The notes under the pieces are model-generated. The model worked only from the letters and a program-made list of their open reading frames with translations. It had not been told where the DNA came from and did not search any database. The translations under genes were made by a program, and so were the position numbers. Shown one piece after another: positions 1 to 64,000 of a DNA stretch of 64,000 nucleotides (position 1 is the stretch's first letter; each line of letters begins with the position of its first letter). The stretch covers positions 7,130,001-7,194,000 of the forward strand of contig OZ281501.1 in assembly GCA_965637545.1 (NCBI GenBank). Reading direction: 5' to 3'. The stretch comes from Phallusia mammillata (lineage: Eukaryota).

Positions 1-359
1 AGGTATAAAGATCTCTCTACAGTCATACCGAATTATTGCTGTGCAATAAGCTGATTACGCTAATTTCTAACCCCAAGTTTATAATACCGACAAGCTTGCT
101 CCACTAAACTAGAAAACTGTTGAAAAAAACTTGCAAGCTGACTGTACCTAAAATCAATGGTTCTTAACCTTTTTTCGTTGCCCTCGTGAACAATCAAATG
201 AATAACTATTCCCCCTTTTTATGGAAAAAAGCTAGAAATTACGAACTATATTTAAAAAAAACTAAAATTGTGAAAAATGTCATTTTTTGGGTAATTACCC
301 ACCGGTTAAGACCGACTGTTTTGTAAAAATAATTCTTAATGAATTTCTTTTACGTTTAG

Positions 360-3300
360 TGGGTTGTGGATTTGCATCGCAATATGCGGGCAGTTGAAGC
401 CCAGTGCATAGGTTTCCAAGATCGACTGCGAAAACGAGGGGAAATTCTACATACATCCTATATCTATCACAAGTCCTCAGAACAAGTAACTAAACAGTGC
501 AAACAATTAATGCAAAAAGTAAAAAAACGAATACCAATACACTACTTAAGAAATATTTATCTAAAACTCATTTAAAACAACATTCTTCAAGGTTACTTTT
601 ACCCACATAAGTGAAACATTATGTCTAAACGAACTACTTTAAGTTCTGTCGGTTTTACATCCAGTACTTTGTGTTTAGATTTCAGCGGAACTTGACAAAC
701 ACTTGGAGATATGTAAAGTGGAGGCAAGTCTTTTAGACCCACTTGAAGCTGTACAAAGCAAACTTGACGATCTGCACCATCAACACGGAGTAGGTTAAAT
801 ATAACATTCATCATTTTCCCATGTGCTTGCTTGTGTGTAATTCCAGTGCTGGAAAACATTAGAAAGTCACCTAATTTAGGACAGACGGTTTACCGCTGAG
901 CCTGCGTAGCCAGCTGCTAGAGCGCGAGTCCCGTAAAGACTCCTGTCTTGGATTCAAATCCCACTACAGGCTAATTTTTTTGCCTACGACTTGTCAAATG
1001 GGAATGCTTGGTTACCGGCTGATTCGGTATGACGTCTTTAATGGGCCTGGTGTACTGTGATTTATGTATGAGTGTGCCGTGATTACTGGTCTTATAGTAT
1101 TTGTGTTCATCTTTGCTAATTTAGTAGCTATTTCTCTTCTTTTTTTGAAGAAAATTCGTCAACTTCACGAAACTGTTGTCAAAACCGCCACTTCGTTTCT
1201 TCATAAACTGGCGAAACACTCCCAGGAGCTACAGCATGATTGCGGGTTTGTTTGAATAAATGTTTCATAGCAAACTGGCTAATGATCTTAAAGTAACTAA
1301 ATTGTCTAATTTTATCTTCTATGTCAACCTATTGGTTAGTTTTAAACTTAAACCCTAACAAGTTTTTTAAAGATTTTCGAGACGTCTTAATAACCTTAAT
1401 GGACAAACATATCTTCCACCCTATACTGCTTTCATTGATTTATATTTTTTCATTGGTATTTCGGTTACAAACTGGCATAAACATACAACTCGTAAACAAA
1501 TGTACTCAATTTTCTCTATTTGCTCATGTGGTCAAATCAAACCAGTGCCAACGGTTTATGTTGTCTTTGTGTAAAGCAGCAAATTAACTTGCTTATCTGT
1601 ATCCTGTTTTGTTACAGTATCAATAAGTACGTGGTGCAAGTGCGCCACACCGTGGCCAACATCCAGGACCGTGTGAGGCGTTGTGAGGATTTTACAGAGT
1701 CGAGCAAAGTACGCCTTGAGCACGTGTTACAACTGCAAACTGCACAAAGAGACGTGAGACAAGTAAGTAATTTTTTATTATGCATTATATGAAATTTGTA
1801 GATTGTGATTGTGACTGTGATCGGTTGGTTTCGCAGGCTGTGGAGTGGCTTTGTGACGTTAGAAACACGATACAACAAACACACAGGGCACTTGGCAAAT
1901 CAGCCAAAGAAGTGGAGTTTCTGATCAGCCAGCACGCTAATATAAAAGTAGGTTGATCGTTACTATAATTTTGTGGCACAATACGTGTGGGTTGAACTAA
2001 ACTCGAATCAGCAGCTCCTGATTCAGCAGTATTGTTACGATGATAGTTGTACGGGATATTTTTAAACGTTGGTTATTGGTTAATATAGCATATCACGTTT
2101 AACGACCCTGTACATTTACCGTTAGAAATTTATACATTTACTAGCATTAGTGGCTATACCAGAGTTGTGAGTAAAAAAACGCTGTTTCGGGCTGGGTTTT
2201 TGGCTAGTTTTGGCCGGGTTTTGGCCCCAATTTTGGCCCCGCTTACAACTCTGAACTATACTTGTAATTAGAAAAGACACATGTCGTGTGCTTACTTGAG
2301 AAGTATCTTCAATTGATATTGGACTCTACATTGATTATTAGGCAAGCGCCAAGTTGGCATACGACAATGGCAACAAACATCTTTCAGCGATGTCTGTTCT
2401 GCGACGCTACCTCGAGTTGTCACCACCATTCGGCGCCCCTGCGTCACCCAAATTAAAACGGTCGAAAAGCAGGTAAAAAGAAATTGCATGCAGTTCATTT
2501 ATTTTATAGACATTTGCCATTGCAGCGTTTTCATATTTCGTTTCTTAACATTGTAAACATTTAGATGTTTTACGAGATAAACAACCCATATTTCTAGATT
2601 AAGTGTGTACAACTTTTTTGCTAATAACGGCAAACATTTGGCGATCTGCGTGAACTGTTTACGACGTTACCATATATTTCTCTATACTGTTGTTGCCTGC
2701 TTTTATGCATTATTTGCACGCAATCAGTGTACAAAAAAATGACATGTATTGGTAATGGCCATGTAATATGTATGGCTTCTGCCCCCTTTTAGCTCACTAA
2801 ATCCTTTCAGATTAGTTTTAGACTCGCAAAGAGTTCTAATTATATTACGGCTTTCATTGCATATATTTTAATACACAAGTTCACAGCCGCATAAATTTGT
2901 CGAAACTGCATAATTGTTCTTGCAGTGGACAGTTGATATCGTCAAAGGGGAAACTTCTTCCGACACTAGAGGACGCTTGGGAGGCTTTCAACCTGGCATG
3001 GCATGAAAGACGAAGTCGACTTTCGGTTGCTCGCCTCTTTCACGAGAATGTAGAACAGGTGACAACAGAAACCGGTATAACTGTTTGCACAGCAGACCGT
3101 TTGATACTTACTGGTTGTATTTTAGTTGTTTAAACGTGGATCCCAGTTGGAAGTAGATTTAGATGATGCTTATCCCACGTCTGCTCAAGTTCCCCAAGAC
3201 CAAATCACAAAACAAGTACGTTGAAAAAGGAATATAGCAAACATATTTTAACAGAAACAGTGTGAAAGTATCATAGTGTCACATCAAGTGTCATAGACAT

Positions 3301-4472
3301 TAATAGTGTGATGTCTTGCGCCATGTTGTCTTTCCCACAAACAGCCGTCGATTTACCTGAAACTTAATTTTTAGGAAGAAAAATTTAGGAGGTATCTTTA
3401 TTAGATGAGCTAAGCTGACCAAACTTAATACACGCACATAAAGCACATTAACAGCATTTCTGATTCCATGTTGTTTGATTATAAGAAAATGAACATTTTT
3501 TTCAGTTCTTTTAATAAAATTATCACAGACGTCGTTAACTCTCTGCATTATGTTATGTTAAAAACGATTACCTTAAAAAATTAGTAATTTGATTGGTGTA
3601 TATGCAGCCTCGGTTTGCGCCCCTGCGTGAAGCTCAGTACGCCTTCACTGACGATGTTGCTGACGTGATGAGGTTGGGTTGTAATCTTTTGCAAGTTATG
3701 GATTCTGACCAGACCGACGGATCTTCATATCGCGCGTAAGTTCATTGTAACAGATAGAAAAATTTATTAACATAAGTGACGGAAACTACATCTATAGGGG
3801 AGTTTTTCGAACGTTTAAATTTTATGATTTGCGGTTAAAAAAATAATAATAATAACATGCGGAATTCAAGTGTTAAAGAAACTTTGGGGTATATTTTGTA
3901 TTCGAAATCCACTAAAGGGCCAACTAAAATATGATTCCATTTTTAGCTGAAGTGAAGTCGATTAAAACACAGGCACTAAAACCGTATCGTGAATAAATAC
4001 AAATAGGAACAATTTTGCAATTGAAGTTACCTGATAAAATGAACACGTTGTATGTTTAATTGTAATCTTATTCGTAGTTCAGCTACTTTGTTAACTCAAT
4101 CTCATGTATAGTCCACTTAAAATAAAGTTAAATTTGTTGTCAACTAGAGTGAAAACATGAATTTCTTTCCGTCATCCTTGTTTTTCGTTTGGTGGTGACT
4201 AAAAATTAAAAAAATTCTCCACCGACTAATAACTTGAGCACTGCACATTTAGCTTTTGTTCCAAATTCAAATGTAAAAAACAATTTGTTACCTGATTTAG
4301 GCAAGACGGAAGTCAACAAACTTTGCAGATGATTCAGTCAAAAATGCAAGAGCTCGATCATCTCAAGACCTCGGTGAGAACTAAGTGGTGTCGGTTAAAG
4401 GGAGACCAGCTCTCCGATGTCAACATTCACAGAAGAGATTATTTTCCCAGTTGGGTGGAAGGCGTTAATGAG
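360..4472 (+). CDS. SESTD1: SESTD1-like spectrin-repeat protein, 3' part (5' end upstream of window); multi-exon
   Basis: Phase-consistent exons: 360-485, 679-789, 1151-1245, 1618-1762, 1837-1947, 2342-2472, 2926-3058, 3126-3215, 3608-3735, 4301-4472. The translation (NIQDRVRRCEDFTESSKVRLEHVLQLQTAQRDVRQ|AVEWLCDVRNTIQQTHRALGKSAKEVEFLISQH; LPTLEDAWEAFNLAWHERRSRLSVARLFHENVEQ) parallels the recalled C-terminal half of vertebrate SESTD1 ([26 protein letters not shown]...[56 protein letters not shown]). The last exon ends in a phase-0 donor, not a stop. Confidence 0.8.
900..1063 (+). mobile_element. tRNA-derived SINE copy
   Basis: tRNA-like head GCCTGCG...GGATTCAAATCCC...CAGGC, followed by a body (GGAATGCTTGG..ACCGGCT..TTCGGTAT...GGCCTGGTGTAC) shared with the 15208-15378 and 47499-47565 copies. 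Confidence 0.7.
2160..2253. mobile_element. Very short hAT-type MITE
   Basis: TIRs CAGAGTTGTGAG / CTTACAACTCTG; flanks ggctatac / aactatac (6/8 TSD). A related end GGCTTACAACTCTA occurs near 7817-7829. Confidence 0.55.
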
Positions 4473-5049
4473 GTGAAATATTGTGCATGCATTTTAGGTG
4501 AAACTTGTATATCAGTGTCATGTAGATTTTGTATAATTGTTTTTTTTTCCTGAAATTGTTCCAAAACAAATTTGTTTCCAAAAATGGCCAGATATCTAAG
4601 TCTGTATTTTTCCACAAAAAGTGTCGGAAAGAATTTAATGGGTTCATAGCAAAGTATGGGCTTTTACTCTCTGCCGTGTGCAAAAGAAAGCACTACCATT
4701 TCGGTTTAAAATAAATGACAAATAGTTTTTCCGTTGGAAATTTAAGATATCAAACCAATTTCCTAAATATCAGTACACAAGAGCTACAGACCACAGTTTA
4801 CGTGCACTCTGTGCTGGTCAAGTGTTAATAGCATAGCAAGGCATTTGTGAAACGAATTCCAGACATTTCAAAGTGCCACTCCACTCTGCTCACGCCCTAA
4901 TGAGGGCGACCAAGCGCAACCGCGCAGTCCAAGAAAACACTAACGTTACATTACGCAAACGCCAGAGCTGCCCATTACGAATAAATTTCACTGGACGCAG
5001 TGTGGTTAAGTGTGGTTTATAATAGATTTGATTGCTAAGATGCACGTTG

Positions 5050-5640
5050 TCAGATCGCTAGGGAAGTAATACTAAACGTCTTTGCCTTGGAAGGTATATC
5101 TATTTCAGATTGTGTATGTTTGGTTAAGTTGAGGAAAAAGGGCGTTTTAAGAAGTATACTGCTAAAATGTTGTTGATAACAAGTACAGTTGTTTAGAAAA
5201 TTTTATCTGACGGAATGTTTTACTGATTTCATTACACTTGTACCTCAGTTATTCATTAGTTTTTTAATTTGTATTGTAGTGTATAATGTTTCGAGATCAA
5301 AAGGCAGAAATTCAGTGTGGCCAAGTATGGTTTTCTGATATTGGTTTTCGTTTGTTGATTTGATTGTCAAGTTTTACGTGGTTAAACCGCTCGGAAAGTA
5401 ATATTGAATTTGTTGGCCCTAAAATGTAGACATATTTCAGATTATGTGTGTTGGGTTATGTTGTGCAAAATAGGCGCTTAAGAAGATTAGGTAATACTGA
5501 TATATAGTTGATAAACTGCACAGTTATAGCCAAAAATTGATTTGACAGATCTTTTAAAAAAGATTAAAAAATAGGCTTGCAACCTAGGTTGTCATTAATT
5601 TTTAAATTTGTATTTTACTGTCCAATGTTTCGCGTTAAAA
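5050..5640. repeat. Diverged tandem duplication, about 330-bp period
   Basis: GGAAGTAATA...ATTTCAGATT.TGT.TGTT.GGTTA.GTTG...GGCG.TTAAGAAG...TTTGTATT...AATGTTTCG occurs twice. Confidence 0.6.
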
Positions 5641-6182
5641 AAAGTTAAAAATAAAAAACAATTAAGAAGTTTACAACAAAAAAAGGTGAACTTAAATCCA
5701 AAGCTACGTGCCAAAATATTATTCGTAAAAGGAAAATTTTAAATCTTGTTTGTGTAGCATGGTATAGTCTTAACGGTTATGTATTTACGCTTTGGCATTT
5801 CAATCATCACTGTCCACGTGGTTATAATGGAAAGCCTCTGTTGATTTGCCAAATGTGTCCCTTGGGAGTTTCACCACATAATGCCTTAACTTCCGTAAGT
5901 AACATTTTGACCTCACACCCGCGTAACAGCCTGGAACGTGACGAGCAGAGCGTACAAGAAGGAAAGCTTAACTAACTTGAAAGCAGAAACGATAGCATCA
6001 TGGTCCTCATATAAAAAGGAATCAGACTAAATAAAGTTGTAACAGAAAAGTACGCGTATGTTTTTTTTTCATAAGTTTTTCACGAAACTGCAATATTGCA
6101 GAATTTAGGAGATGATAGTTACTGTTTAAGTTTGCTGTGAGAAAACAAATCCTAATAAACCATAGAGTCTGCATGATAAGTA

Positions 6183-6234
6183 AGCTACAGACAGTGCACA
6201 CCGTTTCGACATACAAGGCCTCATCAGTGCAGCT
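6183..6234 (-). ncRNA. Type I hammerhead ribozyme, intact core
   Basis: The minus strand reads AGCUGCA CUGAUGA GGC cuuguau GUC GAAACGG ugugca CUGUC UGUAGCU: 7-bp stem I, full CUGAUGA/GAAA core, 3-bp stem II, stem III ACGG/CUGU, and a GUC cleavage triplet. Confidence 0.85.
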
Positions 6235-6438
6235 GATGTCAAGACCATATTGCGGCACTCCAGTTTTTAACAGGCTGAAAAGCCATGACTCACAAAGTCT
6301 GTTCGTTCGCACAAACATCTTTTAAAAAACTACTACTTTTCTGTATATGTATTTAATTTTCTATATTGCTTTAACATAGGTAAAGAAAGTGAGATAAGGT
6401 ATTTAAAGGCAATGGTATGTTGACAATGTCTATGTGAA

Positions 6439-9400
6439 ATGTCTGATAAAGAATTTGCTGAACGTGGTAGCCATTCTCCAAATCAACTCGACCAAACTCA
6501 ACAGCCGCGTGAATCGTTTTACGACAACGTTAATCTGACCGAATCAACACTTGCAAATGTGAAATATCGCCCAACCCGTTCAACTGTACACAGAAATCGT
6601 AAACGGGTAGCAGGTGGTACTAACTTTGAACTTCAAGAAGCTGTGACAATGGAAATACAAAGCGATGTCCATGAAAGCGTTGAAACTCCTGACTCTGTAG
6701 ATGGTTGTAAACGGGTAAAATTCGAGTCAACGGACTATCCTAAGCCTAAATGTCACGAATTCAGGGACAGAAAGCCTACAGAAACAGATACAGCTGTTAT
6801 GGACGCTGAAGAGGGAATTAGATTAATGTGTCCATTGACAATTTCGCTCGATAACGACCCAAGCGTGAGTGAAAGTGGCGACTGGTCATACGAGGGTGAT
6901 GTGGTTGGTCATATTTGTGTCCAGTCAAACGCTGGCCAGATTGGCGTGGACGTTATCAGTGTAAGTGGCTGCGCCTGTTAACGGGATTCGGATTGCATCA
7001 TGATGTGTTTATAGAGTGACATTTATTTTGAAAACGTAGCTGTAACTTGCAATGATTAAAACCTGTTGACGCCTTTGTTAAGTTGTCTTCCAACTAAAGT
7101 TGCTTGACCTTGTGTTTTGTAATTCATAAACTGCATTTATAGAAAATTCCATGTTGGCAACAATTCCAATACAAACTATTCTTCAAATCAATGCTGCAAT
7201 AAAGAATTAGTAGCATGATGGCAGATGTATTTGTTTATAATTTCTTTGTTGTGTTTACAGTCAACGGATTGGATTCGTATGAAGCTGGTTCAGTGTACAC
7301 CGAACGCTTTCGACATCGGCAGGAACTTGAAAGAGGCCAAGAAACTACAAGTTCAACACGAAGAACTTCTGCAAAAAATGAAGGTTTAAGAAATATTTTT
7401 AATTGTATAAATGTTAAATTCACAACACGCTTAAAGATAGTTTAGCACAGTAAATCTCCCTTGGCAATTGGTTTCTTTTGTTAAATTCTTTATTCTATAT
7501 ATGGTTGATTTCAATCGTTGCACAATTATTAACGTGTACTGGTTAAATTAATCTGAACAAAATCCTGAAATGCATGCAGGATAAGTCCCTACACGGCCAG
7601 CAAAGAAGTGTGTATGCCTAAACCTATCATAATTGGCTACATACGAATAGCCCAAACCCGAAAGTACGAGCACAAAACCCAGCCCGTAACCGATTTATAA
7701 AAAAACAAACCCGAAAGTCGGTGAAATTGCGGCACAAATGACCGAGTGTGTATAGTCAGTCTCGAATCAAGCTCGTTTTATTGAAATTTTGAACCCGAAC
7801 ACTGACCTAGAATCCCGGCTTACAACTCTAGTTTAACAAACTGATAAATATGACGACCTTACAAGCACTTTGTGTTCGCTGTACAGGAAAAGGAAGATGT
7901 GGTTCTAGCTCTTCTCGAAAAAGAACAGCAATCGGAAACGATGAACGACAGCTCCACAGTGAAGTTCACATCTCAGTCTTCAGTTACTTACAGCAGTGAA
8001 CCAGGTTCGTCCAATGAGCGGAAGATGCACAAAGCGATGAGCAAATCTCTATGTGACTTGTGGCGGGACTTGAACGGTCTGCTAGCACGGAGACACACCC
8101 TGCTTGGAAAGTCTGTTAATTTCTATGATGCCGCTACGAAGGTGGGAAATGAATTTTGTAAATTACTACTGCATGCACGAAATAGAAATACTTTACGAGT
8201 ATATAGAAGTATAAACGAATAGTTTTGGAATCTTGGTATTCGATTAAACCAGGTTTTTAGATTGCGATAGTTCAGGCCGCGTTAAAATATATGAAGTCTA
8301 AAGATCAACCTAGATGTTTTCTAAGAAAGTCAAGTTTCTGTTACTGAATTTCGTATTGTGATTGGACAAAAGTTCAGTAGCTCCATATAAGTATTATCCG
8401 CTCTGTCTTCAAACAATAAATTCAATTCAATATTTTTCGCGATTACTATGAAACATTGTTTCTTTAACTATTTTACCTCAAGAAGAAACGGTTTTGCTGA
8501 TTTAAGTTGCATATGTCTGTGTACTGAAATCCGTCTGCAATTTTCACATATCCTTAGTTCTCCAATCAATTAACATGCATGGAGCAATACCTAAAGTGGG
8601 AGGAGCTGCCTGCTGATCGCGCGAGCGCCGAAAGTTTGCTTGTGACGTTACAGGACATGCATGACTGCATGCTCGATGCGTCAAAAGTCTGCACTAATTC
8701 AGGGAGAGATTTGATGACGATGCTTAAAGCTTTGAAAGCAAATCATCCCGAAAGACACAAGGTAAATGTGTTTGAAGTGCAAATAATTTTACCACCATGT
8801 TTATGAAAGTGTATCAATTTTTCATCATGTTTACTAATGTGGGTAAAAAGTCCTTCTCAAACTTGTTAATGAGCCACGGATATGAACTGATTAAAACCTT
8901 TCATGACTTTTCTATCATTAAAACGAAGAAAAGTACTTGCGACCAGGGAGTCGTATTGTTTGTCATATATGTTCGGTTCGGTTCGGTACAGGTTTTGCGA
9001 AAAATACGTTTTCGCTTATGATTTCAATTCTGGCAAATCACGCTCTCCCAAACAGTTTGGGTTTTGTTCCGGTTCTGGAAATTTATCCGGTCCAAACCTT
9101 GTTTGCGTTCTGCGTTAGCTCTACATATTCGAAAAGACCTAAATACCGAACAAACAACAACAAAAAATTAGCGTGGTCCTTTACAGCAAAATGCTCTTGT
9201 TTTCCCATGTTTTAATAAAAATTACCAACCCTCAAATCAGACATTCTTAACCACACTTTTGTTTCAGTTGAGTTTTGGAAGCGCCTGTGCTGCTATTGAA
9301 TGTACTCTCGAATCGTTGGTGGAAAGGAGAAACCAGATCGAATACAGATACGACAAGAGAATACTTGAACTTGAACACGCGCTAAAAATCAGGGAATGGG

Positions 9401-12400
9401 AATGTGAGGTTGATCAGGTGGGTTTGCTTTGAATATCTTACGCTACCTGAACGCAAATAGGCATTTGCTTGTCCAGATTTTAGCCTCGAAGTTATTGATA
9501 TCGCGGCAGACTTTTACACATACTTCTGCATGCAGGCCATTTCGGGTAGAGCTAGTGTAATTAACCTCTAAGTTAAAACAAGACAAAATGAATTTAGGGA
9601 AGTCTAAAATATGTTTAAGTTGGGCGTTACTTTATATTTTTACTTTAATGTCCGTTTGTGTACCACGTTTTACCAAAATAATATAAGCCCAGTGGTGGGA
9701 TTTAGCCGATTCGCACCGGTTCTATACAACCGCCTCACGAAATTTTGTGAGATCAGCGGATCGGTTAGCATTACTGGTTACTTTCAATGGATTTTTGCAT
9801 CTTATCTGATGCACTGATTTTTGAGATCCGGCTAAAAAATATGACTTTTGTGATAGAATCGGCTGACAAAACAGTTGAATCCCACCACTGTATAAGCCCC
9901 CAATTTCATATGACTGTTTTTTATGTTTATACTTACACTAAATTTTGACGTGAAGAATATTTATTGTACTTACCTACCAAATTACAGTGCTACTAATGCG
10001 AACAGTGGTCTGTTCTCTTGTGGTAAATACGTATAGTTTTACTTTGGACAAATCTTAAAACCACGACTCTGAACCTTTTGCTATTAGATTGTTGATTGGT
10101 TCGACCACACAAGGGAAGTTGCCTTGGAAGATTCGGAACTTGGCAGCGGGAAAGCTCGTACAGAAGCCATTCTATGTCACCTCGAACAAGTTAAAGAAAG
10201 AGCGCAGGTACGACTCTTGCAGAAAATGTGCCTTTAAATGATCTTTTGTAGTAACATTGGTCATAGCTTTTTCATCTTCTAAATTATTGTTGTTGTTTTC
10301 ACGGTTTAGCCTTAGTTTTAAACCGGCTTGGAGGTTCGGTAGGAGGCTGAGCCGGTCAAAGCTAGTTTGAAACTGGATTATTCCGGAAAAAAGCTTGTTT
10401 TTCTTCTGTTTTTTGAGCCACAAAAACTTCTGAGTACAACTTTATTTATTTTCAATAGGATAAATTAGAGGAAGCAAAGAAGTTAGTGGGTCACGGGAAA
10501 GAAGAATTAAAGGCGTTCGGAGCGGACCTCGTTTCGTCCAAATCTACGCTACTTGATGAGCTTGGAGAAAGTTTCATGGAAACACTAGACTACCGCAGAG
10601 ACGAACTCACATCGGTTGTGGCTTTTTACAAGCTTACTGCAGAGGTATAAACTTGTAAAAGCTTAAAATCAATAAATGATAAGCTGTAGACAGTGAACAC
10701 TGTTTCGACCTATAATGTCGCATCAGTGCAGCTGGAGACAGGCCGTATTGGCTAAAGTGTAGTCATTCAACACAACTCCAGTTTGTTGGAAGTAACAGGC
10801 TAAATGCCATGCCTGACCTATTCTGTTCGATGCCACAACTGGGTTTAAACCACAGGTGAACTGGCTCCTAATAGCTACACTAACCAATACGGATTATCTA
10901 GCTAGCTGCACTGGTGAGAACTTATAGGTCGAAATAGTACACACTGTATGCGGGTATAAACTTATTTGGTACAATATCTTTACCTGGATAAGGGCTACCT
11001 GATTTTTTTGTCCTGCGAAACGTCTATACAAAAAATCCAGATTAAAAAACGCCTGTTATGCTCGTTTGGACTCAAACGTACTAGACCAATAAATTGTACT
11101 GAATTGTTGGAAATGCATTCAGGCTGAATATTCTTTGGAAGAAATCAAGAAAAAGTTGATGCTAGGCAAATTCTCACTTCAGCGTGACGAAGCGGATGAA
11201 CAGTACAAGAGATTTACATCGAGTATTGTGGCTGCATGCGAACCTGCTTTGCAAAAGGCAGATTATATCATCAGTCCCAGGTACACTGTTATAAACAATG
11301 TATAAATTCAGGGTGGTTTAAGATTAATGGCATCGAGGGCCACTTTAAGGATATGTATAAGGTAACTTCAGGTAATTTTAAAATCGGTTGAGACCAAAAT
11401 CTTTTTCTCATACTTTGAAAAATTTAAGCAGTTTATTTTTTTGCTGTAAGTTAAACGCCTATTTTGGTGTATTCTGTTTGTTTCTAATTCTGACGAAAAA
11501 AGTAAACCGTTGCTTGTAAAGAGTTGTGACTATTGCAATCCATTTATACACTGCCGTTATAAAATTGCATTCTAAAGGTATTTGCGAGCCGCATAAAATG
11601 TGCAAGAGCTTGAACCACAATATTGATTATTGCAAACCCTTACCGAATGAGATACCAAATGGTTTTTCTAACATGGATACTAATGAATGGAATAAAAGTT
11701 TTGTTTATGCTTAAAGAGATGATGACGGAATGGAAGGTGTGGAAGGCTTGCTTCACGCCAGGGATAGGATATTAAGGTCACGTGATGATCTCCTCGGAAT
11801 CATCAACCGTCATAGAAATGACGCAAACCGAATCGAAGAAATGATGAAAATCTTCTTTCAGAATTGTGACCAAGTAAGTTTGGTTTTATGAATGAACCTG
11901 TCTGGCTTAAACTTGCACAAAATGGTTTTGAAACGTTATGAAGACTATTTACACTCTTTGGTGTTTTTATATAGTTAAAGAACTGGACATGCGAAGTTGC
12001 GGAAGGAATGCTCTCCACCAATGGAGTAATGGGAAATAATGTTCAAACTGCCTCACAGTTCCTTGTGTGGCATAAACTCCTTGCCCAAGACGTACAGGTA
12101 ATCTACATGTAAAATTATTTTACAACTATCTGGCATTAGCTTTTCTTTATGTCAGTGCAAGGCACTGTTAAAAAATATATACAGAAATGCTTGCATAGTT
12201 TCAAACTTACATACAATTGTCAAGTATTTTCCAGTTATTTTCGGCTGATGTTGATAAAAACTGTAAATGTTGTGCAGTGGACGATTAGGGACTGAGGTAT
12301 AGGCATTTGGCCCCCACCACTAGAGGGGGGCGAGTCGCCCTATTGCCCTATTGAGTGTTTTCGCTCTATCAACGGCAGTTATGTGTGCATACATATGTGC

Positions 12401-15400
12401 AGAAATGGTCCCTTTGTAAGCTTCAGCCAAGGTACTTGTACAATCTAATCCCCCCTTGCTGTGCCTAAATGCGACAGCCATTATTGAAACCGAAAGAAAT
12501 GTTGTTATTGTTTAATCTCCCGTTATAAGTCGTAACAACTTATCTTATAGTACTGTTTATTACATTTGGTTAGATAATAAATGGAAACCAAGCTATTTAC
12601 ATATAAATTACTGTGCAACTGCAATGATTTATTTTGATATTATGTTCAGGGCAAATCTGAGGATCTAGAAACCCTCGTAAAAACAGCGAACGAATTGCTT
12701 GATGTTGGAGTGAGCAAACCGGCCGAGGTTCGTGATCGGGCAAACGAAATTAAGGAGACCTGGTCAAGTTTGAATTGCAAAGTTTCACAGCGAATTAAGC
12801 TCGCTAACAATTTTGTGGAATTCCTAAATTCAGCTGACAAGGTAAAGGTCTTTAAATTAATTCGAAAACGGCTGTAAAACATTTATACTTCCAAAAAGTT
12901 TAGTGGCTAATTGTTTTTTATATTTAGTAATCATTTTGTAGTACAATACGCAATTATCGAATTTAAACATTCGTATTTTTTGATATAAAACATTTAAACG
13001 TTTTAAACTATTTGAGCTATTGGCCTATTGGCCTTTTGACATCGTCGAGCGAAGTAACTGTTTATGTTGGTTTTATATACCCGATCAGAAGTCAATTTTA
13101 AAGCGTCAGATCATTTTTGCAATTTACAAACAACAGCCATAAATCTTTTCACATAAACTGATAAGAAATTAATAATTTATCACCCCACAAAAGATGTTAG
13201 ACCTAATTTATGGACCATTGAACCACTAACCCGAAATCGGATTTTTTTGTCTTGGGAAACGCATTTTGGAAACACTATTTTACCGTTTAGGCGTACGAAG
13301 AAATGGAGGTGGTCCGGGGAAAAGTTTGGGAAAGGAAGCAATGTAAAATCGTGGACGTTGCGCCACAGGTTTTGAAAGAATGCGAAAACTTAGTGAAATC
13401 TGTCCAGGATTCATGCTCAGCTCTGAACGACCAAGGATATTCAACAAATGCCCAGCTAAAGGAAGGTATCTCAGGTAACAACTTATTCATTATATTTTTA
13501 CATATTTAGTATAATATCAAATACAGAAAACCTAGCTTAGTCCGCACCCGTTTTGACCCAAAAATGTCCATATCAGGCGAAGACCTGGATTAACCGATAT
13601 ACCAGAAAAGTAAATCTTTCTTCAGTAGTTTAGCATTTATGGGCTTAAACCTTGAACAGGTGGTATGTATTTAGCTCTTATGAAACAGCAGTGTTTCCCT
13701 TTCAGGCGACTCGTTTGATATAACGGGTGCAGTGGAAAAAGTTTCCGAAACACTGCGCAACGTTCATCGGAAGAAAAGCGAGCTGATGGACGTGTGGTTG
13801 TCATGGAGGTATAAATCTGGAGTGAGTATCGAAACTGATGTCCAGTGGAAGCAAACTGAAAAGACAATCAACAGAGTAAGTGCTTGTTTCCATTCTGTTT
13901 TATTTGTTTGCAAATTAATCAAGTTACCGAGTTTTTGTGCTAGAGACGAGACGAGGTAAAACTTTAAAACTTTTACCAAAATACAATTTAAATATGTGTC
14001 TAAACGTAATGCCAATACAACTCTATTAGCTTTTAAACACCAATTTTTTTAAGTCAACTTATTAAACAATTGGAAAAAAGTAATGGTTATACTTGCTTAT
14101 GCCGCTTATGAGATGGTTAAACTTGCTAGAGACGAGACGAGGCAAAATTTAAAGTGTTACCAAAACACACTTCAAGTTTGTGTCCAAACGTAATGTCAAG
14201 ACAATTCTATTATCTTTTAAACACCAAAAATGACTTTTTTGGAGTCAACTTATTAAATAACTGAAAAAAGAATTAAACCTCCCCAAATTTGATAACTGTG
14301 GCTTGAAAGCAACATCACATTTCTTTACATTTGTGCATCTGTAGCATTTCCCCATACTGTCGCAATTTAAGTAAGATCTTTTGTCGTATTTGATTTTATT
14401 TCTTTACTCAATTGTATAGGACAGTGGACACATATATAGACGTTTCAAACTTCAAAATTCTGCCCAACACTTTAAAATTTTACCCATTTTAAAATACATG
14501 TGGATTATTTTTTTAGCTAATGGCTTCGCTGGAAAATCTCGAGCAATCGGTTTTCATAAACGAAATGGTTTTGCTCGGAGAAGACGTGGAGTCAAATCAG
14601 GAGTTGTTGGAATCTCTCAAAGATAGACAAACTCTGCTTCAATCCATTCACGGAGAAATAGAGAAAACTGTGGCGGTAAAGTTAAAACAATGTGTAATTT
14701 TTTTAGTACTATATAACTTTATTAACTTATTCAAAAACATTTTGAGCGCTTATAGGGAAAAAAGTATTTGCTACATATTATGGATTTTTTTAATAATGTT
14801 GTTATTTATAACTAATTACCAAAAAATCCTGGGCACTTTTAGGGAGAAGTAATTAAGTAACTTACTACATTTTCGTATGATGGAGACTCGGTAGTGTTTT
14901 TAATTTAATTTTAGTGTTTTATCAATTTATTATTAATTAAGTTCATTTTTTACTTTGCAGCATTGTGAGATGATTGGTCTGCGAATTTCACAATTCACTT
15001 GCATTGATAAATCTCCTGAGAAAGGATTTGGAGAAGAAGATATGGAAGAGCAAGATCCGATCAGAAGAAGGATCACGGCTCTTCTCACTAGATATCAAAT
15101 GCTTAACACCAGAATGAAACATTATAAAACAGCTCTCACCGCAGCAGGGTGTTGCCACGAAATGATTGTACAGGTAAAAAAATGCATTTTTACATGATAG
15201 AGCAACGATTATGAATCAGTTAAAGTACGCCAAGCTTATCAAAGGCGCTATGCCGAGTCAAGCAGGTCTCCAAAGCATTCCTATGTCGCATAGCATTAGA
15301 TAGACAACCTAGCCTGCGGTGGGATTCGAACTCACGGCGGGAGCCTTTCCAGGGCTCCACCTATTGAGCTACACAGGCTATCGCTGGTCTGTTTTCACTC

Positions 15401-18400
15401 TTCAGGGCTGATCCCAGTTATGAATGTATGTTCATCTTAGTGAACATGAATAAGATTTAAATTGGTTGAATTTTTAATGCGAACCTGTAAACGCAATCAT
15501 AAAAGACAATTGGACAAAAAAACTTCCATACAGTATTAATGTTTTGTTTATCAGGCTAGTTCAGGGGTCGGCAACCTTTTTTCTACTGCGGACCGTTTTT
15601 AAAACTGAAATTTTTATCGCGGACCGGCCTTCAAAAAACTACAAATATTTAGCATTAAAAACGCATAAATTAGTTTATCATTCCCGGGATACATGGGCAA
15701 AATGTTTTAAAGCTTTTAACCTGAAAAATTATATGTACCGGTAACAAACTCATCGCGGACCGGCGGTAGCCGACCACTGGGCTAGTTGACAAACAATTCA
15801 AAAATTTACAGTAGGTCATTTGATCAATAAAAGAGAATTATTATGAAATTAATAAATGTAGATAAATAACAAGCTTTGTATCCTTTATTCTAAGTTTATT
15901 TTATTCTAATGATTTGTTTCATAGGTAGACCGAAAGTGCCCTTTACCGATAGTATGTTATGACTTTGCAGCTTCGTGAGGCCATTCAAGAATCTGAGAAA
16001 GAATTGATGAGTAAAGATTCTTTGCGTGACGTGGCAGATATGCCGAGCAGTCCCAAGAAGGAAAGCTTCGTCATGGTTTTATTGCGCAGCCACAGTCGGC
16101 TCAAGTCACAAGTCGATGAGCTCATGAATGCAGTGACGTCACGCAATTACGAAGTTCACCAAATCATAAACAGATATGAGTTAGGCCAAGTAAGTTTATG
16201 CAAAAATAATCACATAAATCTATGATTTTTTTATTAATTTATCGATTTAAAAAATATTGAAAAAACATTAAGCCATTCGTCCTTAAGAGATTTTATTTTA
16301 ATAAAATACGGATAGAAATATATCTCGAAAAAAGAAGTGACAATAGACATAAGGTTCATTATAGTCTTCGTCCACCAAGCAATGAGCTTTGTGATTCTAT
16401 TTTAAAGTTTGAATTAAAAGTATTGGAAGTTTGTTATATTTTTTTGTTTACAACAATTTGTAGATACAGAATATTTTAAACGTGTGCTTCAATCATTTTC
16501 TTGAAGCCTCAGTTAAGTCAGGGGCAAAAAACGTTGGATGATATCACGATGGAGGTGTCGGTTTTCTACTCGCACTGGAAACAACTCTGGCACAACTACC
16601 AGGATATGTTGGAAGCGCAGCAGATCAGTGCCTGGTTTACTCAAGGATATAAAACGGTAGGAAGTGCTAGCCGGTTAACAAACGGTCTCCACTCAATCAA
16701 GTGAAGCCAAGTGTGCAAATTTGAATATAGAAAAGCTAATTTAGGATGCAATTCATTTATAACAGGGGTTCCCAACCTGTGGTACGCGTACCACTAGTGG
16801 TACGCGAAGGGTTTTCAGGTGGTACGCGAGTAGCTTCCGTTTTGTTCACAAAAACCTCAATTTGCAACTTTATATTTTGTTTGTCTGGTTTTGTTTACAA
16901 AAAAACAGTCCCCAGGCCTATTGTCATTGTTACGTAACTATTCCTGTTGTTTCGTATCATTACGATCTTCAAAATACAGGTCATGTCAATTCTCAACAAA
17001 AAGCATAGTTGCTACTTGCTATGAAAAGCCGAACAACGCTGCGGCACAGTGGGCGTTAATTATGTCAAATGATTGCTCTTGATAGATATATCTACTGATT
17101 TGGTGCTTAAGATAGCGTTGAATGAAATATGATTCAAACAAATTAGTTGTTCTGCAAGAAGTGGTACCATAGAGCACATTAGTGCTCTATGGTGGTACGC
17201 GTGGCAGTGCAGAGCGTCCAGGTGGTACGGGATCGTCAAAAGGTTGGGAACCCCTGATTTATAAGAACAGAACATTGCCCCATTGTTACATTAAATTTCA
17301 CATTATACGTTTATCACGAGAAACGAAAGCTTTTAGTCAAGGACCATAACAATATATTTTTGGTAGTTATTATATATTTCCATAGTATGTGAAGTGCAAA
17401 AAGTAGCAAATTCGAAATAAGAACGTTTCTCTTCTAACAGCACCGAAGAGCAATTCAAAACTTCGTGCGTCGTCTTGAAGAGCTCGACAATCATCTCTCC
17501 TCATGTAAAGTGAAAAGCAGAGCTGTGATGCTACATGAAGAAGCCGAACAATTGCTCCACGATATCAACGTAAGTATTGTAGCGTACATATATAATCCAT
17601 TGAGTATACTTGATTTGCATTGCAAAACAATAACTAGTTAAGTGAGTAATATTTATTTCACAATGGTTGCAAAAACATATTGACATTACAAACAAGCTTT
17701 TTGTAATACAAGTTTCCAGAAGTAATGTCCTACAAAACTAGGTGAAAAATATGTTTTCAAAATTCGGGTGCTTCCACAAGTTTTAGCAAAAAAATTAGGT
17801 GGTGTATTTAGCACATGATATAGGTCGATTTTTCGCTTTTTAACAGACATACACACTGGTTGTTGTTTTAAGGTTCTTAAAATATATCATGCGGATCTAC
17901 TTTTCAGAACTCAAAACAGGATTGGGATGAATTTATTTCTTCTTCGAAAGAACGTCTCAAAAAGGATAATCCACGATTTGCTAAGACTAAAACAGAGATT
18001 GAAGAGATCGAAAGGGACATAACACAAACTTCTGGAAGAGCAAGAAAAACTATCGGGTCGGCTAAAACCATGACAAAATTTTATTCCCTCACTGAAGAGG
18101 TATACATTTGGATTTTGTTTTTGGTGTTTGTTGCAATTTGAAAATATTTATTTTCGTAGTGTGAAGCATGGAATAATGATTTGAAGAGAATGATTAAAAG
18201 TATAAAGGATAAATCTTCATCTATTCGGTAAGTTCGAATTTTTATTTCAATTTCAATCTTACCTTTTGTATTATGCCCAGTGATGGAATCAAACAGATTT
18301 TGTGAGGAATCACTTTTAAGCATGTGACTCCAAACAAACAGTAGTGACATATTGTTACCTTACTCTATCTCAGTGGTTCCCAATCGTTTTTGACGAATTC

Positions 18401-21400
18401 CTCTCTCACCATTAAAAAAATCACTCCTATATAATATACTACGTATAGTAGGCCTACTACGTAACCATACAAAGATCATTTTAAAATGATTAATTGTTTT
18501 ATCAACTTCACAGGTTAAATTCGCGGAGCTTCAGTGTATGTGTATATTAACAAATGTAAAAATTAAAGAAAATTCCTCTTTTCAAGTTTAAACACTCCTT
18601 CGGAGCAATTCCTCCCCGTTTGGAACCACTGCTCTAGCCTATGCGGTGACCTCCACTAATAAGACCCCTTTGTTGAGTATACACCATCTTCTATTAAAAA
18701 ACAGAACGTCGGATGAGGTGAACGACCTTGTTAATCTCTTTGGAAAGAAAGTTCTCGAACGTCTGGAGGAGCAAACTGACAGGACTCAGAAGTTTGCTTC
18801 CATTATCGTGGAAGCGGAGGAGAGGGACGAAGAGAATAAAAAGGGCACAGGGGAACAAATAAGAGCGCATCCGTTTAGGAAGATGATGAAGAAGAAACAA
18901 AGTGATATATTGGATTCCGTCAAAAACTTGAGGTTTGGCGCTGATCACATCTGTTAATATTCCTGTATGGTTGCACACGTGAAAAGGTCTGGCAGTCATT
19001 AGGCATCAAAACCAATTAGTATACCGAACCATGTGGCGCTACCGCTGACTATAAATTCTGACTGGGAAAACTTCCGACGAACAACGGTTTACTGTATTAA
19101 ATTTCTCTATTTCGAAAAGTGGATTTGTTTGCAAAACAAAGCTCGTATTAGGCCCTCTAATTTGCAGCACAAATAATGATGACTTAGAACTCTGGTTTGT
19201 GTGCAGCAAATTCTGTGCTTTATTAATTTGTCAAATCCAATCTTTCACCCAGGTCTGAAGTAGACAATCTTCATAGTCTGCTTGAAGGAGTAAAGAACAA
19301 TGTTCGCCGACCAGAGGCAGACTCTTCTTTACCCGAAGAGCCAGTAAGAAAGATAGAGCCTTACGACTTATCGGTCTTACTTGATGAAAACCTTCAGGCC
19401 TCATCGCCACAAGACAAAGACACTTCCGCTGAAGTTCATGAGCAACCTGTTAACGATCTCCCGCCACCCCCTGATTCCAGGACACTAGATATGCTGAAAG
19501 GTATGTAAGGTTGACACACTACGATACTGGCATGTAATGAAAAACAGAACTTGGTCTAGACTAGGGTTGCCATACGTCAGGATTTTCCCTGACATGTCAG
19601 GGAATTAAGTGTTTAAATCTGCGTCAGGGAGAAATGTTAAAATGTACTCAAAAGTCAGGAATTTAAGAAAAAAAATATAGATATACCATGAAATTAATGT
19701 TCCAACGAAGTTTCTAGTAGTTAGCTACAACCGCGTGTATACCATGAAACTTAAAGAGGTAAACTGGCGACGGGCAGGTTAACGTACAAGGTTACTGTTT
19801 CGTTTTGCAGTGTGTATGCACGCGTAACAATACCTGTTTGTTATTAGCAGAGATGTACCGAATATTCGGTTCTGCCGTTTAATTTATTCGGCCGAATCGG
19901 TCATTTTTGCAAAGATTCAGTTTCGGCCGATTAATTTGTTGCGATTCGGCCGAAACCGAATCTTTTACGAACACAAATTTAAAGCGTTAAACGTGTCTTT
20001 TCTGCTTATTAAGGTATCACGCAATCTTTCAAAAGCCAAAACCTAACGAAAATCGCGTCAATTTGTATCTTTTTCAACACATTATCGTTTTTCCCACTGT
20101 AGTCAATTTTTTTTAATTGATTGACAGTTTGCCAATCATGCTTGAGGCAATTTTAAACCCCACAGAACTGAAATAAGGACGAAACACAACTATCCTGCAC
20201 TAATTGCCTGGTAGATAAACATTTTTTCATGTCAAACGCGTAGCGTACGACTTCGCATGACGCCATAAATGATTCGGTTGATTCGGCCGAATTTATTCGT
20301 CAAAACCGCCGAATATTCGGTTGCGGCCGAATCGAAATTTAGCCGATTCGGTACATCACTAGTTATTAGTTGACTGACAACACGCGTTAAATACACAAAT
20401 AAAAAATTCATTTGCTTTAACTGTGTACCTAATATGCAAGAAACTAACTAACAACGAAAAGTCGAATGTCTTGTGACATAAAAACATTTTTTCAATGGCA
20501 TTTTATTTTAAATTTAAAAAGGTCGTTTGTGACTCCCATTGTTTTTTTTAGTTCTGTGTGAAATCCGAATGGTTTTAGAGTGGTACAGGTTGGCGACCCC
20601 TGATATATGTGCTTATTGTTTCAAGGATAGTAAGAGTAGTGAGCTTAGCCTAATAAACTTAACTAAACAGAAGCCTACGCACAAAGTTAATTGACAAGGA
20701 TCAGAGTATCGTATCTAACGTTTTCTCGTGTCGCCGTCCATGTGACTTCCGAATATTCTAAATTTATTCCGGAATAGAAGTGTTTGGATCGCAAAAATGG
20801 TTAACGCAGCGGTTCTTAAACTGCGGGGGTCCGCGGTCCTTTAGGGCATTTTGCTGGGACCGCGAAAAGGTGGAAGTAATCCTATATTCTTATTTGGCCT
20901 CAGTTTGTGCAACTAAATAAGTTTAAATCAAAGTGAAAGTGAGAATCGACCGTTTCCATTGCTAAACAATAGGCTTTATTGCATGACAACTAACAAAAAT
21001 GCAAAAATTTTGCATAACTAGCTAAAATCCTGCAATCAACTTTTGTTTTTCTGACATACACATTCAGACTTAAAAGTTTGCGAAAAACTGGGTTAACGCA
21101 ACCGAGATAAATTTTGTCAGGGATTGTGTATCATAAAATATGGCAACCCTAGTCTAAAACTACTAAAATGTCGAATCACTTTAAGTCTGCGTACTGTAGG
21201 TCTAAGTCAAGTCTGTGTACTGTAATTATTTCCGTGTTTAATATAAAGTGGAGTCTTTCGCAGTGTCTCGAGTCAATTTCAAATTAGTACATTAGTACAC
21301 AAAATTGATTAAAACTCGACCACTTAAACCGATTAAGTAAAAAATCTTTGAAAATACCCGGATTTCACGAAAATGGGTTGTTAGAAAACAGTAATTTGCT

Positions 21401-24400
21401 TCGTGAGATTTCTCCGATATTTTGATAATGTGTGCCATTTATTCTAACAAAAAGGGGTGTGTTTCGTACACACATGTTAAAATCAAAATCTTTCTTTGGG
21501 ATTGCAGCAGTTTGCTCTTTTAATGGACGTTAAATAGAATAAATTTGAATGCGCAAACTAGCTAATAAAAATTTTTGTTGTATATATGAGAGATTTATGT
21601 ACTACGATCTATTGACCAACTGGCTTCTCACGTAGTTCCAGAAACTCGCGAAAAACCCAAACCTGATTACCAGTGCAGTCCAACTCCGAAAACCGATACG
21701 AGTTCATCGTCGATGTCCTTGTCGTCAGCATCAGAAGAGTATTTCCTCGAGTCAAACTACTCTGACAGTGACATTGCTGCTGGAAACGAGCGAGTCCTAA
21801 CGGGTAAAAAACAGGCGCTTTGTAGTTATTACCCCAAAAAGTCTTTCCCTAACTGCAACCGTTTATTTTCAACTGTAACATAATTTTGCTAATTAAAACA
21901 ATGAGAGTGGATGTAAACAAGTCGTTTTTTTTCTAATTAACTTTGCTATCAACTAAAAGTTATATATTTTAAGCTATCAATGCATTTTGAGTAGCAGAAA
22001 CAACTATGATTTAAACCTCCAAGCAAAATTATGCATGAGCAAACTGTACTGTATGGTAATCAATTTTTTAAAAAAAGTTTTATCAATAATTACACAGTGT
22101 ACGGTATTAAAAAAAATCTAAATAATTCCAGCACGTAAAGCTGATGCGCCGACAATCACAGACGACGATCAAAACACGCCACCATCTTCTGCAAAATCCA
22201 CATCACACGACCGGACGCCTTCAACATCATCATTCACAACCAACAGCAGGGGTCAGACGCCTCCACCTAAACCGGCCCGCCAAGGTCGATCGGCCCGGCA
22301 GCGACGGCGAAGGTTTTGGGAAAAGGAGTTGGACCAGTATGCGGCATCGTGGATTGCTGACCGTGAGCGCCCCAAGCCTAAAGCAGTTGGTTCTGAGGGG
22401 GCGTCCACAGGTTCAACTGACGAAAGCGAAAAGGTATATTACCGGTTTGCCTGAAGAGGCTAATCGTCCACCGCGTGTTCCAGCACTGTATCTACTAACT
22501 TCACGTGACATTGACATCACCAAAGTGTGTGAAGCCACTTATTAACGACAATAATCTATTGCATTATTGACACCATTGACTCTTGCCGTTGCCTTTCACA
22601 CTCTATCGTTCCAGTCGGTGATATTTTATAGTATTTTTTACGGTGGCAGGTTTTGTAGGGTGATAAATTGCCAAATGTTTGTTCAAGATTAACGTAGAAT
22701 ATCATCTAGCATAATATACCCAACAAAACGTGTTGGTAACTGTAATCTGTACAGTGGCGTGCTTATCATACAGTTACATTGCAAACATTTCTACCCCAGA
22801 AACTGAAGGTTGCCTAAAGTTCAACCCTATCCTGATAACACATAACTAGTTTGCCAAATGTTTTGATATTTTTTGCCCCTTTTCAGCAATTCAGTGTTTG
22901 GCGATTAGACCAAGGTTTTCTTAATTCTATTGAAGCGAATTTTTTGTCGATATTTCGTCAGTTTTCGTTTTTCACTAACTCATGCATGAATCACAACAAA
23001 CTAAATCGCATTTGTTTGAACACACTTTACGACTGTTTTGCGTTATCTTGCCACGAAAGCCACGAGTTTTGGATTGCTCTCCCATTTTTTTCACTGCTTT
23101 TACGAGTATGCTTTCACTGTGCAAAATAATACCCGGTTGTGTTTTTTTGTTACTTCATCTATTTATATTGTTCACCATTAAATCATTTTCACCATACAAC
23201 ATTTGTAGCGTAGTATTAACGTGGAGGGTTTAGAAAAAATATGAGAATAAGCAGACGGGCTGTAGCTGATAGGACATAGACTCAGCTAGAATGAAGTTCT
23301 GTAGCAGATGAAACGACGTTTCATCTGATTGTTAACAAATAGTTGTGAGGTTTATGTAAGAGGTGAATAGAAAAATGTTTTAGAATTTAAGCAAATTTAA
23401 ACACTTAGTGAGGTACGTTTAACTGTTTGCAAGGAACTATAAGTTGTTACCGTAAAATGAAAAAACTGTGTTTTCCGTCGATGTTTAGAAGTTTTTGGAA
23501 GAACTAACCAGGGGTCGTCAACCTTTACCGCTCTTCGGAGCCGTTCGGACTAAAACAACGCTGGGAACCACAAAGCCGTTTTGAAATTTGAAATGAAATG
23601 CCACTGCAAAAACGTTTTTGTCTCACGACTTTCGACATTTAGTTGTTAGTTAGTTACTTGCATATAAGGTACACTTGACAAATCAGTCTTGTCACATAGC
23701 ATTAATAATCGTCACGGAATGTGCTATCAAAACATTTGGTAATTTCAAAGACTGAGCCGCTTTAGACTTAGAGGGATCAAAGAGGCCCATGCGGCTCCGA
23801 AGCCGCGGGTTGGCGACCCCCCTGATCTAAACAAATAATGAAAAACATCAGAAAATAGCTAATGAGCCACTAAATTTAAATGAATTTTCAGATGTCGCGC
23901 AACATTCCTGTGACAAAGGCGCCACAATCGAGTTTACAACATCCAATAAACCAAAGTACAAATTCTGCATTTCATCGGTAAGTTTACAGCACACGGGACA
24001 CCCCATCATTGTAAAGTTATTTTGAACATGAATTTATGTGTTGTAGATTTCAAAACAAGCAACAAAAAGATTCTCCAAGTATAAACAAGGTGTCTGAATC
24101 AAAAAGTTTGATTTGTCCATCGCCTTGCGACACCGATGGACTTCTGGAAGCCGACGCATTGACTGGAATCATACCGGACCTAAACGACCCGGATAAATTG
24201 GAATATACTGTCCCGGATCAATTGCATAAAGCTCAATCAGAAAAGTTGGAGTCTGCAGGTGCCAGTTTTTACCAAAATGACTCCAAAGGGGGTGTTCACA
24301 AACGCCCCAAAACCACTGGCAACATTGGATGGGAAAGCTACGGAACAGAAACATTCACAGTCAAGCAGGATGTGAACGTGGAACAATATCGTTTAGTAAA

Positions 24401-27156
24401 AACTGGAACAGTTAGAAACAGGCAGATGCAGGTCAATCTTGAGAATGTGATGGACTCAACTAAAGGTAGAACCTTAGTTTGCGTGCTGTTTTTTTTATAT
24501 CACATAGCTTGTTTGTATCACATAGTCCATGACGTAACGATCAATTCAGGACTTATAATTACTTGACTATTTTGCAACAATGGGAATAAGAATGCAGTGT
24601 TTGTTTTGCGTTTATGAAGGATAAGTAGGATTGAGACAAAGTTTATTTTAAATGACTAAGTTGTAAAATGTAATGACGTCAAATAATTTGCCCTTATGTG
24701 ATTGTTTTCAGCAAATCAGTTTGCCCTAAAAGTAAATTTAATAATCTTGAATTTTTTTTTCAGCAAACAATCATCAGTCCCTAGCTGCTGTGCAACTTCT
24801 GCAAGCTAACACCCCCAGTTTGTTAAAAACTAACAAGAGTTTGCAACTTACCTCCCCACGACCACTCAACAAGGCTATCCAAGTCACCGTGAAGCCACGA
24901 AATTCAACAATTAAGTCCAAGTCGCCGCAGAAATCTTACACACAGAAGTCTATACTACACAAATCTCACTGTATTGCAAAGTCACCCAAATCTCGTTCAA
25001 TTTCTTTCAAACATTTTACACCAATTCACAAACCACAGACCAGCATATCAAGTACGGAGAGCGATCGCACTGACAGAATCCTGCATCCAAGAACAGCATC
25101 ATTGCTATCAACAGCCTCATCGGCTTGGGATACGGATTGTCTAGTAGCGGCAGACGCTGTCACCTGCCAAGTTCCATTGGTCCTGGCAAAACAAGCACGT
25201 GGGCAGTTGGTCGACGAAAGCGATTTAACCGATGACTTGTTAGCGAAAAACCCTAGCGATGGATGTTTTCGATTAAGCAGCGATTCTTCACTGCCTGGTG
25301 TTTCTGGAAAACTGGGTCCCAAGAAATGTAAGTATGTGTAGTTTATATTGCATATAAGGGTATGTGGGGTTGATAGGTTAAAAAATTATCTACTGCAAAT
25401 TTTAGTCTTCTCTTGTTCATGTTTGCTGGCTTAAATTTGTTTTTTGCAATTTGTTAAAATATTTATCTTGTCTTTTTTCAGTTGTAGTTCATGTCAAAGG
25501 CAACAAACGATCGCTGCAGAAAAGTACAACATCGCCAAACAAAACACCCCAAAGAACGAAAGTAAAGGTAAACAAATCTAAAACAGAGTAATGTACCAGG
25601 ACAGTTTTTATATACAGCACTAAGTTATCTATCGTCTTTCGCCTATAACTTGCTATAATATGTCACATTATAAACTTTGTGCTGGTTATCCTTATGATGT
25701 GTATAACCATCCAATGCTTAATCATTCACTACATGTACCAAGTGGCTTTAAAGGTGGAAAAGGCGTTAATTTTCGTTTTTCGTGACTTTATCAAAATATT
25801 GTATTTTGGGTTTCCAGCGGAACCTGCATGTTTAATTACAACCAGCTATAAGCCGGACAGGTTATGTGATGGTTGCGATCCTACGACATAAAAACCCAGC
25901 ACGCTTAAGCAAAACTCAAATAACAGGACGCTTGATAACCTATGTTTCTTCAGTGTTCTTGCTGTTGAACGAAACCGTTTAACATGGAAAAAATTTTGAA
26001 ATGACAAACTTTTACTTTTTTACAACTTAGGCTACTAGCAATACAGTATTAAATTGTTCGCAGGTGAAGGGAGATGTTGCAAAGGGTGTAATGAGATCTC
26101 CACGCAAACGGTTTAAGAATGTTCTCTCTTATCGACGAACGCCGGTGTTAAAGAAATGCACAATGCGGATGGAAACAAATCACCATGGTGACGGAGAAAT
26201 AAACATTTTAGACGGACGCCCTGGAAGAGTAGGGACGGATAGTGAAACGGACACACTAACGGTATACTTTAATACTTGATATATTTTGGGTAACATTTTA
26301 CTAGTTTCGAAAATATTTCTCATAACGGTAATTTAAAAAAAAACTTTAAGCCCCTCAAAACGTCTTTACAAGTGAGTTTCAAACACATTTTGTTAAACGG
26401 GTTGAAATGGTCGTGTGTCTTTTTTGTTCATTTATGTCTCTCACGGGGTTTTGACCCAGGACGCTCCCAGCCGAGTATGAACCCCTATCGAGTTTTTACG
26501 TTTATTGTCCCAGCGCATCACTTCATTTGTCTAATTTACATGGTTCTTATATTTACAGTCAAAATTGTGTTGCCAGGGGTTCAAATGGTTTACAAAGACC
26601 CACCATAGCAGATATTACAAAACAAAAATAAAAATGTTTTATTTTAATGTATTTCATCAAAATTTATTAAAGTTGTTACCACAATAGTACATGTAGTCGT
26701 ACCGGGCTTTTGGGGTAAGTTCGGTTTCGGGTTTACTGGATTCTGACTTGAATTTCAATTAAACGGACTTGATTTGGGTCTGAATCTACACTCGACATTA
26801 TTTGTTTCAGCTACTTTCGAGCTTAGTTGTAAAAAAATCGGGGTTTTGGTTCCAATTTCCATAACTCCTTTTGTGGGGCACAGTGATAATGCTCCAAATC
26901 TGAAGTTTTCACACAAACCCCTTTGTTTAGATGCTTTCGTCAACTGACACGTGCAGCACAGTGGTGAATGTCAAGAAATCACCTCCATCGCCTTCTGTTA
27001 AATCGAGTTTGAAGATCAAGTTGTCTCCACGGGAATCTCTGCAGAGGTAAAATTGTACTGTAAAATAACAAAGTCGATTCACCTTCACGCACTTTTTCAT
27101 TGTCCGCTAGAGTCGCCATTGCACACACGTGCACAAAGTCATCTGTCAATTCATGA
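6439..27156 (+). CDS. CCDC141: CCDC141-like spectrin-repeat/coiled-coil protein with long S/P/K-rich disordered tail; multi-exon
   Basis: ATG 6439 is preceded by an in-frame TGA (6421). Phase-consistent exons: 6439-6960, 7261-7383, 7887-8141, 8558-8761, 9268-9417, 10088-10207, 10459-10644, 11123-11280, 11717-11873, 11975-12097, 12650-12841, 13291-13474, 13706-13875, 14517-14675, 14961-15173, 15971-16189, 16507-16656, 17441-17569, 17908-18099, 18160-18227, 18705-18932, 19253-19500, 21636-21803, 22132-22433, 23892-23977, 24047-24465, 24764-25327, 25482-25567, 26064-26261, 26931-27046, and a candidate terminal exon 27111-27156 (TGA). VVGHICVQSNAGQIGVDVIS|STDWIRMKLVQCTPNAFDIGRNLKEAKKLQVQHEELLQKMK matches recalled human CCDC141 [61 protein letters not shown]. 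Exons after ~19250 rest on phase consistency only. Confidence 0.78.
9690..9890. mobile_element. hAT-type MITE
   Basis: TIRs CAGTGGTGGGATT / AATCCCACCACTG; perfect 8-bp TSD TATAAGCC. Confidence 0.9.
10682..10733 (-). ncRNA. Hammerhead ribozyme copy with one core substitution (CUGAUGC)
   Basis: Minus strand AGCUGCA CUGAUGC GAC auuauag GUC GAAACAG uguuca CUGUC UACAGCU. Stems II and III pair perfectly with sequences different from the 6183 copy. Confidence 0.7.
10904..10955 (+). ncRNA. Degenerate hammerhead copy (core CUGGUGA), inverted relative to the 10682 copy
   Basis: AGCUGCA CUGGUGA GAACUUAUAGGUC GAAAUAG uacaca CUGUA UGCGGGU. Confidence 0.55.
13938..14270. repeat. Intronic tandem duplication, about 186-bp period
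   Basis: TGCTAGAGACGAGACGAGG...AAACGTAATG...CTTTTAAACACCAA...AGTCAACTTATTAAA occurs at about 13938 and 14124. Confidence 0.85.
15208..15378 (-). mobile_element. tRNA-derived SINE copy
   Basis: Minus strand GCCTGTG TA GCTC AATAGGTG GAGC ... GTGAG TTCGAAT CCCAC CGCAGGC: A box, B box, acceptor stem, D stem and T stem are present and the anticodon arm is decayed. Same 3' body as the copy at 900. Confidence 0.75.
15562..15779. mobile_element. hAT-type MITE
   Basis: TIRs CAGGGGTCGGCAACC / GGTAGCCGACCACTG; perfect 8-bp TSD GGCTAGTT. Confidence 0.9.
16763..17256. mobile_element. hAT-type MITE
   Basis: TIRs CAGGGGTTCCCAACCT / AGGTTGGGAACCCCTG; perfect 8-bp TSD ATTTATAA; subterminal GTGGTACGCG repeats. 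Confidence 0.92.
18371..18631. mobile_element. hAT-type MITE
   Basis: TIRs CAGTGGTTCCCAA / TTTGGAACCACTG; flanks ctctatct / ctctagcc (6/8). A more decayed relative lies at about 155-318. Confidence 0.7.
19848..20361. mobile_element. Nested hAT MITE with TTCGGCCGAA subterminal palindromes
   Basis: TIRs CAGAGATGTACCGAAT / ATTCGGTACATCACTA; perfect 8-bp TSD GTTATTAG. Confidence 0.88.
20423..20602 (-). mobile_element. One-ended fragment of the MITE family seen at 23509
   Basis: The reverse complement (CAGGGGTCGCCAACCTGTACCACTCT...GTTAGTTAGTTTCTTGCATATTAGGTACAC) aligns with 23509-23674. Confidence 0.7.
20807..21090. mobile_element. Nested hAT MITE
   Basis: Ends CAGCGGTTCTTAAACT / AGTTTGCGAAAAACTG; perfect 8-bp TSD GGTTAACG. 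Confidence 0.8.
23509..23824. mobile_element. hAT-type MITE
   Basis: TIRs CAGGGGTCGTCAACC / GGTTGGCGACCCC(CC)TG; TSD decayed. Confidence 0.75.
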
Positions 27157-27589
27157 CTTTAGTCTAACTACCCTTTCAAGTACTTGTCCTGTTCATTTTT
27201 GTACTCAGCGAAAAACATAAGCTTCCGGATATTAACATCGAACATTTCAAAGCATATTGCGAATACGGAATGGTAAAAAATCGAAATAACGTTGTTTTTT
27301 AAGTCTGGAAAGATCTGGTATTTTTGGATTCTCATCGATATTTGGAAGAGTTTCGTATTTAGGCGCTGGTAGTAGACATAAAATTTTTGGCGCTGGTAGT
27401 AAACGTGCAATGTATATGCAGGAAAATACATTTAATTTGACAAATTGTATTAATACAGTACTCCATAATCGTAAGTGTCTCTATAACGGCACAGTATTTG
27501 TTAACGTAACAAATAATATTTGTCAAAGAATACAGTCTTGTGTCAATTAAGGTTTAAACTGAATGCCGTCAGTTTCGAATCAAACACTG

Positions 27590-27595
27590 AATAAA
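27590..27595 (+). terminator. Candidate polyadenylation signal of the CCDC141-like transcript
   Basis: AATAAA about 430 nt after the TGA at 27154-27156 and just before the putative titin promoter. Weak evidence in AT-rich DNA. Confidence 0.3.
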
Positions 27596-27899
27596 TTTAA
27601 GCCCAAAGTTTAAAATTTTGCTATTCAACGGGCAAGGTGACACTTTGGCGGCAAGATCTAATGACAGTTGTCACAATCTTGACAGCGTGGTCTAACCGCA
27701 GACGACAAGTCTTACCGTTTGCGATTCGTGTGACAATAAGCAGACGGGTCTGAGCTGACGGGCTAATTGACTTTCATCCCACCCCTACTCTTTACTACGT
27801 GTGTGCGTGCGTTTCTCGCGCCTACAAAGACAACCAAGGACTGCTAAGTGACACAATGTATCCGGGTTTCTTATGCAGTTGTTTCTTGTGCGTGCGCGG

Positions 27900-28067
27900 C
27901 ACAGCCGTCGACTGGTGATGGCCTAAAAATAACACCGCGCGACCGCCTGTCTGTATGCAAACTTGCCTTTTTCTTGTGTTTCAAGGCCGGTATATATTCA
28001 CAGCCCTTGCGTCCCAAGAGACAAGAACCGTCAGGGCTTTCTAGTCATAAGAGTTTTACTGTTTAAG
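27900..28067 (+). promoter_or_regulatory. Putative titin promoter and non-coding first exon
   Basis: MEF2-consensus CTAAAAATAA (27923-27932), TATATAT (27991-27997), donor AAG|GTTAGG at 28067. The next acceptor (28611) has a perfect TACTAAC branch point (28582-28588) and leads into the ATG exon. Vertebrate TTN likewise has a non-coding exon 1. Confidence 0.55.
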
Positions 28068-28784
28068 GTTAGGTTATCAAGGCGTGTTTGGTAGGGTTAA
28101 AGGTTTTAGGTTTTTTGTGATTAGGTAGGGGTTAAGTTTTTATTGTTAGGGCCAGGAGGGGTAGCGAAAAACGTCGTTTTGTTGGAGGTGAGCGCAAAAA
28201 TCACGGACACTTCATTTCACGGGAATGTCACATGATTTGGTTGCTTATCACGATGCACGTTACTCATGTTGATTTTTAGTCACAAAGTTTTAAATGTTAG
28301 AAGCTGATATCAACCATTGGCTGCAAACGCATGTTATACACACGATATTTATGTTGAACCTTAAGAGTCTTTTGTAACTAAAATATTGATAAATATATTG
28401 CGTTTTAAGTTGATAAAGAGTAAGGAAAAATATTAAGATAGAGAACGAATAAAAAAACGCAGTTTTAGTTTTAACGAAAAAATATTTCAAACAATTTTAA
28501 CCATGCGAAAAAATAATCAAGAGTCTTATCTAAGTGATAGTTACAACAACTAACCCATTATTGCTTGCTTCATACAAGCTTTACTAACCGTTTTTTATTC
28601 GCTATTTGCAGGTTAATTTTGTAGTTTAATTTCACTCCATTTTCACACACTTTTACACATCACACCATATACATACACACGCACATATAATCTTTTAGTA
28701 ACATCCCTAAAAAATTAGTGCTTTCACCACCATTCGCTTTTCGCCATATTTCCTTTGTTCACGTGTAAGCAACCGAGCAACGTG

Positions 28785-31700
28785 ATGGCCGAAAACCAAC
28801 GCTTTTTCAGTTCCTCCACCGAGATGAGTAGCCATGGCAACGTGGCCGAGATGCCGCTGGAGCCTCCCCGCTTCATCCAGCCTCTCCAAAGCGTCGTTGC
28901 TGTCGAAGGAGGGTCGGTTTGCTTTGAGGCAATTTTAACCGGTAAGGGAATTTTATTTTTGTTTTTTTTCCAACCGCCTTTTACGTCCCGTGTATTTCGC
29001 TTATTGTTCCACTAAAAAGAAATCTGTTAATTAAAAACCAATACCAATCCAGATGCGCAAAAAGTTTGTAAATAGTGTTGCTGGTGTTTTTATTTTAAAT
29101 GAAGAACAACAATTAAACATCCAATGATACTGTTATCTAATTATTATTATAAATCCAAAAACATATTTTGTAAATATTATTTTCATTTTTTCTCATAATT
29201 TTAACAGATATTTTCTACTTATTTTTAAAATTTATATATTTTTAGTTTCATCTTTATTTGGTTAACTTTTAAAGTCGGTTGGGTGTACAAAATAAATACT
29301 AGAAAAGTGCTTAAATATGCACCTGAAAATGTTAACGGCCGTTTCGTCATTGCAAATGTTACATAACAGTTAGCCAAATATGGGTATCCCCATACATGTG
29401 GCATATAAAATAAAATGCAATTTCGTACAGGCTTCCCGAGACCCGAGGTACGTTGGTACCACGGAAACGATGACGTCACCAAGTCCGTCAACTACGAAAT
29501 CTCTTACGGAGTCGATGGAAGAACGAGTCTTCACATCCCAGAAGTGTTTGATGAGGACGCAGGGCAGTTTGTGTGCAAGGCGTTTAGTGACCTTGGTCAA
29601 GCGTCCAGCACCGCTGAGTTGGTAGTACAAAGTAAGTCTGATTGATAATTGTCACTGCAAAGCATCGTTGCTCATATATTTTTCACAATCTTGAGGTAAA
29701 TAAGCGCCCTAATAGTTATTTGTTATACGTATAATTATTATACGTTTACTTATATATACAAGGCACATAACAACAAACACGAAACAGATCCAAAATTGTT
29801 TTTGTTTTTTTCCTAAATCCATTTTTTGTGAAGAACTTTTTTAACATACAGCGATTTGCTGGGTTGTTTAAATTAACACGCCATTTCCTAATTGGAAATT
29901 CACTTTTTAACATTGTGTCCAAACTCATCTATACTCAAGTGCCAATGATCAATTGTATCCTATAAAGGTGTTAATAACACCGATATAATTATCATGTATT
30001 TAATTGTTAATAACCTTTTGTATCTTCCTTACAGCTACCACGGTGCCACCAGACTTCATACTGCGACTTGCGAACATCACAGTGGCACAAGGAACACCCG
30101 TGTGTTTCCAAGTACGAGCATCTGGCATTCCCACTCCACGTGTAAAGTGGTATAGAGAGGTGAGATGAACAACAGATTTTGTTCACACTCAGTCAAATTC
30201 AGTTTGCTTCTGTATGTTGCCTTTACCCCTATTCTATACCACAGGGACAGGATTAAACTGCAGCAAGACTGCCTATTTCGCCAAACCTACATAACGATTT
30301 AACACCAATCCATACATTAAATTTGCTTTGTATGCCCTTAACAAAAAAAACACTTAAATTTTCTATTTTTTAACCCTCAACTGCCAGCGAAAAACGGTTC
30401 TAAATTTTCAATTGCCCTTTTCCCCGTAAACTATCTCTGTTTTACCAAGTTTCATCCCAACTTCAAAACTAGTAAGAAAACAACATAATACACATTTCAA
30501 CTTCTTTATCGTTTTGCAGGGAGCCGAAATCCGCAATTCAGGCGACTTTCAGATTCGTTGCGAGGGCGATCTGTACAGTCTTACTATTGTGGAAGCTTGC
30601 GAGGAAGACACCGGTCGTTTCACAGTCACTGCATCAAACCAGGGTGGAAAGGCGACCTCCACAGCCGTTCTTACTGTCTCCGGTAAGTGGGAGACGCTGT
30701 GATTGGTCGAGAACCGTCACGTGACTTTACTAATTGTAAAACAATGCAACAACGTCGTCACAAGCTCGTAAAGAAATTTTAGGCTTTTATAAATGGGTTT
30801 TTACATGTGTAGGAGACGAGTCAGTAACGATCGGTCGTATGGATATGGAAAACCAAACTGGATTAGACCAACGTCAAATGCTAATGACGTCACGATCAGA
30901 ATTGGACGAAATGTCGGCTGTGAAGCGGGCGCATGAATACGAGATGCAAAGGACGTCAGTAGCACAGGTATATACCACACATGGTGTATTACGTCATAGT
31001 TGATGGAGCAACACTTTTACATCTTTGAAGTCATTTGTTCATTAGTTGTTTATGAAAAACTTTTCTAATCGACGTTTTAAATGTGACGTCATAAAATCAA
31101 CACTTAAAAAGACGTTTTTGAAAAACGTAAATTAAATAAATGTTGATGACATAACGATGACGTCATTTTATAACTGTTTTAAATTTTAGTTGGATAAAAA
31201 ACAGTTAGATAAAAAACAATTTTAGCTCTTCTGTATGGCGACGTATATTTATTTCTTTTTTCAAATTTAGTTTTTTCAAGATTTAAAATTAAAAACAACA
31301 ACATTTGTATGCTCACGATGACGTCATTTTAAAACTGTTTCGATTTTTAGGAACAGAGAACCGGAAGCGTCAAATCATCGGAAATGTCAAAAAGCCAGAC
31401 AATGAAAACCGCACAAAAGCAGACGAAAGTGAAGGCGGGAATTCGACGACAAAGTCCTTCACCAATCAGAAGTGTCAGAATGAGTCCACCTGTCGTAAGT
31501 TGAAAATCTACAACTTAACCATTTGGCAACAGGCAAGTATAACCACGGTGTAACATTGCAGCTTCGAAGAAGCAAATCACCAAGAGACAAATCAGCGTCT
31601 CCAATGCGTAAAGTCCACAGTGTACAAGCTCCTTCACCTACACGCAAACAACAACCGGCAACTCCTACCACTCCGGTTCCTGCACCATGGAATATTGAAG

Positions 31701-34700
31701 ACGTAAGATTAATACCGCGTACAAAACCGACATAACAATGCTATTTGATTCTCCAAAACAGCGGTCCTTCAATTTTTTCAATCACCAAGTTGAATCCGCC
31801 CCTCTGTTATTTTTATGATGGTGTTTTGTGCCGTACATTAACAATAATGTTTTTTATTCGATTGAAACTACTGACCTTTCTGATTACACAATCAGATTTA
31901 TAAACTTACATATTTGAGTAAAACTTCAAACCACATTTTAGGTAGAATTTCCCTCTGCATGTACATAATTTCTCAGTTACGAACCAGTGCTCTAAAAAAA
32001 CATGTAATGCTTATGTTTACAAACCAAGGCCATTGAAAGTTGTAAACATACTTAAATGCGTTTTTTTGTATCTTTTCAAACAGAGCCAACGCCGAATGAT
32101 GGCGAGCGCTAACAAGAAAGAAACAGTCACCTTGGAAGCTGGACAAATGCAAGAGGTAACAACTCACGAATCCTTCCACAATACTGAACAGTCCTACTCA
32201 GAAGCACAAAGCTTTGAGTGCAAAACAGAAACCATTAGCACCTACGAAAGCTCTGAGCAAATCAAATCAAGCGAAAACCTAGCGAGACAGGTGCAGGAAT
32301 CATATGTTGAGAGCAACAGCCAAAACGTCAGATGCGTCAGCGAAAAGCTGTCTGCTAAGTCATCATCCATTAACCAATCAGCATCTGCCGTTTCATTTGC
32401 GTCATCTACATCATCATCATCACTTGAGAAGCCCCCGGCACCGAAAAAGCCGTTTGTGGCCCCAGTTCGGCCAGTGGAGCCCCTGAATCTTCGTCAACCA
32501 GATGAGACAAGAGCAATTGCTGGCGTCCGACGTGTTAACCCGCCATCTTCACAAACTAAGTTTATTTCACATCAGCAGGTTTGTGCATCTCATGCATGTA
32601 TTTTTTCTCAAAAGGTTAATTAACTTTGGTTAAAAAGCTGGGTAATGGTTGTTGTAATGGTGGTTCTTTGGCATAAAAATATATTTTATTTTCCCTTACA
32701 GTCAATAGCACAACTTTCTTTTTATATTTCACCATCGTTTAACATTATGTAGCAATAACACCCAATAATCATAAGTACGAATTATAAACACCCAATTGCA
32801 CTAAAAGCTACACTTTAAGGCATGAAACCTTAACAACGTAATAAACTATATGAAAAGGACACAATCTAATGAACCACAAAATTCCTATGTCCCGTTTCAT
32901 GATCGTTCACAGTCGCGCCGCCTTATCAAGTCTATCGCTTCGTCAGGGCTTATCGAGCACCTATGGGAGTTATTTCAGGACTAATCGTCATGCAGTGGTA
33001 TGAACCGGCGCTCTGGGCAGCTGTTGCGTTCATTCATTTACCGAATGGCAAAGCTGGGATCGCAGACTGATATAAGCGTGCTGTGCGACATTAGAGTGAT
33101 GACGTTTGTTTACAGCCACTGTGATAGTTATACTTAAAGATTGGCATTTATTAGAAATATAGGACCCAATCAAAAGGCTATGTTTAATTCGTATGAACAA
33201 ATAAATACACCTAAATTCTCTACAGTGTCGTCTAAAGTCACCCCGTTACAAATTAACCCACCCTTTTCTTTGTTTAAATTGAACTATAGCACACTTTTTG
33301 CAGCAAAATAAGACATTTTTGTACAAAACCGTTGACCTGATTGGAAATTTTATACATCCACTTGCTTTTTCTTGGGTGGGCTTCTATTGAAAATATTCAT
33401 TTACTTCATTTCAAGATTTTTTCATTTTTGCTTGTCACGTGATCACATTGCATGTTACGTCACCAGGTCACAAGCACCGCTGTCACTTCGCATGACGCTG
33501 AACAGACTTTAGAAACAGTAGCACAAACCACTGAAACTGAAGAGGTACATACTGAGTGATTGGTTAGACACTTGTATAGGTGCTAAGCTCAAATGCGCTC
33601 AACGCGTCATAATCACTTTAATTGATTTTTAAGCCATTCAAAAGTTTTTATTGGTAATTGATAAAATAAAGCAGTTCAGTTATGCGGTAATTTTAAATTT
33701 TCACTCAAAATGCGAGTTAGTACGATGACTGATTTTTTCCCAGGGTGTTGCCACCTACCCTCCATTCATAAAAACCGGAATGCAGGACATGGAAGTAACA
33801 GACGGCGAAATGACTATATTGCAATGCGAAGTGATGGGAAATCCCGTTCCACATGTAGCTTGGTACAGAGAAGGTAAAAATAACAAACGACATACAACCA
33901 GTTACTCGACATAAACATTCCTATTACGTTTTTTAACCATTTCTGTTTGTCGTATAGGATCGGTGATCGAGAGTTCTCACGATTTTGAAATCACATACAA
34001 TGGACAAGTGTCGTGCTTGCTCATCCGTGAAGCATTTGCTGATGACGCAGGTCGCTTTACATGTTCCGCCACCAATGAACAAGGAACCACTTCGTGCTCT
34101 TGCTTTCTGAAAGTAAGACATTTCTACCATTGCACTTAGTTTATGAGCTTCTATGTGTTAAATTGTAACAAAACCATTTTCCCTAACGTTACCCATAGAC
34201 AATATCTTTAAACCTTTCCTCTTGGTTTTGTGAATAGCTTGCCTCTGTTAACGTTAAAACTACGTACATAAAAAAGTTGCCGACTTTATCTATGCTCTTT
34301 TTCAATTAGGTAAAGCCAGTTGAACAAACTCCCAAAGCTGGCAAACTGGAAAGGAACTTATCTGCATCTGAAACTGAATTGTCAATGACCGATTACGATG
34401 GATTTGAAAGGTAGCAACTGTTTTTCTTTCTACACCATTGAACGCTTTCAACTCATAACACGTTTATATTTTCTATTTAACAGTACCGAAGCTGAACTTG
34501 ATTTCGTCTCCGGTGTATCAGAAGCTGAATTAACAGATACTGAGTTAACTAAGCCCGCCCAGCACGCTATGGACGGCCAAGACCTTTCCTACGCCGGGGC
34601 GACTATGCTTTCCCCCGTAGCTGAAGAGACATCGACACCATCCGGCAAATCACCAGAAAAACGCGCACCGCAAGAGGGAGCTACGGCGTACGCCAACGGT

Positions 34701-37700
34701 CAGCCACCGCGATTTGTTAAGACGCCGGCTAGTATGATGAAGATGGAAGAAGGGTCAGCGGTCAGACTTGAGTGCGTGATCGCTGGCGTTCCCTCTCCAC
34801 AGGTCACTTGGGCCAAAAATGGCGCCTTGCTGCAAACCAGCCATCGCTTCAAAGTTATCGAAGATACAGAAAGACGTAAGAAAATACAATTTGTTATTCT
34901 GTATTGTCGGTAGAAGGCTTTAGGCGTATCGAAGCGTCCTTATTAGTCTGTTTGTTTGTTAAATTTGGGCCAGGTCAAAGAAATTGGATTGTCCAAAAAA
35001 AGTTCAAAAAATACCCCCACTTAAATTGTCCTTATACCATAAGAAACGAATTGAACACGAACGGGCTTATGTATTTTTTGAATTCAATACGCATACAAAA
35101 AGGTTGTACAATAATCAAAAACAGGTGTTGGGGGTTATAGGAATTTTTGCACTTACTTTTATTGAGCCTTGATCTATTTATTACAGACTTATACTGCCTG
35201 ATGATCACTATGGTTTTCCCTGAAGACGTCGGCGAATATACGATCACCGCAACTAACCAGTTTGGTTTCATTAGTGGATCTGTCATGCTTGTATCTGAAG
35301 GTGAGTCATTTCCCAATTGAAAGCAAGCAAATTAGTTTTATAGTTTCAAGAAATCGATAACGTAAGCAGTAAATTTACTTGAGTGTCCGATGTATTTACA
35401 ATTTTGTTACCCGCTTTTGAGATGAGGTGATAAAGATTACTATTCATATTTGCCAAGTATTGGTTTCTATTTTTTTTGTCATTTCTCTTTAAAATGTAAA
35501 CTGTGATGTGATATAATGTCTTGCTTTGTTCCGAATGTATAACTTGTCTTGCTTGTTACAGAACATTACCAGCGCTTCCAGGAGCAGGACGCTATCGACC
35601 GACAGTCGGCCGATGAAGACCGACAATCTACCGGAACACCAACGGCACAAGCTTACTTGCCACCGCGAGGAAGAGGGACATCTGCTTCAAGGTGTCTAAT
35701 AGGAATGTGAAAAAAATATTAGAATTGCGCATCTTTTGACATAAATATCTTAAGAATAGATACTTGGTTAATAACTAATATTAAACTTTTGACACGAATT
35801 ATTTTAGAATAGTTTTAACAACTTATCCTCCTGTGTAAAGTACAAAACGGTTTCGATTTTAGCCATTCTAAATTGGCAGAATAAAGTAATTACATATTCT
35901 GAAATTCCATTTTGAAAAACTTAAAAAATAAATTAAACGGCATGAATTAACCTAACAAATTATGCAGCAAAAACTATATAAATTATCTCATACCTTTTTT
36001 ATAATACCCTTCAATGTAAAGTGTAGCTTTTTAAATCAAACTTTCAACTCAGGGGGCGTGGCGACCGCAGACGCGGTATGACGTCACCGGGCGGTAAATC
36101 CCCCGGAGATTTGCGCAAGACCAGTTCAAGTCCATCGAAACGACTTCGCGAAATTTCGACATCCCCGATTCGTGGCGCTTCCCCATCCAAGCGTCTGGAC
36201 GAGCTCGACCAACTAGACATCGAGAAATACTTCAAGTATGTAATGTGGTGTAAAATAGAAATGTCTGGAGGTATTCTTTTGTATGGTTTATATGAAGGTT
36301 TATAGCTTTGTCTTAAATGTACAATATTACGGAATTTCAAATTAAGGTGTTTTTAAGTTATGCAATTTTACACATTACTGGTATATATAGTTGGTGTAAA
36401 ATATCGGTTACAAGACATGTTATAAGACACTTCAAATTTAAGCACTTATTCAACTATTTAATTATCTACTAAAGCCATTTTGATCTAACATTCACGAAAA
36501 TGTCTATGTACCTATAAAACTTTTTAGTAATTTAAACCGGGTTGCTTGATTATTAATTTTGTTCCTGGGAACTTTTAATTTGTTAAACAAGGTCACAAAA
36601 AACATACGTGGCTTTAACAATGTAATGTATACATACATATATTTTATTTCAGGCCAAAGTTCTTGAAGAAACCAGAAAACTGCGAGTGCAACGAAGGCCA
36701 AGCGACTCGCATTGACTGCAAAGTGACTGGAAGGCCTTTCCCTGATGTGACTTTCTACAAAAACGGTAGGTCGCATGCAACACAGCGCCCAGCCATCAGG
36801 GTTTTTGTCATAAAATGGCAACATAAGGCCCAATCCTGTTATGTATTTCCAATGTCGAACCATTTACAAGTAGTACCCAAAGGCGTTCAAAATCTTTAAA
36901 CGAAAGGAAAGGCTCTATCCCTTAAACCGGTCAAATGTAGTTCGATTGCCTTTACTATACCCACAGCGTCTCCTTATGACTTTTTACCCGCCAGCCGGGT
37001 CATGGCATTTTGGTGCCCGCGTTGACTTTCGTCGACATACACCAAAACAACAACACCCCAACACACACATCAAACACAGGTGATATTTTTACACCGCCCG
37101 TACCTTGTTGGTCCTCAGAATGTCTTTTTAGGGTCATAGAACCTCAGTACACGATCGCTGGCACCGCCTTAATAGGTAGTGTCATATTTTCCGGTTCCTT
37201 TGTTTCTCGAGCTTATGATAGCGCCAGCGTGACAATGTACGATTTGCTATGCCGCTTGTACTACACACATTGCCAAGCATTGTAAGCTATTTGGGCCCCG
37301 GTACGCGTGTAAAATACCTGTCGTAGGCGTTTTTCGACACCAAACTTAGGTTTCCTGATGTGGGTTTTGTGGTAAGGCGAGGTGTTAGTTCCTGGGTGCA
37401 ATAATTAGTGGCCGTACGATATCTTCTGAAAAAATTTTTTTTTTAATGTCAAATAGGATTTACAACTACAGCTCTCACATTTCAAAAACCTTACAGCCAC
37501 CGCAAGTATAATAAAACCAGTTTAATTTTACCCTATATACCCGCACGACTTTTCTATCCGTCAGTGCAAAACATCTGACAAGTGCCAACAGCTGACAAAC
37601 GTGGTTTAAGCCAAAAGACCCTCATGGTCGGTGTTGCGATCTTATGTGCCCTTGCCGGTGCAGGGTTCCCATAACTTTTCCCTGCTTTGCGGCCTTCCTA

Positions 37701-40700
37701 GAGAAGCACGCACCCATCATAACGAGAAGTTTGCGGTTATATCAAGCATCGCGAAAGAAATGCGGCTTATGTTTCGAGCGTTTGAATCTCGGCTTTCACT
37801 TGCCGCGTGTTCTTTTGTCTCACGGTCGCATTGTTTGCGAACCTCTCGTCGAGATATGCGATTGTAGTTGCCAAGCGTCCCGAGGTCAGATCCCTCTGCC
37901 ATAAGCGCTGATGTTTTAGTTTTGATTCCACCAGTGTCAAAATAATACGAGAGTTTAGTCGTAAGAAAGGTAATAAATATATTCAGCCCGTCATATCAAG
38001 TGTACAGAGTATCAGCGTAAGAGGAACGTAATAACAGGTTGTATAGGCTGGTGGTATTGTTTGCGGGTCAGCGCTTGACAATGGCACACCGTTCTGTGCT
38101 CGTATCGTCCAGCAAAACATGACAACAACAGGCCGCATATGCTATTGTCTTTTTACGCGACCGCCAAAGAAGGCCTTACGCGCGCTCAGGCTCAATTGCC
38201 ACTTGATTGGGGATAATTTTGCGACGGATTTAAGGCCCCGAAGTGCCAACAAAACAGTTGTGAATACACCGGGCCCAAAGGGTGAAATATTATATCTGTT
38301 TGGAAGATAATTGTGGCGTTAATAGGATGTCCGTTGAAAGTGAGACGGAATCACAATCAAGTAAGTGGAAATAATTGTATTGATTATTTGGGACTAACAA
38401 CAATGTCGAATAAGACTATTCCTGCGTAAAACTGGGTCATAAAAGTTGTTAATGCTGCTTCAGTGGCAAACGACAACATGCGCACAGTTTGTAAACTTTT
38501 ATGCGGTCTACATCATGACTGTAAAACTTTACAACCTAATAATGTACGCCCCAATAAAATTTTGCCACTGTTTGTACAGCAGCATATTGTATGCACAAAT
38601 TTATCGCTTTTTGCAGTAAAATACCGCATTAGTGGCACAAATCATTTAAACTGCTATAACAAAGAATGTACATAGCATTTACTACATGTTAAGGTTTTTT
38701 TTGAACATATACGTACGTTGGCGATAGCCTTTACCAAACTTACATAATACTCGCTAAGTATCAAATTTAGAGTACATGGCTGGGCGCCGAATGTAACGTT
38801 TGTTCACAAGAAGAAGCGTAAAATGAAACACATTATGCTGCTGTCAAGGGCACAAAACCCATTAGTGTGTAATGTGTAACTAGTGGTCATTATCCCCTTA
38901 TCTTTTGCTTGTTCAAAAACGATAATCAATAAGCCCACATTATAATGCGACACAAAATCAGCGTAGTTGTCATCCAGCAGCCATAAGTCATCGTTCGTAA
39001 TCAGCAAAGCAAGAAAATAAAGCAATCCCGCTGTTAGTTGGCCCGAATTGCAACGCAATCAAACAACAATGCGCTTTATTCCTGTTGCGTCTTTTGAACT
39101 TGTTTAAAAACTCGGCGCCATTATTACACTAATAGCCAAAACGACAATGCCCCAAACCTTGCGAGTGGCCCTTCATCTTCTGTGAGGGCGCCGAGCGTTT
39201 TTGCCCGCACTCGCTATGTTTCGAGTGCCATAACTCGACATTGTTTTTCGAACAGACCCGTGAATCGTCTTTGGGAGTGCGCGTTTTGGGTGAAAGTAGT
39301 TTTACAGCTTGTTGTGCGGTAGCTTGTTACAACACATGCCAGTGCTTGTCAGTTTGAGGCTTTGGGTTCGATTGTGATTAACACAAGCGCTGATGTGTTT
39401 ACAATAACAAAGTCTTGTAAGCAACGAAGTTTAAGGGCAAAAAAGTGATACAATTAGAAAGCACAGTTCCGCTTTACACGATTTGCGGTTCTAGAGCAGT
39501 ATCTAAGACGGTACTTAACTATCGAGCACTGCGAAAGGATAGGTGTTTTAGTTTGCAAATTGCACACTGGGTGTACAATATAACTTTCTCGATACAGAAA
39601 CAGTTTTCAGGCAGTTGTAGTCAAGCCAAAAATCGGGTTCCGAATGGTTTTACAGTGTTTGTTGTTCAGCAGCGGCCCAAGCATCCTTCGGATTACCAGT
39701 GTAGTTACCAACTGCCTTGTAAACCAGGTTAATACTATGTTTGTTACCAGTCACAGCTTGTTACCCTACACACACGAGGCGCCCATAACAAGTATGATTT
39801 AAGGCCGGGCAAGTCCAGACCCAACATAGTGTTACACTGAAGGGCCTCCATGCAGGCTTCCGAGTCAGAAGGCAATAAATCCCGCGTTTGTGTACACTGA
39901 AGTAGCGATATGTCGCGGAGCCACCAGCCCGAGGTCGCGGTCGAACACCAAAAGCTGACCAGCGTCAATTTACGTCGGGGAATTCCCGAAATCGTGAGTG
40001 GTCCGCCGTCGCCAAAGCACTTACGCTCGCACGGGCCTATGAGAAGAAAGCCCGGTGCAAAATTTGGAAGCTTTATGAACGAGATACTACATGCAACTAA
40101 AAATGATAGAGATATCCCATGCTGGTCACTGGAAAGCGATTCTAAAGCTGTATTGCCGCCTATACCGTTTAAAGAAGTACATGAAGACCAAGTAACAAGC
40201 ACTGATTCCGATTCTGGGTATAGAAGATCATTTTCAAGCGATGATCGTGTACCGACAGCCCCTGAAACACCGTCAACCTTTTCGGGTCCGCTTGACCACC
40301 CGATAAAGATTGATTTGATTCAACGTGCGACAGAAAGAATCACTACAATGAATCCAACATTGATTAGAGACCGTTTAAGTCAGAACCCAGTATTGAAAAC
40401 TAGTCTTGGTATCGGAACGTGCCTAAAGACCACAGTTAGTCCTGAACCTGTTCTACCCAAACCCACACAGGCTCCTGTTCATTTAACTGGCATAAACAGC
40501 CTTGGTGACCTTCGAAACTACATGAAAGATAAGCGTTTACATAAGAACAAACTCCCTATGACAACACACAAAGAGGCCACAAATAAGCCTTTACCCAAGT
40601 CCAATGGCATTTCTCACACAACAGTTCCAAATGACAATGAATCCCAAAGCATTGCCTCTGCACCTTGGTTAAAGGCCGATGTACATATTTACGTGTGTGT

Positions 40701-43700
40701 GTACTCCAAAGGCAAGTTACTTTAAGTGTTTGTTTGTCTAACACTTGAGGGGCTTTTGAAGGCACTGAGTGCTAGTTGTACTGGGATGTATCGTAACAGC
40801 TGTATTTGATGCTGTGCTTTCCCTATACCGATGTATTGGTCATTGAATTTATATGCATTTGCAACCGCAGTGTAAAACTGTATGCCTTACCATTACCACG
40901 CCTGGCAACTTAGTTTTAAGCCTACAAACTATTTTTCCAGGTTCCCAAGTATACGAGGATTTCAGCCATCGTATTGTGGTAAAGGAAGACGGCGTTCGTT
41001 CTCTCATCATTTCACCAGCACGACCTGAAGACAGCGGAGAATACACGGTGATAGCGAAGAGCGCCGCTGGAAAGGCCATCAGCACAATGTCTCTTACCGT
41101 CATCCGTAAGCAAATCCTTTTCTGTTGTAAAGCCAACCCTAAATTTACCATTATTTCCCTGTTATGTGTCAAAACATTGGTTGATCACTCAAACTAAATT
41201 TCATGGTTTAGGGATTAATGTAGTGTTGGTCAATTCTAAAACTTACAGAAACAAACAAAATAGTATTAAATTGTTACTTTTCGTTCCCGGAGATGTAAAT
41301 TTTCTCTCAAGAACCACTTATAGTTTAGTTCTTATATTCCATTTATGACAGCCCTAAATATTGTAGCGTGTTTAATATGTTTTCACCCCAAGACAATTTA
41401 AGCTGCCTTGAAAAAAAAACACGTTTGTATTTTGGCCCAGTAATTCCAAAACATACACTTTATCCCACGGTAAACTTATTTCACTGAAGTTTACAATTAC
41501 ATAACCAAACAACTACAATTTCAACAGCACAAGAAGGTTTGGAACGACCCCGAATTCTCGAAAAACCACAGAGTGTATCGGTGAAGGAGGGTGACATGGT
41601 CCGTCTCGAGGTGTTTGCTGTTGGGCGTCCAACACCTGATATTGTATGGCTGAAAGACAATGTCCTACTGATCCCCGACAAACACCCTGACATGAGGTAA
41701 CATACACAGTGATGCCTTGTACTGTTACGACTGCCTACATTTCCACCACTTGCTTTAGGCTTAGATCCGCACCATATAGGCTATGCCAGGTTGTCATAGT
41801 TACTTAATACTTCTTAGTATGTATAGTTATAAAATTAGTATCAGTTTCAAATTTAATCTCACAAAAGTTAGATTTGTAAGAAAAATCCATCAATTTCAGT
41901 AAAAAATAAATAAAAACATTTTTTAAATTTATTCACATTGTGACGTCACAGGATCGAAGGCGTTGACGGTCACGGCCTGCTGACCATTGAGCAAGCTAGC
42001 AAAGGACTTCATGATGCCTGGTATACTGCAACTGCCGTTAACAAAACCGGCAGAGACTTGACAAGATGTAAAGTAAATGTGGAAAGACTGGACAGTGCAC
42101 CTGAACAAGAAAAACGCTTGTACATCCCTAAAGCAGCGAAGAAAAGACTGCCAGTGGAGCCTTCACCTGAACGCGTTGACCTGAGAAAGGTTTGTATAAA
42201 ACGTTGTATATCAACCGTGAGTCCCTGAAAACAATTTTGTGAGTCCACCACACGACATGCAGAAATATTTTGTAAACCATTACTGATACATTTTAAACGT
42301 TTTCATTTACTGCGAATGGATAATCTGGGGCAAAAATAAGACGCGACCTACAAAAGGTTGGGGAAAACTGTTTGAAAAACGGTTAAAACAAACTTAAGAT
42401 TTGAAGCAAACAGTGCAGTTAAGGGGTTCAAATTCTGGACTTATCATGTCATTAACAAAAAGTATCATGTCATTAACAACCAATACACCTTATGAAAATA
42501 CAAGTTTATTGGTTTGAACAGTTTGCATCAAAGTCTAAACCCTAAATACATGTAATATTATACAATAGACGACAATCCGTTTTCTGGTGCATTTGCGGAA
42601 TTAGGGTAACAAGGACTTTGTTTTTAGTTGGAAAACTTTGACGAGAGTGACTTGTACGACTCCAGCAAAATGCAGAAACCACGCATTAAGAAGAAGTTGG
42701 TCTCAGTGAAGCAAAAGATCTTGGGAGCTGCACACTTCGAATGTCATATTGTTCCAATCGGCGACCCAACGATGAAGGTACATATCTGTTTAATGTTGTC
42801 AACTAATTTTACATATTGTCGATTCTAGTGGGCAAGACAAATTTGTTTTAGACATTTTTCGACAATGTTTGTGATTTTTCTCTGTCCATACGGCACGTAC
42901 GTTATCTTTATCTCAAGTAAGATTTACTCTCGTGTATTTTCTGCACAAATACGTTTGTTTAAAAAGATCATTACCTGAAAATAATAGTGGTTTTACGCTA
43001 CGAACTTACAATTAGATAAAATCAAATCCAATTCCATACAATCATCACAGCGGTCTCTCACAATCAAGATCCTTCGTTAAAAATTCCTTACCAAAACAAA
43101 ACTGCTTATAAAACGGTTCAAAATTGCTTCCACCAATGGAGCATCAGTCAGACACTATGCTAGGGAGTCCCAAGGACAGTTAATTTGGGCGTCAAAATAA
43201 ACTTGCTGGGCCAGCTCCAGCCTGTCATGTAAAGAGTGTCACTTTGAACAATCGCAGGTGGAGTGGCTTCTAGATGGAAAACCGCTCGAGTACGCCAACC
43301 GGATTATGACAACATTTGAGTTCGGTTATGCTGCCCTCGATATCAGCGCCGTCTACCCACGAGATACGGGTAAGTTCAATATTGGATAACATGAAGTGTT
43401 TTAACTCGCGTTTATTATAAATTATGGGGTTAAATAGCCTGTTTAGTTTCCCAAAATCTATGTTAGGTCAAAATACGGTTACAAATACGGATAAAATGCG
43501 CTGTTTTGTTACTCAAAATAAAACAGAAACAGTTAAGTATTGTTTTGTAGACAGATAAGCATAATACCATCCATATATTTATTAAAAAGCATGCCTATCA
43601 CCACATAAATGTATAAATTTGCATCCGTTTTCTATATTACACAGCTGCAGTAAATAGAACATATCCATTGACAATTCTGAATGATCAAATCATTTTGAAT

Positions 43701-46029
43701 AAAAATTCCTGAGTTATAAGCAACTGTGGTGCTAAAAATTTCCATTTTCGTGCAACAGGTGTGGTGAGCTGCAGATGTACCAACTCGCACGGTCAGGTCC
43801 AAAGCTCGTGTACTCTCATCGTGAAAGAGGAAAAGGGTCTTGTCGTAGGAACCCAACTTCCTGATACTGGAAAACTTGAGAAGATAAACACTACAGAAAA
43901 ACACAGACAAGCGGTAGGATACCTACCATAAAAATCATAATTCTGTACAACCATGAAGCTTATAGCAATAAAATATTTCAACTTAAATTTACCCCCATGA
44001 GACTACTGCGTTAAAGAAACCCAGAAAAACTTAATTTAACTTCCAAATATACCAAGGGGTAAACGTGGAAAAATAGGTTTCGAAACGTCAATTTTATGAT
44101 AAAACTGCTGGAAGAGCAATATTCGTTTATACATTATGCAATAGCTTATTTATAAGTTTGGACTATTTACAATAAACAATAATTTGAACAGTTCGATTTC
44201 CAAAAATATGAAATTTTATGTGATATTTTTCAGCTTTCACTTGCTCACGATCACCCTGAAGTTGACGACACTGAAGTTAGATCGGCTCCTAAAATCGTCC
44301 TGGCTCCTGACGCACTTCGAGTCCAGGAAGGTGAACCTGCCAGGTTCCGTGCACGCGTCCTCGGTTCTCCACTACCTAAGGTCACATGGTATCTGAACGA
44401 AACTTCAATCCGACCAAGCAAACGGCAAGTCTTCAATTTCTTTGTATCAATACGAAAAAGTTCTAGACAACTAAAATATTGATATGAATCTTTGCGAAGG
44501 CAAAAATGTATGCGTGTCGTTTTTAGCGAGAAAGGCGAATATCATTTTACGGTCACATTCAATCGTTCTATATAAATGGGGAGCTAATAAAAGAATATCA
44601 AAAAAGTAAAAATAAAATCAACGACAGATATTTGTATTTTACTGTGTTAAAACGGCCATTTTTAAGTATCAAAGGCGTTTTATATCAAGATGAGAACAAA
44701 TTAATAGAAATTAAATTACAATTCCATCTTTGACTATGTATGATTAAGCAGAAAAGCAAGTACTATTATTATTTTGCAATAAAAACAGGAATGTCAAAGC
44801 TATTCAATAACAACTTTGTATTTTTCGCAGATTCCGTATCTGGTCCGATGGAATTCATTACTTCGAGATTGCCACAGTTCGCGGGTACGACCACGGTACA
44901 GTGCGGATGGAGGCTGAAAACATTGAAGGCAAAACCGAAATCACAGTAGCCATCGAGGTTTGCCAGGCTGAGGACATGCGCTCTGTTTTGCACAAGGCTC
45001 AAATACCTAAGGGCAAAACCGATGTGAAGACTTCTCTCGACACCAACACCCTAAAGCAATACCGCATCAATAGAAATGTTGAAGAACAAGTCCGAGGTAT
45101 GTGATTTCTATAGTTCGCTGCAACGTTTTTGAAACAAAACCTAAAACAAAAAATTGCAGCAAAAAGATTTTGTGAGGTATAGCTTTTCAGCCTTTTTCTC
45201 CTAACGAACTGAAGTACCATAAAGTGGCCACATTAGCTCGTACGGTCAATGCCACCAGCTGCTGCACTGATGAGACCTTACGGGTTAAAACAGTGTGTAC
45301 TGTCTGCAAAAACGTTCAAAAAACTTCTCCCGTAGTTTCAAACGATTTTTATATTGCGAGGAATTCAAAGGTATCGATTAGAATTGTGACAAAATCTTTT
45401 AAATGGATTTTCTGTTTTGTTGCAGAGGAGAAAGGCAAACAGATGATCACTCTTCGTGAGGTGGAAAAGCCAATCGCCGGAATCAAGAAATTGAATAAGG
45501 TTGAACGACACGAAGAACTGCAGTCGAAATTTTCCGAACTCTCGGAAGAAGAGCGAATGCTTAATAAGCTCGAGGCGGACAAGAAAAAGGTTCCATTAGT
45601 TCCAATAACATAGATAAAATGGCTAGAATGGACTATAGCCTCCCGCGACGTATATGTAAAGCAGTTTTATTTTATCAAACTCGTTTTTTGTTTATAATTT
45701 TCCTAACGTTATATCAATGCGTGAGTAATTATTGTGTATAGGCTAATTGGTTAAACAAATCTTGTCCATGTATTTTTTTTAATTTTCCCCGAACGTGTGT
45801 CAAATTTCTCCATTACGACAAAGTACACAATTATTTTTACTCTAAACAACGTCCACAACTCAACAACGTTTCGTAGAGTTCGAAACGCGATCGTCAGTAC
45901 GAGTCCTTCATTCGTAAAACAAAAGACGAACTTTCTCATTGGGAGAAACCACCTGAGCCCGAATCACCTAAACTTCCCTTCTTAAGGCGACCCCGAGAGT
46001 CTCTACCGGCCCCGTTTATAATAGACCAG
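28785..46029 (+). CDS. TTN: Titin, Z-disc region (Z1, Z2, SP-rich inserts, further Z-disc Ig domains, linker to I1); multi-exon
   Basis: Exons: 28785-28941, 29431-29631, 30035-30159, 30520-30682, 30813-30967, 31351-31494, 31562-31702, 32084-32578, 33467-33544, 33744-33873, 33958-34112, 34310-34410, 34484-34875, 35187-35300, 35562-35691, 36053-36235, 36653-36765, 40941-41105, 41528-41696, 41952-42189, 42628-42777, 43258-43369, 43759-43913, 44234-44424, 44831-45096, 45426-45589, 45877-46029. Titin-specific matches: PRFIQPLQSVVAVEG (Z1), GAEIRNSGDFQIRCEGDLYSLTIVEA (Z2), DAWYTATAVNKTGRDLTRCKVNVE, AHFECHIVPIGDPTMKVEWL, YESFIRKTKDELSHW. Confidence 0.95.
39910..40711 (+). CDS. Candidate alternative first coding exon of an internally initiated titin isoform (267 codons)
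   Basis: A 271-aa ORF in an otherwise ORF-poor 4.2-kb intron, with an in-frame TGA four codons upstream of the ATG. The AAG|GCAAGT donor at 40711 is phase 1, matching the acceptor at 40941. Confidence 0.6.
45261..45308 (+). ncRNA. Degenerate hammerhead copy (GAAA changed to AAAA) in a titin intron
   Basis: GCUGCA CUGAUGA GACC uuacg GGUU AAAACAG ugugua CUGUC UGCA. Confidence 0.6.
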
Positions 46030-46577
46030 GTTTTGAAACCACGCAAATCACCCTGTCCACAACATCATGTACACGGCATGTCTGATCACACTGTCAAAGC
46101 ATGGCGCACTCATTTTTTAAGGTTTTTCAAATTAGCTTTGCTGCACTACAGATATTAAGGGAACAACGTAATCTCTTTGTTATGAGAGCTTGTGTGACAT
46201 TATTGGCAAGAGGTCTTTATATTTTAGTTACTTTTTTTGTTTACTGTTTGAAATTTTTCCAAAAGTAAAAATGAATTTCAAACAATTCAGTTTCACAGTT
46301 AAGTAAATGGAAAAGCAAGAATGTTTGCTTACAATAACATAACAAAAATAAGTGATAGAATTGTGCGCAATAATAAGGTTTATTATTTAGCTAGATTTTC
46401 ATGGCCCATGTATGTGCACTTCAGTCACGTATATTTCGTGCATGTACACACAAAGAGTCAGAAATACAGCATAATAAATGAGACTCCACACCCCACTTAC
46501 CACTGCATGATCAACACATCCACTCATATGAATACCACTTATCAACTATTCACAATATTAACGTTATTCAACAACAG

Positions 46578-49500
46578 GTTGACCTTCCGGCTGACACCGA
46601 AGCCCCTGTGGTGATAGAACGAGTTCACAATCTGACTGTTCAGCGGGGATCGGACGCATCTTTCCGGGTGCGATTTCACGCCAAACCCGAGCCCGAAATC
46701 AGCTGGTACAGGAACGAGATCAGACTTGAGGAATCTGACCGAGTCAGCTGGTTTTATCCTGAAGACAAAGTGTGTGAACTAATCATTCGCAACACAACGA
46801 CTGATGATTCGGGATCTATCTCTGTGCGAATTAGCAACATTGCCGGACAAGCTGGTAGTCAAGGATTCCTTCTAGTACAAGGTAAGAAACAAACTTACAC
46901 ACGTTAAGGGCATTACTCCTTGCCTTTTTGGGTAAACATTTACATTGACGTTAAAAAGGCAGGCCTTTAAAGAATAAACGTTGGCGCTTTTTCCAAGCCT
47001 TCGGTTTTAAAGTTGTTTTTCCGAATTCTTCTGTTATAATTTTCTTTACATTTCGGGCATTAATTCTACTCTAAAACCTACTACATCTTTTATCTCATTT
47101 TCTTCTTTTTCTTCAACTCCTTATATTTCTCATCAACACTCGCAGAAACCAAAGAGGCTTTGTGCTTCACCGAAGAACTCCACGACATCACAGCACACGA
47201 GAACGACAAATCAGCTATTTTCGAGTGTTCACTTTCTGACCCGAAGTCCCAAGTGCAGTGGTACTTCCGCAGTGAGTCTGGCGCCACCGAGCGCGCGTTG
47301 CACGACGGCGAAAAATACCAAACACAGTCAGACGGTTCTGGTCGTTTCTTGCGTGTCAGCTCAATTGCGCTATCTGATTCTGGAAGCTTCTCTTGTGTCG
47401 TAATGACAGAACAAGGCGAAGAGATGCGCTCAACAGCTCAACTATCTGTTGAAGGTATAAAACGCAATTAAGTCTTTCCTGAATGAAAAAACATACGTGG
47501 TAATGCTTGGGAGACCGGCTTAATTTGGTATAACACCTTCAAAAGGCCTGGCGTACCATGATTCACTTATGACAAACCTCTCAGAGTTCTCTTTTATTCT
47601 GTTATCTTTTTCATCCTAAATCGTTGCGATGGTCTTCGTTTCTGATCAACTTAACAGTTTTATCAAATTTCTAATTTATTTTTTTGCGCTTTCAGCTGTG
47701 CCAAAGAAAATCCTGTCCGGTTTGAAAGATGAAACTGCCCGAGAGGGAACACCTTGCTATTTTACGGTCGTTGTTTCACATCAAGACGTGTCAGGGGTAT
47801 GGCTCAAAGACGGGCACGAAATCGAGGTAACTATCTGTCGTTTTAATTTTAAAACAACCTCTTGTAAATTGCCCACAACCCTTCTAATGGCATTAATGGG
47901 GCGCAACTTTGAAATTTTTTTCACTAAAATGCGTTTCCATTTGCAGACAAGCGCCAAGTTTTCAATGGGAGAAGCCGCCAACAAAAGAACTTTGACAGTT
48001 ACCGACGTGAGGAAGGGAGATGAAGGAGTTTATGAATACGTGTTTAGCGGATCAACCACCAAAGCTCGCTTAAACGTTGAAGGTACGCCTCAATGTATAT
48101 TGTAAAACTAAAAAATACAACTTTTTGATCGCCATTAAATGTATGCTCTCAAATATTGTTTAATTTGCAATTAGTGTCTACGATTGCTCCACTTATCGTT
48201 TCAAATATTTTAATGTCTTATTCTTTTCAGCAATGACTGTTGAAATTTTGAAGCAACCAAAAGATCAAGTTGTGTTCGCTGGTGACGTAGCGACCTTTGA
48301 GGTCAAGGTGTCACGTGACAACGCTTCCGGTACTTGGACTCACAACGGTTCGCCCGTAGCAAGCTCCAAAAGGTGGGTGACCTAAAATGAACTTTTGTAA
48401 TGTGCCGAACTTTAGCCAGTTACTTTGTTCAAACGATTTCCTTAAACTGTCTCGTTAAGTAACCCACGGCAAATGTTGCGACATAAAACGTTTCTAAAGG
48501 TTTCAAAATAGGTTTTACGTAAGCTTGAACGCAACTTGTATGCTATAACGCTTATTTTAAAATCTGCACTTTTGTGATTTTAGAATCATCGCGACGTCAG
48601 ACCGCAACAAACACATTCTGATTATCGAAAGTGCAAGTCACGAAGACTCAGGAACTTACACTTTCAGTGTCGGAGGAAGTGAAGCCACTGCCAACCTACA
48701 AGTCAAAGGTAAACTAACTGAACGTTGCGAGTCCCGTTAATTGCATACTGGTCAATCGCATAGCTCGTTTAATTGCATCTGAATTGTGAAGCGATAAGCT
48801 ATCCTTTGTTAAGAAAATAATCTGCTTAATCACATGGTTCGGTTAACCACATAAATAAGTTTGGCAAAATGGCTATGCGATTAACTGGATTTGTCTGTGT
48901 TTAATAGTTTGTCCTCTTATTTTGAACAAATGTTTATAAATTGGTTACCTCATTTAAATTCCATCAAGGCTTGATAATCATATCCCTTATTTCTTTCAAA
49001 AGTGGTCAACATTGCCGATGGTGTCAAAAACGTGAACACCGTCGAGTCCAACGACGCTACTTTCGAGTGCAAAGTCAACCAGGCTAACTACAGCAACGGC
49101 AAATGGCTGCACAACGGACAGGAGATCAAATCGGACGGTAAACGCACAATCCAAGTCGACGGCAAAGTACAACGCCTTGTGGTTCATCAAGCCACTAGTG
49201 ACGACAAAGGATCGTACTGTTACGTCACTGGCAGTGACGAAACCACTGAGGCCTCGTTGGAAGTCGCGAGTGTGGAAATCGCTGAGGCGTTACGCGACGT
49301 CAGTGAAGCGGAAACAGCGGCTGTTGAGTTGACCGTGACACTATCTCGCGGTGGTGTTAAAGGTGTATGGTTCAAAAACGGACAACGTTTAAAGGTACGA
49401 GTTTAATCTACAATTTAATGTTAAAATAAAAGCGTGTTTTGATTATATTAAAATGTAAAGCAAAAACTTTTGATATTTTGTGCTATTTACCTATGATTTA

Positions 49501-52500
49501 CCATTATTATCTCTTGGTCACAGGAATCAGCAAACTGCTCTTTGTCGACTGATGGCGCTAGACACATTGTCTCCATACGATCTCTATCTGTTGAAGATCA
49601 GGGAACGTATGAATTCAGAGCCGGTAGCAAATCCTGCAGTGCCCAGATCTCCGTTCAAGGTGGGTTGTATGTGTTTAACCCCCTGTGTCTGTCCTGGCGG
49701 CGCCTTTGGCCACATATGATTGCAAAATCTCAAATCTAATGCTCAATACTTTAAAATTCGGTTGTAGTTATGAAAGGTGACATGTAGGATTATATTTAAA
49801 AAGCTGGTATGGTAGCAACAGAACACCAACACTGTTTTCCCTCCAATAACCTTTCAACTTTATTCTCAGGTGCTCAAATCACCAAGCCTCTCGTCGACCA
49901 ATCGGTTTTGGAAACCGAAACAGCGGTCCTAGAATGCGAGGTTGCCCATGAAGGGGTACAAGGAAAATGGCTTAAAAACGGAAAAGCAATCGAAGCCGCT
50001 TACACACAAAAATACGAAAGCTCGGCGGAAGGTCGCATCCACAAGTTGGTCATCAGCAACGTGAGCAAACAAGAAGCTGCCACGTATGCTTTCAAGTTCG
50101 GAAGCGCCTCGACTACTGCTAAATTGGAAGTCAAAGGTGAATATGTTGTCCTTTCTGTTAATTTTTAAAATCTGATTTCTAGCAAAAACACCTTTTCACT
50201 TGTTAATTTATCTGGCATTGCACTTGAAACGTTTGTACTTTACAGCTGCATGTTCATATTTACTTGATAAGGGTATTCACATACAGACACTAAAGTGCCA
50301 TAATATTTCATCATGACTAATTTTCTATTCTTTTTCCAGCTGTCAAGTTCGCCAAGGGCCTTCGCAACATGACCGTCGCCGAAGGTTCCGACGCCATATT
50401 CAGCGTTGAGATCGCCAACGATGACGTCACGGGCGTCATGTGGCAGCGCAACGGCGTCACCTTGCGGTCGGACGATGTCAAATATCAGATCGAGGCCCAG
50501 GGCAATGTACACACCCTTATAGTGCTGGAGATCAGCAAAAACGACGAGGCGGTTTACAGTTGCCTTGCCGGTTCGGCTAAAACCAGCTCACGGCTTTATA
50601 TCGAAGGTGAATGGGCTGATAATGCGTGAATGCTGTTGTTGTTTTTTGGTGTTTTGAATGCTCTATATTGACTTGTTGCTGCCCGCACCCGGCGTGTTTT
50701 ATTTTTTGCAAATAAACACCCGCGAGAGATTAACACTTGCACACTGTTTTTGTTGTTGGTTTGGCGATGAAATGCGCTTTAACTAACCCTTGTAGAGTGA
50801 GATGACTGTAGCTTTGCACACTAACACCTAACTAACCGCAGTTGCACTGTATGTAGTTTTGGGATTTTGCATTGCTCCGAATTGATCTAAAATGTCGTAC
50901 ACTTGTATGCACGACCTAATATTGCACGTTCAAAACGATAGCTCTTTCAAACACCTGAACATTTAACCAAAAGTTAAAATAGTACTGTAAAATACACCAC
51001 TAATTCAGCATAATGTGACTAAAATGAACTGTTTAGATTGATGAAAACTTATATTTTTGTACTATACCACACGCTGTACATAAATGCACATGTAGTTTTG
51101 TTAAAAGCACACAACCACAACGGGTCTTTATTTTTTGTACCCAGTTGTGGAAATCATTCGCAAACTGACCGAGGTTCGTGCGATGGAAAGACGAACGGTC
51201 GAACTCACGTCTGAAGTCAATAACGACAACGCAAAGGGGGTTTGGTTGAAGGACGGTGTGCCACTGCAGGAAGACGAACGAGTACAGGTTAATAACAAAG
51301 GCCAGGCAGATCGAAAAAAAAAACTTTTTTATAGTTGTTAGGGACAATGTCTGTGGAAAAACAGGATGAAATTTTTGCTAGGAATGTTTTTTAGGTCGAT
51401 CAAAAATTTTTGCTAGTAGAATCTTGCAAGTTTAAACACGACTTTAAAATGCCTACTTAATCACATATTTAAGCTATTTTAACTACAAACGTAAAGGGTG
51501 CTGTAGCAAAAAGCATATCCTGGTATTACAAAACATAGCTTCAGGAAATAATTTACGAAAATAGTATGTAGATATTACTTTAGCTAGCTATTTCTTTGAG
51601 ATGCTGAATGTTATCTCCAAATATTTGAAAAATAAAAAAAGCAAACCACGCAAAAAGTAAAAACAAAAACATTCACAAAGAAACAAATCAGTTCAATTAA
51701 CATTTACAAACTACTAGATCATTCAACAAAACCGACTTCACAAGCTGGTAATAAACAATGCTCGTCCCACTGACACCGGGTCATACCAGTTCAAAGCCGG
51801 ACGGTCGACCTCAACCACTAAGGTTACAGTTGAGGAGGTACACGTGACTTCACGCATGAGTGACACGGTGGTCAAGGAGACGCAAACCGCCACATTTGAG
51901 TGTGTTGTATCTCACGATGATGTACCAGCTTCTCTATGTAACTGGTTCAGAAATGGAGAACCACTACAGGTATTATAACGAACTCAGCCATGAATTTAAT
52001 CAAAGGCAACTGTTTCCTAGCATCCCTTTTCGCAAAAAAACAATTTTGGGGCCAATAAATTTAAGTTGAAGTCACCGAAGTTTCTGTGTTAAAATTTTGA
52101 TTTCCTGATGTTCTAAAAAGTGACATCTGTATTATCTTTTTAAGTGATTTTTAAACGCACTGTTTAGTAAAAAAACAACAACTTTCAGTTAAAACGCTAA
52201 AAACGTTACTTACTCAACTTTAGATGTGTCAAATTTGTTTAAATGAGCGCCAAGCCCTAATACATCTTTATAAAGTCTATACACTTCGCATCGTCGATTG
52301 AATTTTTGACTAGAAAATGTTTAAACGGCATTTCATCATGCAGTTACAAATTGCTTTGCAGTCGGGTGAGAACGTTACACTAAGTGTAGATGGACGAGTT
52401 CATCGCCTAACTGTTCGATCGTGTTCATCTGATGACACTGCCGAATATTCGTTCGTAGCTGGAAAGGATAAATGTACAGCACGACTTGACGTTCAAGGTA

Positions 52501-55500
52501 TGTGCTTGTGCACTTCGAGCAAAAAAGTTGTATTGAGTACACTATACCTCATATTGTACACTTATTGCTTATAAATACATCGATTTAAAACCAATTAGCC
52601 TACTAAAAATTTCGGTTTTGTTTAAGTAACTAAATGCGAATTAAAATGCTAAATTTTCTTGTTGTTAATTATACAAACGGCTACACAAATACCTACAATC
52701 CACTGTTTGATAATAGCTATGCCGTAACGTTTGGAGTATGATATGACTGATATTTTTTTTTGTTCAATGCAAATTTTTCAGTTCGTAAGTTTTGTTGCAG
52801 ATAAAAAAAAGCATTTCTAAACTTATTAGTTATTTATTAAATAAACGGTGATCGTCAAAGAACATTTTGCCTGTTGAAGGGTCCGAATTTCATACACTCT
52901 CATTTTTAAACTTAACAACATTTTCGTATTACCACCTTTCAGTCGTTGCCATTGTGAAATCACTGCCCAAAACAGTACAAGCAACTTCAAGTGAGGCAGT
53001 TGTCTTGGAATGTGCTCTGGACTCGACCAACATAAATACATACTGGACCAAGGATGGCCAAAGAATTGACTCGAGCCGAGAACATTCTGTGAAGTACGAG
53101 TCGAAAATCCACGAAACTGTTCACTCACTTAAGGTTAAGGACCTTACTGCTGAGGATGCCGGACTTTACACATTTGTGGCTGGAAGTCAAAAATCATCCA
53201 CTACGCTATACGTTGAAGGTTTGTAACACAGATTTTATCATTTAAATGCACAGTATATGCATTGGAAAGAAACTTTAAGTGGCGCATTGAAGTATAGCCT
53301 ATATGCTCGACTATAGTGGCTTTATTCATCATAAAAAAAAAACAATGTTTTACAGTGGTAAATAGCCACTTCTCAGAGGACTGTGATTTTATATCTACGC
53401 TGTGCTGTTTGTTGTTATTAACACACTGTAACCGACAGTAAAAGTGATTAATTTTAGTGACGTGTTAGCTTGTGGGCAGCGATGTACGTACATTCGTAAT
53501 GAGAAAAGTTTCAAATAGCAGCATTTATGAAAACACCCGGTTTGTTGTTTTCTAGTATTTTATAAGACTTTTCGATTGTGCTTTGCAGTTGTGACTGTGG
53601 ACATCACTAAATCGGTGAAGAATGTTGAGGTTGTTGAAAACAAACGAGCAACTCTTGAGTTTCAAGTCAACAAGCCAAACGTAAAAGCACAGTGGTTCAA
53701 AAACGGAATTCAACTGGACATGAAGCTCACCAAACGGTAATTTACCACACAATAACCCCCGACACATTAGTAAGACTAAACTTGACGAACAAGGGATTTG
53801 TAACACTATTTGAACCTATATATATATGGTAATGATGAAAATAACGGTCCAAATAGACGTAAAGAAAATTGCGATTTTTAACTTCAATATTGGAACTTTC
53901 TACTTTCCTCTAACGTGTTCTACTTTCCTCTAACGCGAATCCAATCTGAGAAAGAATCCCAGCCTTTTGGGGTGTGTTTGATCTAAACGTTCACTAACAA
54001 CCAGCGTACTTACGTCCGTTAAAATTTACCCAAAAAATCAAAGTTGTAGACCAAATGTTATCTCTGTCCGGCTGTGGTGTCCAAATTTTGTCGATAACAA
54101 AAAGACAACTTTCCGTCGCACACTGCTAGTGACTCTGTAAGAAGAGTAATCCTCATGTTTGTCGAGTCTCCTCTACGCAAATACGCGGCGTGAGTGATTG
54201 CGCCGACCAATAACATACTGTCAACACATGTTACGCGCTCTGCTCAAAGCTCGGCGGGAATCAGCAAACAACCGACCTGTCGCGGCGGCTTGGGGAAACT
54301 TTTATGATTCAATTGTGGTAGTAGAAGGTCTTGTCTTATTTGACTGCTTACAGCTTGTTTGGTATCCCGCATAGCAGTAACTTAAAGGGACAGGATTTAA
54401 GGTATTTTTCCGATGCAACGATGTAGTTTTGACTATTATCTGTTCTGTGTAAGGTTTTACCAGCAGTAACAAGGCTATTGATACTAAGGTATTCAATTTC
54501 ACGGCACAAGGCAACTAACTAGTTTACTTTTAACGGCTGATGTAATATAAGTTTGTTATTACTGCTCAACCTTTCCAGATTTTGTTAAATATTGGTGCAA
54601 TAGCTTTCCAGGTTTTTGTTAAACATAGCATGGTGCATTGCAAATTATGTATTCCTGGCAGTTGACTTCATAAGTGGACTGGTGTTATTGTAGTTCACGT
54701 TTGTGGAATAAAATATTTGGACTTTTCCATTTTTTGCACTGCATTATAAGATTTTTAACTTGAAACCAGATTGAAGTATGAAGTGGACGATTTAACCCAC
54801 CGCCTTGTCGTTGATGACGTAAGATTTGATGACGCAGGCGAATACACTTTCCAAACCGGCAAGCAACGCGCCACCACTTATCTCTACGTACAACGTAAGT
54901 TATACAAAATAAACGTATATTAGCAGCTCAATATTTAATACAATGAAAACTTAACGACCAAATTCCTGTTTTAGCACCAGAAGCACCTAAGTTCGTGCAA
55001 GAGTTGCGTAACTGCATTGTCATTGCTGGCGAGGCAGCCAAGTTTACAGTTCGTTGCTCTGGACGACCTATACCTGTGATAACTTGGTACAAGGAAGGTG
55101 TATCTATTGCTCCCAGTAAGTCGTTGTACATTTTATATTTCATACAACTTTATGTTGTTTGTCAGTCCAGTTGGTCCACAGTCAATTTTAAAACCAAGAC
55201 TTTTGTGAAAAAAATTACTTAGAATACATCAATCTAACCGCTTTTGTTTTATAGTTTGGTTATTCATAACCCGGTTTTTGCTTATTTTCATTGCTCCTGT
55301 TAGTTTAGAGGCATTTGTCAATGCAAACGACCCAAATAAAATCGTTTGCTGTTTGTTTGTAAGACCTGAATTTATTGTTCCAATGCACAGTAAGGAATAA
55401 AGAGAAAGCGACTGTGGAACAAAAATACGACGTGTAGTAGAACTGGTAAAAGTCGTATATTACTCTCCTAACAGTCACATTTAGCGTAAGTGGTGGCGCT

Positions 55501-56804
55501 TATCATCCAATACCACGTAATAGCGGTGGCACAGTCGTAAAACAAAGTTTGCGCTCCTCAATTAGATAACTGTAAATATACGGCTTGTCCGGACATGCGA
55601 AATGTGTCAACAACATCACCAAGATACAACACGGTCATTGTTTAACTCTGCGTTTTGATACTCCACTAGGCTTCAAGTACAAGCTTTTGCATGACGAAGA
55701 TCAATACACGCTAGTCGTGGTGGAAGCCGAACCTTCTGATTCTGGCGAATACGTTTGTGAGGCTAAGAACGAAGTGGGAACGTTCCGAACCAGCGCTACT
55801 CTTCAAGTTGACAGTAAGATAAATCACAATTTCTAATAAACCAGAAATCCATCCTGTTATTCATAGTTAAAAGCTTCATAATAGGAACACTGTTTTCTAT
55901 ACCTTTTGATATTGCAATACAAGCCATGAAAGATCGGGTACAATTTATTTGAGGGTTTAAAGTGGGCGACACTTAACAGAAGTATAGGTATGAAAGCAAT
56001 GCATGTTTACCCATTTAAAACAAGTTCCTGTTGAAAAAGATTGCAAGCTAGTCTGAAAACTACTTTTAACTTCCTATAAGAGCAAACCTTATCGTACTAA
56101 ATCTGTCTCTGAACAAAGGCTGTAAAATCGGCAAATATTGATTGCGGTGAAATTTCTACATAGGCAAAGAGCAAATGAAAGTTCCTGACACACCAGATGT
56201 TGTTTCACCAACCATCGTGGAACCAATGCAAGACTTTATCACCAGAGAAGGACAGAGTGCAAGATTTCAATGCAAGATCGGCGGCACAAGTAAGCTAAAA
56301 TAAATTTGTAAAGTTGCTACTCGTGAGCTTTTGATCTTGAAAATGTTTACTGGATTATGATAAGTTCTCTTGAAATGTATCACTTACAACAGCGTTTTTT
56401 TTTAGTTTGAACCAAACTGTATAAAAATTTTAAAACACTGAAACTATTTTTTATTTTATTAAGCTTATTCAATTTAATTATGTTCGATTAGTGCGATTTA
56501 AATAATGAGTTTTCAAGTATTTAAAACCACTCTCTATCTTTTTTGAAAACATATGTTCAGCTTCAATCTTCGTTTAAAACAGACTTAATTTAATCCACGA
56601 TCTTCGTTTGTACAGATCCTAAAGTGACTTGGTCTCGCGATGGCAAACGCATCAAACCTTCCCGCTACTTCAAAATCTCCGAGTACAACGGAATTTATCA
56701 ACTCGAAGTGACTGAGGCTTACCCAGAGGACGAAGGGTCTTACGCTGTCACAGCCAGCAACTCACAGGGCCAAGTGACGTGCAGCGCCACCTTGCGTCTT
56801 GACA
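46578..56804 (+). CDS. TTN: Titin, proximal I-band tandem Ig segment (I1 to I15-equivalent; 14 Ig domains counted); multi-exon
   Basis: Exons: 46578-46881, 47146-47454, 47696-47826, 47947-48082, 48231-48372, 48584-48708, 49003-49394, 49524-49659, 49870-50136, 50340-50606, 51145-51287, 51718-51969, 52362-52497, 52943-53218, 53589-53736, 54770-54894, 54975-55115, 55670-55813, 56164-56289, 56616-56804. I1 signature ESDRVSWFYPEDKVCELIIRN; I15 signature IKPSRYFKISEYNGIYQLEVTEAYPEDEG. Confidence 0.93.
47499..47565 (+). mobile_element. 5'-truncated fragment of the same SINE
   Basis: GGTAATGCTTGGGAGACCGGCTTAATTTGGTATAACACC...GGCCTGGCGTACCATGATTCA aligns to the body of the other two copies. Confidence 0.55.
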
Positions 56805-57676
56805 GTGAGTCGCGTAACGCTAATGACGTCACCATAGCACCTAGGCCTAGTCTCAATAACGTCACAGTAACATCTACAACCATTGATCACGTGTCGTATC
56901 AAGGACAGGCATCAAGGCATATTTCTGTAATGCTGCCTCGATTTAGTCCTGTTAACTCAATAAGATTGTGCAAGAAGATAAGTCTTGTTTCCAAAAGGGG
57001 TTGATATTAAAATCCTGCTTCTTTATAATCCTGTTGCATGCTTTTGTGTTGTCATATAACTGTCACGTTAACGTATTCGCGGCTTAGCTGGTAAATACCA
57101 AAATACTTTTACGAAACGTAATTGGAAGGTAAACAAACAAGCAAGCTAACACACATAATGTATTTAACAATAAAATCGGCGCGAGTCTTGTAACGCGTAT
57201 CACCAAACTTTATGCGTCATCTTTATTCTTTATTTTCTTTTCTCAAACTCACCCGTGTTCATGCAAGTGTTTTGTAGAATTTAGCCAGCAAAAGTGATAA
57301 AGGCACCTTAGGCACCAAACAGGTCTTTTAGTAGTGATTATGACGAGAAAAAGGTTTAATATAGCAAAGTTTGAATTCGAACTGAATGTAGTTTTGTAGC
57401 TTACAGTTTTTGTTATTCTAAGTTACATCGCTTAAGGTTATGTGTAAAATTAGATTCAGTAATAGGTAGTTGTACAAATGAAGTACAGTAGTAGGTATCT
57501 GCATCAAGAAAACGCCAGGAATGCTTCATTCATTTTTTTCACTTCATCTTTTACCTCTGTTGCTCTTACTTCATCTTCACTTTCCACTTGGGGTAAGACC
57601 TTTTCTTTCATTTCATTTCGTTTTTTTTGTGATGTAGTAGTTAAACGATTTAACAACTTTTATATTTTGGTCACAG

Positions 57677-59300
57677 TTGACCCGCCTCGAGTCATTGAAC
57701 CGTTACAGCCTGCCTACGTCATCGAAGGCAGTGCGGTAAAAATGGATTGTACGATCGACGGTGATCAGTTGGAAGTTCGTTGGTATAAAGGAGATAGAGA
57801 TATCACCGATGACCCGAGATTTAAGGTTTGTTATTGTAGCAAACCGTAGCTTCCAATGCAACGAAAATGATTTTCATAAATTGTGTAACAGTAATATTTG
57901 ATAGTGAAGATTAAAATCTGATTATCTACTATTTTATTTGCAGTGGAAATTGGAACCGAACTCCGGGCACTGTTGGCTTGTTATCCCACAATGTGTACCC
58001 AAAGACAGTGGAGAAATTCGTTGTCATGCCTCAAACTTCGCTGGTGAAGCGGTTTGCAGCACAGATCTCAGAGTTAGAGGTGAGAATAGAGAATTTTTTT
58101 TGCAGCACGTGATTTGCAATTGATAAATCATATTACATCGCATGATAAACCGCTTACTTAAGGTGTTACATATTGCTTTGCGATTTTGTATGAGAATGAT
58201 ATAATTTGTTGCGCAGTCTGAAACACACAGTTACATGTCACAAAATGTGTCTTATTTACACCAGAAAAAGGTTAGTTTTAAACAAATACACATGTTGCAG
58301 GACAAACATTTGGAAACTAATCTCACCTGAAGTACAATAAACCCAATACAAATGTCCATAACCCCTTAAATGACATTTATTTCGCGCACACAAATTTCTC
58401 TGTAATATCATAATCCGAATTCAAATCTACGAAATGAAATTGGTTTGTGCACGATTCAAGCGTACACTGCTTAACCGACATTTTTCCGCGAAAAGTGTGT
58501 GTTTCACCTGTCAAGCATGTTGTGATAAGACCGACATTAAGGCATTGCAATACTGAAACTGCTGTGCATGAACATTGGACAAGCTTGCCAACCACAAGTT
58601 GCATGAAAGGGGACACTTTTCACAAAGCAAGGTATGTTATGAGATAAGCTCTTCAGGCAACTCTGGTTAAACCCTAACACAAAAAATAACTAAAATAAAT
58701 TGAATCTCGACAATAAATTGAATTAAGTTACAGTTTGTATGCATGGTTTTATTTGGTACCTGCGTTTATTTGTGGTTTAGCAAATATTCCTGTACATTCG
58801 TAAAACTGAAATACATTTGTTTACAATTGCTATATCTAGATTCTAGACCAACAAAACAATGACTTTGTTTGTCGCAGAAACATCGGAATTGGACGACAGT
58901 GGCAAACAATATCTAAGCCACATTGAAATGCAACTTGTCAGAAATCCTACCAATTATGAAATAAGTTTGCCCGTGGACGATGTTACCACTGAGTTCTCTC
59001 CAATGGTAGCAGAGCCATTGCAAAGTACAAACGCAGTAACAGGCAAGGAAGCGAGATTTCAAGCGCGTCTGGCCTCACTGCCGCAGCCTGAAATAGCTTG
59101 GTACAAAGATGGAAAGCAGATCAAACAAGTGGGACCTAGACTGACGTCCAAATACCGGTTTTACTTTCAAACCCAGGCACATAGCCACACTCGTGGATTG
59201 ATAATTTCGCCAGTTGAGCCAAGCGACGCTGGTGTTTACGAACTAAGAGCATGGAACAAACTAGGCAAAGTGGCTTGCAGTGCTATGTTGACTGTTAAAG
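57677..59300 (+). CDS. TTN: Titin, two Ig modules after I15 (position equivalent to vertebrate novex exons)
   Basis: Exons 57677-57825 plus 57944-58079 form one I-set Ig (PPRVIEPLQP...WYKG...DSGEIRCHASN). Exon 58878-59300 encodes a linker plus an I-set Ig (PEIAWYKDG...DAGVYELRAWN). Both modules start and end in phase 1. Confidence 0.88.
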
Positions 59301-59645
59301 GTAATGGTTTTATCGACGAGCCTGTTAAAGGTTTAAACTCTCAAATGTTTTGCCAATATCTGATATACCTTAGCGTTAAACATCACAGATTCGTTGTAAT
59401 TACTTTAAAACATAGTAAATCATTTGTAAGATTTCTATTAGGCAACATTAACTGTTACCCCATATTTTACATGTCTATTTGTTGTTATCTGTTTTATTAA
59501 CATAACGATATTTTTATTTTCTCGTTGCACCTTTCGCTGTTTTCATTTTATCTTTCACACATTGCATTGCCATTTTCCTGTTTACCCGCCTTTTTGGTAC
59601 TTCACAAAAAAACATTTTTCATTGCGACTCATTTATGTGTCCTAG

Positions 59646-62600
59646 CAGTTATGGCAGCGAGTCAAACCCAAACTACCGAACCATTTAACACAATACGCAA
59701 ACCTAAACCTGCCCCTACTCGGCACATAAGCCACGTAACGACCAGATTAACCAAACCTTCTCCACCAGTCACCCCTACAGACATGTCACCCAGTCATACA
59801 GGTGAAGTCAAAAGCATCCCAGAGTCGCCAAAACCAATGCGCGGCCTTTCGATTCGTTTTATTCCGATGGTGACCACCAAACAGGATTCAATGCGCTCTT
59901 CTATTCGATCATCCACTGCACCGACAAAGAAGAGAGTCTCGTTCTCCGCGGAGCACGATCTTGTTCTCATCTCACCGACCTCGCCTCCGCTTACTCCCTT
60001 TAGCGACGATGATGATGCATTTGAAGAAGATGAAGATTACGAAGAGGAAGAGGCCGGGACTCCTACAATAGAGAGCCAGTTGCTATTGCAGAGGCAGCGA
60101 AATGTACTCTGGGATCAGGAAGACGAGCGCCATACGCGAGGACTGACCACATTGAAAATGAAAGTAAGGGATGCTCGCGAGTCGCCCGATCTGGTTGACG
60201 TTGTTCTAAGGCGTGAAGATCTTCATCCTGCAAAGCCAAATGAAGACGCACTAAAGGTGGAGGAAATACCAACTCAGAAAACTTACTCGCGTGGAGTACA
60301 TATTGACTTAAAGCGACAAGAACCGCAACCAGCTCAAGACAAGCAAACTGTGACTGAACGGAGAGACGTGTCTCGTGCCGAAATTAACGTATCCGACAGG
60401 CGACCCTACCCTAAGGTTACCGCCGTGATGACTAAGCCAAAAACATTTGAAATGCACGAAACTGAAAAGCAATCCACGGGTTCGCAAATCACTGGTCCCG
60501 GTACTGCTTCTACCGAAACACAGACTCAAGTTAAAACGAGGCCTACCTCTATGCAAACACGGCCAGACGTCGAGGCAAAGCAAACGTCTACCGATAGTGG
60601 GGTTGTAGCGAAAACACAGACGCCTTACCGTCGCACATCGGCATCTGAAACACAAACCCAGATGAAAACTTATCAAGGAACGCAAACTGAGGTTGCGACT
60701 TCGAAAGACTCAAAGTCAATGCAAACGGAATTTTCAACAGAAAAGGTTTTGCAAACTGCTACAGATGCCCGCAAAGCACCTGCAACTACCTCAGTTCAAC
60801 AGAACTTAATACAAAAGCCGACAGGCGAGAGGAAATCTGCACACGCAGAAATCCGCTTAGGCGAACAGCGAGCATTTTCAACAGTCACTGCAACAGTTGT
60901 GTCGAAGTCAAAGCCTTCTGGTATGACGACCCAGCTTTCTGACACTGCTGAAATTCAAACCCAAACACGGACGGATGTAAAAACAGAATCGACCCAAGCT
61001 ACACCAGCTGTGCGGACCATGGAAGTATCAACCCAGCGAAGGGAAGTTTCATCCACGTCCCAAACTCCTTCCCGACAAAGTTCGACGATGGAAACGCAAA
61101 CGCAAGAAAAAGTGTATAAGTTGACACAAACTGATATGAAACCTGCTTCCAGTGCAAAAATGATGCAGACCGACTTCACAGCAAGCAAACAGTCACAAGC
61201 TACTTCTAAACGAAGAGCTGGACATGAAATTGATACCCAAACGGACAAACCAAAATCAGATCAAAAGACAAACGTACACAAAGCTGAAGTTATTAAACCA
61301 GAAATCCCGGAAACGGTTAAGGCACCTGCAAAGCAAGGTATGAAACATTTAGAAATACATGCTGTCCATAAGCCTGGAATTAAAATTACACAAGTTGCTA
61401 CTAGTTCTGAGCCGGAGCATTTGGCCAGAACCAAGCGTATAATGAGTATCATAGATGCAACTGGGATCCAATCTCAACCAGAGACCAAACCAGGATCAGT
61501 ACAAGCGACACCAGACATGGGCAGCAGGGAAACTACAACAGAAGATACTGGTGTAGAGGCGAGAACTCAAACACCAAAGCATCGCACTTCTGTGACTGAA
61601 ACGCAAACTACTATGCAAACTTATGGCCAAACACAAACTGATGTTGGGCCAAAGACTGAAGCTAAACTGCTTCAAACCGAATTTATGTCGACCAAAGTAT
61701 CCCAGACCACAGCCGAGAGGCCGAAAGGTCGCGAGATTGATACGCAAACTCAGTTCGTGCTGACTAAAGCCACAATAACTGATGCTGAACCAAAGAAAAC
61801 TAATATCGCTATGGTAAAGATCCTTGAAACGCCGGAGGTGCCAACTTTTATTTCCTTTGTCGACAAAAAACAGCCAACAGAAGTCTCTCGAAAAGCTACA
61901 GGCACACAACCAATAAAACCTGAAGCTAAAAGCAGTGAAACTCAGACCCAACTTGACAAGACGGCCAGTGCTACCCAGGCTACACCGACCATTGATACAA
62001 AGGAAACATACACTGATACACAAAGCGTGGAAGCACGAACACAAACACCAGCAAAAGGGGCAACGTCCATGGAAACGCAAACGTATGAGAAAACTTATCA
62101 GACGACTCAAACAGATGCACCGTCCAGAAGAGATGCCAAACTTACCCAAACGCAGTTTACTGCTACAAAGGTATCACAGACTTTAGAGAAAGCGAAAACC
62201 GGGCGCGAAATAGATACACAGACCAGTTTTGGTGAGAACAAGGCTTCTGTATTTGCGGAAAAACCTTCTACACAAAAACGGCAACCGGAACAAAAATTTA
62301 AATCGCCCGAAAAGAAATTGCAGACTGTCAAAGTTGTTGAGGTCACATCGACTGAACTTCCAAAATTTGTGACTGTTTCGGGTGAAACAGCAAAGAAACA
62401 AGACAAAGGTCCTGAAGAAACCCGGGCGTTGACACATACTATGGAAGCTGCAGAAACCCAAACTCAAAAACAGGCGCTGCTAAGTGCGCAGATGATGCAA
62501 GAGGAATTGAAACAACAGAAACAGACATCTGGACCGGAAAAGGTTTCTCAAATTCAAGTTACTGAGGTTACCAAAAAGAAGTCTTTCCGAAAAGACGGTA

Positions 62601-64000
62601 GCAAGACTTTTGCTCTCCAGGAAACAATTGCTACACAAAAGGTGTGGAATCCAATTACACGAGAGTTTCAGGAGGTATCGGTCGAACAGAGCGAAATTTC
62701 TAAAGCCCCACAAGGTGTCCATCCAACTGAAAATAAAGTTTCACGAAAGTCTCAGGAACGCAAAGAGGAACTGCAGCCTGATTCTGGTGCCATTCAGCCG
62801 ATCGAAGTAGTTCGTGATGTGCCTTACAGAGCCGAGAACCTTGAAGTTGCCCATAAGCAACATTCTGTCAGCGTAAAGTCCGATGATCGGACGATAAAAG
62901 TTACGGAAACGATAACGGATACTACGAAACGTGTGTGGAACCCTAAAACGCGACGCTTTGACGAAATTCGTACCATAGAGGTATTGAAAGATGACTCCAA
63001 AATCAACGAACCGCAATTGGAAAATATTAGTCAGAAGACGAAAATTGAAGAAAAACAAGTGACACCATCTGACCGCAAAGATGAAACAATTGTCACTGAA
63101 AAAATGCCTCCGGTAGTATTGCCGGCCAAACAACTCGAGATTCAAAAGACTAAACTTGCTTCAGACGAACAAATTGATACGGACCACACCAAAAAAGCTG
63201 TTACGGAAAAGAAAGAAGTTAAGAAGACCAAACGGGTTTGGAATGCTCGAACTCGGAGGTTTGACGAAGTTGTGATTGAAGAATCAACACACGTTGTGAC
63301 CGAACCTGAAGTTGTTGTCAAGAAAAAAGCTCCCAAGAAAGATGAAACTAAGGCTCCAACGATCACCACCGAACCTGTTATTGAAGCTCACAAACGCGTT
63401 TCGGAGTCAGACGAAAAGGAAAAGAAAACTACCCAGAAGCTGAAGGATATTTCTAAACTGCCTCAGCTTACAAAGGCCCTAGAAGAAGAAATTACACTTC
63501 AACCTAAGAAAGACACTCCAAAAACAGCAACACAAACAACGATTAAAGCTGTAACTGAAGATGTTGTAAAGCCAAGATCACGAGACGAAACTCCAGTTGC
63601 GGATGACAAACCTGTACAACCCATTGCGGACACACCAAAGGTTTTAATTAAAACCGATTTGCAGAAAGAACCGGTATCAATGCCTACTAAACCTGATAGC
63701 GATCAAAAACGTGTTATCAAGGAAGTGGTTGTAGCAAAAGGAAAATCAACTGAAGTGCAGAAAAAGAACAAGACGAAAATGCCGGAATTGACACAAGCAC
63801 TTGCCAAGGAAATAGAAACTACGAAAGCTGTTCAAAGCAAGACTACCAAAGAAAAATCGAAGGTAGTTGAAGATGCGATTCTGCCACAATCATACAAAAC
63901 AGTTGTGGAACCACAGGAGGTTCGATTAAACGTGGAACCAAAACCAGAAGTCCATGAACCTAAAACAAAGTCAGAAGCCAAGAAACCTGGAGCAAAACTA
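59646..64000 (+). CDS. TTN: Titin giant unique exon (>1450 codons, T/K/E/P/V/Q-rich, predicted disordered), open to the window end
   Basis: Acceptor cctag|cag at 59645, phase 1, in frame with exon 58878-59300. Manual translation from codon 59648 to 64000 shows no stop. It is probably absent from the ORF track because no stop lies in the window. Composition becomes PEVK-like toward the 3' end. Confidence 0.9.
60500..62230 (+). repeat. Four ~100-aa TQT-rich coding repeats in the giant titin exon
   Basis: Units at about 60500-60775, 60941-61246, 61454-61756 and 61922-62230. Approximate consensus: ..ETQTQ..TQATP..VEARTQTP..S.ETQT..KTY..TQTD..AKL.QT.F..KVSQT..GREIDTQT. Confidence 0.9.

Follow-up and report, generated by a model that had tools for sequence, protein, structure and literature searches.

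SESTD1-like and CCDC141-like exons are spliced into one reading frame in the ascidian Phallusia mammillata

Vertebrate SESTD1 and CCDC141 are adjacent but separate genes, and both lie beside titin. In Phallusia mammillata, exons resembling the two genes follow one another on the same strand (Table 1), which raises the question of whether they belong to one gene or to two. The region was examined in a window of 64,000 nucleotides (contig OZ281501.1, positions 7,130,001 to 7,194,000), for which the original prediction had been that the SESTD1-like and CCDC141-like blocks form a single gene through a splice from 4472 to 7261. A single ancestor of SESTD1, CCDC141 and TTN, named 'connectitin', has been hypothesized (Hanashima et al. 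2025, J Mol Evol, PMC12198301). It is held to have 'further diversified into three genes in bilaterians', and no joined SESTD1-CCDC141 transcript was shown for any bilaterian (PMC12198301).

Table 1. Features of the joined locus, in window coordinates.
Position	Strand	Feature	Evidence
1640..1789	+	SESTD1-like exon, helix C of spectrin repeat 2/3, phase-0 end (..AQRDVRQ)	colinear tblastn to amphioxus and Saccoglossus SESTD1 models; 48% identity in relative B (E 4e-10); boundaries set by splice sites and reading frame
1837..1947	+	SESTD1-like exon starting AVEWL (helix A), phase-0 acceptor 3 codons before Trp	65% identical in relative B
2342..2472	+	SESTD1-like exon	63% identical in relative B; loose ends of the RNA contigs upstream of 2922 give a consensus that maps to 2439-2468
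2926..3058	+	SESTD1-like exon (..LEDAWEAFNLAWHERRSRLSV..)	RNA contigs X1, X2, X3, X5; tblastn to fish SESTD1 residues 585-653
3126..3215	+	SESTD1-like exon	RNA joint 3058 to 3126, four runs
3608..3735	+	SESTD1-like exon, helix B of third repeat	RNA joints 3215 to 3608 and 3735 to 4301
4301..4472	+	last SESTD1-like exon: helix C of repeat 3, short linker, first ~10 residues of next helix A	RNA, splice sites, frame
4473..7260	+	intron removed in fused mRNA, 2788 nt, holding the candidate alternative first exon	RNA joint X1, X2, X3
4473..4553	+	read-through extension of open frame, 26 codons then stop	X5 contig 4372-4523
6439..6960	+	candidate alternative first coding exon of the CCDC141-like part: ATG, 174 codons, phase 0	ORF conserved in relative A
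7261..7383	+	CCDC141-like exon 2, STDWIRMKL.., helix A from Trp on	RNA joints 4472 to 7261 and 7383 to 7887
7887..8141	+	CCDC141-like exon 3: remaining helices (B, C) of the repeat in 7261, disordered insert	RNA contigs; tblastn to CCDC141 residues 100-141 and crinoid residues 947-980
8558..8761	+	CCDC141-like exon 4	joint 8141 to 8558 in X2, X3; RNA up to 8646; 3' boundary inferred from AAG/GTAAAT
9280..13884	+	further CCDC141-like spectrin-repeat exons, boundaries approximate	tblastn colinear with crinoid fused protein and vertebrate CCDC141; matches at 9280-9429, 10088-, 10465-10647, 11975-, 12644-12844, 13711-13884

By sequence comparison, the upstream part is the genome's sole SESTD1 orthologue. 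Sec14 exons are found 6-8 kb upstream of the window, and the best named matches of one of them (L005:3654-3848) are to SESTD1 (54.8 bits, 49% identity), with kalirin/trio at ~39 bits; its Sec14 (CRAL_TRIO_2) sequence is thus nearer to SESTD1 than to Trio, kalirin or MCF2. A genome scan with PF13716 gave no match at the locus because the Sec14 exons are short. Moreover, a fish SESTD1 query ranks this locus first genome-wide (E 2.6e-12), and a Trio/kalirin-like locus is found elsewhere, at G000:C8:15.74 Mb. Fish, Saccoglossus and amphioxus SESTD1 all give colinear tblastn HSPs over the spectrin repeats after Sec14; searched exon by exon, the locus gave no match to PF24915, the SESTD1-type repeat, and no single exon matched any Pfam profile. 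Compared with vertebrate SESTD1 (XP_077393010.1, P0006), the Sec14 exon is 46-49% identical to the fish protein and colinearity extends through three spectrin repeats. The vertebrate protein, however, stops shortly after helix C of the third repeat, whereas the last ascidian exon is ~23 residues longer, continues into the next helix A and ends in an open donor. A product of ~700 aa with its own stop after the third repeat is therefore not what the locus encodes along this path, since exon 4301-4472 is stop-free and its frame continues through the splice into 7261. In Saccoglossus and amphioxus, the 'SESTD1' models end a few residues past the same point, with tails that begin with V (GT).

Four vertebrate CCDC141 proteins relate the downstream part to CCDC141, with HSPs in colinear order at 7261, 7887, 9280, 10465, 12644 and 13711. 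Exon 7261 aligns by tblastn with vertebrate CCDC141 residues 28-78 (E 6e-5) and crinoid residues 880-920; across the genome, no other match to the CCDC141 N-terminus was found, and this one is weak (E 0.06). A bridging sequence is provided by a crinoid protein (P0044), whose residues 860-1569 match CCDC141 at E 1e-30. In vertebrate CCDC141 (P0162, P0164), residues 28-675 are colinear with exons 7261, 7887 and 9280 onward; there the first repeat fits the Spectrin profile from position 28 only and follows an unrelated peptide from exon 1. Further along the window, the first Ig match was found at 28.8-29.6 kb, which could be either the CCDC141 Ig or titin Z1, and titin exons follow downstream on the same strand.

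The splice between the two parts was sought in RNA contigs, which are Logan assemblies and not raw reads, from runs X1, X2 and X3 of one study and X5 of a second; the alignment covered window positions 2850-8840. In contigs of X1, X2 and X3 (1547, 1795 and 1002 nt), which differ in length and orientation and were assembled independently, exon 4301-4472 is joined directly to exon 7261-7383 across GT..AG ends. The contigs trace the chain 2922-3056, 3124-3215, 3608-3735, 4301-4470, 7259-7381, 7885-8139 (and 8556 onward), with GT..AG at each joint; the aligner reported the 4472 to 7261 joint as 4470 to 7259 ('cut +2', 'skips 2788'). Three SESTD1-like exons upstream and two CCDC141-like exons downstream are thereby present in the same contigs as the junction, with 0-1 mismatches to the window and a single open frame (0 stops in 330 codons). 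The RNA status of X1, X2 and X3 is a guess, but with six intron-less GT..AG joints these runs can sensibly be read only as cDNA. Within one contig the junction exons have the same depth as their neighbours, and in all three runs the sole assembled path out of exon 4301-4472 leads to 7261; contigs give no isoform ratios, and the fused mRNA may account for only a minority of the transcripts. A profile word search found no junction-spanning ORFs in other runs. Toward the 5' end the contigs stop short of the Sec14 exons, which are linked to the chain by colinearity. The junction, which had been named beforehand as a check, is present in three runs, and the opposite outcome, that no transcript from exon 4301-4472 reaches 7261, was not observed.

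The position of the joint fits the architecture of the array. Exon 4301-4472 has an AG acceptor, a GT donor (..GAG/gtgaaa, the slash marking the exon border), no in-frame stop and a phase-0 end in ..PSWVEGVNE; exon 7261-7383 has an AG acceptor and both begins and ends in phase 0. Both the open donor beyond the vertebrate end of SESTD1 and the phase-0 start at STDWIRMKL.. had been noted. Acceptors in phase 0 that lie exactly three codons ahead of a helix-A Trp were found five times, at -330 (VHDW), 1837 (AVEW), 7261 (STDW), 10088 (IVDW) and 11975 (LKNW). Because this position recurs, the two junctions quoted as parallels in the original prediction, AQRDVRQ/AVEWL and WECEVDQ/IVDWF, are real, with their acceptors at 1837 and 10088.

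Two crinoid gene models, Anneissia japonica XP_033111497.1 (1569 aa) and Antedon mediterranea P0160 (2141 aa), contain the same fusion. Both are gene predictions, named 'triple functional domain protein-like' after Trio by their source; both combine CRAL_TRIO_2, Spectrin_SESTD1, Spectrin and DUF7799, are colinear with the entire ascidian locus, and match vertebrate CCDC141 in their C-terminal half (E 1e-30 to 1e-22). They carry a full Spectrin repeat over the point equivalent to the junction ahead of that CCDC141-like half. They differ in the linker before the junction, which is ~170-215 residues in crinoids and ~20 in the ascidian, and neither is known to have an alternative first exon. In one of the two, the Pfam Spectrin match (residues 871-975, profile 3-105) spans the junction equivalent E880/S881. 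In an AlphaFold2 model of the crinoid segment, a helix at 11-43 crosses residues 31/32, the same point, with a mean pLDDT of 79, and the best structural matches in the PDB are spectrin repeats (TM 0.75-0.79). The predicted fold thus corresponds to a three-helix repeat whose helix A starts before the junction in the crinoid orthologue. Ascidian ..PSWVEGVNE/STDW aligns with crinoid ..KNFEAQIDE/STEW, which indirectly supports a spectrin repeat spanning the ascidian joint. It had been proposed that a repeat is completed only across 4472 to 7261: the spanning repeat is supported in this indirect way, but 'only' overstates the case, as vertebrate CCDC141 manages with a first repeat whose Spectrin match starts at profile position 28.

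The intron between the two parts contains a candidate internal start. Exon 6439-6960 has an in-frame TGA 15 nt upstream of its ATG, as had been noted, with no AG in between, and a consensus donor (AGT/GTAAGT). Its ORF, its MSD.. start and its donor are conserved in a diverged relative A (P0001/L006), and comparison of the C-terminal third gave pS 0.76 (saturated) and pN 0.18. No RNA contig from the four runs lies on this exon or on 6250-7249. Its anatomy and its conservation as an ORF fit the proposed role of alternative first exon. The further claim that it matches vertebrate CCDC141 exon 1 did not hold: the best local alignment falls at the same pre-junction position, but 23-62% of shuffles reach its score, and the likeness is positional rather than significant in sequence. 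Near the donor of exon 4301-4472, X5 contributes its one piece on this stretch, 4372-4523, which reads through the 4472 donor, and has no contig on the CCDC141-like exons. AATAAA motifs occur at 4710 and 4980, downstream of the read-through stop, and unique-sequence RNA contigs lie at 4743-4984 (X1, ending at the AATAAA) and at 5782-5993. The read-through might mark the ending of a SESTD1-only product, and could equally be pre-mRNA.

The reading preferred here, to which a probability of about 0.8 is given, is that one ascidian transcription unit covers two neighbouring vertebrate genes, and that SESTD1 and CCDC141 are still joined as a retained ancestral state. The SESTD1-like exons, open to 4472, are spliced in frame to 7261 and yield one protein with an unbroken spectrin-repeat array. 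Judging from the orthologues, intron 4473-7260 would occupy the periodic position of the array, so that the first 'CCDC141' repeat would draw its helix-A start from the last 'SESTD1' exon. Exon 6439-6960, whose donor has the same phase, would be usable solely as a first coding exon, giving a CCDC141-only protein from an internal start, while read-through of the 4472 donor might conceivably end the frame after 26 codons and give a SESTD1-only protein. In vertebrates, the internal start and the early ending would then have become permanent, leaving two separate genes. The description of the locus as a 'snapshot of gene fission', by way of a putative internal promoter, is a reasonable one and fits the published connectitin hypothesis.

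Alternatively, the locus could consist of two functionally separate genes as in vertebrates, whose main mRNAs are a SESTD1-only form ending in the intron and a CCDC141-only form starting at 6439, with the fused mRNA an occasional conjoined or read-through transcript. The X5 piece, the intronic contigs, the conserved ATG-initiated ORF and the early stops of the Saccoglossus and amphioxus models all agree with this, and CCDC141-TTN joint transcripts are known in mammals (PMC12657953, PMC12198301). It is nevertheless improbable: the last SESTD1-like exon lacks its own stop, its only assembled route in three runs goes to 7261 at a depth like that of its neighbours, no contig whatever covers 6439-6960, the joint is in frame at the regular intron position, and the crinoid models have the same continuity. 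Still less likely is a derived fusion, in which two initially separate genes became joined in the ascidian lineage and, independently, in crinoids. The published view of three genes in bilaterians (PMC12198301), their separation in Drosophila and vertebrates, and protostome SESTD1-like matches without a CCDC141 part would agree with such a history; against it, the joint shares its phase-0 position with four other repeats of the array, the helix-A start before it is alignable between ascidian and crinoid, chordate and echinoderm alike have it, and a joined gene is present in cnidarians and placozoans (PMC12198301). An artefact (chimeric assembly, processed pseudogene or foreign-organism DNA) is scarcely credible, for although the run type is given as 'RNA? 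(a guess)' and Logan contigs can be chimeric at shared words, six consecutive joints are all exactly GT..AG in one kept frame, the three independent contigs agree closely with the window, and both junction exons are single-copy in the 240-Mb assembly, on which ground a retrocopy was rejected.

With the joined reading preferred, the locus can be compared with known systems. Its order and orientation are those of connectitin, namely Sec14, spectrin repeats, more spectrin repeats and titin downstream, and SESTD1-type and CCDC141-type parts occupy one ORF of one mRNA, as they share one frame in cnidarian and placozoan connectitin. Cnidarian connectitin also has RhoGEF/PH/SH3 and kinase parts, and the likeness in reading frame drawn here is for the SESTD1-CCDC141 part. 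Cluster neighbours joined in RNA and isoforms with internal starts are known from mammalian CCDC141-TTN transcripts and from Zormin/D-titin of Drosophila sls (PMC12198301, PMC12657953); those cases link the CCDC141/zormin part to titin, whereas the ascidian one links SESTD1 to CCDC141. In the paralogous but different gene Kalirin/Trio, a Sec14 and spectrin array likewise gives shorter isoforms from internal promoters, which correspond in position to the starts of SESTD1, CCDC141 and TTN (PMC12198301). In the literature searched on this gene cluster, no SESTD1-CCDC141 joint was found. The idea of a single ancestor is already published (PMC12198301); what is new is a chordate that splices the SESTD1 and CCDC141 parts together.

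The finding means that part of the single gene proposed as the ancestor of titin and its neighbours is still produced in a chordate. A bolder possibility, rather unlikely on present evidence, is that the locus is a living bilaterian 'connectitin', a nested unit running from the Sec14 exons via the CCDC141-like repeats into titin, with SESTD1-only, CCDC141-only, titin-only and joined isoforms arising from internal first exons and intronic polyadenylation sites. If this were true, the three-gene state of vertebrates would date from after the tunicate-vertebrate split and reflect the fixation of internal starts and ends that already existed.

The SESTD1-like and CCDC141-like blocks of the locus were predicted to form one gene through a splice from 4472 to 7261, and this splice is present in RNA contigs. 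The window (G000:C8:7130001-7194000) belongs to an assembly of 240 Mb, and the sequence statements made for exons 4301-4472, 6439-6960 and 7261-7383 were borne out by their boundaries, frames and stops (see table). A run search returned two studies with six low-share holders between them, as RNA would be expected to give. Contigs of runs X1, X2 and X3 (study P1) and X5 (study P2) were mapped on positions 2850-8840. Single contigs of 1547 (X1), 1795 (X2) and 1002 nt (X3) span the SESTD1-like through to the CCDC141-like exons, with 0-1 mismatches against the window and, after a 'cut +2' correction, GT..AG at all joints. In all three, one joint skips 2788 nt, exactly as predicted. A local frame check of the joined chain with exact boundaries gave one frame with 0 stops in 330 codons. 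Directly upstream of 2922, contig sequence maps to the exon ending at 2472, and further upstream exon sequence amounts to 716 nt (X1) and 847 nt (X2). The opposite outcome named in advance, that no transcript reaches 7261, was looked for in the RNA contigs, and transcripts were found to reach it.

Coordinates of features in the window
Feature	Position	Strand	Remarks
Last SESTD1-like exon	4301-4472	+	AG acceptor, GT donor, 0 in-frame stops, phase-0 end ..PSWVEGVNE
Candidate first exon (ORF)	6439-6960	+	ATG start, 174 codons, consensus donor AGT/GTAAGT, in-frame TGA 15 nt upstream
CCDC141-like exon	7261-7383	+	phase 0 at both ends, starts STDWIRMKL..
Blocks of the X1, X2 and X3 contigs	2922-3056, 3124-3215, 3608-3735, 4301-4470, 7259-7381, 7885-8139		RNA contigs
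Extra block of the X2 and X3 contigs	8556-8646		RNA contigs
Repeat in SESTD1-like intron	893-1092		about 200 nt
Dispersed repeat	6173-6245		about 70 nt, at least 40 genome copies
Weak Hammerhead_3 match	6198-6250	-	16.5 bits, E 0.43, gathering score 48.5
Stop of an ORF before the Ig domain	18955-18957		
Long Ser/Pro/Lys-rich ORFs	24036-24566, 24790-25341		
First Ig (I-set-like) domain	28755-29630	+	two exons

Transcripts of exon 4301-4472 could also end within the intron as SESTD1 alone. A 152 nt piece in X5 (4372-4523) continues through the 4472 donor, and X1 contains pieces on unique intron sequence (4743-4984 and 5782-5993). On read-through of the donor the frame closes after 26 codons with a stop at 4551-4553, and AATAAA is present at 4710 and 4980. 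These intron pieces may represent either pre-mRNA or a SESTD1-only ending. A retrocopy or chimera was rejected as the source of the joint: a genome search found each junction exon once in the assembly, and because both are single-copy the lack of introns is not accounted for by a processed copy. The evidence for the joint consists of assembled contigs from one study, which come without isoform ratios and do not extend to the Sec14 exons; coverage in X5, from the second study, is restricted to SESTD1-like exons. We give the fused, in-frame SESTD1-CCDC141 mRNA a probability of about 0.9 of being real. Beyond this, confidence decreases from the fused mRNA being the main product, to 6439-6960 being an active internal start, to the arrangement being a retained ancestral state. 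The full statement that combines the fused mRNA with these three readings is, overall, likely.

A word search with 6439-6960 returned one protein, P0001, encoded on Logan contig L006, genomic DNA from a related species, where exons 2 and 3 are present in unchanged order too. Synonymous sites between P. mammillata and this species are saturated (pS 0.76), and the ATG (MSD..), the length (one 5-codon indel) and the donor are all kept in P0001. The C-terminal third of the ORF has a pN of 0.18, the remainder 0.47. Because ORF, ATG, length and donor are kept despite saturated synonymous sites, the comparison of the two sequences is good evidence that the exon is genuinely coding. Its predicted anatomy is such that it can only be used as a first exon; an internal cassette was rejected, since the in-frame stop lies just before the ATG and the stretch between them is without any AG. 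A candidate alternative first exon fits this anatomy and the ORF kept in the relative; RNA depth over the exon is zero in four of four runs (X1, X2, X3 and X5). The match proposed to exon 1 of vertebrate CCDC141 did not hold up: local scores of 21-25 were reached by 23-62% of shuffles and are not above chance, which leaves equivalence of position only.

The identity of the two halves was examined by protein searches. Exons of Sec14 type are found 6-8 kb before the start of the window, and the largest of them (L005:3654-3848) served as query against 1.84 billion representatives. The top-scoring named proteins were SESTD1, with fish first (54.8 bits), followed by those of primate, lamprey, Saccoglossus and amphioxus; scores for kalirin and Trio were only about 39 bits. 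With fish SESTD1 against the whole genome, this locus ranks first and a Trio/kalirin-like locus at C8:15.74 Mb second, and SESTD1 matches in local tblastn are colinear from the Sec14 domain to 3058. The second-ranked locus (C8:15742434-15753305) is separate, with Sec14 and spectrin exons, and lies 8.6 Mb away on the same chromosome, in agreement with a published comment that genes of the connectin family lie on one chromosome. Downstream, colinear matches to four vertebrate CCDC141 proteins fall at 7261, 7887, 9280, 10465, 12644 and 13711, and when gerbil CCDC141 (first 700 residues) is searched genome-wide, exon 7261 alone is matched, weakly (E 0.06). Pfam on ten single exons gave noise only, and genome scans with PF13716, PF00435, PF24915 and PF25075 gave no match at the locus except one weak Spectrin at 12647-12796; with exons this short and this diverged, these blanks say nothing against membership. 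Moreover, a phase-0 acceptor three codons before the helix-A Trp was found at five sites (-330 VHDW, 1837 AVEW, 7261 STDW, 10088 IVDW and 11975 LKNW). Therefore, the intron read as intergenic by vertebrate annotation is a regular intron of the array.

Among the matches of the 1.84-billion search was a crinoid protein, P0044 (Anneissia japonica XP_033111497.1, 1569 aa), whose colinearity with the ascidian locus extends from the Sec14 domain across the junction to 12.8 kb. E-values of its residues 860-1569 against vertebrate CCDC141 range from 1e-30 to 1e-22, and Pfam places CRAL_TRIO_2 at 75-196, Spectrin_SESTD1 at 427-535, Spectrin at 871-975 (profile 3-105) and DUF7799 at 979-1090. The Antedon mediterranea model P0160 (2141 aa) has the same architecture. 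By Pfam and search, both crinoid models are SESTD1 and CCDC141 in a single predicted protein. At NCBI both are named 'triple functional domain protein-like', yet they are without a RhoGEF domain, and the label misleads. The junction-equivalent point in P0044 falls between E880 and S881, and therefore ten profile positions of the Spectrin repeat precede it; gerbil CCDC141 covers this profile only from position 28 on. In a local MAFFT alignment, ascidian ..FPSWVEGVNE/STDWIRMKL aligns with crinoid ..LKNFEAQIDE/STEWVRIKV, and in both the residue ten positions ahead of the Trp is aromatic. An AlphaFold2 model of P0044:850-990 (mean pLDDT 79) has three long helices, the first of which (residues 11-43) crosses the junction-equivalent point at 31/32. 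The PDB structures closest to this model are spectrin repeats (TM 0.75-0.79, rmsd 1.4-1.9 Å), with a Foldseek E of only about 0.01-0.1.

Two other 'SESTD1' models end close to the equivalent point, Saccoglossus P0060 (XP_006823022.1, 888 aa) 19 residues past it (..SINE/VGIK..) and Branchiostoma belcheri P0085 (KAI8485774.1, 1103 aa) 8 residues past it (..REMKQ/VSFK..). Both tails begin with V (GT) and look like read-through of the same open donor as ascidian 4472. These ends may be an annotation artefact or a genuine early ending, and for both genes a junction to a CCDC141-like part or an early poly(A) site is also possible. Other SESTD1-like matches (a wasp model and two unnamed proteins) are without a CCDC141 part in the models scanned. 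A profile word search of public assemblies for junction-spanning ORFs of 230-740 aa gave none at E <= 1, but MAFFT placed the short exon rows poorly, so this result is uninformative. Contigs of three more distant relatives (L007/L012, L013 and L014), with long introns and no genes called further, do not reach the junction; in one of the three the SESTD1-like exons were followed up to the equivalent of 3608-3735. JGI contigs L009-L011 are too short. In L012 (ENA ERZ22157276 ctg13732l) the order of the SESTD1-like exons is kept, with 48-65% identity; they occupy about 18 kb between the Sec14 exon and the 3608-3735 equivalent, and the locus breaks off shortly before the place where the last SESTD1-like exon would be expected.

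An Rfam search of 4000-8000 gave no match at E <= 0.1. The dispersed repeat in the junction intron, which overlaps the Hammerhead_3 match and at which no tRNA was found, is very deep in RNA contigs (depth 100-230), and these contigs continue into unrelated sequence on both sides. The repeat in the SESTD1-like intron has more than 90 matches on all large contigs of the assembly, often in tandem with a spacing of about 355 nt. The downstream Ig domain may be a CCDC141-type Ig or titin Z1.

SESTD1, CCDC141 and TTN have been proposed to descend from one gene, 'connectitin', which is joined in cnidarians and placozoans and in bilaterians 'further diversified into three genes' (Hanashima et al., 2025; PMC12198301). 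The CCDC141 paper of the same group restates this model and cites mammalian joint CCDC141-TTN transcripts and fly Zormin/D-titin. No report of a SESTD1-CCDC141 joint in any bilaterian was found in the literature searched, and the joint is a new case within the connectitin framework. In the published model of titin origin the ancestral SESTD1-CCDC141-TTN gene was broken up at the base of bilaterians; the ascidian splice and the crinoid models push the split between SESTD1 and CCDC141 later. In the chordate line it would postdate the tunicate-vertebrate divergence, and the arthropod split would be independent. As a route to gene fission, one intron harbours a conserved candidate internal first exon, with the donor ahead of it open and the frame ending on read-through, and the locus offers a concrete, testable mechanism. 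At this point, invertebrate annotations labelled 'SESTD1' or 'CCDC141' have probably been divided or cut short. In heart, CCDC141 binds titin and nesprin-1. A Sec14 head, which binds lipids, on a form of CCDC141 would point to a connection between membrane and sarcomere in ascidian muscle.

Follow-up and report, generated by a model that had tools for sequence, protein, structure and literature searches.

An intronic hammerhead motif in Phallusia mammillata lies in a truncated copy of a 282-nt repeat with Penelope-type insertion scars

We analyzed a 64,000-nt stretch of the Phallusia mammillata genome (hereafter, the window) that contains a hammerhead motif on its minus strand. The motif belongs to a dispersed and tandemly arrayed hammerhead repeat and is not specific to the locus. 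We hold with high confidence that it forms the 3′ terminus of an aged, truncated insertion of a noncoding 282-nt retrozyme that lies antisense within an intron, was likely copied by a Penelope-like element (PLE), is predicted to misfold, and is probably inert. At this locus, the finding is of little import, since the motif is part of a fossil copy among thousands. The young copies elsewhere in the genome provide a clean footprint tying a noncoding hammerhead repeat to Penelope-type integration. The coordinates of the features considered are collected in Table 1.

Table 1. Features of the window discussed in the text.
Feature	Position	Strand	Details
Type I hammerhead motif	6183..6234	-	Stems I, II, and III of 7, 3, and 5 bp; 4-nt loop on stem III
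Predicted cleavage site	6189..6190	-	After C17 of GUC; position from alignment
Family fragment	6173..6318	-	5′-truncated, internally deleted, aged; monomer about 120-282 plus 13-17 nt past cut
Second family insertion	10644..10963	.	Two arms, head to head, with the long end on the left and the short end on the right
Third family copy	45198..45308	+	More decayed; two core changes
Host-gene intron (long isoform) with fragment	4473..7260	+	Contig joins and AG/GT exon
ATG-led ORF	6439..6960	+	Ends at in-frame GT; skipped in isoform seen

The hammerhead motif and its repeat family

When aligned with a young member of the family, the window motif retains 14 of 14 core positions. On the minus strand, CUGAUGA is located at 6227–6221 and GAAA at 6207–6204, stem I is formed by seven pairs between 6234–6228 and 6189–6183, and each of the three helices (7, 3, and 5 pairs) includes G-U pairs. 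All the hallmarks of type I are present: CUGANGA/GAAA/NUH, the G10.1-C11.1 pair, three helices, and an open helix I. In the established hammerhead numbering, C17 of GUC corresponds to position 6190, which places the cut between 6190 and 6189. The initial annotation, made from the letters of the window, had described the complete core, the three pairable stems, and this cut, and it was correct on all these points. Its description of the ribozyme as intact is true of the core; elsewhere, five non-core changes distinguish the motif from young copies (three pairs have become G-U, the fourth pair of stem II is lost, and loop 2 is altered). The palindrome GUGCAC that it placed in stem III is indeed there but is off the symmetry axis of the stem by one base. 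Stem III is self-complementary over its full 14 nt (duplex energy of −19.6 kcal/mol) and is predicted to form either a 5-bp hairpin or a 14-bp dimer helix with itself.

The bare CUGAUGA..GAAA pattern occurs three times in the window versus 1.09 expected, and at least three matches were obtained in 12 of 100 shuffles; the bare pattern alone is therefore within chance, i.e., not significant, for the window. With the full core descriptor, 629 exact matches were found in the 240-Mb genome and none for the reversed pattern, which rules out a chance motif; among the matches listed, the first 100 of the 629, all look like the same family. In the Rfam scan, no hammerhead reached the gathering score. 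At E ≤ 10, only Hammerhead_3 was listed (16.5 bits, E = 4, cutoff of 48.5); the Hammerhead_1 model, named by the initial annotation as a check, gave no listed match. When the 6175–6245 segment was folded alone, the z score was 0.06 and the hammerhead fold was not obtained.

A search with the 6000–6400 segment yielded 41 matches centered at the hammerhead (the best 40 of 304 candidates scored), while a younger copy used as the query gave 2506 first-look candidates, with top matches mostly 93 to 98% identical. Young copies are 97 to 99% alike. Tandem arrays have a period of 282 nt and contain up to about 4.4 units, one array of young units lying at G000:C6:2903525-2904693; the unit has a GC content of 49%, its longest ORF is 53 amino acids, and its predicted circle is well folded (z of −2.8). 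To estimate the size of the family, we counted nine hammerhead-bearing copies in 599,800 evenly sampled bases, which corresponds to ~3600 copies genome-wide [95% confidence interval (CI), 1650 to 6850]; the sample, sixty evenly spaced 10-kb pieces, is limited in size, and one of its alignments (L124) is weak. With noncoding tandem units within the 150- to 450-nt range, a type I hammerhead, and target site duplications (TSDs) longer than 4 bp, the family fits, as judged from sequence, a non-LTR retrozyme. Unlike the tandem members, the window copy stands alone and comprises only part of a unit. Pol III A/B-box–like words were spotted by eye in the 282-nt unit, and at one locus, a 404–amino acid integrase-like ORF of an LTR retrotransposon [L025:1851-3062 (−), by eye] adjoins a repeat copy.

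Type I hammerheads have been listed earlier in a tunicate genome, according to the available text of PMC8704543. The term “retrozyme” paired with tunicate terms was not found among the top-ranked literature matches listed, and such ranked lists are not proof of absence.

Insertion scars and Penelope-like elements of the genome

Young copies terminate at either of two 3′ positions past the cut site. A first set of 33 loci, selected by similarity to the full unit, contained 22 two-armed (head-to-head) insertions and 11 loci without both arms detected by the script. A 10- to 14-bp target duplication (76% AT) was found at 18 of the 22 two-armed loci; in a cross-locus control, none of 462 pairings reached 9 bp, the best being 8 bp. 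All 18 insertions combined one short end (+2 to +11) with one long end (+33 to +39), with a median offset of 28. Since the first set was selected by full-unit similarity, a replicate set of further loci was drawn: 40 loci, mostly perfect-core, from the core-pattern list on C1-C2, or 38 after two duplicates were dropped. Fourteen of these were two-armed, 10 with 12- to 16-bp duplications; the short and long ends were paired in 10 of 10, again with an offset of 28, and about five additional short-plus-long cases were recognized by eye. In both sets together, each of the 28 duplication-bearing inverted insertions (TSDs of 10 to 16 bp) has one arm ending near +7 and the other near +35. Inverted arms with a 30- to 40-nt tail on one end, the scar of PLE mobilization, were thus seen in 28 of 28 cases, with an offset of 28. 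Four two-armed loci per set lack a duplication; among the exceptions, L302 seemingly has two short ends and no duplication, and L283 and L288 have a shorter arm that stops upstream of the cut. We rejected a MITE interpretation of the inverted copies because the 3′ ends of their arms are fixed but unequal, and the 5′ ends vary.

Opposite arms diverge at 2.1% of sites, compared to 1.1% for the same arm and 3.5% for different loci, which points to a common source of the two arms while falling short of proving a single RNA template; at L040, the arms differ at a segregating site. Nearly all arms extend back across the scissile bond. In the first set, several arms start close to the cut site, and 5′ ends in the replicate set also cluster at other hairpins. 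By eye, the inverted insertion at L021:1476-1800 (G000:C2:27798866-27799196) has a second arm of only +1 to +10 and a main arm that also starts from +1. In L021 and similar arms, cDNA run-off at a ribozyme-made 5′ end is suggestive only, since the first set is biased by the query and 5′ ends of the replicate set cluster at other hairpins.

The genome contains 148 GIY-YIG matches, and our PLE sample comprised 39 loci around them, with 16 pLTR regions. Of six long ORFs, five carry RT and GIY-YIG hits, with RT above the cutoff in four and GIY-YIG below the cutoff in that scan; single ORFs with RT and GIY-YIG reach 973 amino acids. These ORFs may belong to a Poseidon-like clade. A PDB search with a PLE ORF gave no match. 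Several families with RT plus a C-terminal GIY-YIG, a distinctive C terminus, and short-stem-III hammerheads are represented at L076, L084, L088, L093, and related loci, and some RT and GIY-YIG families form exact 3.3-kb tandem arrays (G000:C8:5.588-5.602 Mb). The pLTRs of the genome’s PLEs carry their own, different hammerheads with a short stem III.

In one PLE family, 12- to 14-bp duplications are present in 11 of 18 inverted insertions, with the same short/long pairing. The ends of this family are near +38 and +69, offsets are 27 to 35 (median of 31), and the duplication is 13 bp. Therefore, Penelope machinery likely mobilizes the 282-nt repeat. Ends of the second and third PLE families were poorly resolved; a clear duplication was seen in 2 of 12 inverted copies of the former and in 0 of 7 of the latter. 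The comparisons single out no driver family: the 282-nt unit has no significant similarity to the 16 sampled pLTR regions (one distant-flank hit with z = 2.8 was disregarded), the repeat tail matches none of the three PLE families significantly (P = 0.067 for the best match, 0.72, and 0.89), and the repeat and the family with the same scars are close but unequal in offset (28 versus 31) and duplication (12 to 13 versus 13 bp). An RT/GIY-YIG ORF bounded by the repeat was not found at the 39 PLE loci or at 60 repeat loci with their flanks.

The fully PLE-like geometry of insertion would also be expected if the 282-nt unit were itself the pLTR of an unsampled autonomous PLE, or had arisen from such a pLTR directly by deletion, and the window copy were a solo 5′-truncated pLTR. 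The PLE complement was sampled in part (39 loci and 16 pLTR regions), which leaves room for such an element, and in the available text of bioRxiv 10.64898/2026.07.22.740005, 24 of 57 Xenopus retrozyme families are homologous to Repbase transposable elements, mostly PLE pLTRs. However, the repeat forms pure tandem arrays, free of ORFs and reaching about 4.4 units; none of the ORFs of at least 150 amino acids near 60 loci (1.5-kb flanks) is PLE-like by eye; the 16 pLTR regions show no similarity to the unit; and the PLE hammerheads of this genome are short-stem-III types, unlike the motif studied here. We therefore consider a pLTR origin unlikely and a noncoding retrozyme mobilized by PLE machinery the better reading. 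Mobilization by a LINE through L1-type twin priming, rather than by a PLE, is very improbable: inverted arms and 10- to 16-bp duplications in AT-rich targets are textbook features of L1 too, but the repeat lacks a poly(A) end and has two fixed internal 3′ ends, one on each arm, and a PLE family of this genome has the same geometry.

Known systems and a possible route of integration

The initial annotation placed the motif beside minimal type I hammerheads of metazoan PLEs and retrozymes. As defined in the available part of PMC4209133, these lack helix III and have a helix II of 7 to 8 bp, a helix I of 4 to 5 bp, and an extra nucleotide after A9. The family shares with them the catalytic core and a stem III able to pair as a dimer; in contrast to them, it has a full helix III (5 bp), a helix II of 4 bp, a helix I of 7 bp, and no extra base after A9, so the term does not apply. 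The assignment to a family of retrozyme/PLE type was right as to the family, which is a repeat with Penelope-type scars, while the motif is of the retrozyme type and of canonical size rather than a PLE minimal hammerhead.

Metazoan non-LTR retrozymes of coral, mussel, and axolotl, as far as they are described in the available texts (PMC7229834; bioRxiv 10.64898/2026.07.22.740005), resemble the family in their noncoding tandem units of 150 to 450 nt (282 nt here), GC content below 50% (49% here), single type I hammerhead in each unit, copy numbers in the thousands, TSDs longer than 4 bp, co-occurring PLEs, and well-folded predicted circle. The family differs in its 5-bp helix III, the usual length being 1 to 2 bp, and in that no pLTR homology was found among the 16 sampled pLTR regions. 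Inverted two-ended insertions with a tail, as seen in the family, are not described for retrozymes in these texts (the word “inverted” occurs 0 times in the available text of PMC7229834). Overall, the family is a further retrozyme of the metazoan type, for which cleavage and circular RNA are predicted only, and the window locus is an ordinary one. Cleavage was observed in one of nine elements assayed in the work available in part as bioRxiv 10.64898/2026.07.22.740005.

Endonuclease-positive PLEs (PAc, PMC11167929; Adineta Pen2a, PMC3846280; PMC8557442), again as described in the parts available, share with the family head-to-head 5′-truncated arms, a tail of ~30 nt on one arm only, short TSDs, AT-rich targets, and a hammerhead immediately upstream of the 3′ ends. 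Unlike them, the family has no ORF, its hammerhead is not minimal, and its short end falls inside stem I or directly after it. An inverted pLTR with a 31-bp tail on one copy and a 9- to 10-bp TSD is described in the available part of PMC3846280, and tails on one end only are reported there and in that of PMC8557442. According to the available text of Frangieh et al. (PMC11167929), a Poseidon protein cuts and extends both strands and prefers AT-rich DNA, its main substrate is uncleaved or unprocessed RNA, and the PLE tail is explained by two adjacent internal RT start sites.

A retrozyme life cycle consistent with these data would start with transcription of the tandem arrays, whose RNA hammerheads would cut into monomers that may circularize. 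A PLE protein would make a staggered cut, about 12 to 13 bp apart, in AT-rich DNA, and the two DNA ends would prime reverse transcription at internal sites ~28 nt apart, near +7 and +35. Because almost all arms run through the scissile bond, RNA that is either uncleaved or re-ligated would serve as the template. The inserted copies would then decay neutrally.

In our estimate, the chances are even that the repeat, as an invertebrate retrozyme for which pLTR homology was not detected, hijacks a Penelope-type protein by means of two internal start sites 28 nt apart; an asymmetric, probably dimeric RT/EN would then prime both ends of a 12- to 13-bp staggered break on uncleaved or circular RNA. 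The asymmetry and the probable dimer are suggested by the use of exactly one start site of each type in each inverted insertion (28 of 28). In the available text of bioRxiv 10.64898/2026.07.22.740005, retrozymes are derived from PLEs on the basis of co-occurrence and pLTR homology; the link between such repeats and Penelope elements is proposed there and in the available part of PMC7229834, the mechanism being left open. If the hijack occurs, the scars described here constitute direct genomic evidence for retrozyme integration, which has hitherto been argued from co-occurrence and homology. Together with the long-ORF PLEs of the same genome, the putative 282-nt RNA and its two predicted start sites make the retrozyme life cycle testable in the in vitro PLE assay already published.

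The window copy, its decay, and the host gene

The window fragment, of ~150 bases, ends near the “short” end of the repeat, with the hammerhead as its 3′ end; no target duplication was found for it, the best candidate being 6 nt. The second insertion in the window lies between the two copies (at 10644 and 10953) of an 11-bp target duplication and has the layout of the two-armed insertions elsewhere in the genome; both its cores are damaged.

For the window copy, the hammerhead fold has a predicted probability of 1e-4 when the motif is folded in isolation, which drops to 1e-8 to 1e-10 once flanks are included; for a young copy, it is 0.015 to 0.15. The corresponding fold penalties are 5.6 kcal/mol in isolation and 10.7 to 13.3 kcal/mol with flanks for the window copy, compared to 1.2 to 2.6 kcal/mol for the young one; these energies are nearest-neighbor predictions, which are blind to tertiary contacts and protein help. 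Among 78 core-intact copies, the window copy has the ninth worst penalty (11 kcal/mol versus a median of 3.3 kcal/mol). It is predicted to misfold because the five non-core changes create competing helices. The window copy is thus probably largely misfolded and inert, though protein help or dimer formation could alter the predicted fold. The initial annotation suggested that the ribozyme may retain activity, for which a lone, truncated, antisense unit with a fold probability of 1e-4 or lower offers poor support.

In the random sample, the mismatch level was 16% in the core and 18% outside it, and the full core was kept in one of nine copies. Since decay is no slower in the core than elsewhere and one in nine sampled copies is intact, survival of the core in the window needs no selection. 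Covariation was assessed in 64 distinct copies, out of 67 found, all from one genome: three cells changed on both sides, and 426 of 500 shuffles scored as high. Covariation across genomic copies, the lack of which the initial annotation had counted against a ribozyme, was thus not seen in these 64 copies; since this is expected of neutrally decaying copies, the reading of the family as a ribozyme family stands unrefuted. Overall, neither conservation of the core nor covariation is seen among the dispersed copies, which fits neutral decay after insertion. In the L116-L175 copies, the core CpG is the most often mutated core site (G to A in five of nine, C to T in two of nine), a pattern that suggests methylation-driven decay.

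Contigs from three runs of one study, which we guess to be derived from spliced RNA, join exon 4301–4472 to position 7887 with 123 nt between, and this gap fits an AG/GT exon at 7261–7383. Further upstream, there are exons at 1617–1762 and elsewhere. The contig join and the 123-nt exon place the motif within an intron of a long gene. The initial annotation had it antisense and upstream of a CCDC141-like first exon; the orientation was confirmed, but the location is intronic, with exons upstream. The likeness to CCDC141 was not confirmed: a homolog search with one exon gave no match, and an atlas look-up returned weak spectrin-repeat leads. An I-set immunoglobulin (Ig) domain lies farther downstream. 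The ATG-led ORF, ~200 nt (about 120 to 270 nt) downstream of the motif, is a possible alternative first exon. Contigs from other copies stack on repeat bins, and the ORF is uncovered; neither was counted as evidence. A bacterial promoter scan was uninformative at this locus.

The intact core (14 of 14 positions), the compatibility of three stem changes with G-U pairing, and the candidate first exon about 120 to 270 nt downstream of the copy are what one would expect if the window copy were kept functional, with an antisense RNA from a promoter near 6439 self-cleaving at 6190/6189 in a regulatory role. This is highly improbable: an intact core is expected in roughly 9 to 17% of copies without selection, the predicted fold penalty is 5.6 to 13.3 kcal/mol, and the motif, being antisense in the intron, is unable to cut the pre-mRNA in cis. 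An inert fossil of the 282-nt repeat remains the preferred reading.

Several other features of the window were observed. A giant multi-exon gene with coiled-coil/spectrin-like exons, Ig-type domains, and a titin-like layout extends across 1–64000 (+); at 59501–64000, after the Ig-type domains, there is an open frame of at least 1500 amino acids rich in T/Q/K/E repeats. At 9690–9890, where contig depth was very high in four of four runs, there is a MITE-like element, presumably hAT-like, that has terminal inverted repeats of 13 bp and a flanking duplication of 8 to 9 bp. A tRNA-Ser(GGA) was called by both ARAGORN and Rfam at 15310–15389 (−), and a tRNA-like sequence lies in a high-depth bin at about 895–970 (+); both are possibly tRNA-derived repeats.

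Follow-up and report, generated by a model that had tools for sequence, protein, structure and literature searches.

A probable alternative 5′ coding exon within the fifth-Ig intron of a sea-squirt titin gene

The titin locus and its split fifth Ig domain

The DNA analyzed here, referred to below as the window, is a 64,000-nucleotide stretch of Phallusia mammillata (assembly GCA_965637545.1, contig OZ281501.1, positions 7,130,001 to 7,194,000), and it carries part of a titin gene on the forward strand. A tblastn search with the Ciona savignyi titin fragment H2YNK4 (P0001), together with a motif scan of the window plus 200 kb, found the titin layout on one strand, that is, tandem I-band Ig domains, an FN3-rich A-band, a kinase and M-line Ig domains; the downstream FN3-type and kinase-type assignments come from motif patterns and not from a profile search. 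The Z1-Z2 Ig pair of chordate titin genes is also present, its exon halves matching residues 31-99 (E = 9.5e-20) and 141-195 (E = 8e-19) of PDB entry 1YA5, and the 17-exon model of this end of the gene (Table 1) contains four Ig F-strand motifs. No Titin_Z match was found in three linker exons; genome searches for Titin_Z and telethonin were blank, as were their controls.

Of the 26 introns modelled between Z1 and 45096, the one that interrupts the fifth Ig domain is the largest, the others being 43-888 nt long. The original prediction had described this intron as 4.2 kb long, relatively GC-rich and splitting one Ig domain, and all of this holds: its GC content is 43.5% vs roughly 38% for the window, and the two flanking exons match successive parts of the Pfam I-set profile. 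The canonical joint 36765-40941 occurs in contigs of all three spliced runs. The shared exon downstream of the intron is 85% identical to H2YNK4 and 83% identical to a second titin locus from a second, distant species (L022, whose synonymous sites are saturated); for the two exons that follow the junction the identity to H2YNK4 is 86%. E-boxes had been pointed out near 37572-37594, and a cluster is indeed present, with three E-boxes within 23 nt, a degree of clustering reached in 22 of 1000 simulations. However, the 18 E-boxes of the whole intron are about the number expected by chance, and no DNA matching the cluster was found in L022.

Table 1. Features at the titin locus (positions within the window).
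Feature	Position	Strand	Basis or remark
Bypassed canonical exons (Z1, Z2, linker, Z3, Z4, Ser-Pro linker)	28785..36235	+	17-exon stop-free model
Canonical exon, first half (strands A-C) of fifth Ig	36653..36765	+	Pfam I-set positions 1-37
Intron hosting the alternative exon	36766..40940	+	4175 nt, GTAGGT..CAG; single copy in genome
E-box cluster, candidate muscle enhancer	37559..37594	.	CGTCA + three E-boxes
5′ leader of alternative exon, transcribed, minimum extent	39211..39909	+	Contig starts
Coding part of alternative exon, head up to 267 aa	39910..40711	+	Contigs, ORF, orthologous frame in L022
Conserved block 1, residues 97-113	40198..40248	+	DSGxxxS degron-like motif
Conserved block 2, residues 194-207	40489..40530	+	Start of predicted short helix 198-210
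Conserved block 3, residues 253-267	40666..40710	+	WLKAD + hydrophobic strand-like tail abutting half Ig
GC-AG intron of alternative isoform	40712..40940	+	229 nt; GC donor also in L022
Shared exon, second half (strands C′-G) of fifth Ig	40941..41105	+	Pfam I-set 44-90
Constitutive GC-AG intron	44425..44830	+	GC donor used in contigs; GT donor in L022

The alternative exon: reading frame, transcripts and conservation

The intron holds an open reading frame that runs from ATG 39910 for 271 residues to a stop at 40725, or for 267 residues to a GC donor (AAAG/GCAAGT) at 40711, with an in-frame TGA three codons ahead of the ATG. The donor is in phase 1, as required by the exon at 40941, and the chain from the alternative exon to 45096 is stop-free when spliced. 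The original prediction regarding the ORF, its intron and its donor is thus confirmed, including the use of the same kind of donor at 44424, which is both needed by the frame and used in RNA contigs. An open frame of 274 codons in any of the six frames arose in 1 of 1000 simulated introns, and the probability of 270 open codons in the single required frame is about 2-3e-6. The head encoded by the exon, described in that prediction as P/S/T-rich, is enriched in these residues, only modestly so with a P+S+T content of 29%.

Stops number 7, 6 and 19 in the three frames of the leader, which therefore cannot be an internal coding exon. If it begins at 39211, it also contains seven upstream ATGs, opening frames of 2-52 codons. 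These ATGs, and the position of the first 87 residues outside the local alignment with L022, weaken the case for 39910 as the start codon; the candidate initiators are M1, M44 and M56 (212-267 new residues).

The predicted junction of 40711 to 40941 was found in contigs of all three spliced runs, each from a different study (X1, X5, and X12), and was absent from the one DNA run (X10). It reads as 40709-40939 with three ambiguous letters and gives canonical sites only when the cut is placed at +2. The runs are not recorded as RNA, and it is the skipping of introns that marks spliced transcripts in them; the contigs carry neither strand nor transcription start. Contigs of the alternative exon begin at 39211 (X1), 39664 (X5), and 39710 with an additional piece at 39432-39619 (X12). 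Transcription of 39.2-40.7 kb and in-frame splicing from the GC donor into 40941 are thereby demonstrated, and the exon is covered by spliced contigs, its lack of expression having been named as grounds for rejecting the prediction. No joint upstream of the exon was found in the contigs of the three spliced runs. Canonical joints from 35689 onward are present, and the canonical contig runs across both donors (36235 and 36765) and shows no alternative joint at either. The alternative contig extends only 31 nt into the shared exon, so that the linkage further 3′ is inferred. Contig depths at the alternative joint (15, 11.8, and 17.5) and at the canonical joint (42.6, 11.7, and 22.7) are not isoform ratios. 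Among the 18 small runs listed, the share of words was 0.56-0.79 in ten, 0.07-0.16 in three and 0.00 in five, the low shares carrying no meaning as to tissue specificity.

The same intron of L022 contains a 309-codon open frame ending in a CAAG/GCAAGT donor, again in phase 1 and followed by a 141-nt intron. Frame, donor, phase and three blocks of the head are thus kept, where loss of the frame would have spoken against the prediction. The orthologous frame (L022:3012-3941) was detected by tblastn with E = 3.6e-12, and the two heads align with a Smith-Waterman score of 140, where 1000 shuffles reached at most 56. Across 176 aligned codons pS is 0.85 and pN 0.45. In the three blocks, which were chosen after viewing the alignment and in a comparison with one other species, 31 of 46 residues are identical, 22 of these through synonymous codon changes. 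No significant DNA match to L022 was found elsewhere in the intron, the best being at the exon end with E = 0.052. L023 (55%) and L024 (49%) are distant Ig proteins without the head. Within the species, three of the four variants in the ORF change the residue, vs none of four in constitutive exons. Synonymous codon bias fails to separate the head from non-coding DNA, its value of −0.09 bits per codon being non-coding-like and four other exons of the titin region ranging from −0.07 to +0.09.

The head protein and the intron DNA each have one genomic match. Run over 264 kb of the locus, a profile of the head picked up just the one copy (next best E = 0.025). Homologue searches with the head covered entries of up to 2000 residues, which leaves out giant titins, and gave nothing at E ≤ 1e-3 among 812 longer and 197 similar-length candidates. 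The sole match among 1.84 billion representatives, a 21-residue stretch of a tandem-repeat protein, was judged spurious. No Pfam match was found in the head; in an Atlas search the whole head reached 0.77 at best, and residues 185-267 gave no match. The head models from AlphaFold have low confidence (mean pLDDT of 38.7 and 41.7) and were kept out of fold searches; the head is predicted to be disordered, with a short helix at 198-210 and a terminal hydrophobic strand. Both species carry DSGYR(R/K)S, which is one residue longer than the beta-TrCP consensus DSG-hydrophobic-X-S and so does not match it, while it fits the DSGXXXS variant cited for USP47 (PMC10487276). A beta-TrCP phosphodegron is further defined by binding and ubiquitination that depend on phosphorylation, and judged by its sequence the motif here is a degron-like candidate.

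A likely internal start and competing readings

We consider it probable that this is an alternative 5′ coding exon, likely with an internal promoter. A titin begun from it would lose some 1000 residues at the N-terminus, namely Z1-Z4 and the front half of the fifth Ig, and carry in their place a head predicted to be disordered. That the isoform is a coding 5′ isoform is very likely, that it extends to the A-band is somewhat favored, and the roles of the head motifs and the tissue setting are both tentative, each being less likely than not. The original prediction of an internal start is as a whole partly supported: a titin without Z1-Z4 and with a 267-residue head was proposed, and what stands is a spliced, in-frame and constrained 5′-terminal coding exon, with 267 residues as the upper length of the head.

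Alternatively, full-length titin could include the exon as an internal cassette, or in mutually exclusive fashion, and so retain Z1-Z4, given that the phase-2 donor 36235 would fit the in-frame AG sites 39902 and 39905 just before the ATG. However, no joint from 36235 to the ORF occurs in the three runs, the contigs continue 200-700 nt upstream of these AGs, which have no pyrimidine tract, and the AG that opens the L022 frame is in another phase; this reading is extremely improbable. We regard it as nearly as improbable that the RNA is mostly non-productive, coming from a leaky intronic promoter, or that the ORF represents a gene of its own or what is left of a transposon. The head without relatives or Pfam match apart from one spurious repeat match, the weak codon bias, the mostly residue-changing variants, and a stop met 2-4 codons past the donor on unspliced read-through in both species would suit it, but the head is conserved at the protein level while synonymous sites are saturated, donor and phase are shared with L022, and RNA contigs skip the 229-nt intron. 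An independent gene or TE fragment, which the original prediction had named as a refutation, is not borne out either, with a single genomic copy spliced into titin and neither multiple copies nor a mobile-element domain (none in Pfam).

It is possible, though doubtful, that the exon starts a short product confined to the I-band, in which an alternative terminal exon follows the head and a few Ig domains; the product would then be a small scaffold rather than a giant titin without the Z-disc end. The shared contig is just 1915 nt long and stops 468 nt past 45096, a 4931-codon exon is present further downstream along with other large exons, and vertebrate Novex-3 is, in the available excerpts of PMC9648829, a short titin ended by an internal exon. 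On the other hand, no terminal exon was identified for such a product, contig breaks also come from splice branches and allelic differences, and all eight shared exons tested keep the frame open.

The conserved tail was also proposed to repair the split Ig in part, and an isoform retaining a stable fifth domain folded from the tail and the second half-domain seems unlikely to us. Block 3 is kept right up to the junction, the two invariant valines (positions −4 and −6 relative to the junction Gly) correspond, in C-strand register, to the inward-pointing V and F in DVTFYKNG of the normal exon, and 11 residues further up there is a conserved Trp. The canonical exon, however, brings I-set positions 1-37 and block 3 only 15 residues. 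Against the I-set profile the hybrid scores 28.9 bits, the half domain alone 27.9, and the normal domain 42.2; in L022 the hybrid and the half domain score 23.6 vs 24.7, so that the gain is nil in both species. The hybrid spans profile positions 28-80 with an 11-residue insert (the canonical domain spans 4-80), 5 of 30 shuffled tails outscore the real one, and strands A, A′, and B are missing from the hybrid before C′-G. At the level of sequence, full repair of the Ig has no support.

Under the preferred reading of an internally started titin, the transcript would begin upstream of 39.2-39.7 kb, either at a promoter of its own or with a 5′ end added by trans-splicing, and would be translated and extend across the I-band into the A-band and the kinase. 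Vertebrate titin is anchored in the Z-disc by its N-terminal part, and it is by analogy with this that the isoform may be said to lack the anchor. It would bind thick filaments as full titin does, free of the Z1-Z2 end, and its head may work through short motifs. In this scheme helix 198-210 would stand in as a docking site, DSGxxxS would signal turnover when phosphorylated, and the hydrophobic tail would form a strand that caps the orphan half Ig, in which case a full I-set fold would not be rebuilt. The likeliest setting would be muscle without regular Z-discs (adult body-wall, siphon) or assembling myofibrils. According to the available excerpts of PMC6589888, ascidian tail and heart muscle are striated, and body-wall muscle is unstriated and without sarcomeres, which makes the exon a handle on titin-containing muscle without Z-discs. 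A bolder proposal, which we hold to be rather unlikely, is that tunicates have an old second titin with a motif-bearing head (docking helix, degron, Ig-completing strand) in place of the Z-disc end, and that this titin is the near full-length spring of their sarcomere-less body-wall muscle, anchored without Z1-Z2.

Relation to known internal-start isoforms

A conserved isoform that keeps the I-band and exchanges the Z-disc end would separate anchoring from elasticity. It depends on a single exon, so that deletion or tagging is feasible in a tractable chordate, and it offers three short conserved motifs. Gene models can miss such an exon, which has a GC donor and no family match. The Ciona savignyi entry H2YNK4 has the same domain order and the canonical form only. 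No earlier report of the isoform was found in a literature search whose scope did not extend to the ascidian connectin study.

Among systems with several starts, the C. elegans isoforms UNC-89-C and -D are likewise from a giant muscle Ig protein gene and begin within a domain; the excerpts of PMC4865318 describe several promoters and small isoforms starting in a partial PK1. They differ in belonging to the obscurin family and the M-line, in that the domain cut is a kinase, and in retaining only the C-terminal end. Internal promoters also split the ancestral SESTD1-CCDC141-titin unit in the Kalirin/connectitin case, as outlined in the consulted part of PMC12198301, but those starts are the starts of SESTD1, CCDC141, and titin, whereas the sea-squirt start would be placed within titin, after four and a half Ig domains.

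The closest counterpart is Cronos, the only internal-promoter titin named in the vertebrate review excerpts at hand. In the parts of PMC4720518, PMC7478974, and PMC9648829 available to us, its start is placed in intron 239, close to the I/A junction and 110-257 nt ahead of the exon, and adds 7-12 residues; it contains the A-band and M-band and is detected as protein, but it loses the I-band spring and, in the same partial sources, is unable to keep sarcomeres intact. Like Cronos, the sea-squirt isoform would start inside a titin intron with a new in-frame N-terminus, and it lacks the Z-disc end, bypassing some 1000 residues with four Ig domains; 5′-terminal behavior of the exon was seen in all three spliced runs, although contigs themselves do not define starts. 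Unlike Cronos, it would keep the whole I-band, since its start falls in the fifth Ig at the Z-disc end and the first FN3 motifs follow more than 50 kb further downstream, and it has a separate exon with a 229-nt GC-AG intron, 212-267 new residues and entry in mid-domain. The start is neither in intron 239 nor behind a short leader, and the predicted likeness to Cronos in logic but at another site is upheld.

Expression and splicing of the head exon

The original prediction placed, in an intron splitting one titin Ig domain, an open frame that follows directly on a stop and ends at a donor in frame with the next exon. Coordinates and phase hold for this alternative exon (head exon), and the chain from 40711 through eight shared exons to 45096 is stop-free in spliced translation. 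An equally long open frame arose in 1 of 1000 simulated introns, and the chance of one in the single required frame is ~2-3e-6.

Positions of features in and around titin (window positions, unless G000:C8, the genome contig carrying the window, is named)
Feature	Position	Strand	Details
Helical, spectrin-repeat-like exons adjoining titin upstream	1-26000	+	
Presumed MEF2-like site	27923		upstream of canonical Z1 start
Canonical coding part	28785 (ATG) to 36765		1000 residues, four complete Igs; stop-free exon model
Z2-Z3 linker intron	31495-31537		43 nt; required by exon model to hold frame
Canonical exon, first half of fifth Ig	36653-36765		I-set positions 1-37 (Pfam)
Split-Ig intron	36766-40940		4175 nt
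Low-depth piece	~38000-38330		run X1 only, without a joint
Head exon, coding part	39910 (ATG) to 40711		in-frame stop three codons before ATG; 271 aa to own stop, 267 aa to donor AAAG/GCAAGT; phase 1, same as normal donor 36765
Shared exon, second half of fifth Ig	40941-41105		I-set positions 44-90 (Pfam)
High-copy repeat in an intron	44093-44139		46 nt; depth ~4700 in DNA run
Single open frame	59501 to G000:C8:7204293		4931 codons, rich in T, Q, E, K, P
Distal A-band, kinase and M-line part, twice in tandem (L009-L016)	G000:C8 ~7.267-7.305 and 7.309-7.342 Mb		
Open frame	G000:C8:7373964-7379711	-	1916 codons

Contigs of four sequencing runs were mapped on 35400-45100, namely X1, X5 and X12 (three studies) and the DNA run X10. 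The first three are not on record as RNA; since their contigs skip introns, they derive from spliced RNA. All three contain head-exon contigs and the joint 40709-40939, for which, with three ambiguous letters, 40711/GC..AG/40941 is the sole canonical cut, while X10 is without any joint. The predicted expression and junction were thus both found. The alternative contig extends only 31 nt into the shared exon, and that the same message continues beyond is inferred.

The alternative contigs start at 39211, 39664 and 39710 (with a piece at 39432-39619) and have no upstream joint and, among those listed, no loose ends; in the canonical contigs, each of the donors 36235 and 36765 is joined to a single acceptor. 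As the leader upstream of the head frame has stops in all three frames and no upstream joint was seen, the head exon acts as the 5'-most coding exon. Its 5' end could reflect an internal promoter, a further non-coding exon or spliced-leader trans-splicing, which is common in ascidians; contigs cannot mark a start and do not tell these apart. The E-boxes are a weak sign: the 18 CANNTG sites in the intron are about the chance number, and 22 of 1000 simulations produced a triple cluster like the one seen. A motif scan of this intron returned no MEF2-like site. The X1 piece is either RNA precursor not yet spliced or a more 5' stretch of the alternative leader. The core of the predicted internal-promoter titin (expressed, spliced in frame, conserved) is supported, but the promoter is not distinguished from other 5' ends.

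Conservation and nature of the head

Protein searches with the head gave no usable relative. The shared exon, used as query against metagenome contigs, picked out three loci. One of them, L022, is a stretch of orthologous titin whose exons come in the same order; its contig stops short of the canonical upstream exon. Identities among the window, L022 and Ciona savignyi over two constitutive exons (109 residues) come to 86%, 86% and 84%, with a window-L022 pS of 0.77; by these values L022 is a distant species, likely another tunicate. In L022 this intron holds a 309-codon open frame that ends in phase 1 at CAAG/GCAAGT, with the acceptor 141 nt further on. Alignment of the two heads gives a Smith-Waterman score of 140 (1000 shuffles: mean 33, maximum 56), with pS 0.85 and pN 0.45 over 176 aligned codons. 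In three conserved segments (blocks 1-3), picked after viewing the alignment, 31/46 residues are kept, 22 of these with a synonymous codon change, and no DNA-level match was found elsewhere in the intron. L022 retains the GC donor of the head but has GT in place of the other GC donor, 44424. The frame expected to be conserved is so, and on this sequence comparison with one other species the head exon is under selection at the protein level.

Against a coding head, three of four variants in the frame change a residue (N-H, N-S, I-V) versus none of the four found in constitutive exons, of which two occur in one contig only, and head codon bias is at the non-coding level. The local alignment does not cover the first 87 residues, and the longest contig has seven ATGs before M1, so that M44 or M56 may be the start of the head. 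These adverse points are consistent with a disordered region that evolves fast and carries short motifs under constraint. AlphaFold gives the head a mean pLDDT of 38.7 (single sequence) or 41.7 (two sequences), and a predicted helix at 198-210, overlapping block 2, is the sole segment above 50 in both models. Block 1 contains DSGYR(R/K)S, a motif that does not match the six-residue beta-TrCP consensus but agrees with the variant DSGXXXS, which is cited for USP47 (PMC10487276).

Block 3 is WLKAD followed by alternating hydrophobic residues up to the junction, its invariant valines in register with inward residues of the normal C strand. The exon end had been suggested as a partial repair of the split Ig; the register agrees, but full repair is unsupported by sequence profiles. 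With a profile from 11 other Igs of the C. savignyi titin fragment H2YNK4, the half domain scores 27.9 bits against 42.2 for the normal one, and the hybrid, which is without strands A, A' and B, reaches 28.9; 5/30 shuffled tails and 2/15 other head windows outscored the hybrid, and in L022 the hybrid scores 23.6 versus 24.7 for the half domain. The head tail could possibly cap the half Ig by one strand.

The titin gene around the head exon

A Ciona savignyi entry is the shared exon's top protein relative (85%), which suggests an ascidian as the source. The gene's first two Igs correspond to Z1 and Z2 of vertebrates. Modelled exons upstream of 35562 total 2575 nt versus 2723 and 2694 nt in two long canonical contigs, which puts the canonical message start ~120-150 nt upstream of the Z1 ATG. 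Further along the same strand, within the 200 kb covered, come FN3-type motifs, one of kinase type and more Igs, and the locus, judged by these motifs, is a full titin gene. The 4931-codon frame ends in an Ig-like stretch and is read as a giant I-band exon; its first 1466 residues have no Pfam match. The tandem distal copies are 99.5% identical over 28 kb, with two 2518-codon frames at 99.93%, and represent a recent duplication or an assembly artefact. The 1916-codon frame is, by its ends, presumably retroelement polyprotein-like. Four of the helical upstream exons gave no spectrin match in Pfam; from synteny we take these exons to be likely the CCDC141/SESTD1 part of a conserved cluster. Such a cluster next to titin is described in PMC12198301.

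A probable titin without Z1-Z4 and known systems

An internal start giving a titin without Z1-Z4 is the most likely reading. In such an isoform the Z/I-border Igs would remain, as would the spring and A-band if it runs on, and the head would bring its own docking and turnover signals. Vertebrate Z1-Z2 bind telethonin and Z-repeats bind alpha-actinin (PMC3859903); the canonical form here may or may not be anchored in this way. Searches of this genome for telethonin and Z-repeats came back blank, as did their controls. Since adult ascidian body-wall muscle has no sarcomeres, unlike the striated muscle of tail and heart (PMC6589888), unstriated muscle would be the natural guess for the isoform's tissue.

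No report of the isoform was found in mostly open-access literature, so an earlier mention or annotated model is possible. There, titin or connectin qualified as ascidian, Ciona or tunicate occurred as a phrase in no paper found, and one dedicated Ciona connectin paper reportedly exists. UNC-89-C and -D offer a precedent for isoforms starting within a domain (PMC4865318). In line with the suggested Cronos-like logic at another site, the head-exon isoform shares with Cronos the loss of the Z-disc end and probably an internal start, but lacks two defining features of Cronos, its position and first-exon anatomy (PMC4720518, PMC7478974, PMC9648829).

Follow-up and report, generated by a model that had tools for sequence, protein, structure and literature searches.

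A conserved lattice of TQT motifs in the titin of sea squirts, predicted to form a multivalent LC8 ladder in the I-band spring

The titin gene of the sea squirt Phallusia mammillata contains, within a giant exon of its I-band region, a dense array of TQT tripeptides that sequence comparison indicates to be a real, selected and conserved feature. The segment that carries this array is predicted from its sequence to be a disordered, cooperative and multivalent client of the LC8 (DYNLL) hub dimer, a reading that we consider probable, and the further proposal that an LC8 ladder stiffens the sarcomere spring is put forward more tentatively, at somewhat less than an even chance. The DNA analyzed is a stretch of 64,000 nucleotides of contig OZ281501.1, hereafter the window, which has no N at any position. 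An earlier sequence-only reading of the window had proposed the LC8 ladder. This proposal is strengthened by the conservation of the array at one place in four more species despite the turnover of its spacers, by a spacing of 10–14 residues with avoidance of 5–9, and by a specificity for the whole T-Q-T triplet accompanied by LC8-like flanks, and it is weakened by single sites that mostly score as weak or non-binding.

The 5′ part of a chordate titin gene lies on the + strand of the window (Table 1). An Ig domain matching titin I1 (1g1c) marks the start of the I-band, the tandem Igs at 50339 and 52948 match the titin entry 5jdd (proximal tandem Ig), and an I-set Ig exon stands in frame directly upstream of the giant exon; together these confirm the titin identity and I-band position that had been assigned to the segment. 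The order of I1, proximal tandem Igs and Ig-flanked unique sequence is that of the chordate titin/connectin I-band, and a matching order is found in three ortholog contigs. The upstream Ig exon is joined by an RNA contig to an exon ending near 58078, and it is 54–62% identical to its counterpart in the three ortholog contigs, which are ~70% identical among themselves. The acceptor of the giant exon is a tandem NAGNAG (59644–59648) that preserves the frame by either choice. Pfam finds no domain in the window part of this exon, the spliced model having been searched one exon at a time.

Table 1. Features of the titin gene and of the TQT ladder in the window (positions are those of the 64,000-nucleotide stretch).
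Feature	Position	Strand	Evidence or remark
Ig domain, titin I1 match	46590..46886	+	phmmer to 1g1c, E 2.2e-33; fixes I-band start (context)
I-set Ig exon immediately preceding giant exon; donor GT at 59301	58878..59300	+	Pfam I-set E 9e-17
Giant coding exon, open past window end	59649..64000	+	acceptor AG 59647–59648 (alternative AG 59644–59645); in frame with upstream Ig exon
Conserved N-terminal block of giant exon, before ladder	59717..60319	+	HISHV, RVSF, HTRG, IDLKRQ motifs; alignment and phmmer; orthology anchor
Repeat R1	60476..60784	+	anchors 60518, 60551, 60578, 60614, 60650, 60680, 60719, 60749
Repeat R2	60920..61270	+	anchors 60959, 60992, 61058, 61094, 61124, 61163, 61193, 61235
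Repeat R3	61463..61780	+	anchors 61466, 61499, 61565, 61601, 61631, 61670, 61700, 61742
Repeat R4	61904..62254	+	anchors 61940, 61973, 62018, 62039, 62075, 62105, 62144, 62174, 62216
Isolated TQT past ladder	62456..62464	+	exact motif
Start of WNP-motif segment; TQT at chance there; ladder's 3′ limit in 5/5 species	62630..64000	+	motif counts

Several short motifs surround the ladder. The conserved block ahead of it includes KKRVSF (59930–59947), an RVxF-type motif resembling a PP1-docking site that is kept in all three orthologs reaching this position; a phosphatase anchored there could control threonine phosphorylation in the ladder. The pentapeptide HTRGL occurs twice, on a strand of the upstream Ig (59186–59200) and in the conserved block (60131–60145), with both copies conserved across species, and this duplication may be either chance or a strand mimic. 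After the ladder, three WNP-type motifs are found at 62630–63280, and the orthologs have 5–22 copies.

The coding status of the giant exon is supported mainly by long open frames in five species together with the synonymous pattern. One RNA run, which is probably cDNA because it contains a template-switch adaptor, gives three contigs of 174–203 nt (depth ~3) inside the ladder and none in introns. None of the RNA contigs examined spans the joint between 59300 and 59649. A second run (X2) joins two upstream Ig exons, reads 74 nt into the next intron (59301–59374) and holds none of the giant exon; this read-through, whose frame into the intron is not conserved, would be explained by intron retention, by pre-mRNA or by an early 3′ end before the ladder. 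At 63366–64000, contigs of two putative-RNA runs are both 712 nt long and end ~70 nt past the window, possibly due to internal oligo-dT priming or a contig break. In run X8, one contig spans the whole ladder without differences, and just after it (62882–63092) a second allele appears with 10 substitutions and an in-frame 3-nt insertion.

The open frame at 59501–64000 (+) contains 21 exact TQT. These comprise the 18 between 60518 and 62224 and the two at 62456 and 63530 that had been reported, as well as one at 59666 that had been overlooked. The anchor variants described with them are likewise present (four MQT, three LQT, four SQT, and three TQA), and the example stretch quoted from the array is correct. 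Between 60500 and 62470 there are 19 TQT, compared with 2.4 ± 1.5 expected and a maximum of 10 in 20,000 composition-keeping shuffles. The division into four repeats stands (35–47% amino acid identity), with a measured length of 103–117 aa in place of the ~100 aa first given and anchors 10–14 instead of 10–13 residues apart. Each repeat has 8–9 lattice positions over ~92 residues, and the hinges between repeats are 66–77 residues long.

The repeats are old: third codon positions are only 0.29–0.34 identical between them, which is near saturation, and Tandem Repeats Finder detects no DNA tandem array remaining in the ladder. Retention of the anchors was measured by conditioning on one copy alone, such that a TQT was taken in one copy and the aligned copy was then read. 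The Q of TQT is retained in 51 of 51 cases, followed by the T at +1 (0.94) and the T at −1 (0.82), as compared to 0.36 for other T, 0.53 for other Q and 0.32 for the remaining residues. The statement that anchors are kept while spacers diverge is therefore upheld under this one-copy conditioning. Since the anchors persist despite near-saturated third positions, the comparison of the repeats indicates that the TQT triplet is under purifying selection.

Orthologous exons were recovered from four other sea squirts. A phmmer search of 1.84 billion representatives with the exon returned three matches, and a word search with the WNP region found a fourth; neither the window frame nor the block alignment recovered a homolog when used in word-based searches, a tblastn against phage sequences came back empty and is uninformative, and the Ig exon picked up three weak Ig matches (30–38%) in metagenomes. 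The orthologs are single open frames of 4181, 3470, and 2797 aa on three long assembly contigs, ending in an Ig, in addition to Ciona intestinalis XP_026691853. On the three contigs the Ig exon corresponding to that of the window lies just upstream of the giant frame and further Ig exons come after it, which makes the frames orthologs. The Ciona entry carries the annotation ‘proteoglycan 4-like’ as a gene of its own, and is probably a split gene model. The N-terminal block and the later WNP motifs are common to the orthologs.

In all five species TQT is in excess in the stretch bounded by the HTRG block and the first WNP motifs, with observed and expected counts of 19/2.5, 7/0.9, 12/1.1, 10/0.8, and 6/0.7 (each p=0.0005); the region of one ortholog was extended to its second WNP motif (residue 965), which only dilutes the excess. 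In the rest of the exon TQT is at chance in all five. A search of other tunicate titins, which had been suggested as a check, thus reveals a separate TQT cluster at the corresponding position in Ciona intestinalis and in three more species. The ladders of different species barely align (BLAST E 6e-5 to 5.6), and the fourfold repeat of the window is not evident in the four orthologs. Because the excess is kept at one place while the ladders hardly align, the motif lattice appears to have outlived its spacers. The five species nevertheless amount to fewer than five independent cases, as the three contig species may be more closely related among themselves than to the window.

The distances between anchors provide a second line of evidence. 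When anchors are defined as [TVISML]QT and pooled over the five species, 45 of 74 neighbor gaps measure 10–14 residues and none measures 5–9, where random placement gives 12.5 and 14.1, respectively. This pattern is robust to the use of exact TQT only, to the use of orthologs only, and to leaving overlapping sites unmerged. Several longer gaps are close to twofold or threefold multiples of 11, suggesting that intervening sites have decayed. Known LC8 rods are built from an 8-residue motif and linkers of 3–4 (KANK1) or 4–5 (Nup159) residues (bioRxiv 10.1101/2025.07.16.665182), corresponding to a period of 11–13, and the titin ladder fits stacked dimers with the same motif and a linker of 2–6. 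A floor of 10 residues is what stacked globular dimers would impose, whereas kinase sites would have no need for such a floor.

At the level of the individual site, the anchor follows the published rules for an LC8 client, with Q at position 0, T, V, I or S at −1 and T at +1, and non-phosphorylatable anchors (VQT, IQT, MQT, LQT) are present as well. Published work on LC8 indicates that the anchor by itself is insufficient for binding. The flanks were scored with a matrix of position counts that we tallied ourselves from the 79 binders and 32 non-binders in Table S4 of PMC6607443, which is distinct from LC8Pred and covers positions −5 to −2 and +2 only. The mean for 72 titin sites is −1.76, as compared to −5.48 for shuffled flanks (p=0.0002), where the region of one ortholog ended at residue 444 and gave 5 sites. 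The same matrix yields means of +3.35 for published binders and −1.12 for non-binders that bear an anchor, so that the titin mean lies near the non-binders. Position +2 is D, E or P in 34 of 79 sites (14.6 expected), position −3 is I, V or M in 24 of 79 (10.4 expected) and D, E or P in 3 (14.6 expected), and position −2 is S, G, E or Q in 37 (22.5 expected). These biases agree with the published rules, and position −4 fits poorly; disfavored residues at several sites include an aromatic (Tyr) at −4 (8, with 3.1 expected) and Pro at −2 (6 sites), and Asp is rare at −4. As predicted LC8 sites, a few look good and most look weak, with flanks that lean LC8-like overall. Mostly weak sites are also the pattern of KANK1, since its isolated peptides fail to bind while the array binds cooperatively.

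LC8 recognizes a client through an anchor and about five upstream residues, which add as a β-strand to one groove of the dimer. The other groove accepts the corresponding site from a second chain that runs parallel to the first, and where weak sites are closely spaced they are occupied cooperatively to yield a ladder. Applied to titin, each repeat would bind ~8–9 LC8 dimers and convert ~90 residues, with a coil end-to-end distance of ~7 nm, into a two-chain rod of ~30–32 nm. Here the rod length assumes 3.5 nm per dimer (from KANK1, 53 nm for 15) and compares with a contour of 35 nm per repeat, and the coil estimate assumes a persistence length of 0.66 nm. Four such rods (~30–33 sites, up to ~115 nm of a 225 nm contour) would be joined by the hinges and would pair two neighboring titin molecules, which would deprive this part of the spring of most of its entropic extensibility or turn it into a spacer of set length. 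The segment would then be a spacer pairing two titins with LC8 bound, and a soft spring with LC8 free. Stretch should favor binding, since the strand is extended when bound. Ascidian titin may accordingly employ LC8 as a built-in reversible cross-linker, in which case ~30 dimers would zip two chains together in the I-band as hinged rods reaching up to ~115 nm, and LC8 level, stretch or threonine phosphorylation would set spring length and passive stiffness; we offer this scheme as a possibility, with the odds slightly against it.

Comparison with known systems bears on what an LC8-bound ladder would do. In KANK1, sites that are individually weak and joined by short linkers assemble cooperatively into rods, with 15 dimers spanning ~53 nm (bioRxiv 10.1101/2025.07.16.665182). 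The KANK1 linker L2 resembles the titin ladder in being a long disordered linker of a cytoskeletal protein, with many individually weak sites and hinged rods of tens of nanometers (predicted in the case of titin). It differs in that its sites are mostly non-canonical and their binding has been shown, whereas titin has canonical TQT, about twice as many sites, four duplicated repeats, a place in a force-bearing sarcomere protein, and binding that is predicted. The dynein-light-chain-interacting segment of Nup159 (the Dyn2 ladder) shares tandem QT anchors with titin and forms a structural rod on two chains with linkers of 4–5 residues. Unlike the titin ladder, it has a handful of strong sites, belongs to a nucleoporin beside its own oligomerizing region, and works without mechanical cycling. 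The LC8-binding domain of ASCIZ/ATMIN also has many TQT sites in a disordered region, often with Glu at −2, but its mixed long and short linkers bind heterogeneously in the manner of a sensor, while the titin linkers are uniformly 2–6 residues. In layout, the exon is comparable to the N2B unique sequence and the Novex-3 unique region of vertebrate titin, which are large disordered, Ig-flanked inserts after the proximal tandem Igs, and N2B is where several stiffness-tuning partners dock (PMC8553726). The likeness is one of position and layout, as phmmer found no sequence match of the exon to N2B or Novex-3.

Within the LC8 reading itself, and not in addition to it, LC8 may bind for a purpose other than stiffening the working spring. 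The array could be an LC8 store, could dimerize a soluble, nuclear or short Novex-3-like isoform, or could form an intrachain loop clamp that opens under load to release hidden length. All of the sequence evidence for the LC8 ladder applies equally to these variants, ASCIZ-type arrays bind heterogeneously and sense LC8, and vertebrate novex-3 is described as a short isoform that is also nuclear (PMC6098106, PMC11178842). Against these variants, the uniform short linkers are closer to the structural rods of KANK1 and Nup159 than to ASCIZ. Against the clamp, the hinges appear too short for a fully parallel fold-back along a 32 nm rod, so that full intrachain pairing of neighboring repeats would be geometrically disfavored and partial looping possible. 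We consider this group of alternatives rather unlikely, though it is the most serious of those weighed here.

A different partner is a less probable explanation still, and we regard it as unlikely. The TQT lattice would in this case be a selected array for a thin-filament protein, a chaperone or another strand-addition hub, or a self-association β-zipper between titin chains, formed without LC8. Selection on anchors and spacing is real but does not name the partner, and the flank scores are modest. However, the LC8 footprint is matched in the triplet, in the acidic/Pro bias at +2, in the bias at −3 and in the 10-residue minimum gap, and we know of no other partner with a TQT-lattice signature.

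TxT motifs with a period of ~12 residues are a hallmark of the β-solenoids of insect antifreeze and bacterial ice-nucleation proteins, and a repeat that folds by itself in this way, with Q pointing inward, would compete with LC8 binding as an account of the array. This is highly improbable. Within a single repeat the period ranges between 10 and 14, and the ladder contains 1–4% Gly, almost no Cys and 19–28% charged residues. Searches of Pfam and the ESM Atlas give nothing on the ladder, and two AlphaFold runs model no solenoid and lend no support to self-folding, weak tests as they are (mean pLDDT 33 with a single sequence and 46 with a 10-row alignment; pTM 0.17 and 0.11). With no Pfam match, low pLDDT and a polar, charged composition, the segment is instead predicted to be disordered.

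It is scarcely credible that the array is an SQ/TQ cluster for ATM/ATR-type kinases, or a site of O-GlcNAc or another threonine modification that tunes the spring. All five ladders do contain an excess of TQ, and phosphorylation tunes spring segments of titin (PMC8553726). However, [ST]Q without a following T is not enriched in any species (p 0.14–0.60) and SQ is flat in the window (7, with 6.5 expected), the T at +1 is better kept than the T at −1, and the VQT, IQT and MQT anchors have no kinase acceptor. The binding of LC8 could nonetheless be switched by threonine modification. The notion that the array arose neutrally, as tandem duplication acted on a T/Q-rich low-complexity exon, is largely refuted: the four repeats of the window are indeed duplicates and their sites are not independent, but no DNA tandem array is left, the anchors persist where third positions have diverged, and the excess and spacing hold in the four orthologs alone.

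In the literature searched, outside of which many subscription papers fall, we found no work linking titin with LC8 and no paper on titin, LC8 and TQT, consistent with the original remark that no such array is known in titin. A review of N2B and N2A partners (PMC8553726) never names dynein or LC8, and human titin is absent from two prediction lists of human LC8 clients (LC8Pred and phage display). Multivalent LC8 ladders are already known, and the predicted one in titin is apparently new as far as this literature shows. Splicing, phosphorylation, oxidation and a small number of bound partners are known to tune titin stiffness, and to these the lateral pairing of I-band titin chains through a small hub protein in stoichiometric amounts would add a new route. 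If true, the scheme would make this segment the first part of a muscle spring to be switched by a ligand from disorder to rod, and would place the array among the largest reported for LC8. For the LC8 field, a natural ladder of duplicated 8–9 site units under load would allow tests of spacing, weak sites, cooperativity and force-promoted binding. For the sea squirts, it presents a lattice of short motifs that has been kept across the group despite almost complete turnover of the sequence around it.
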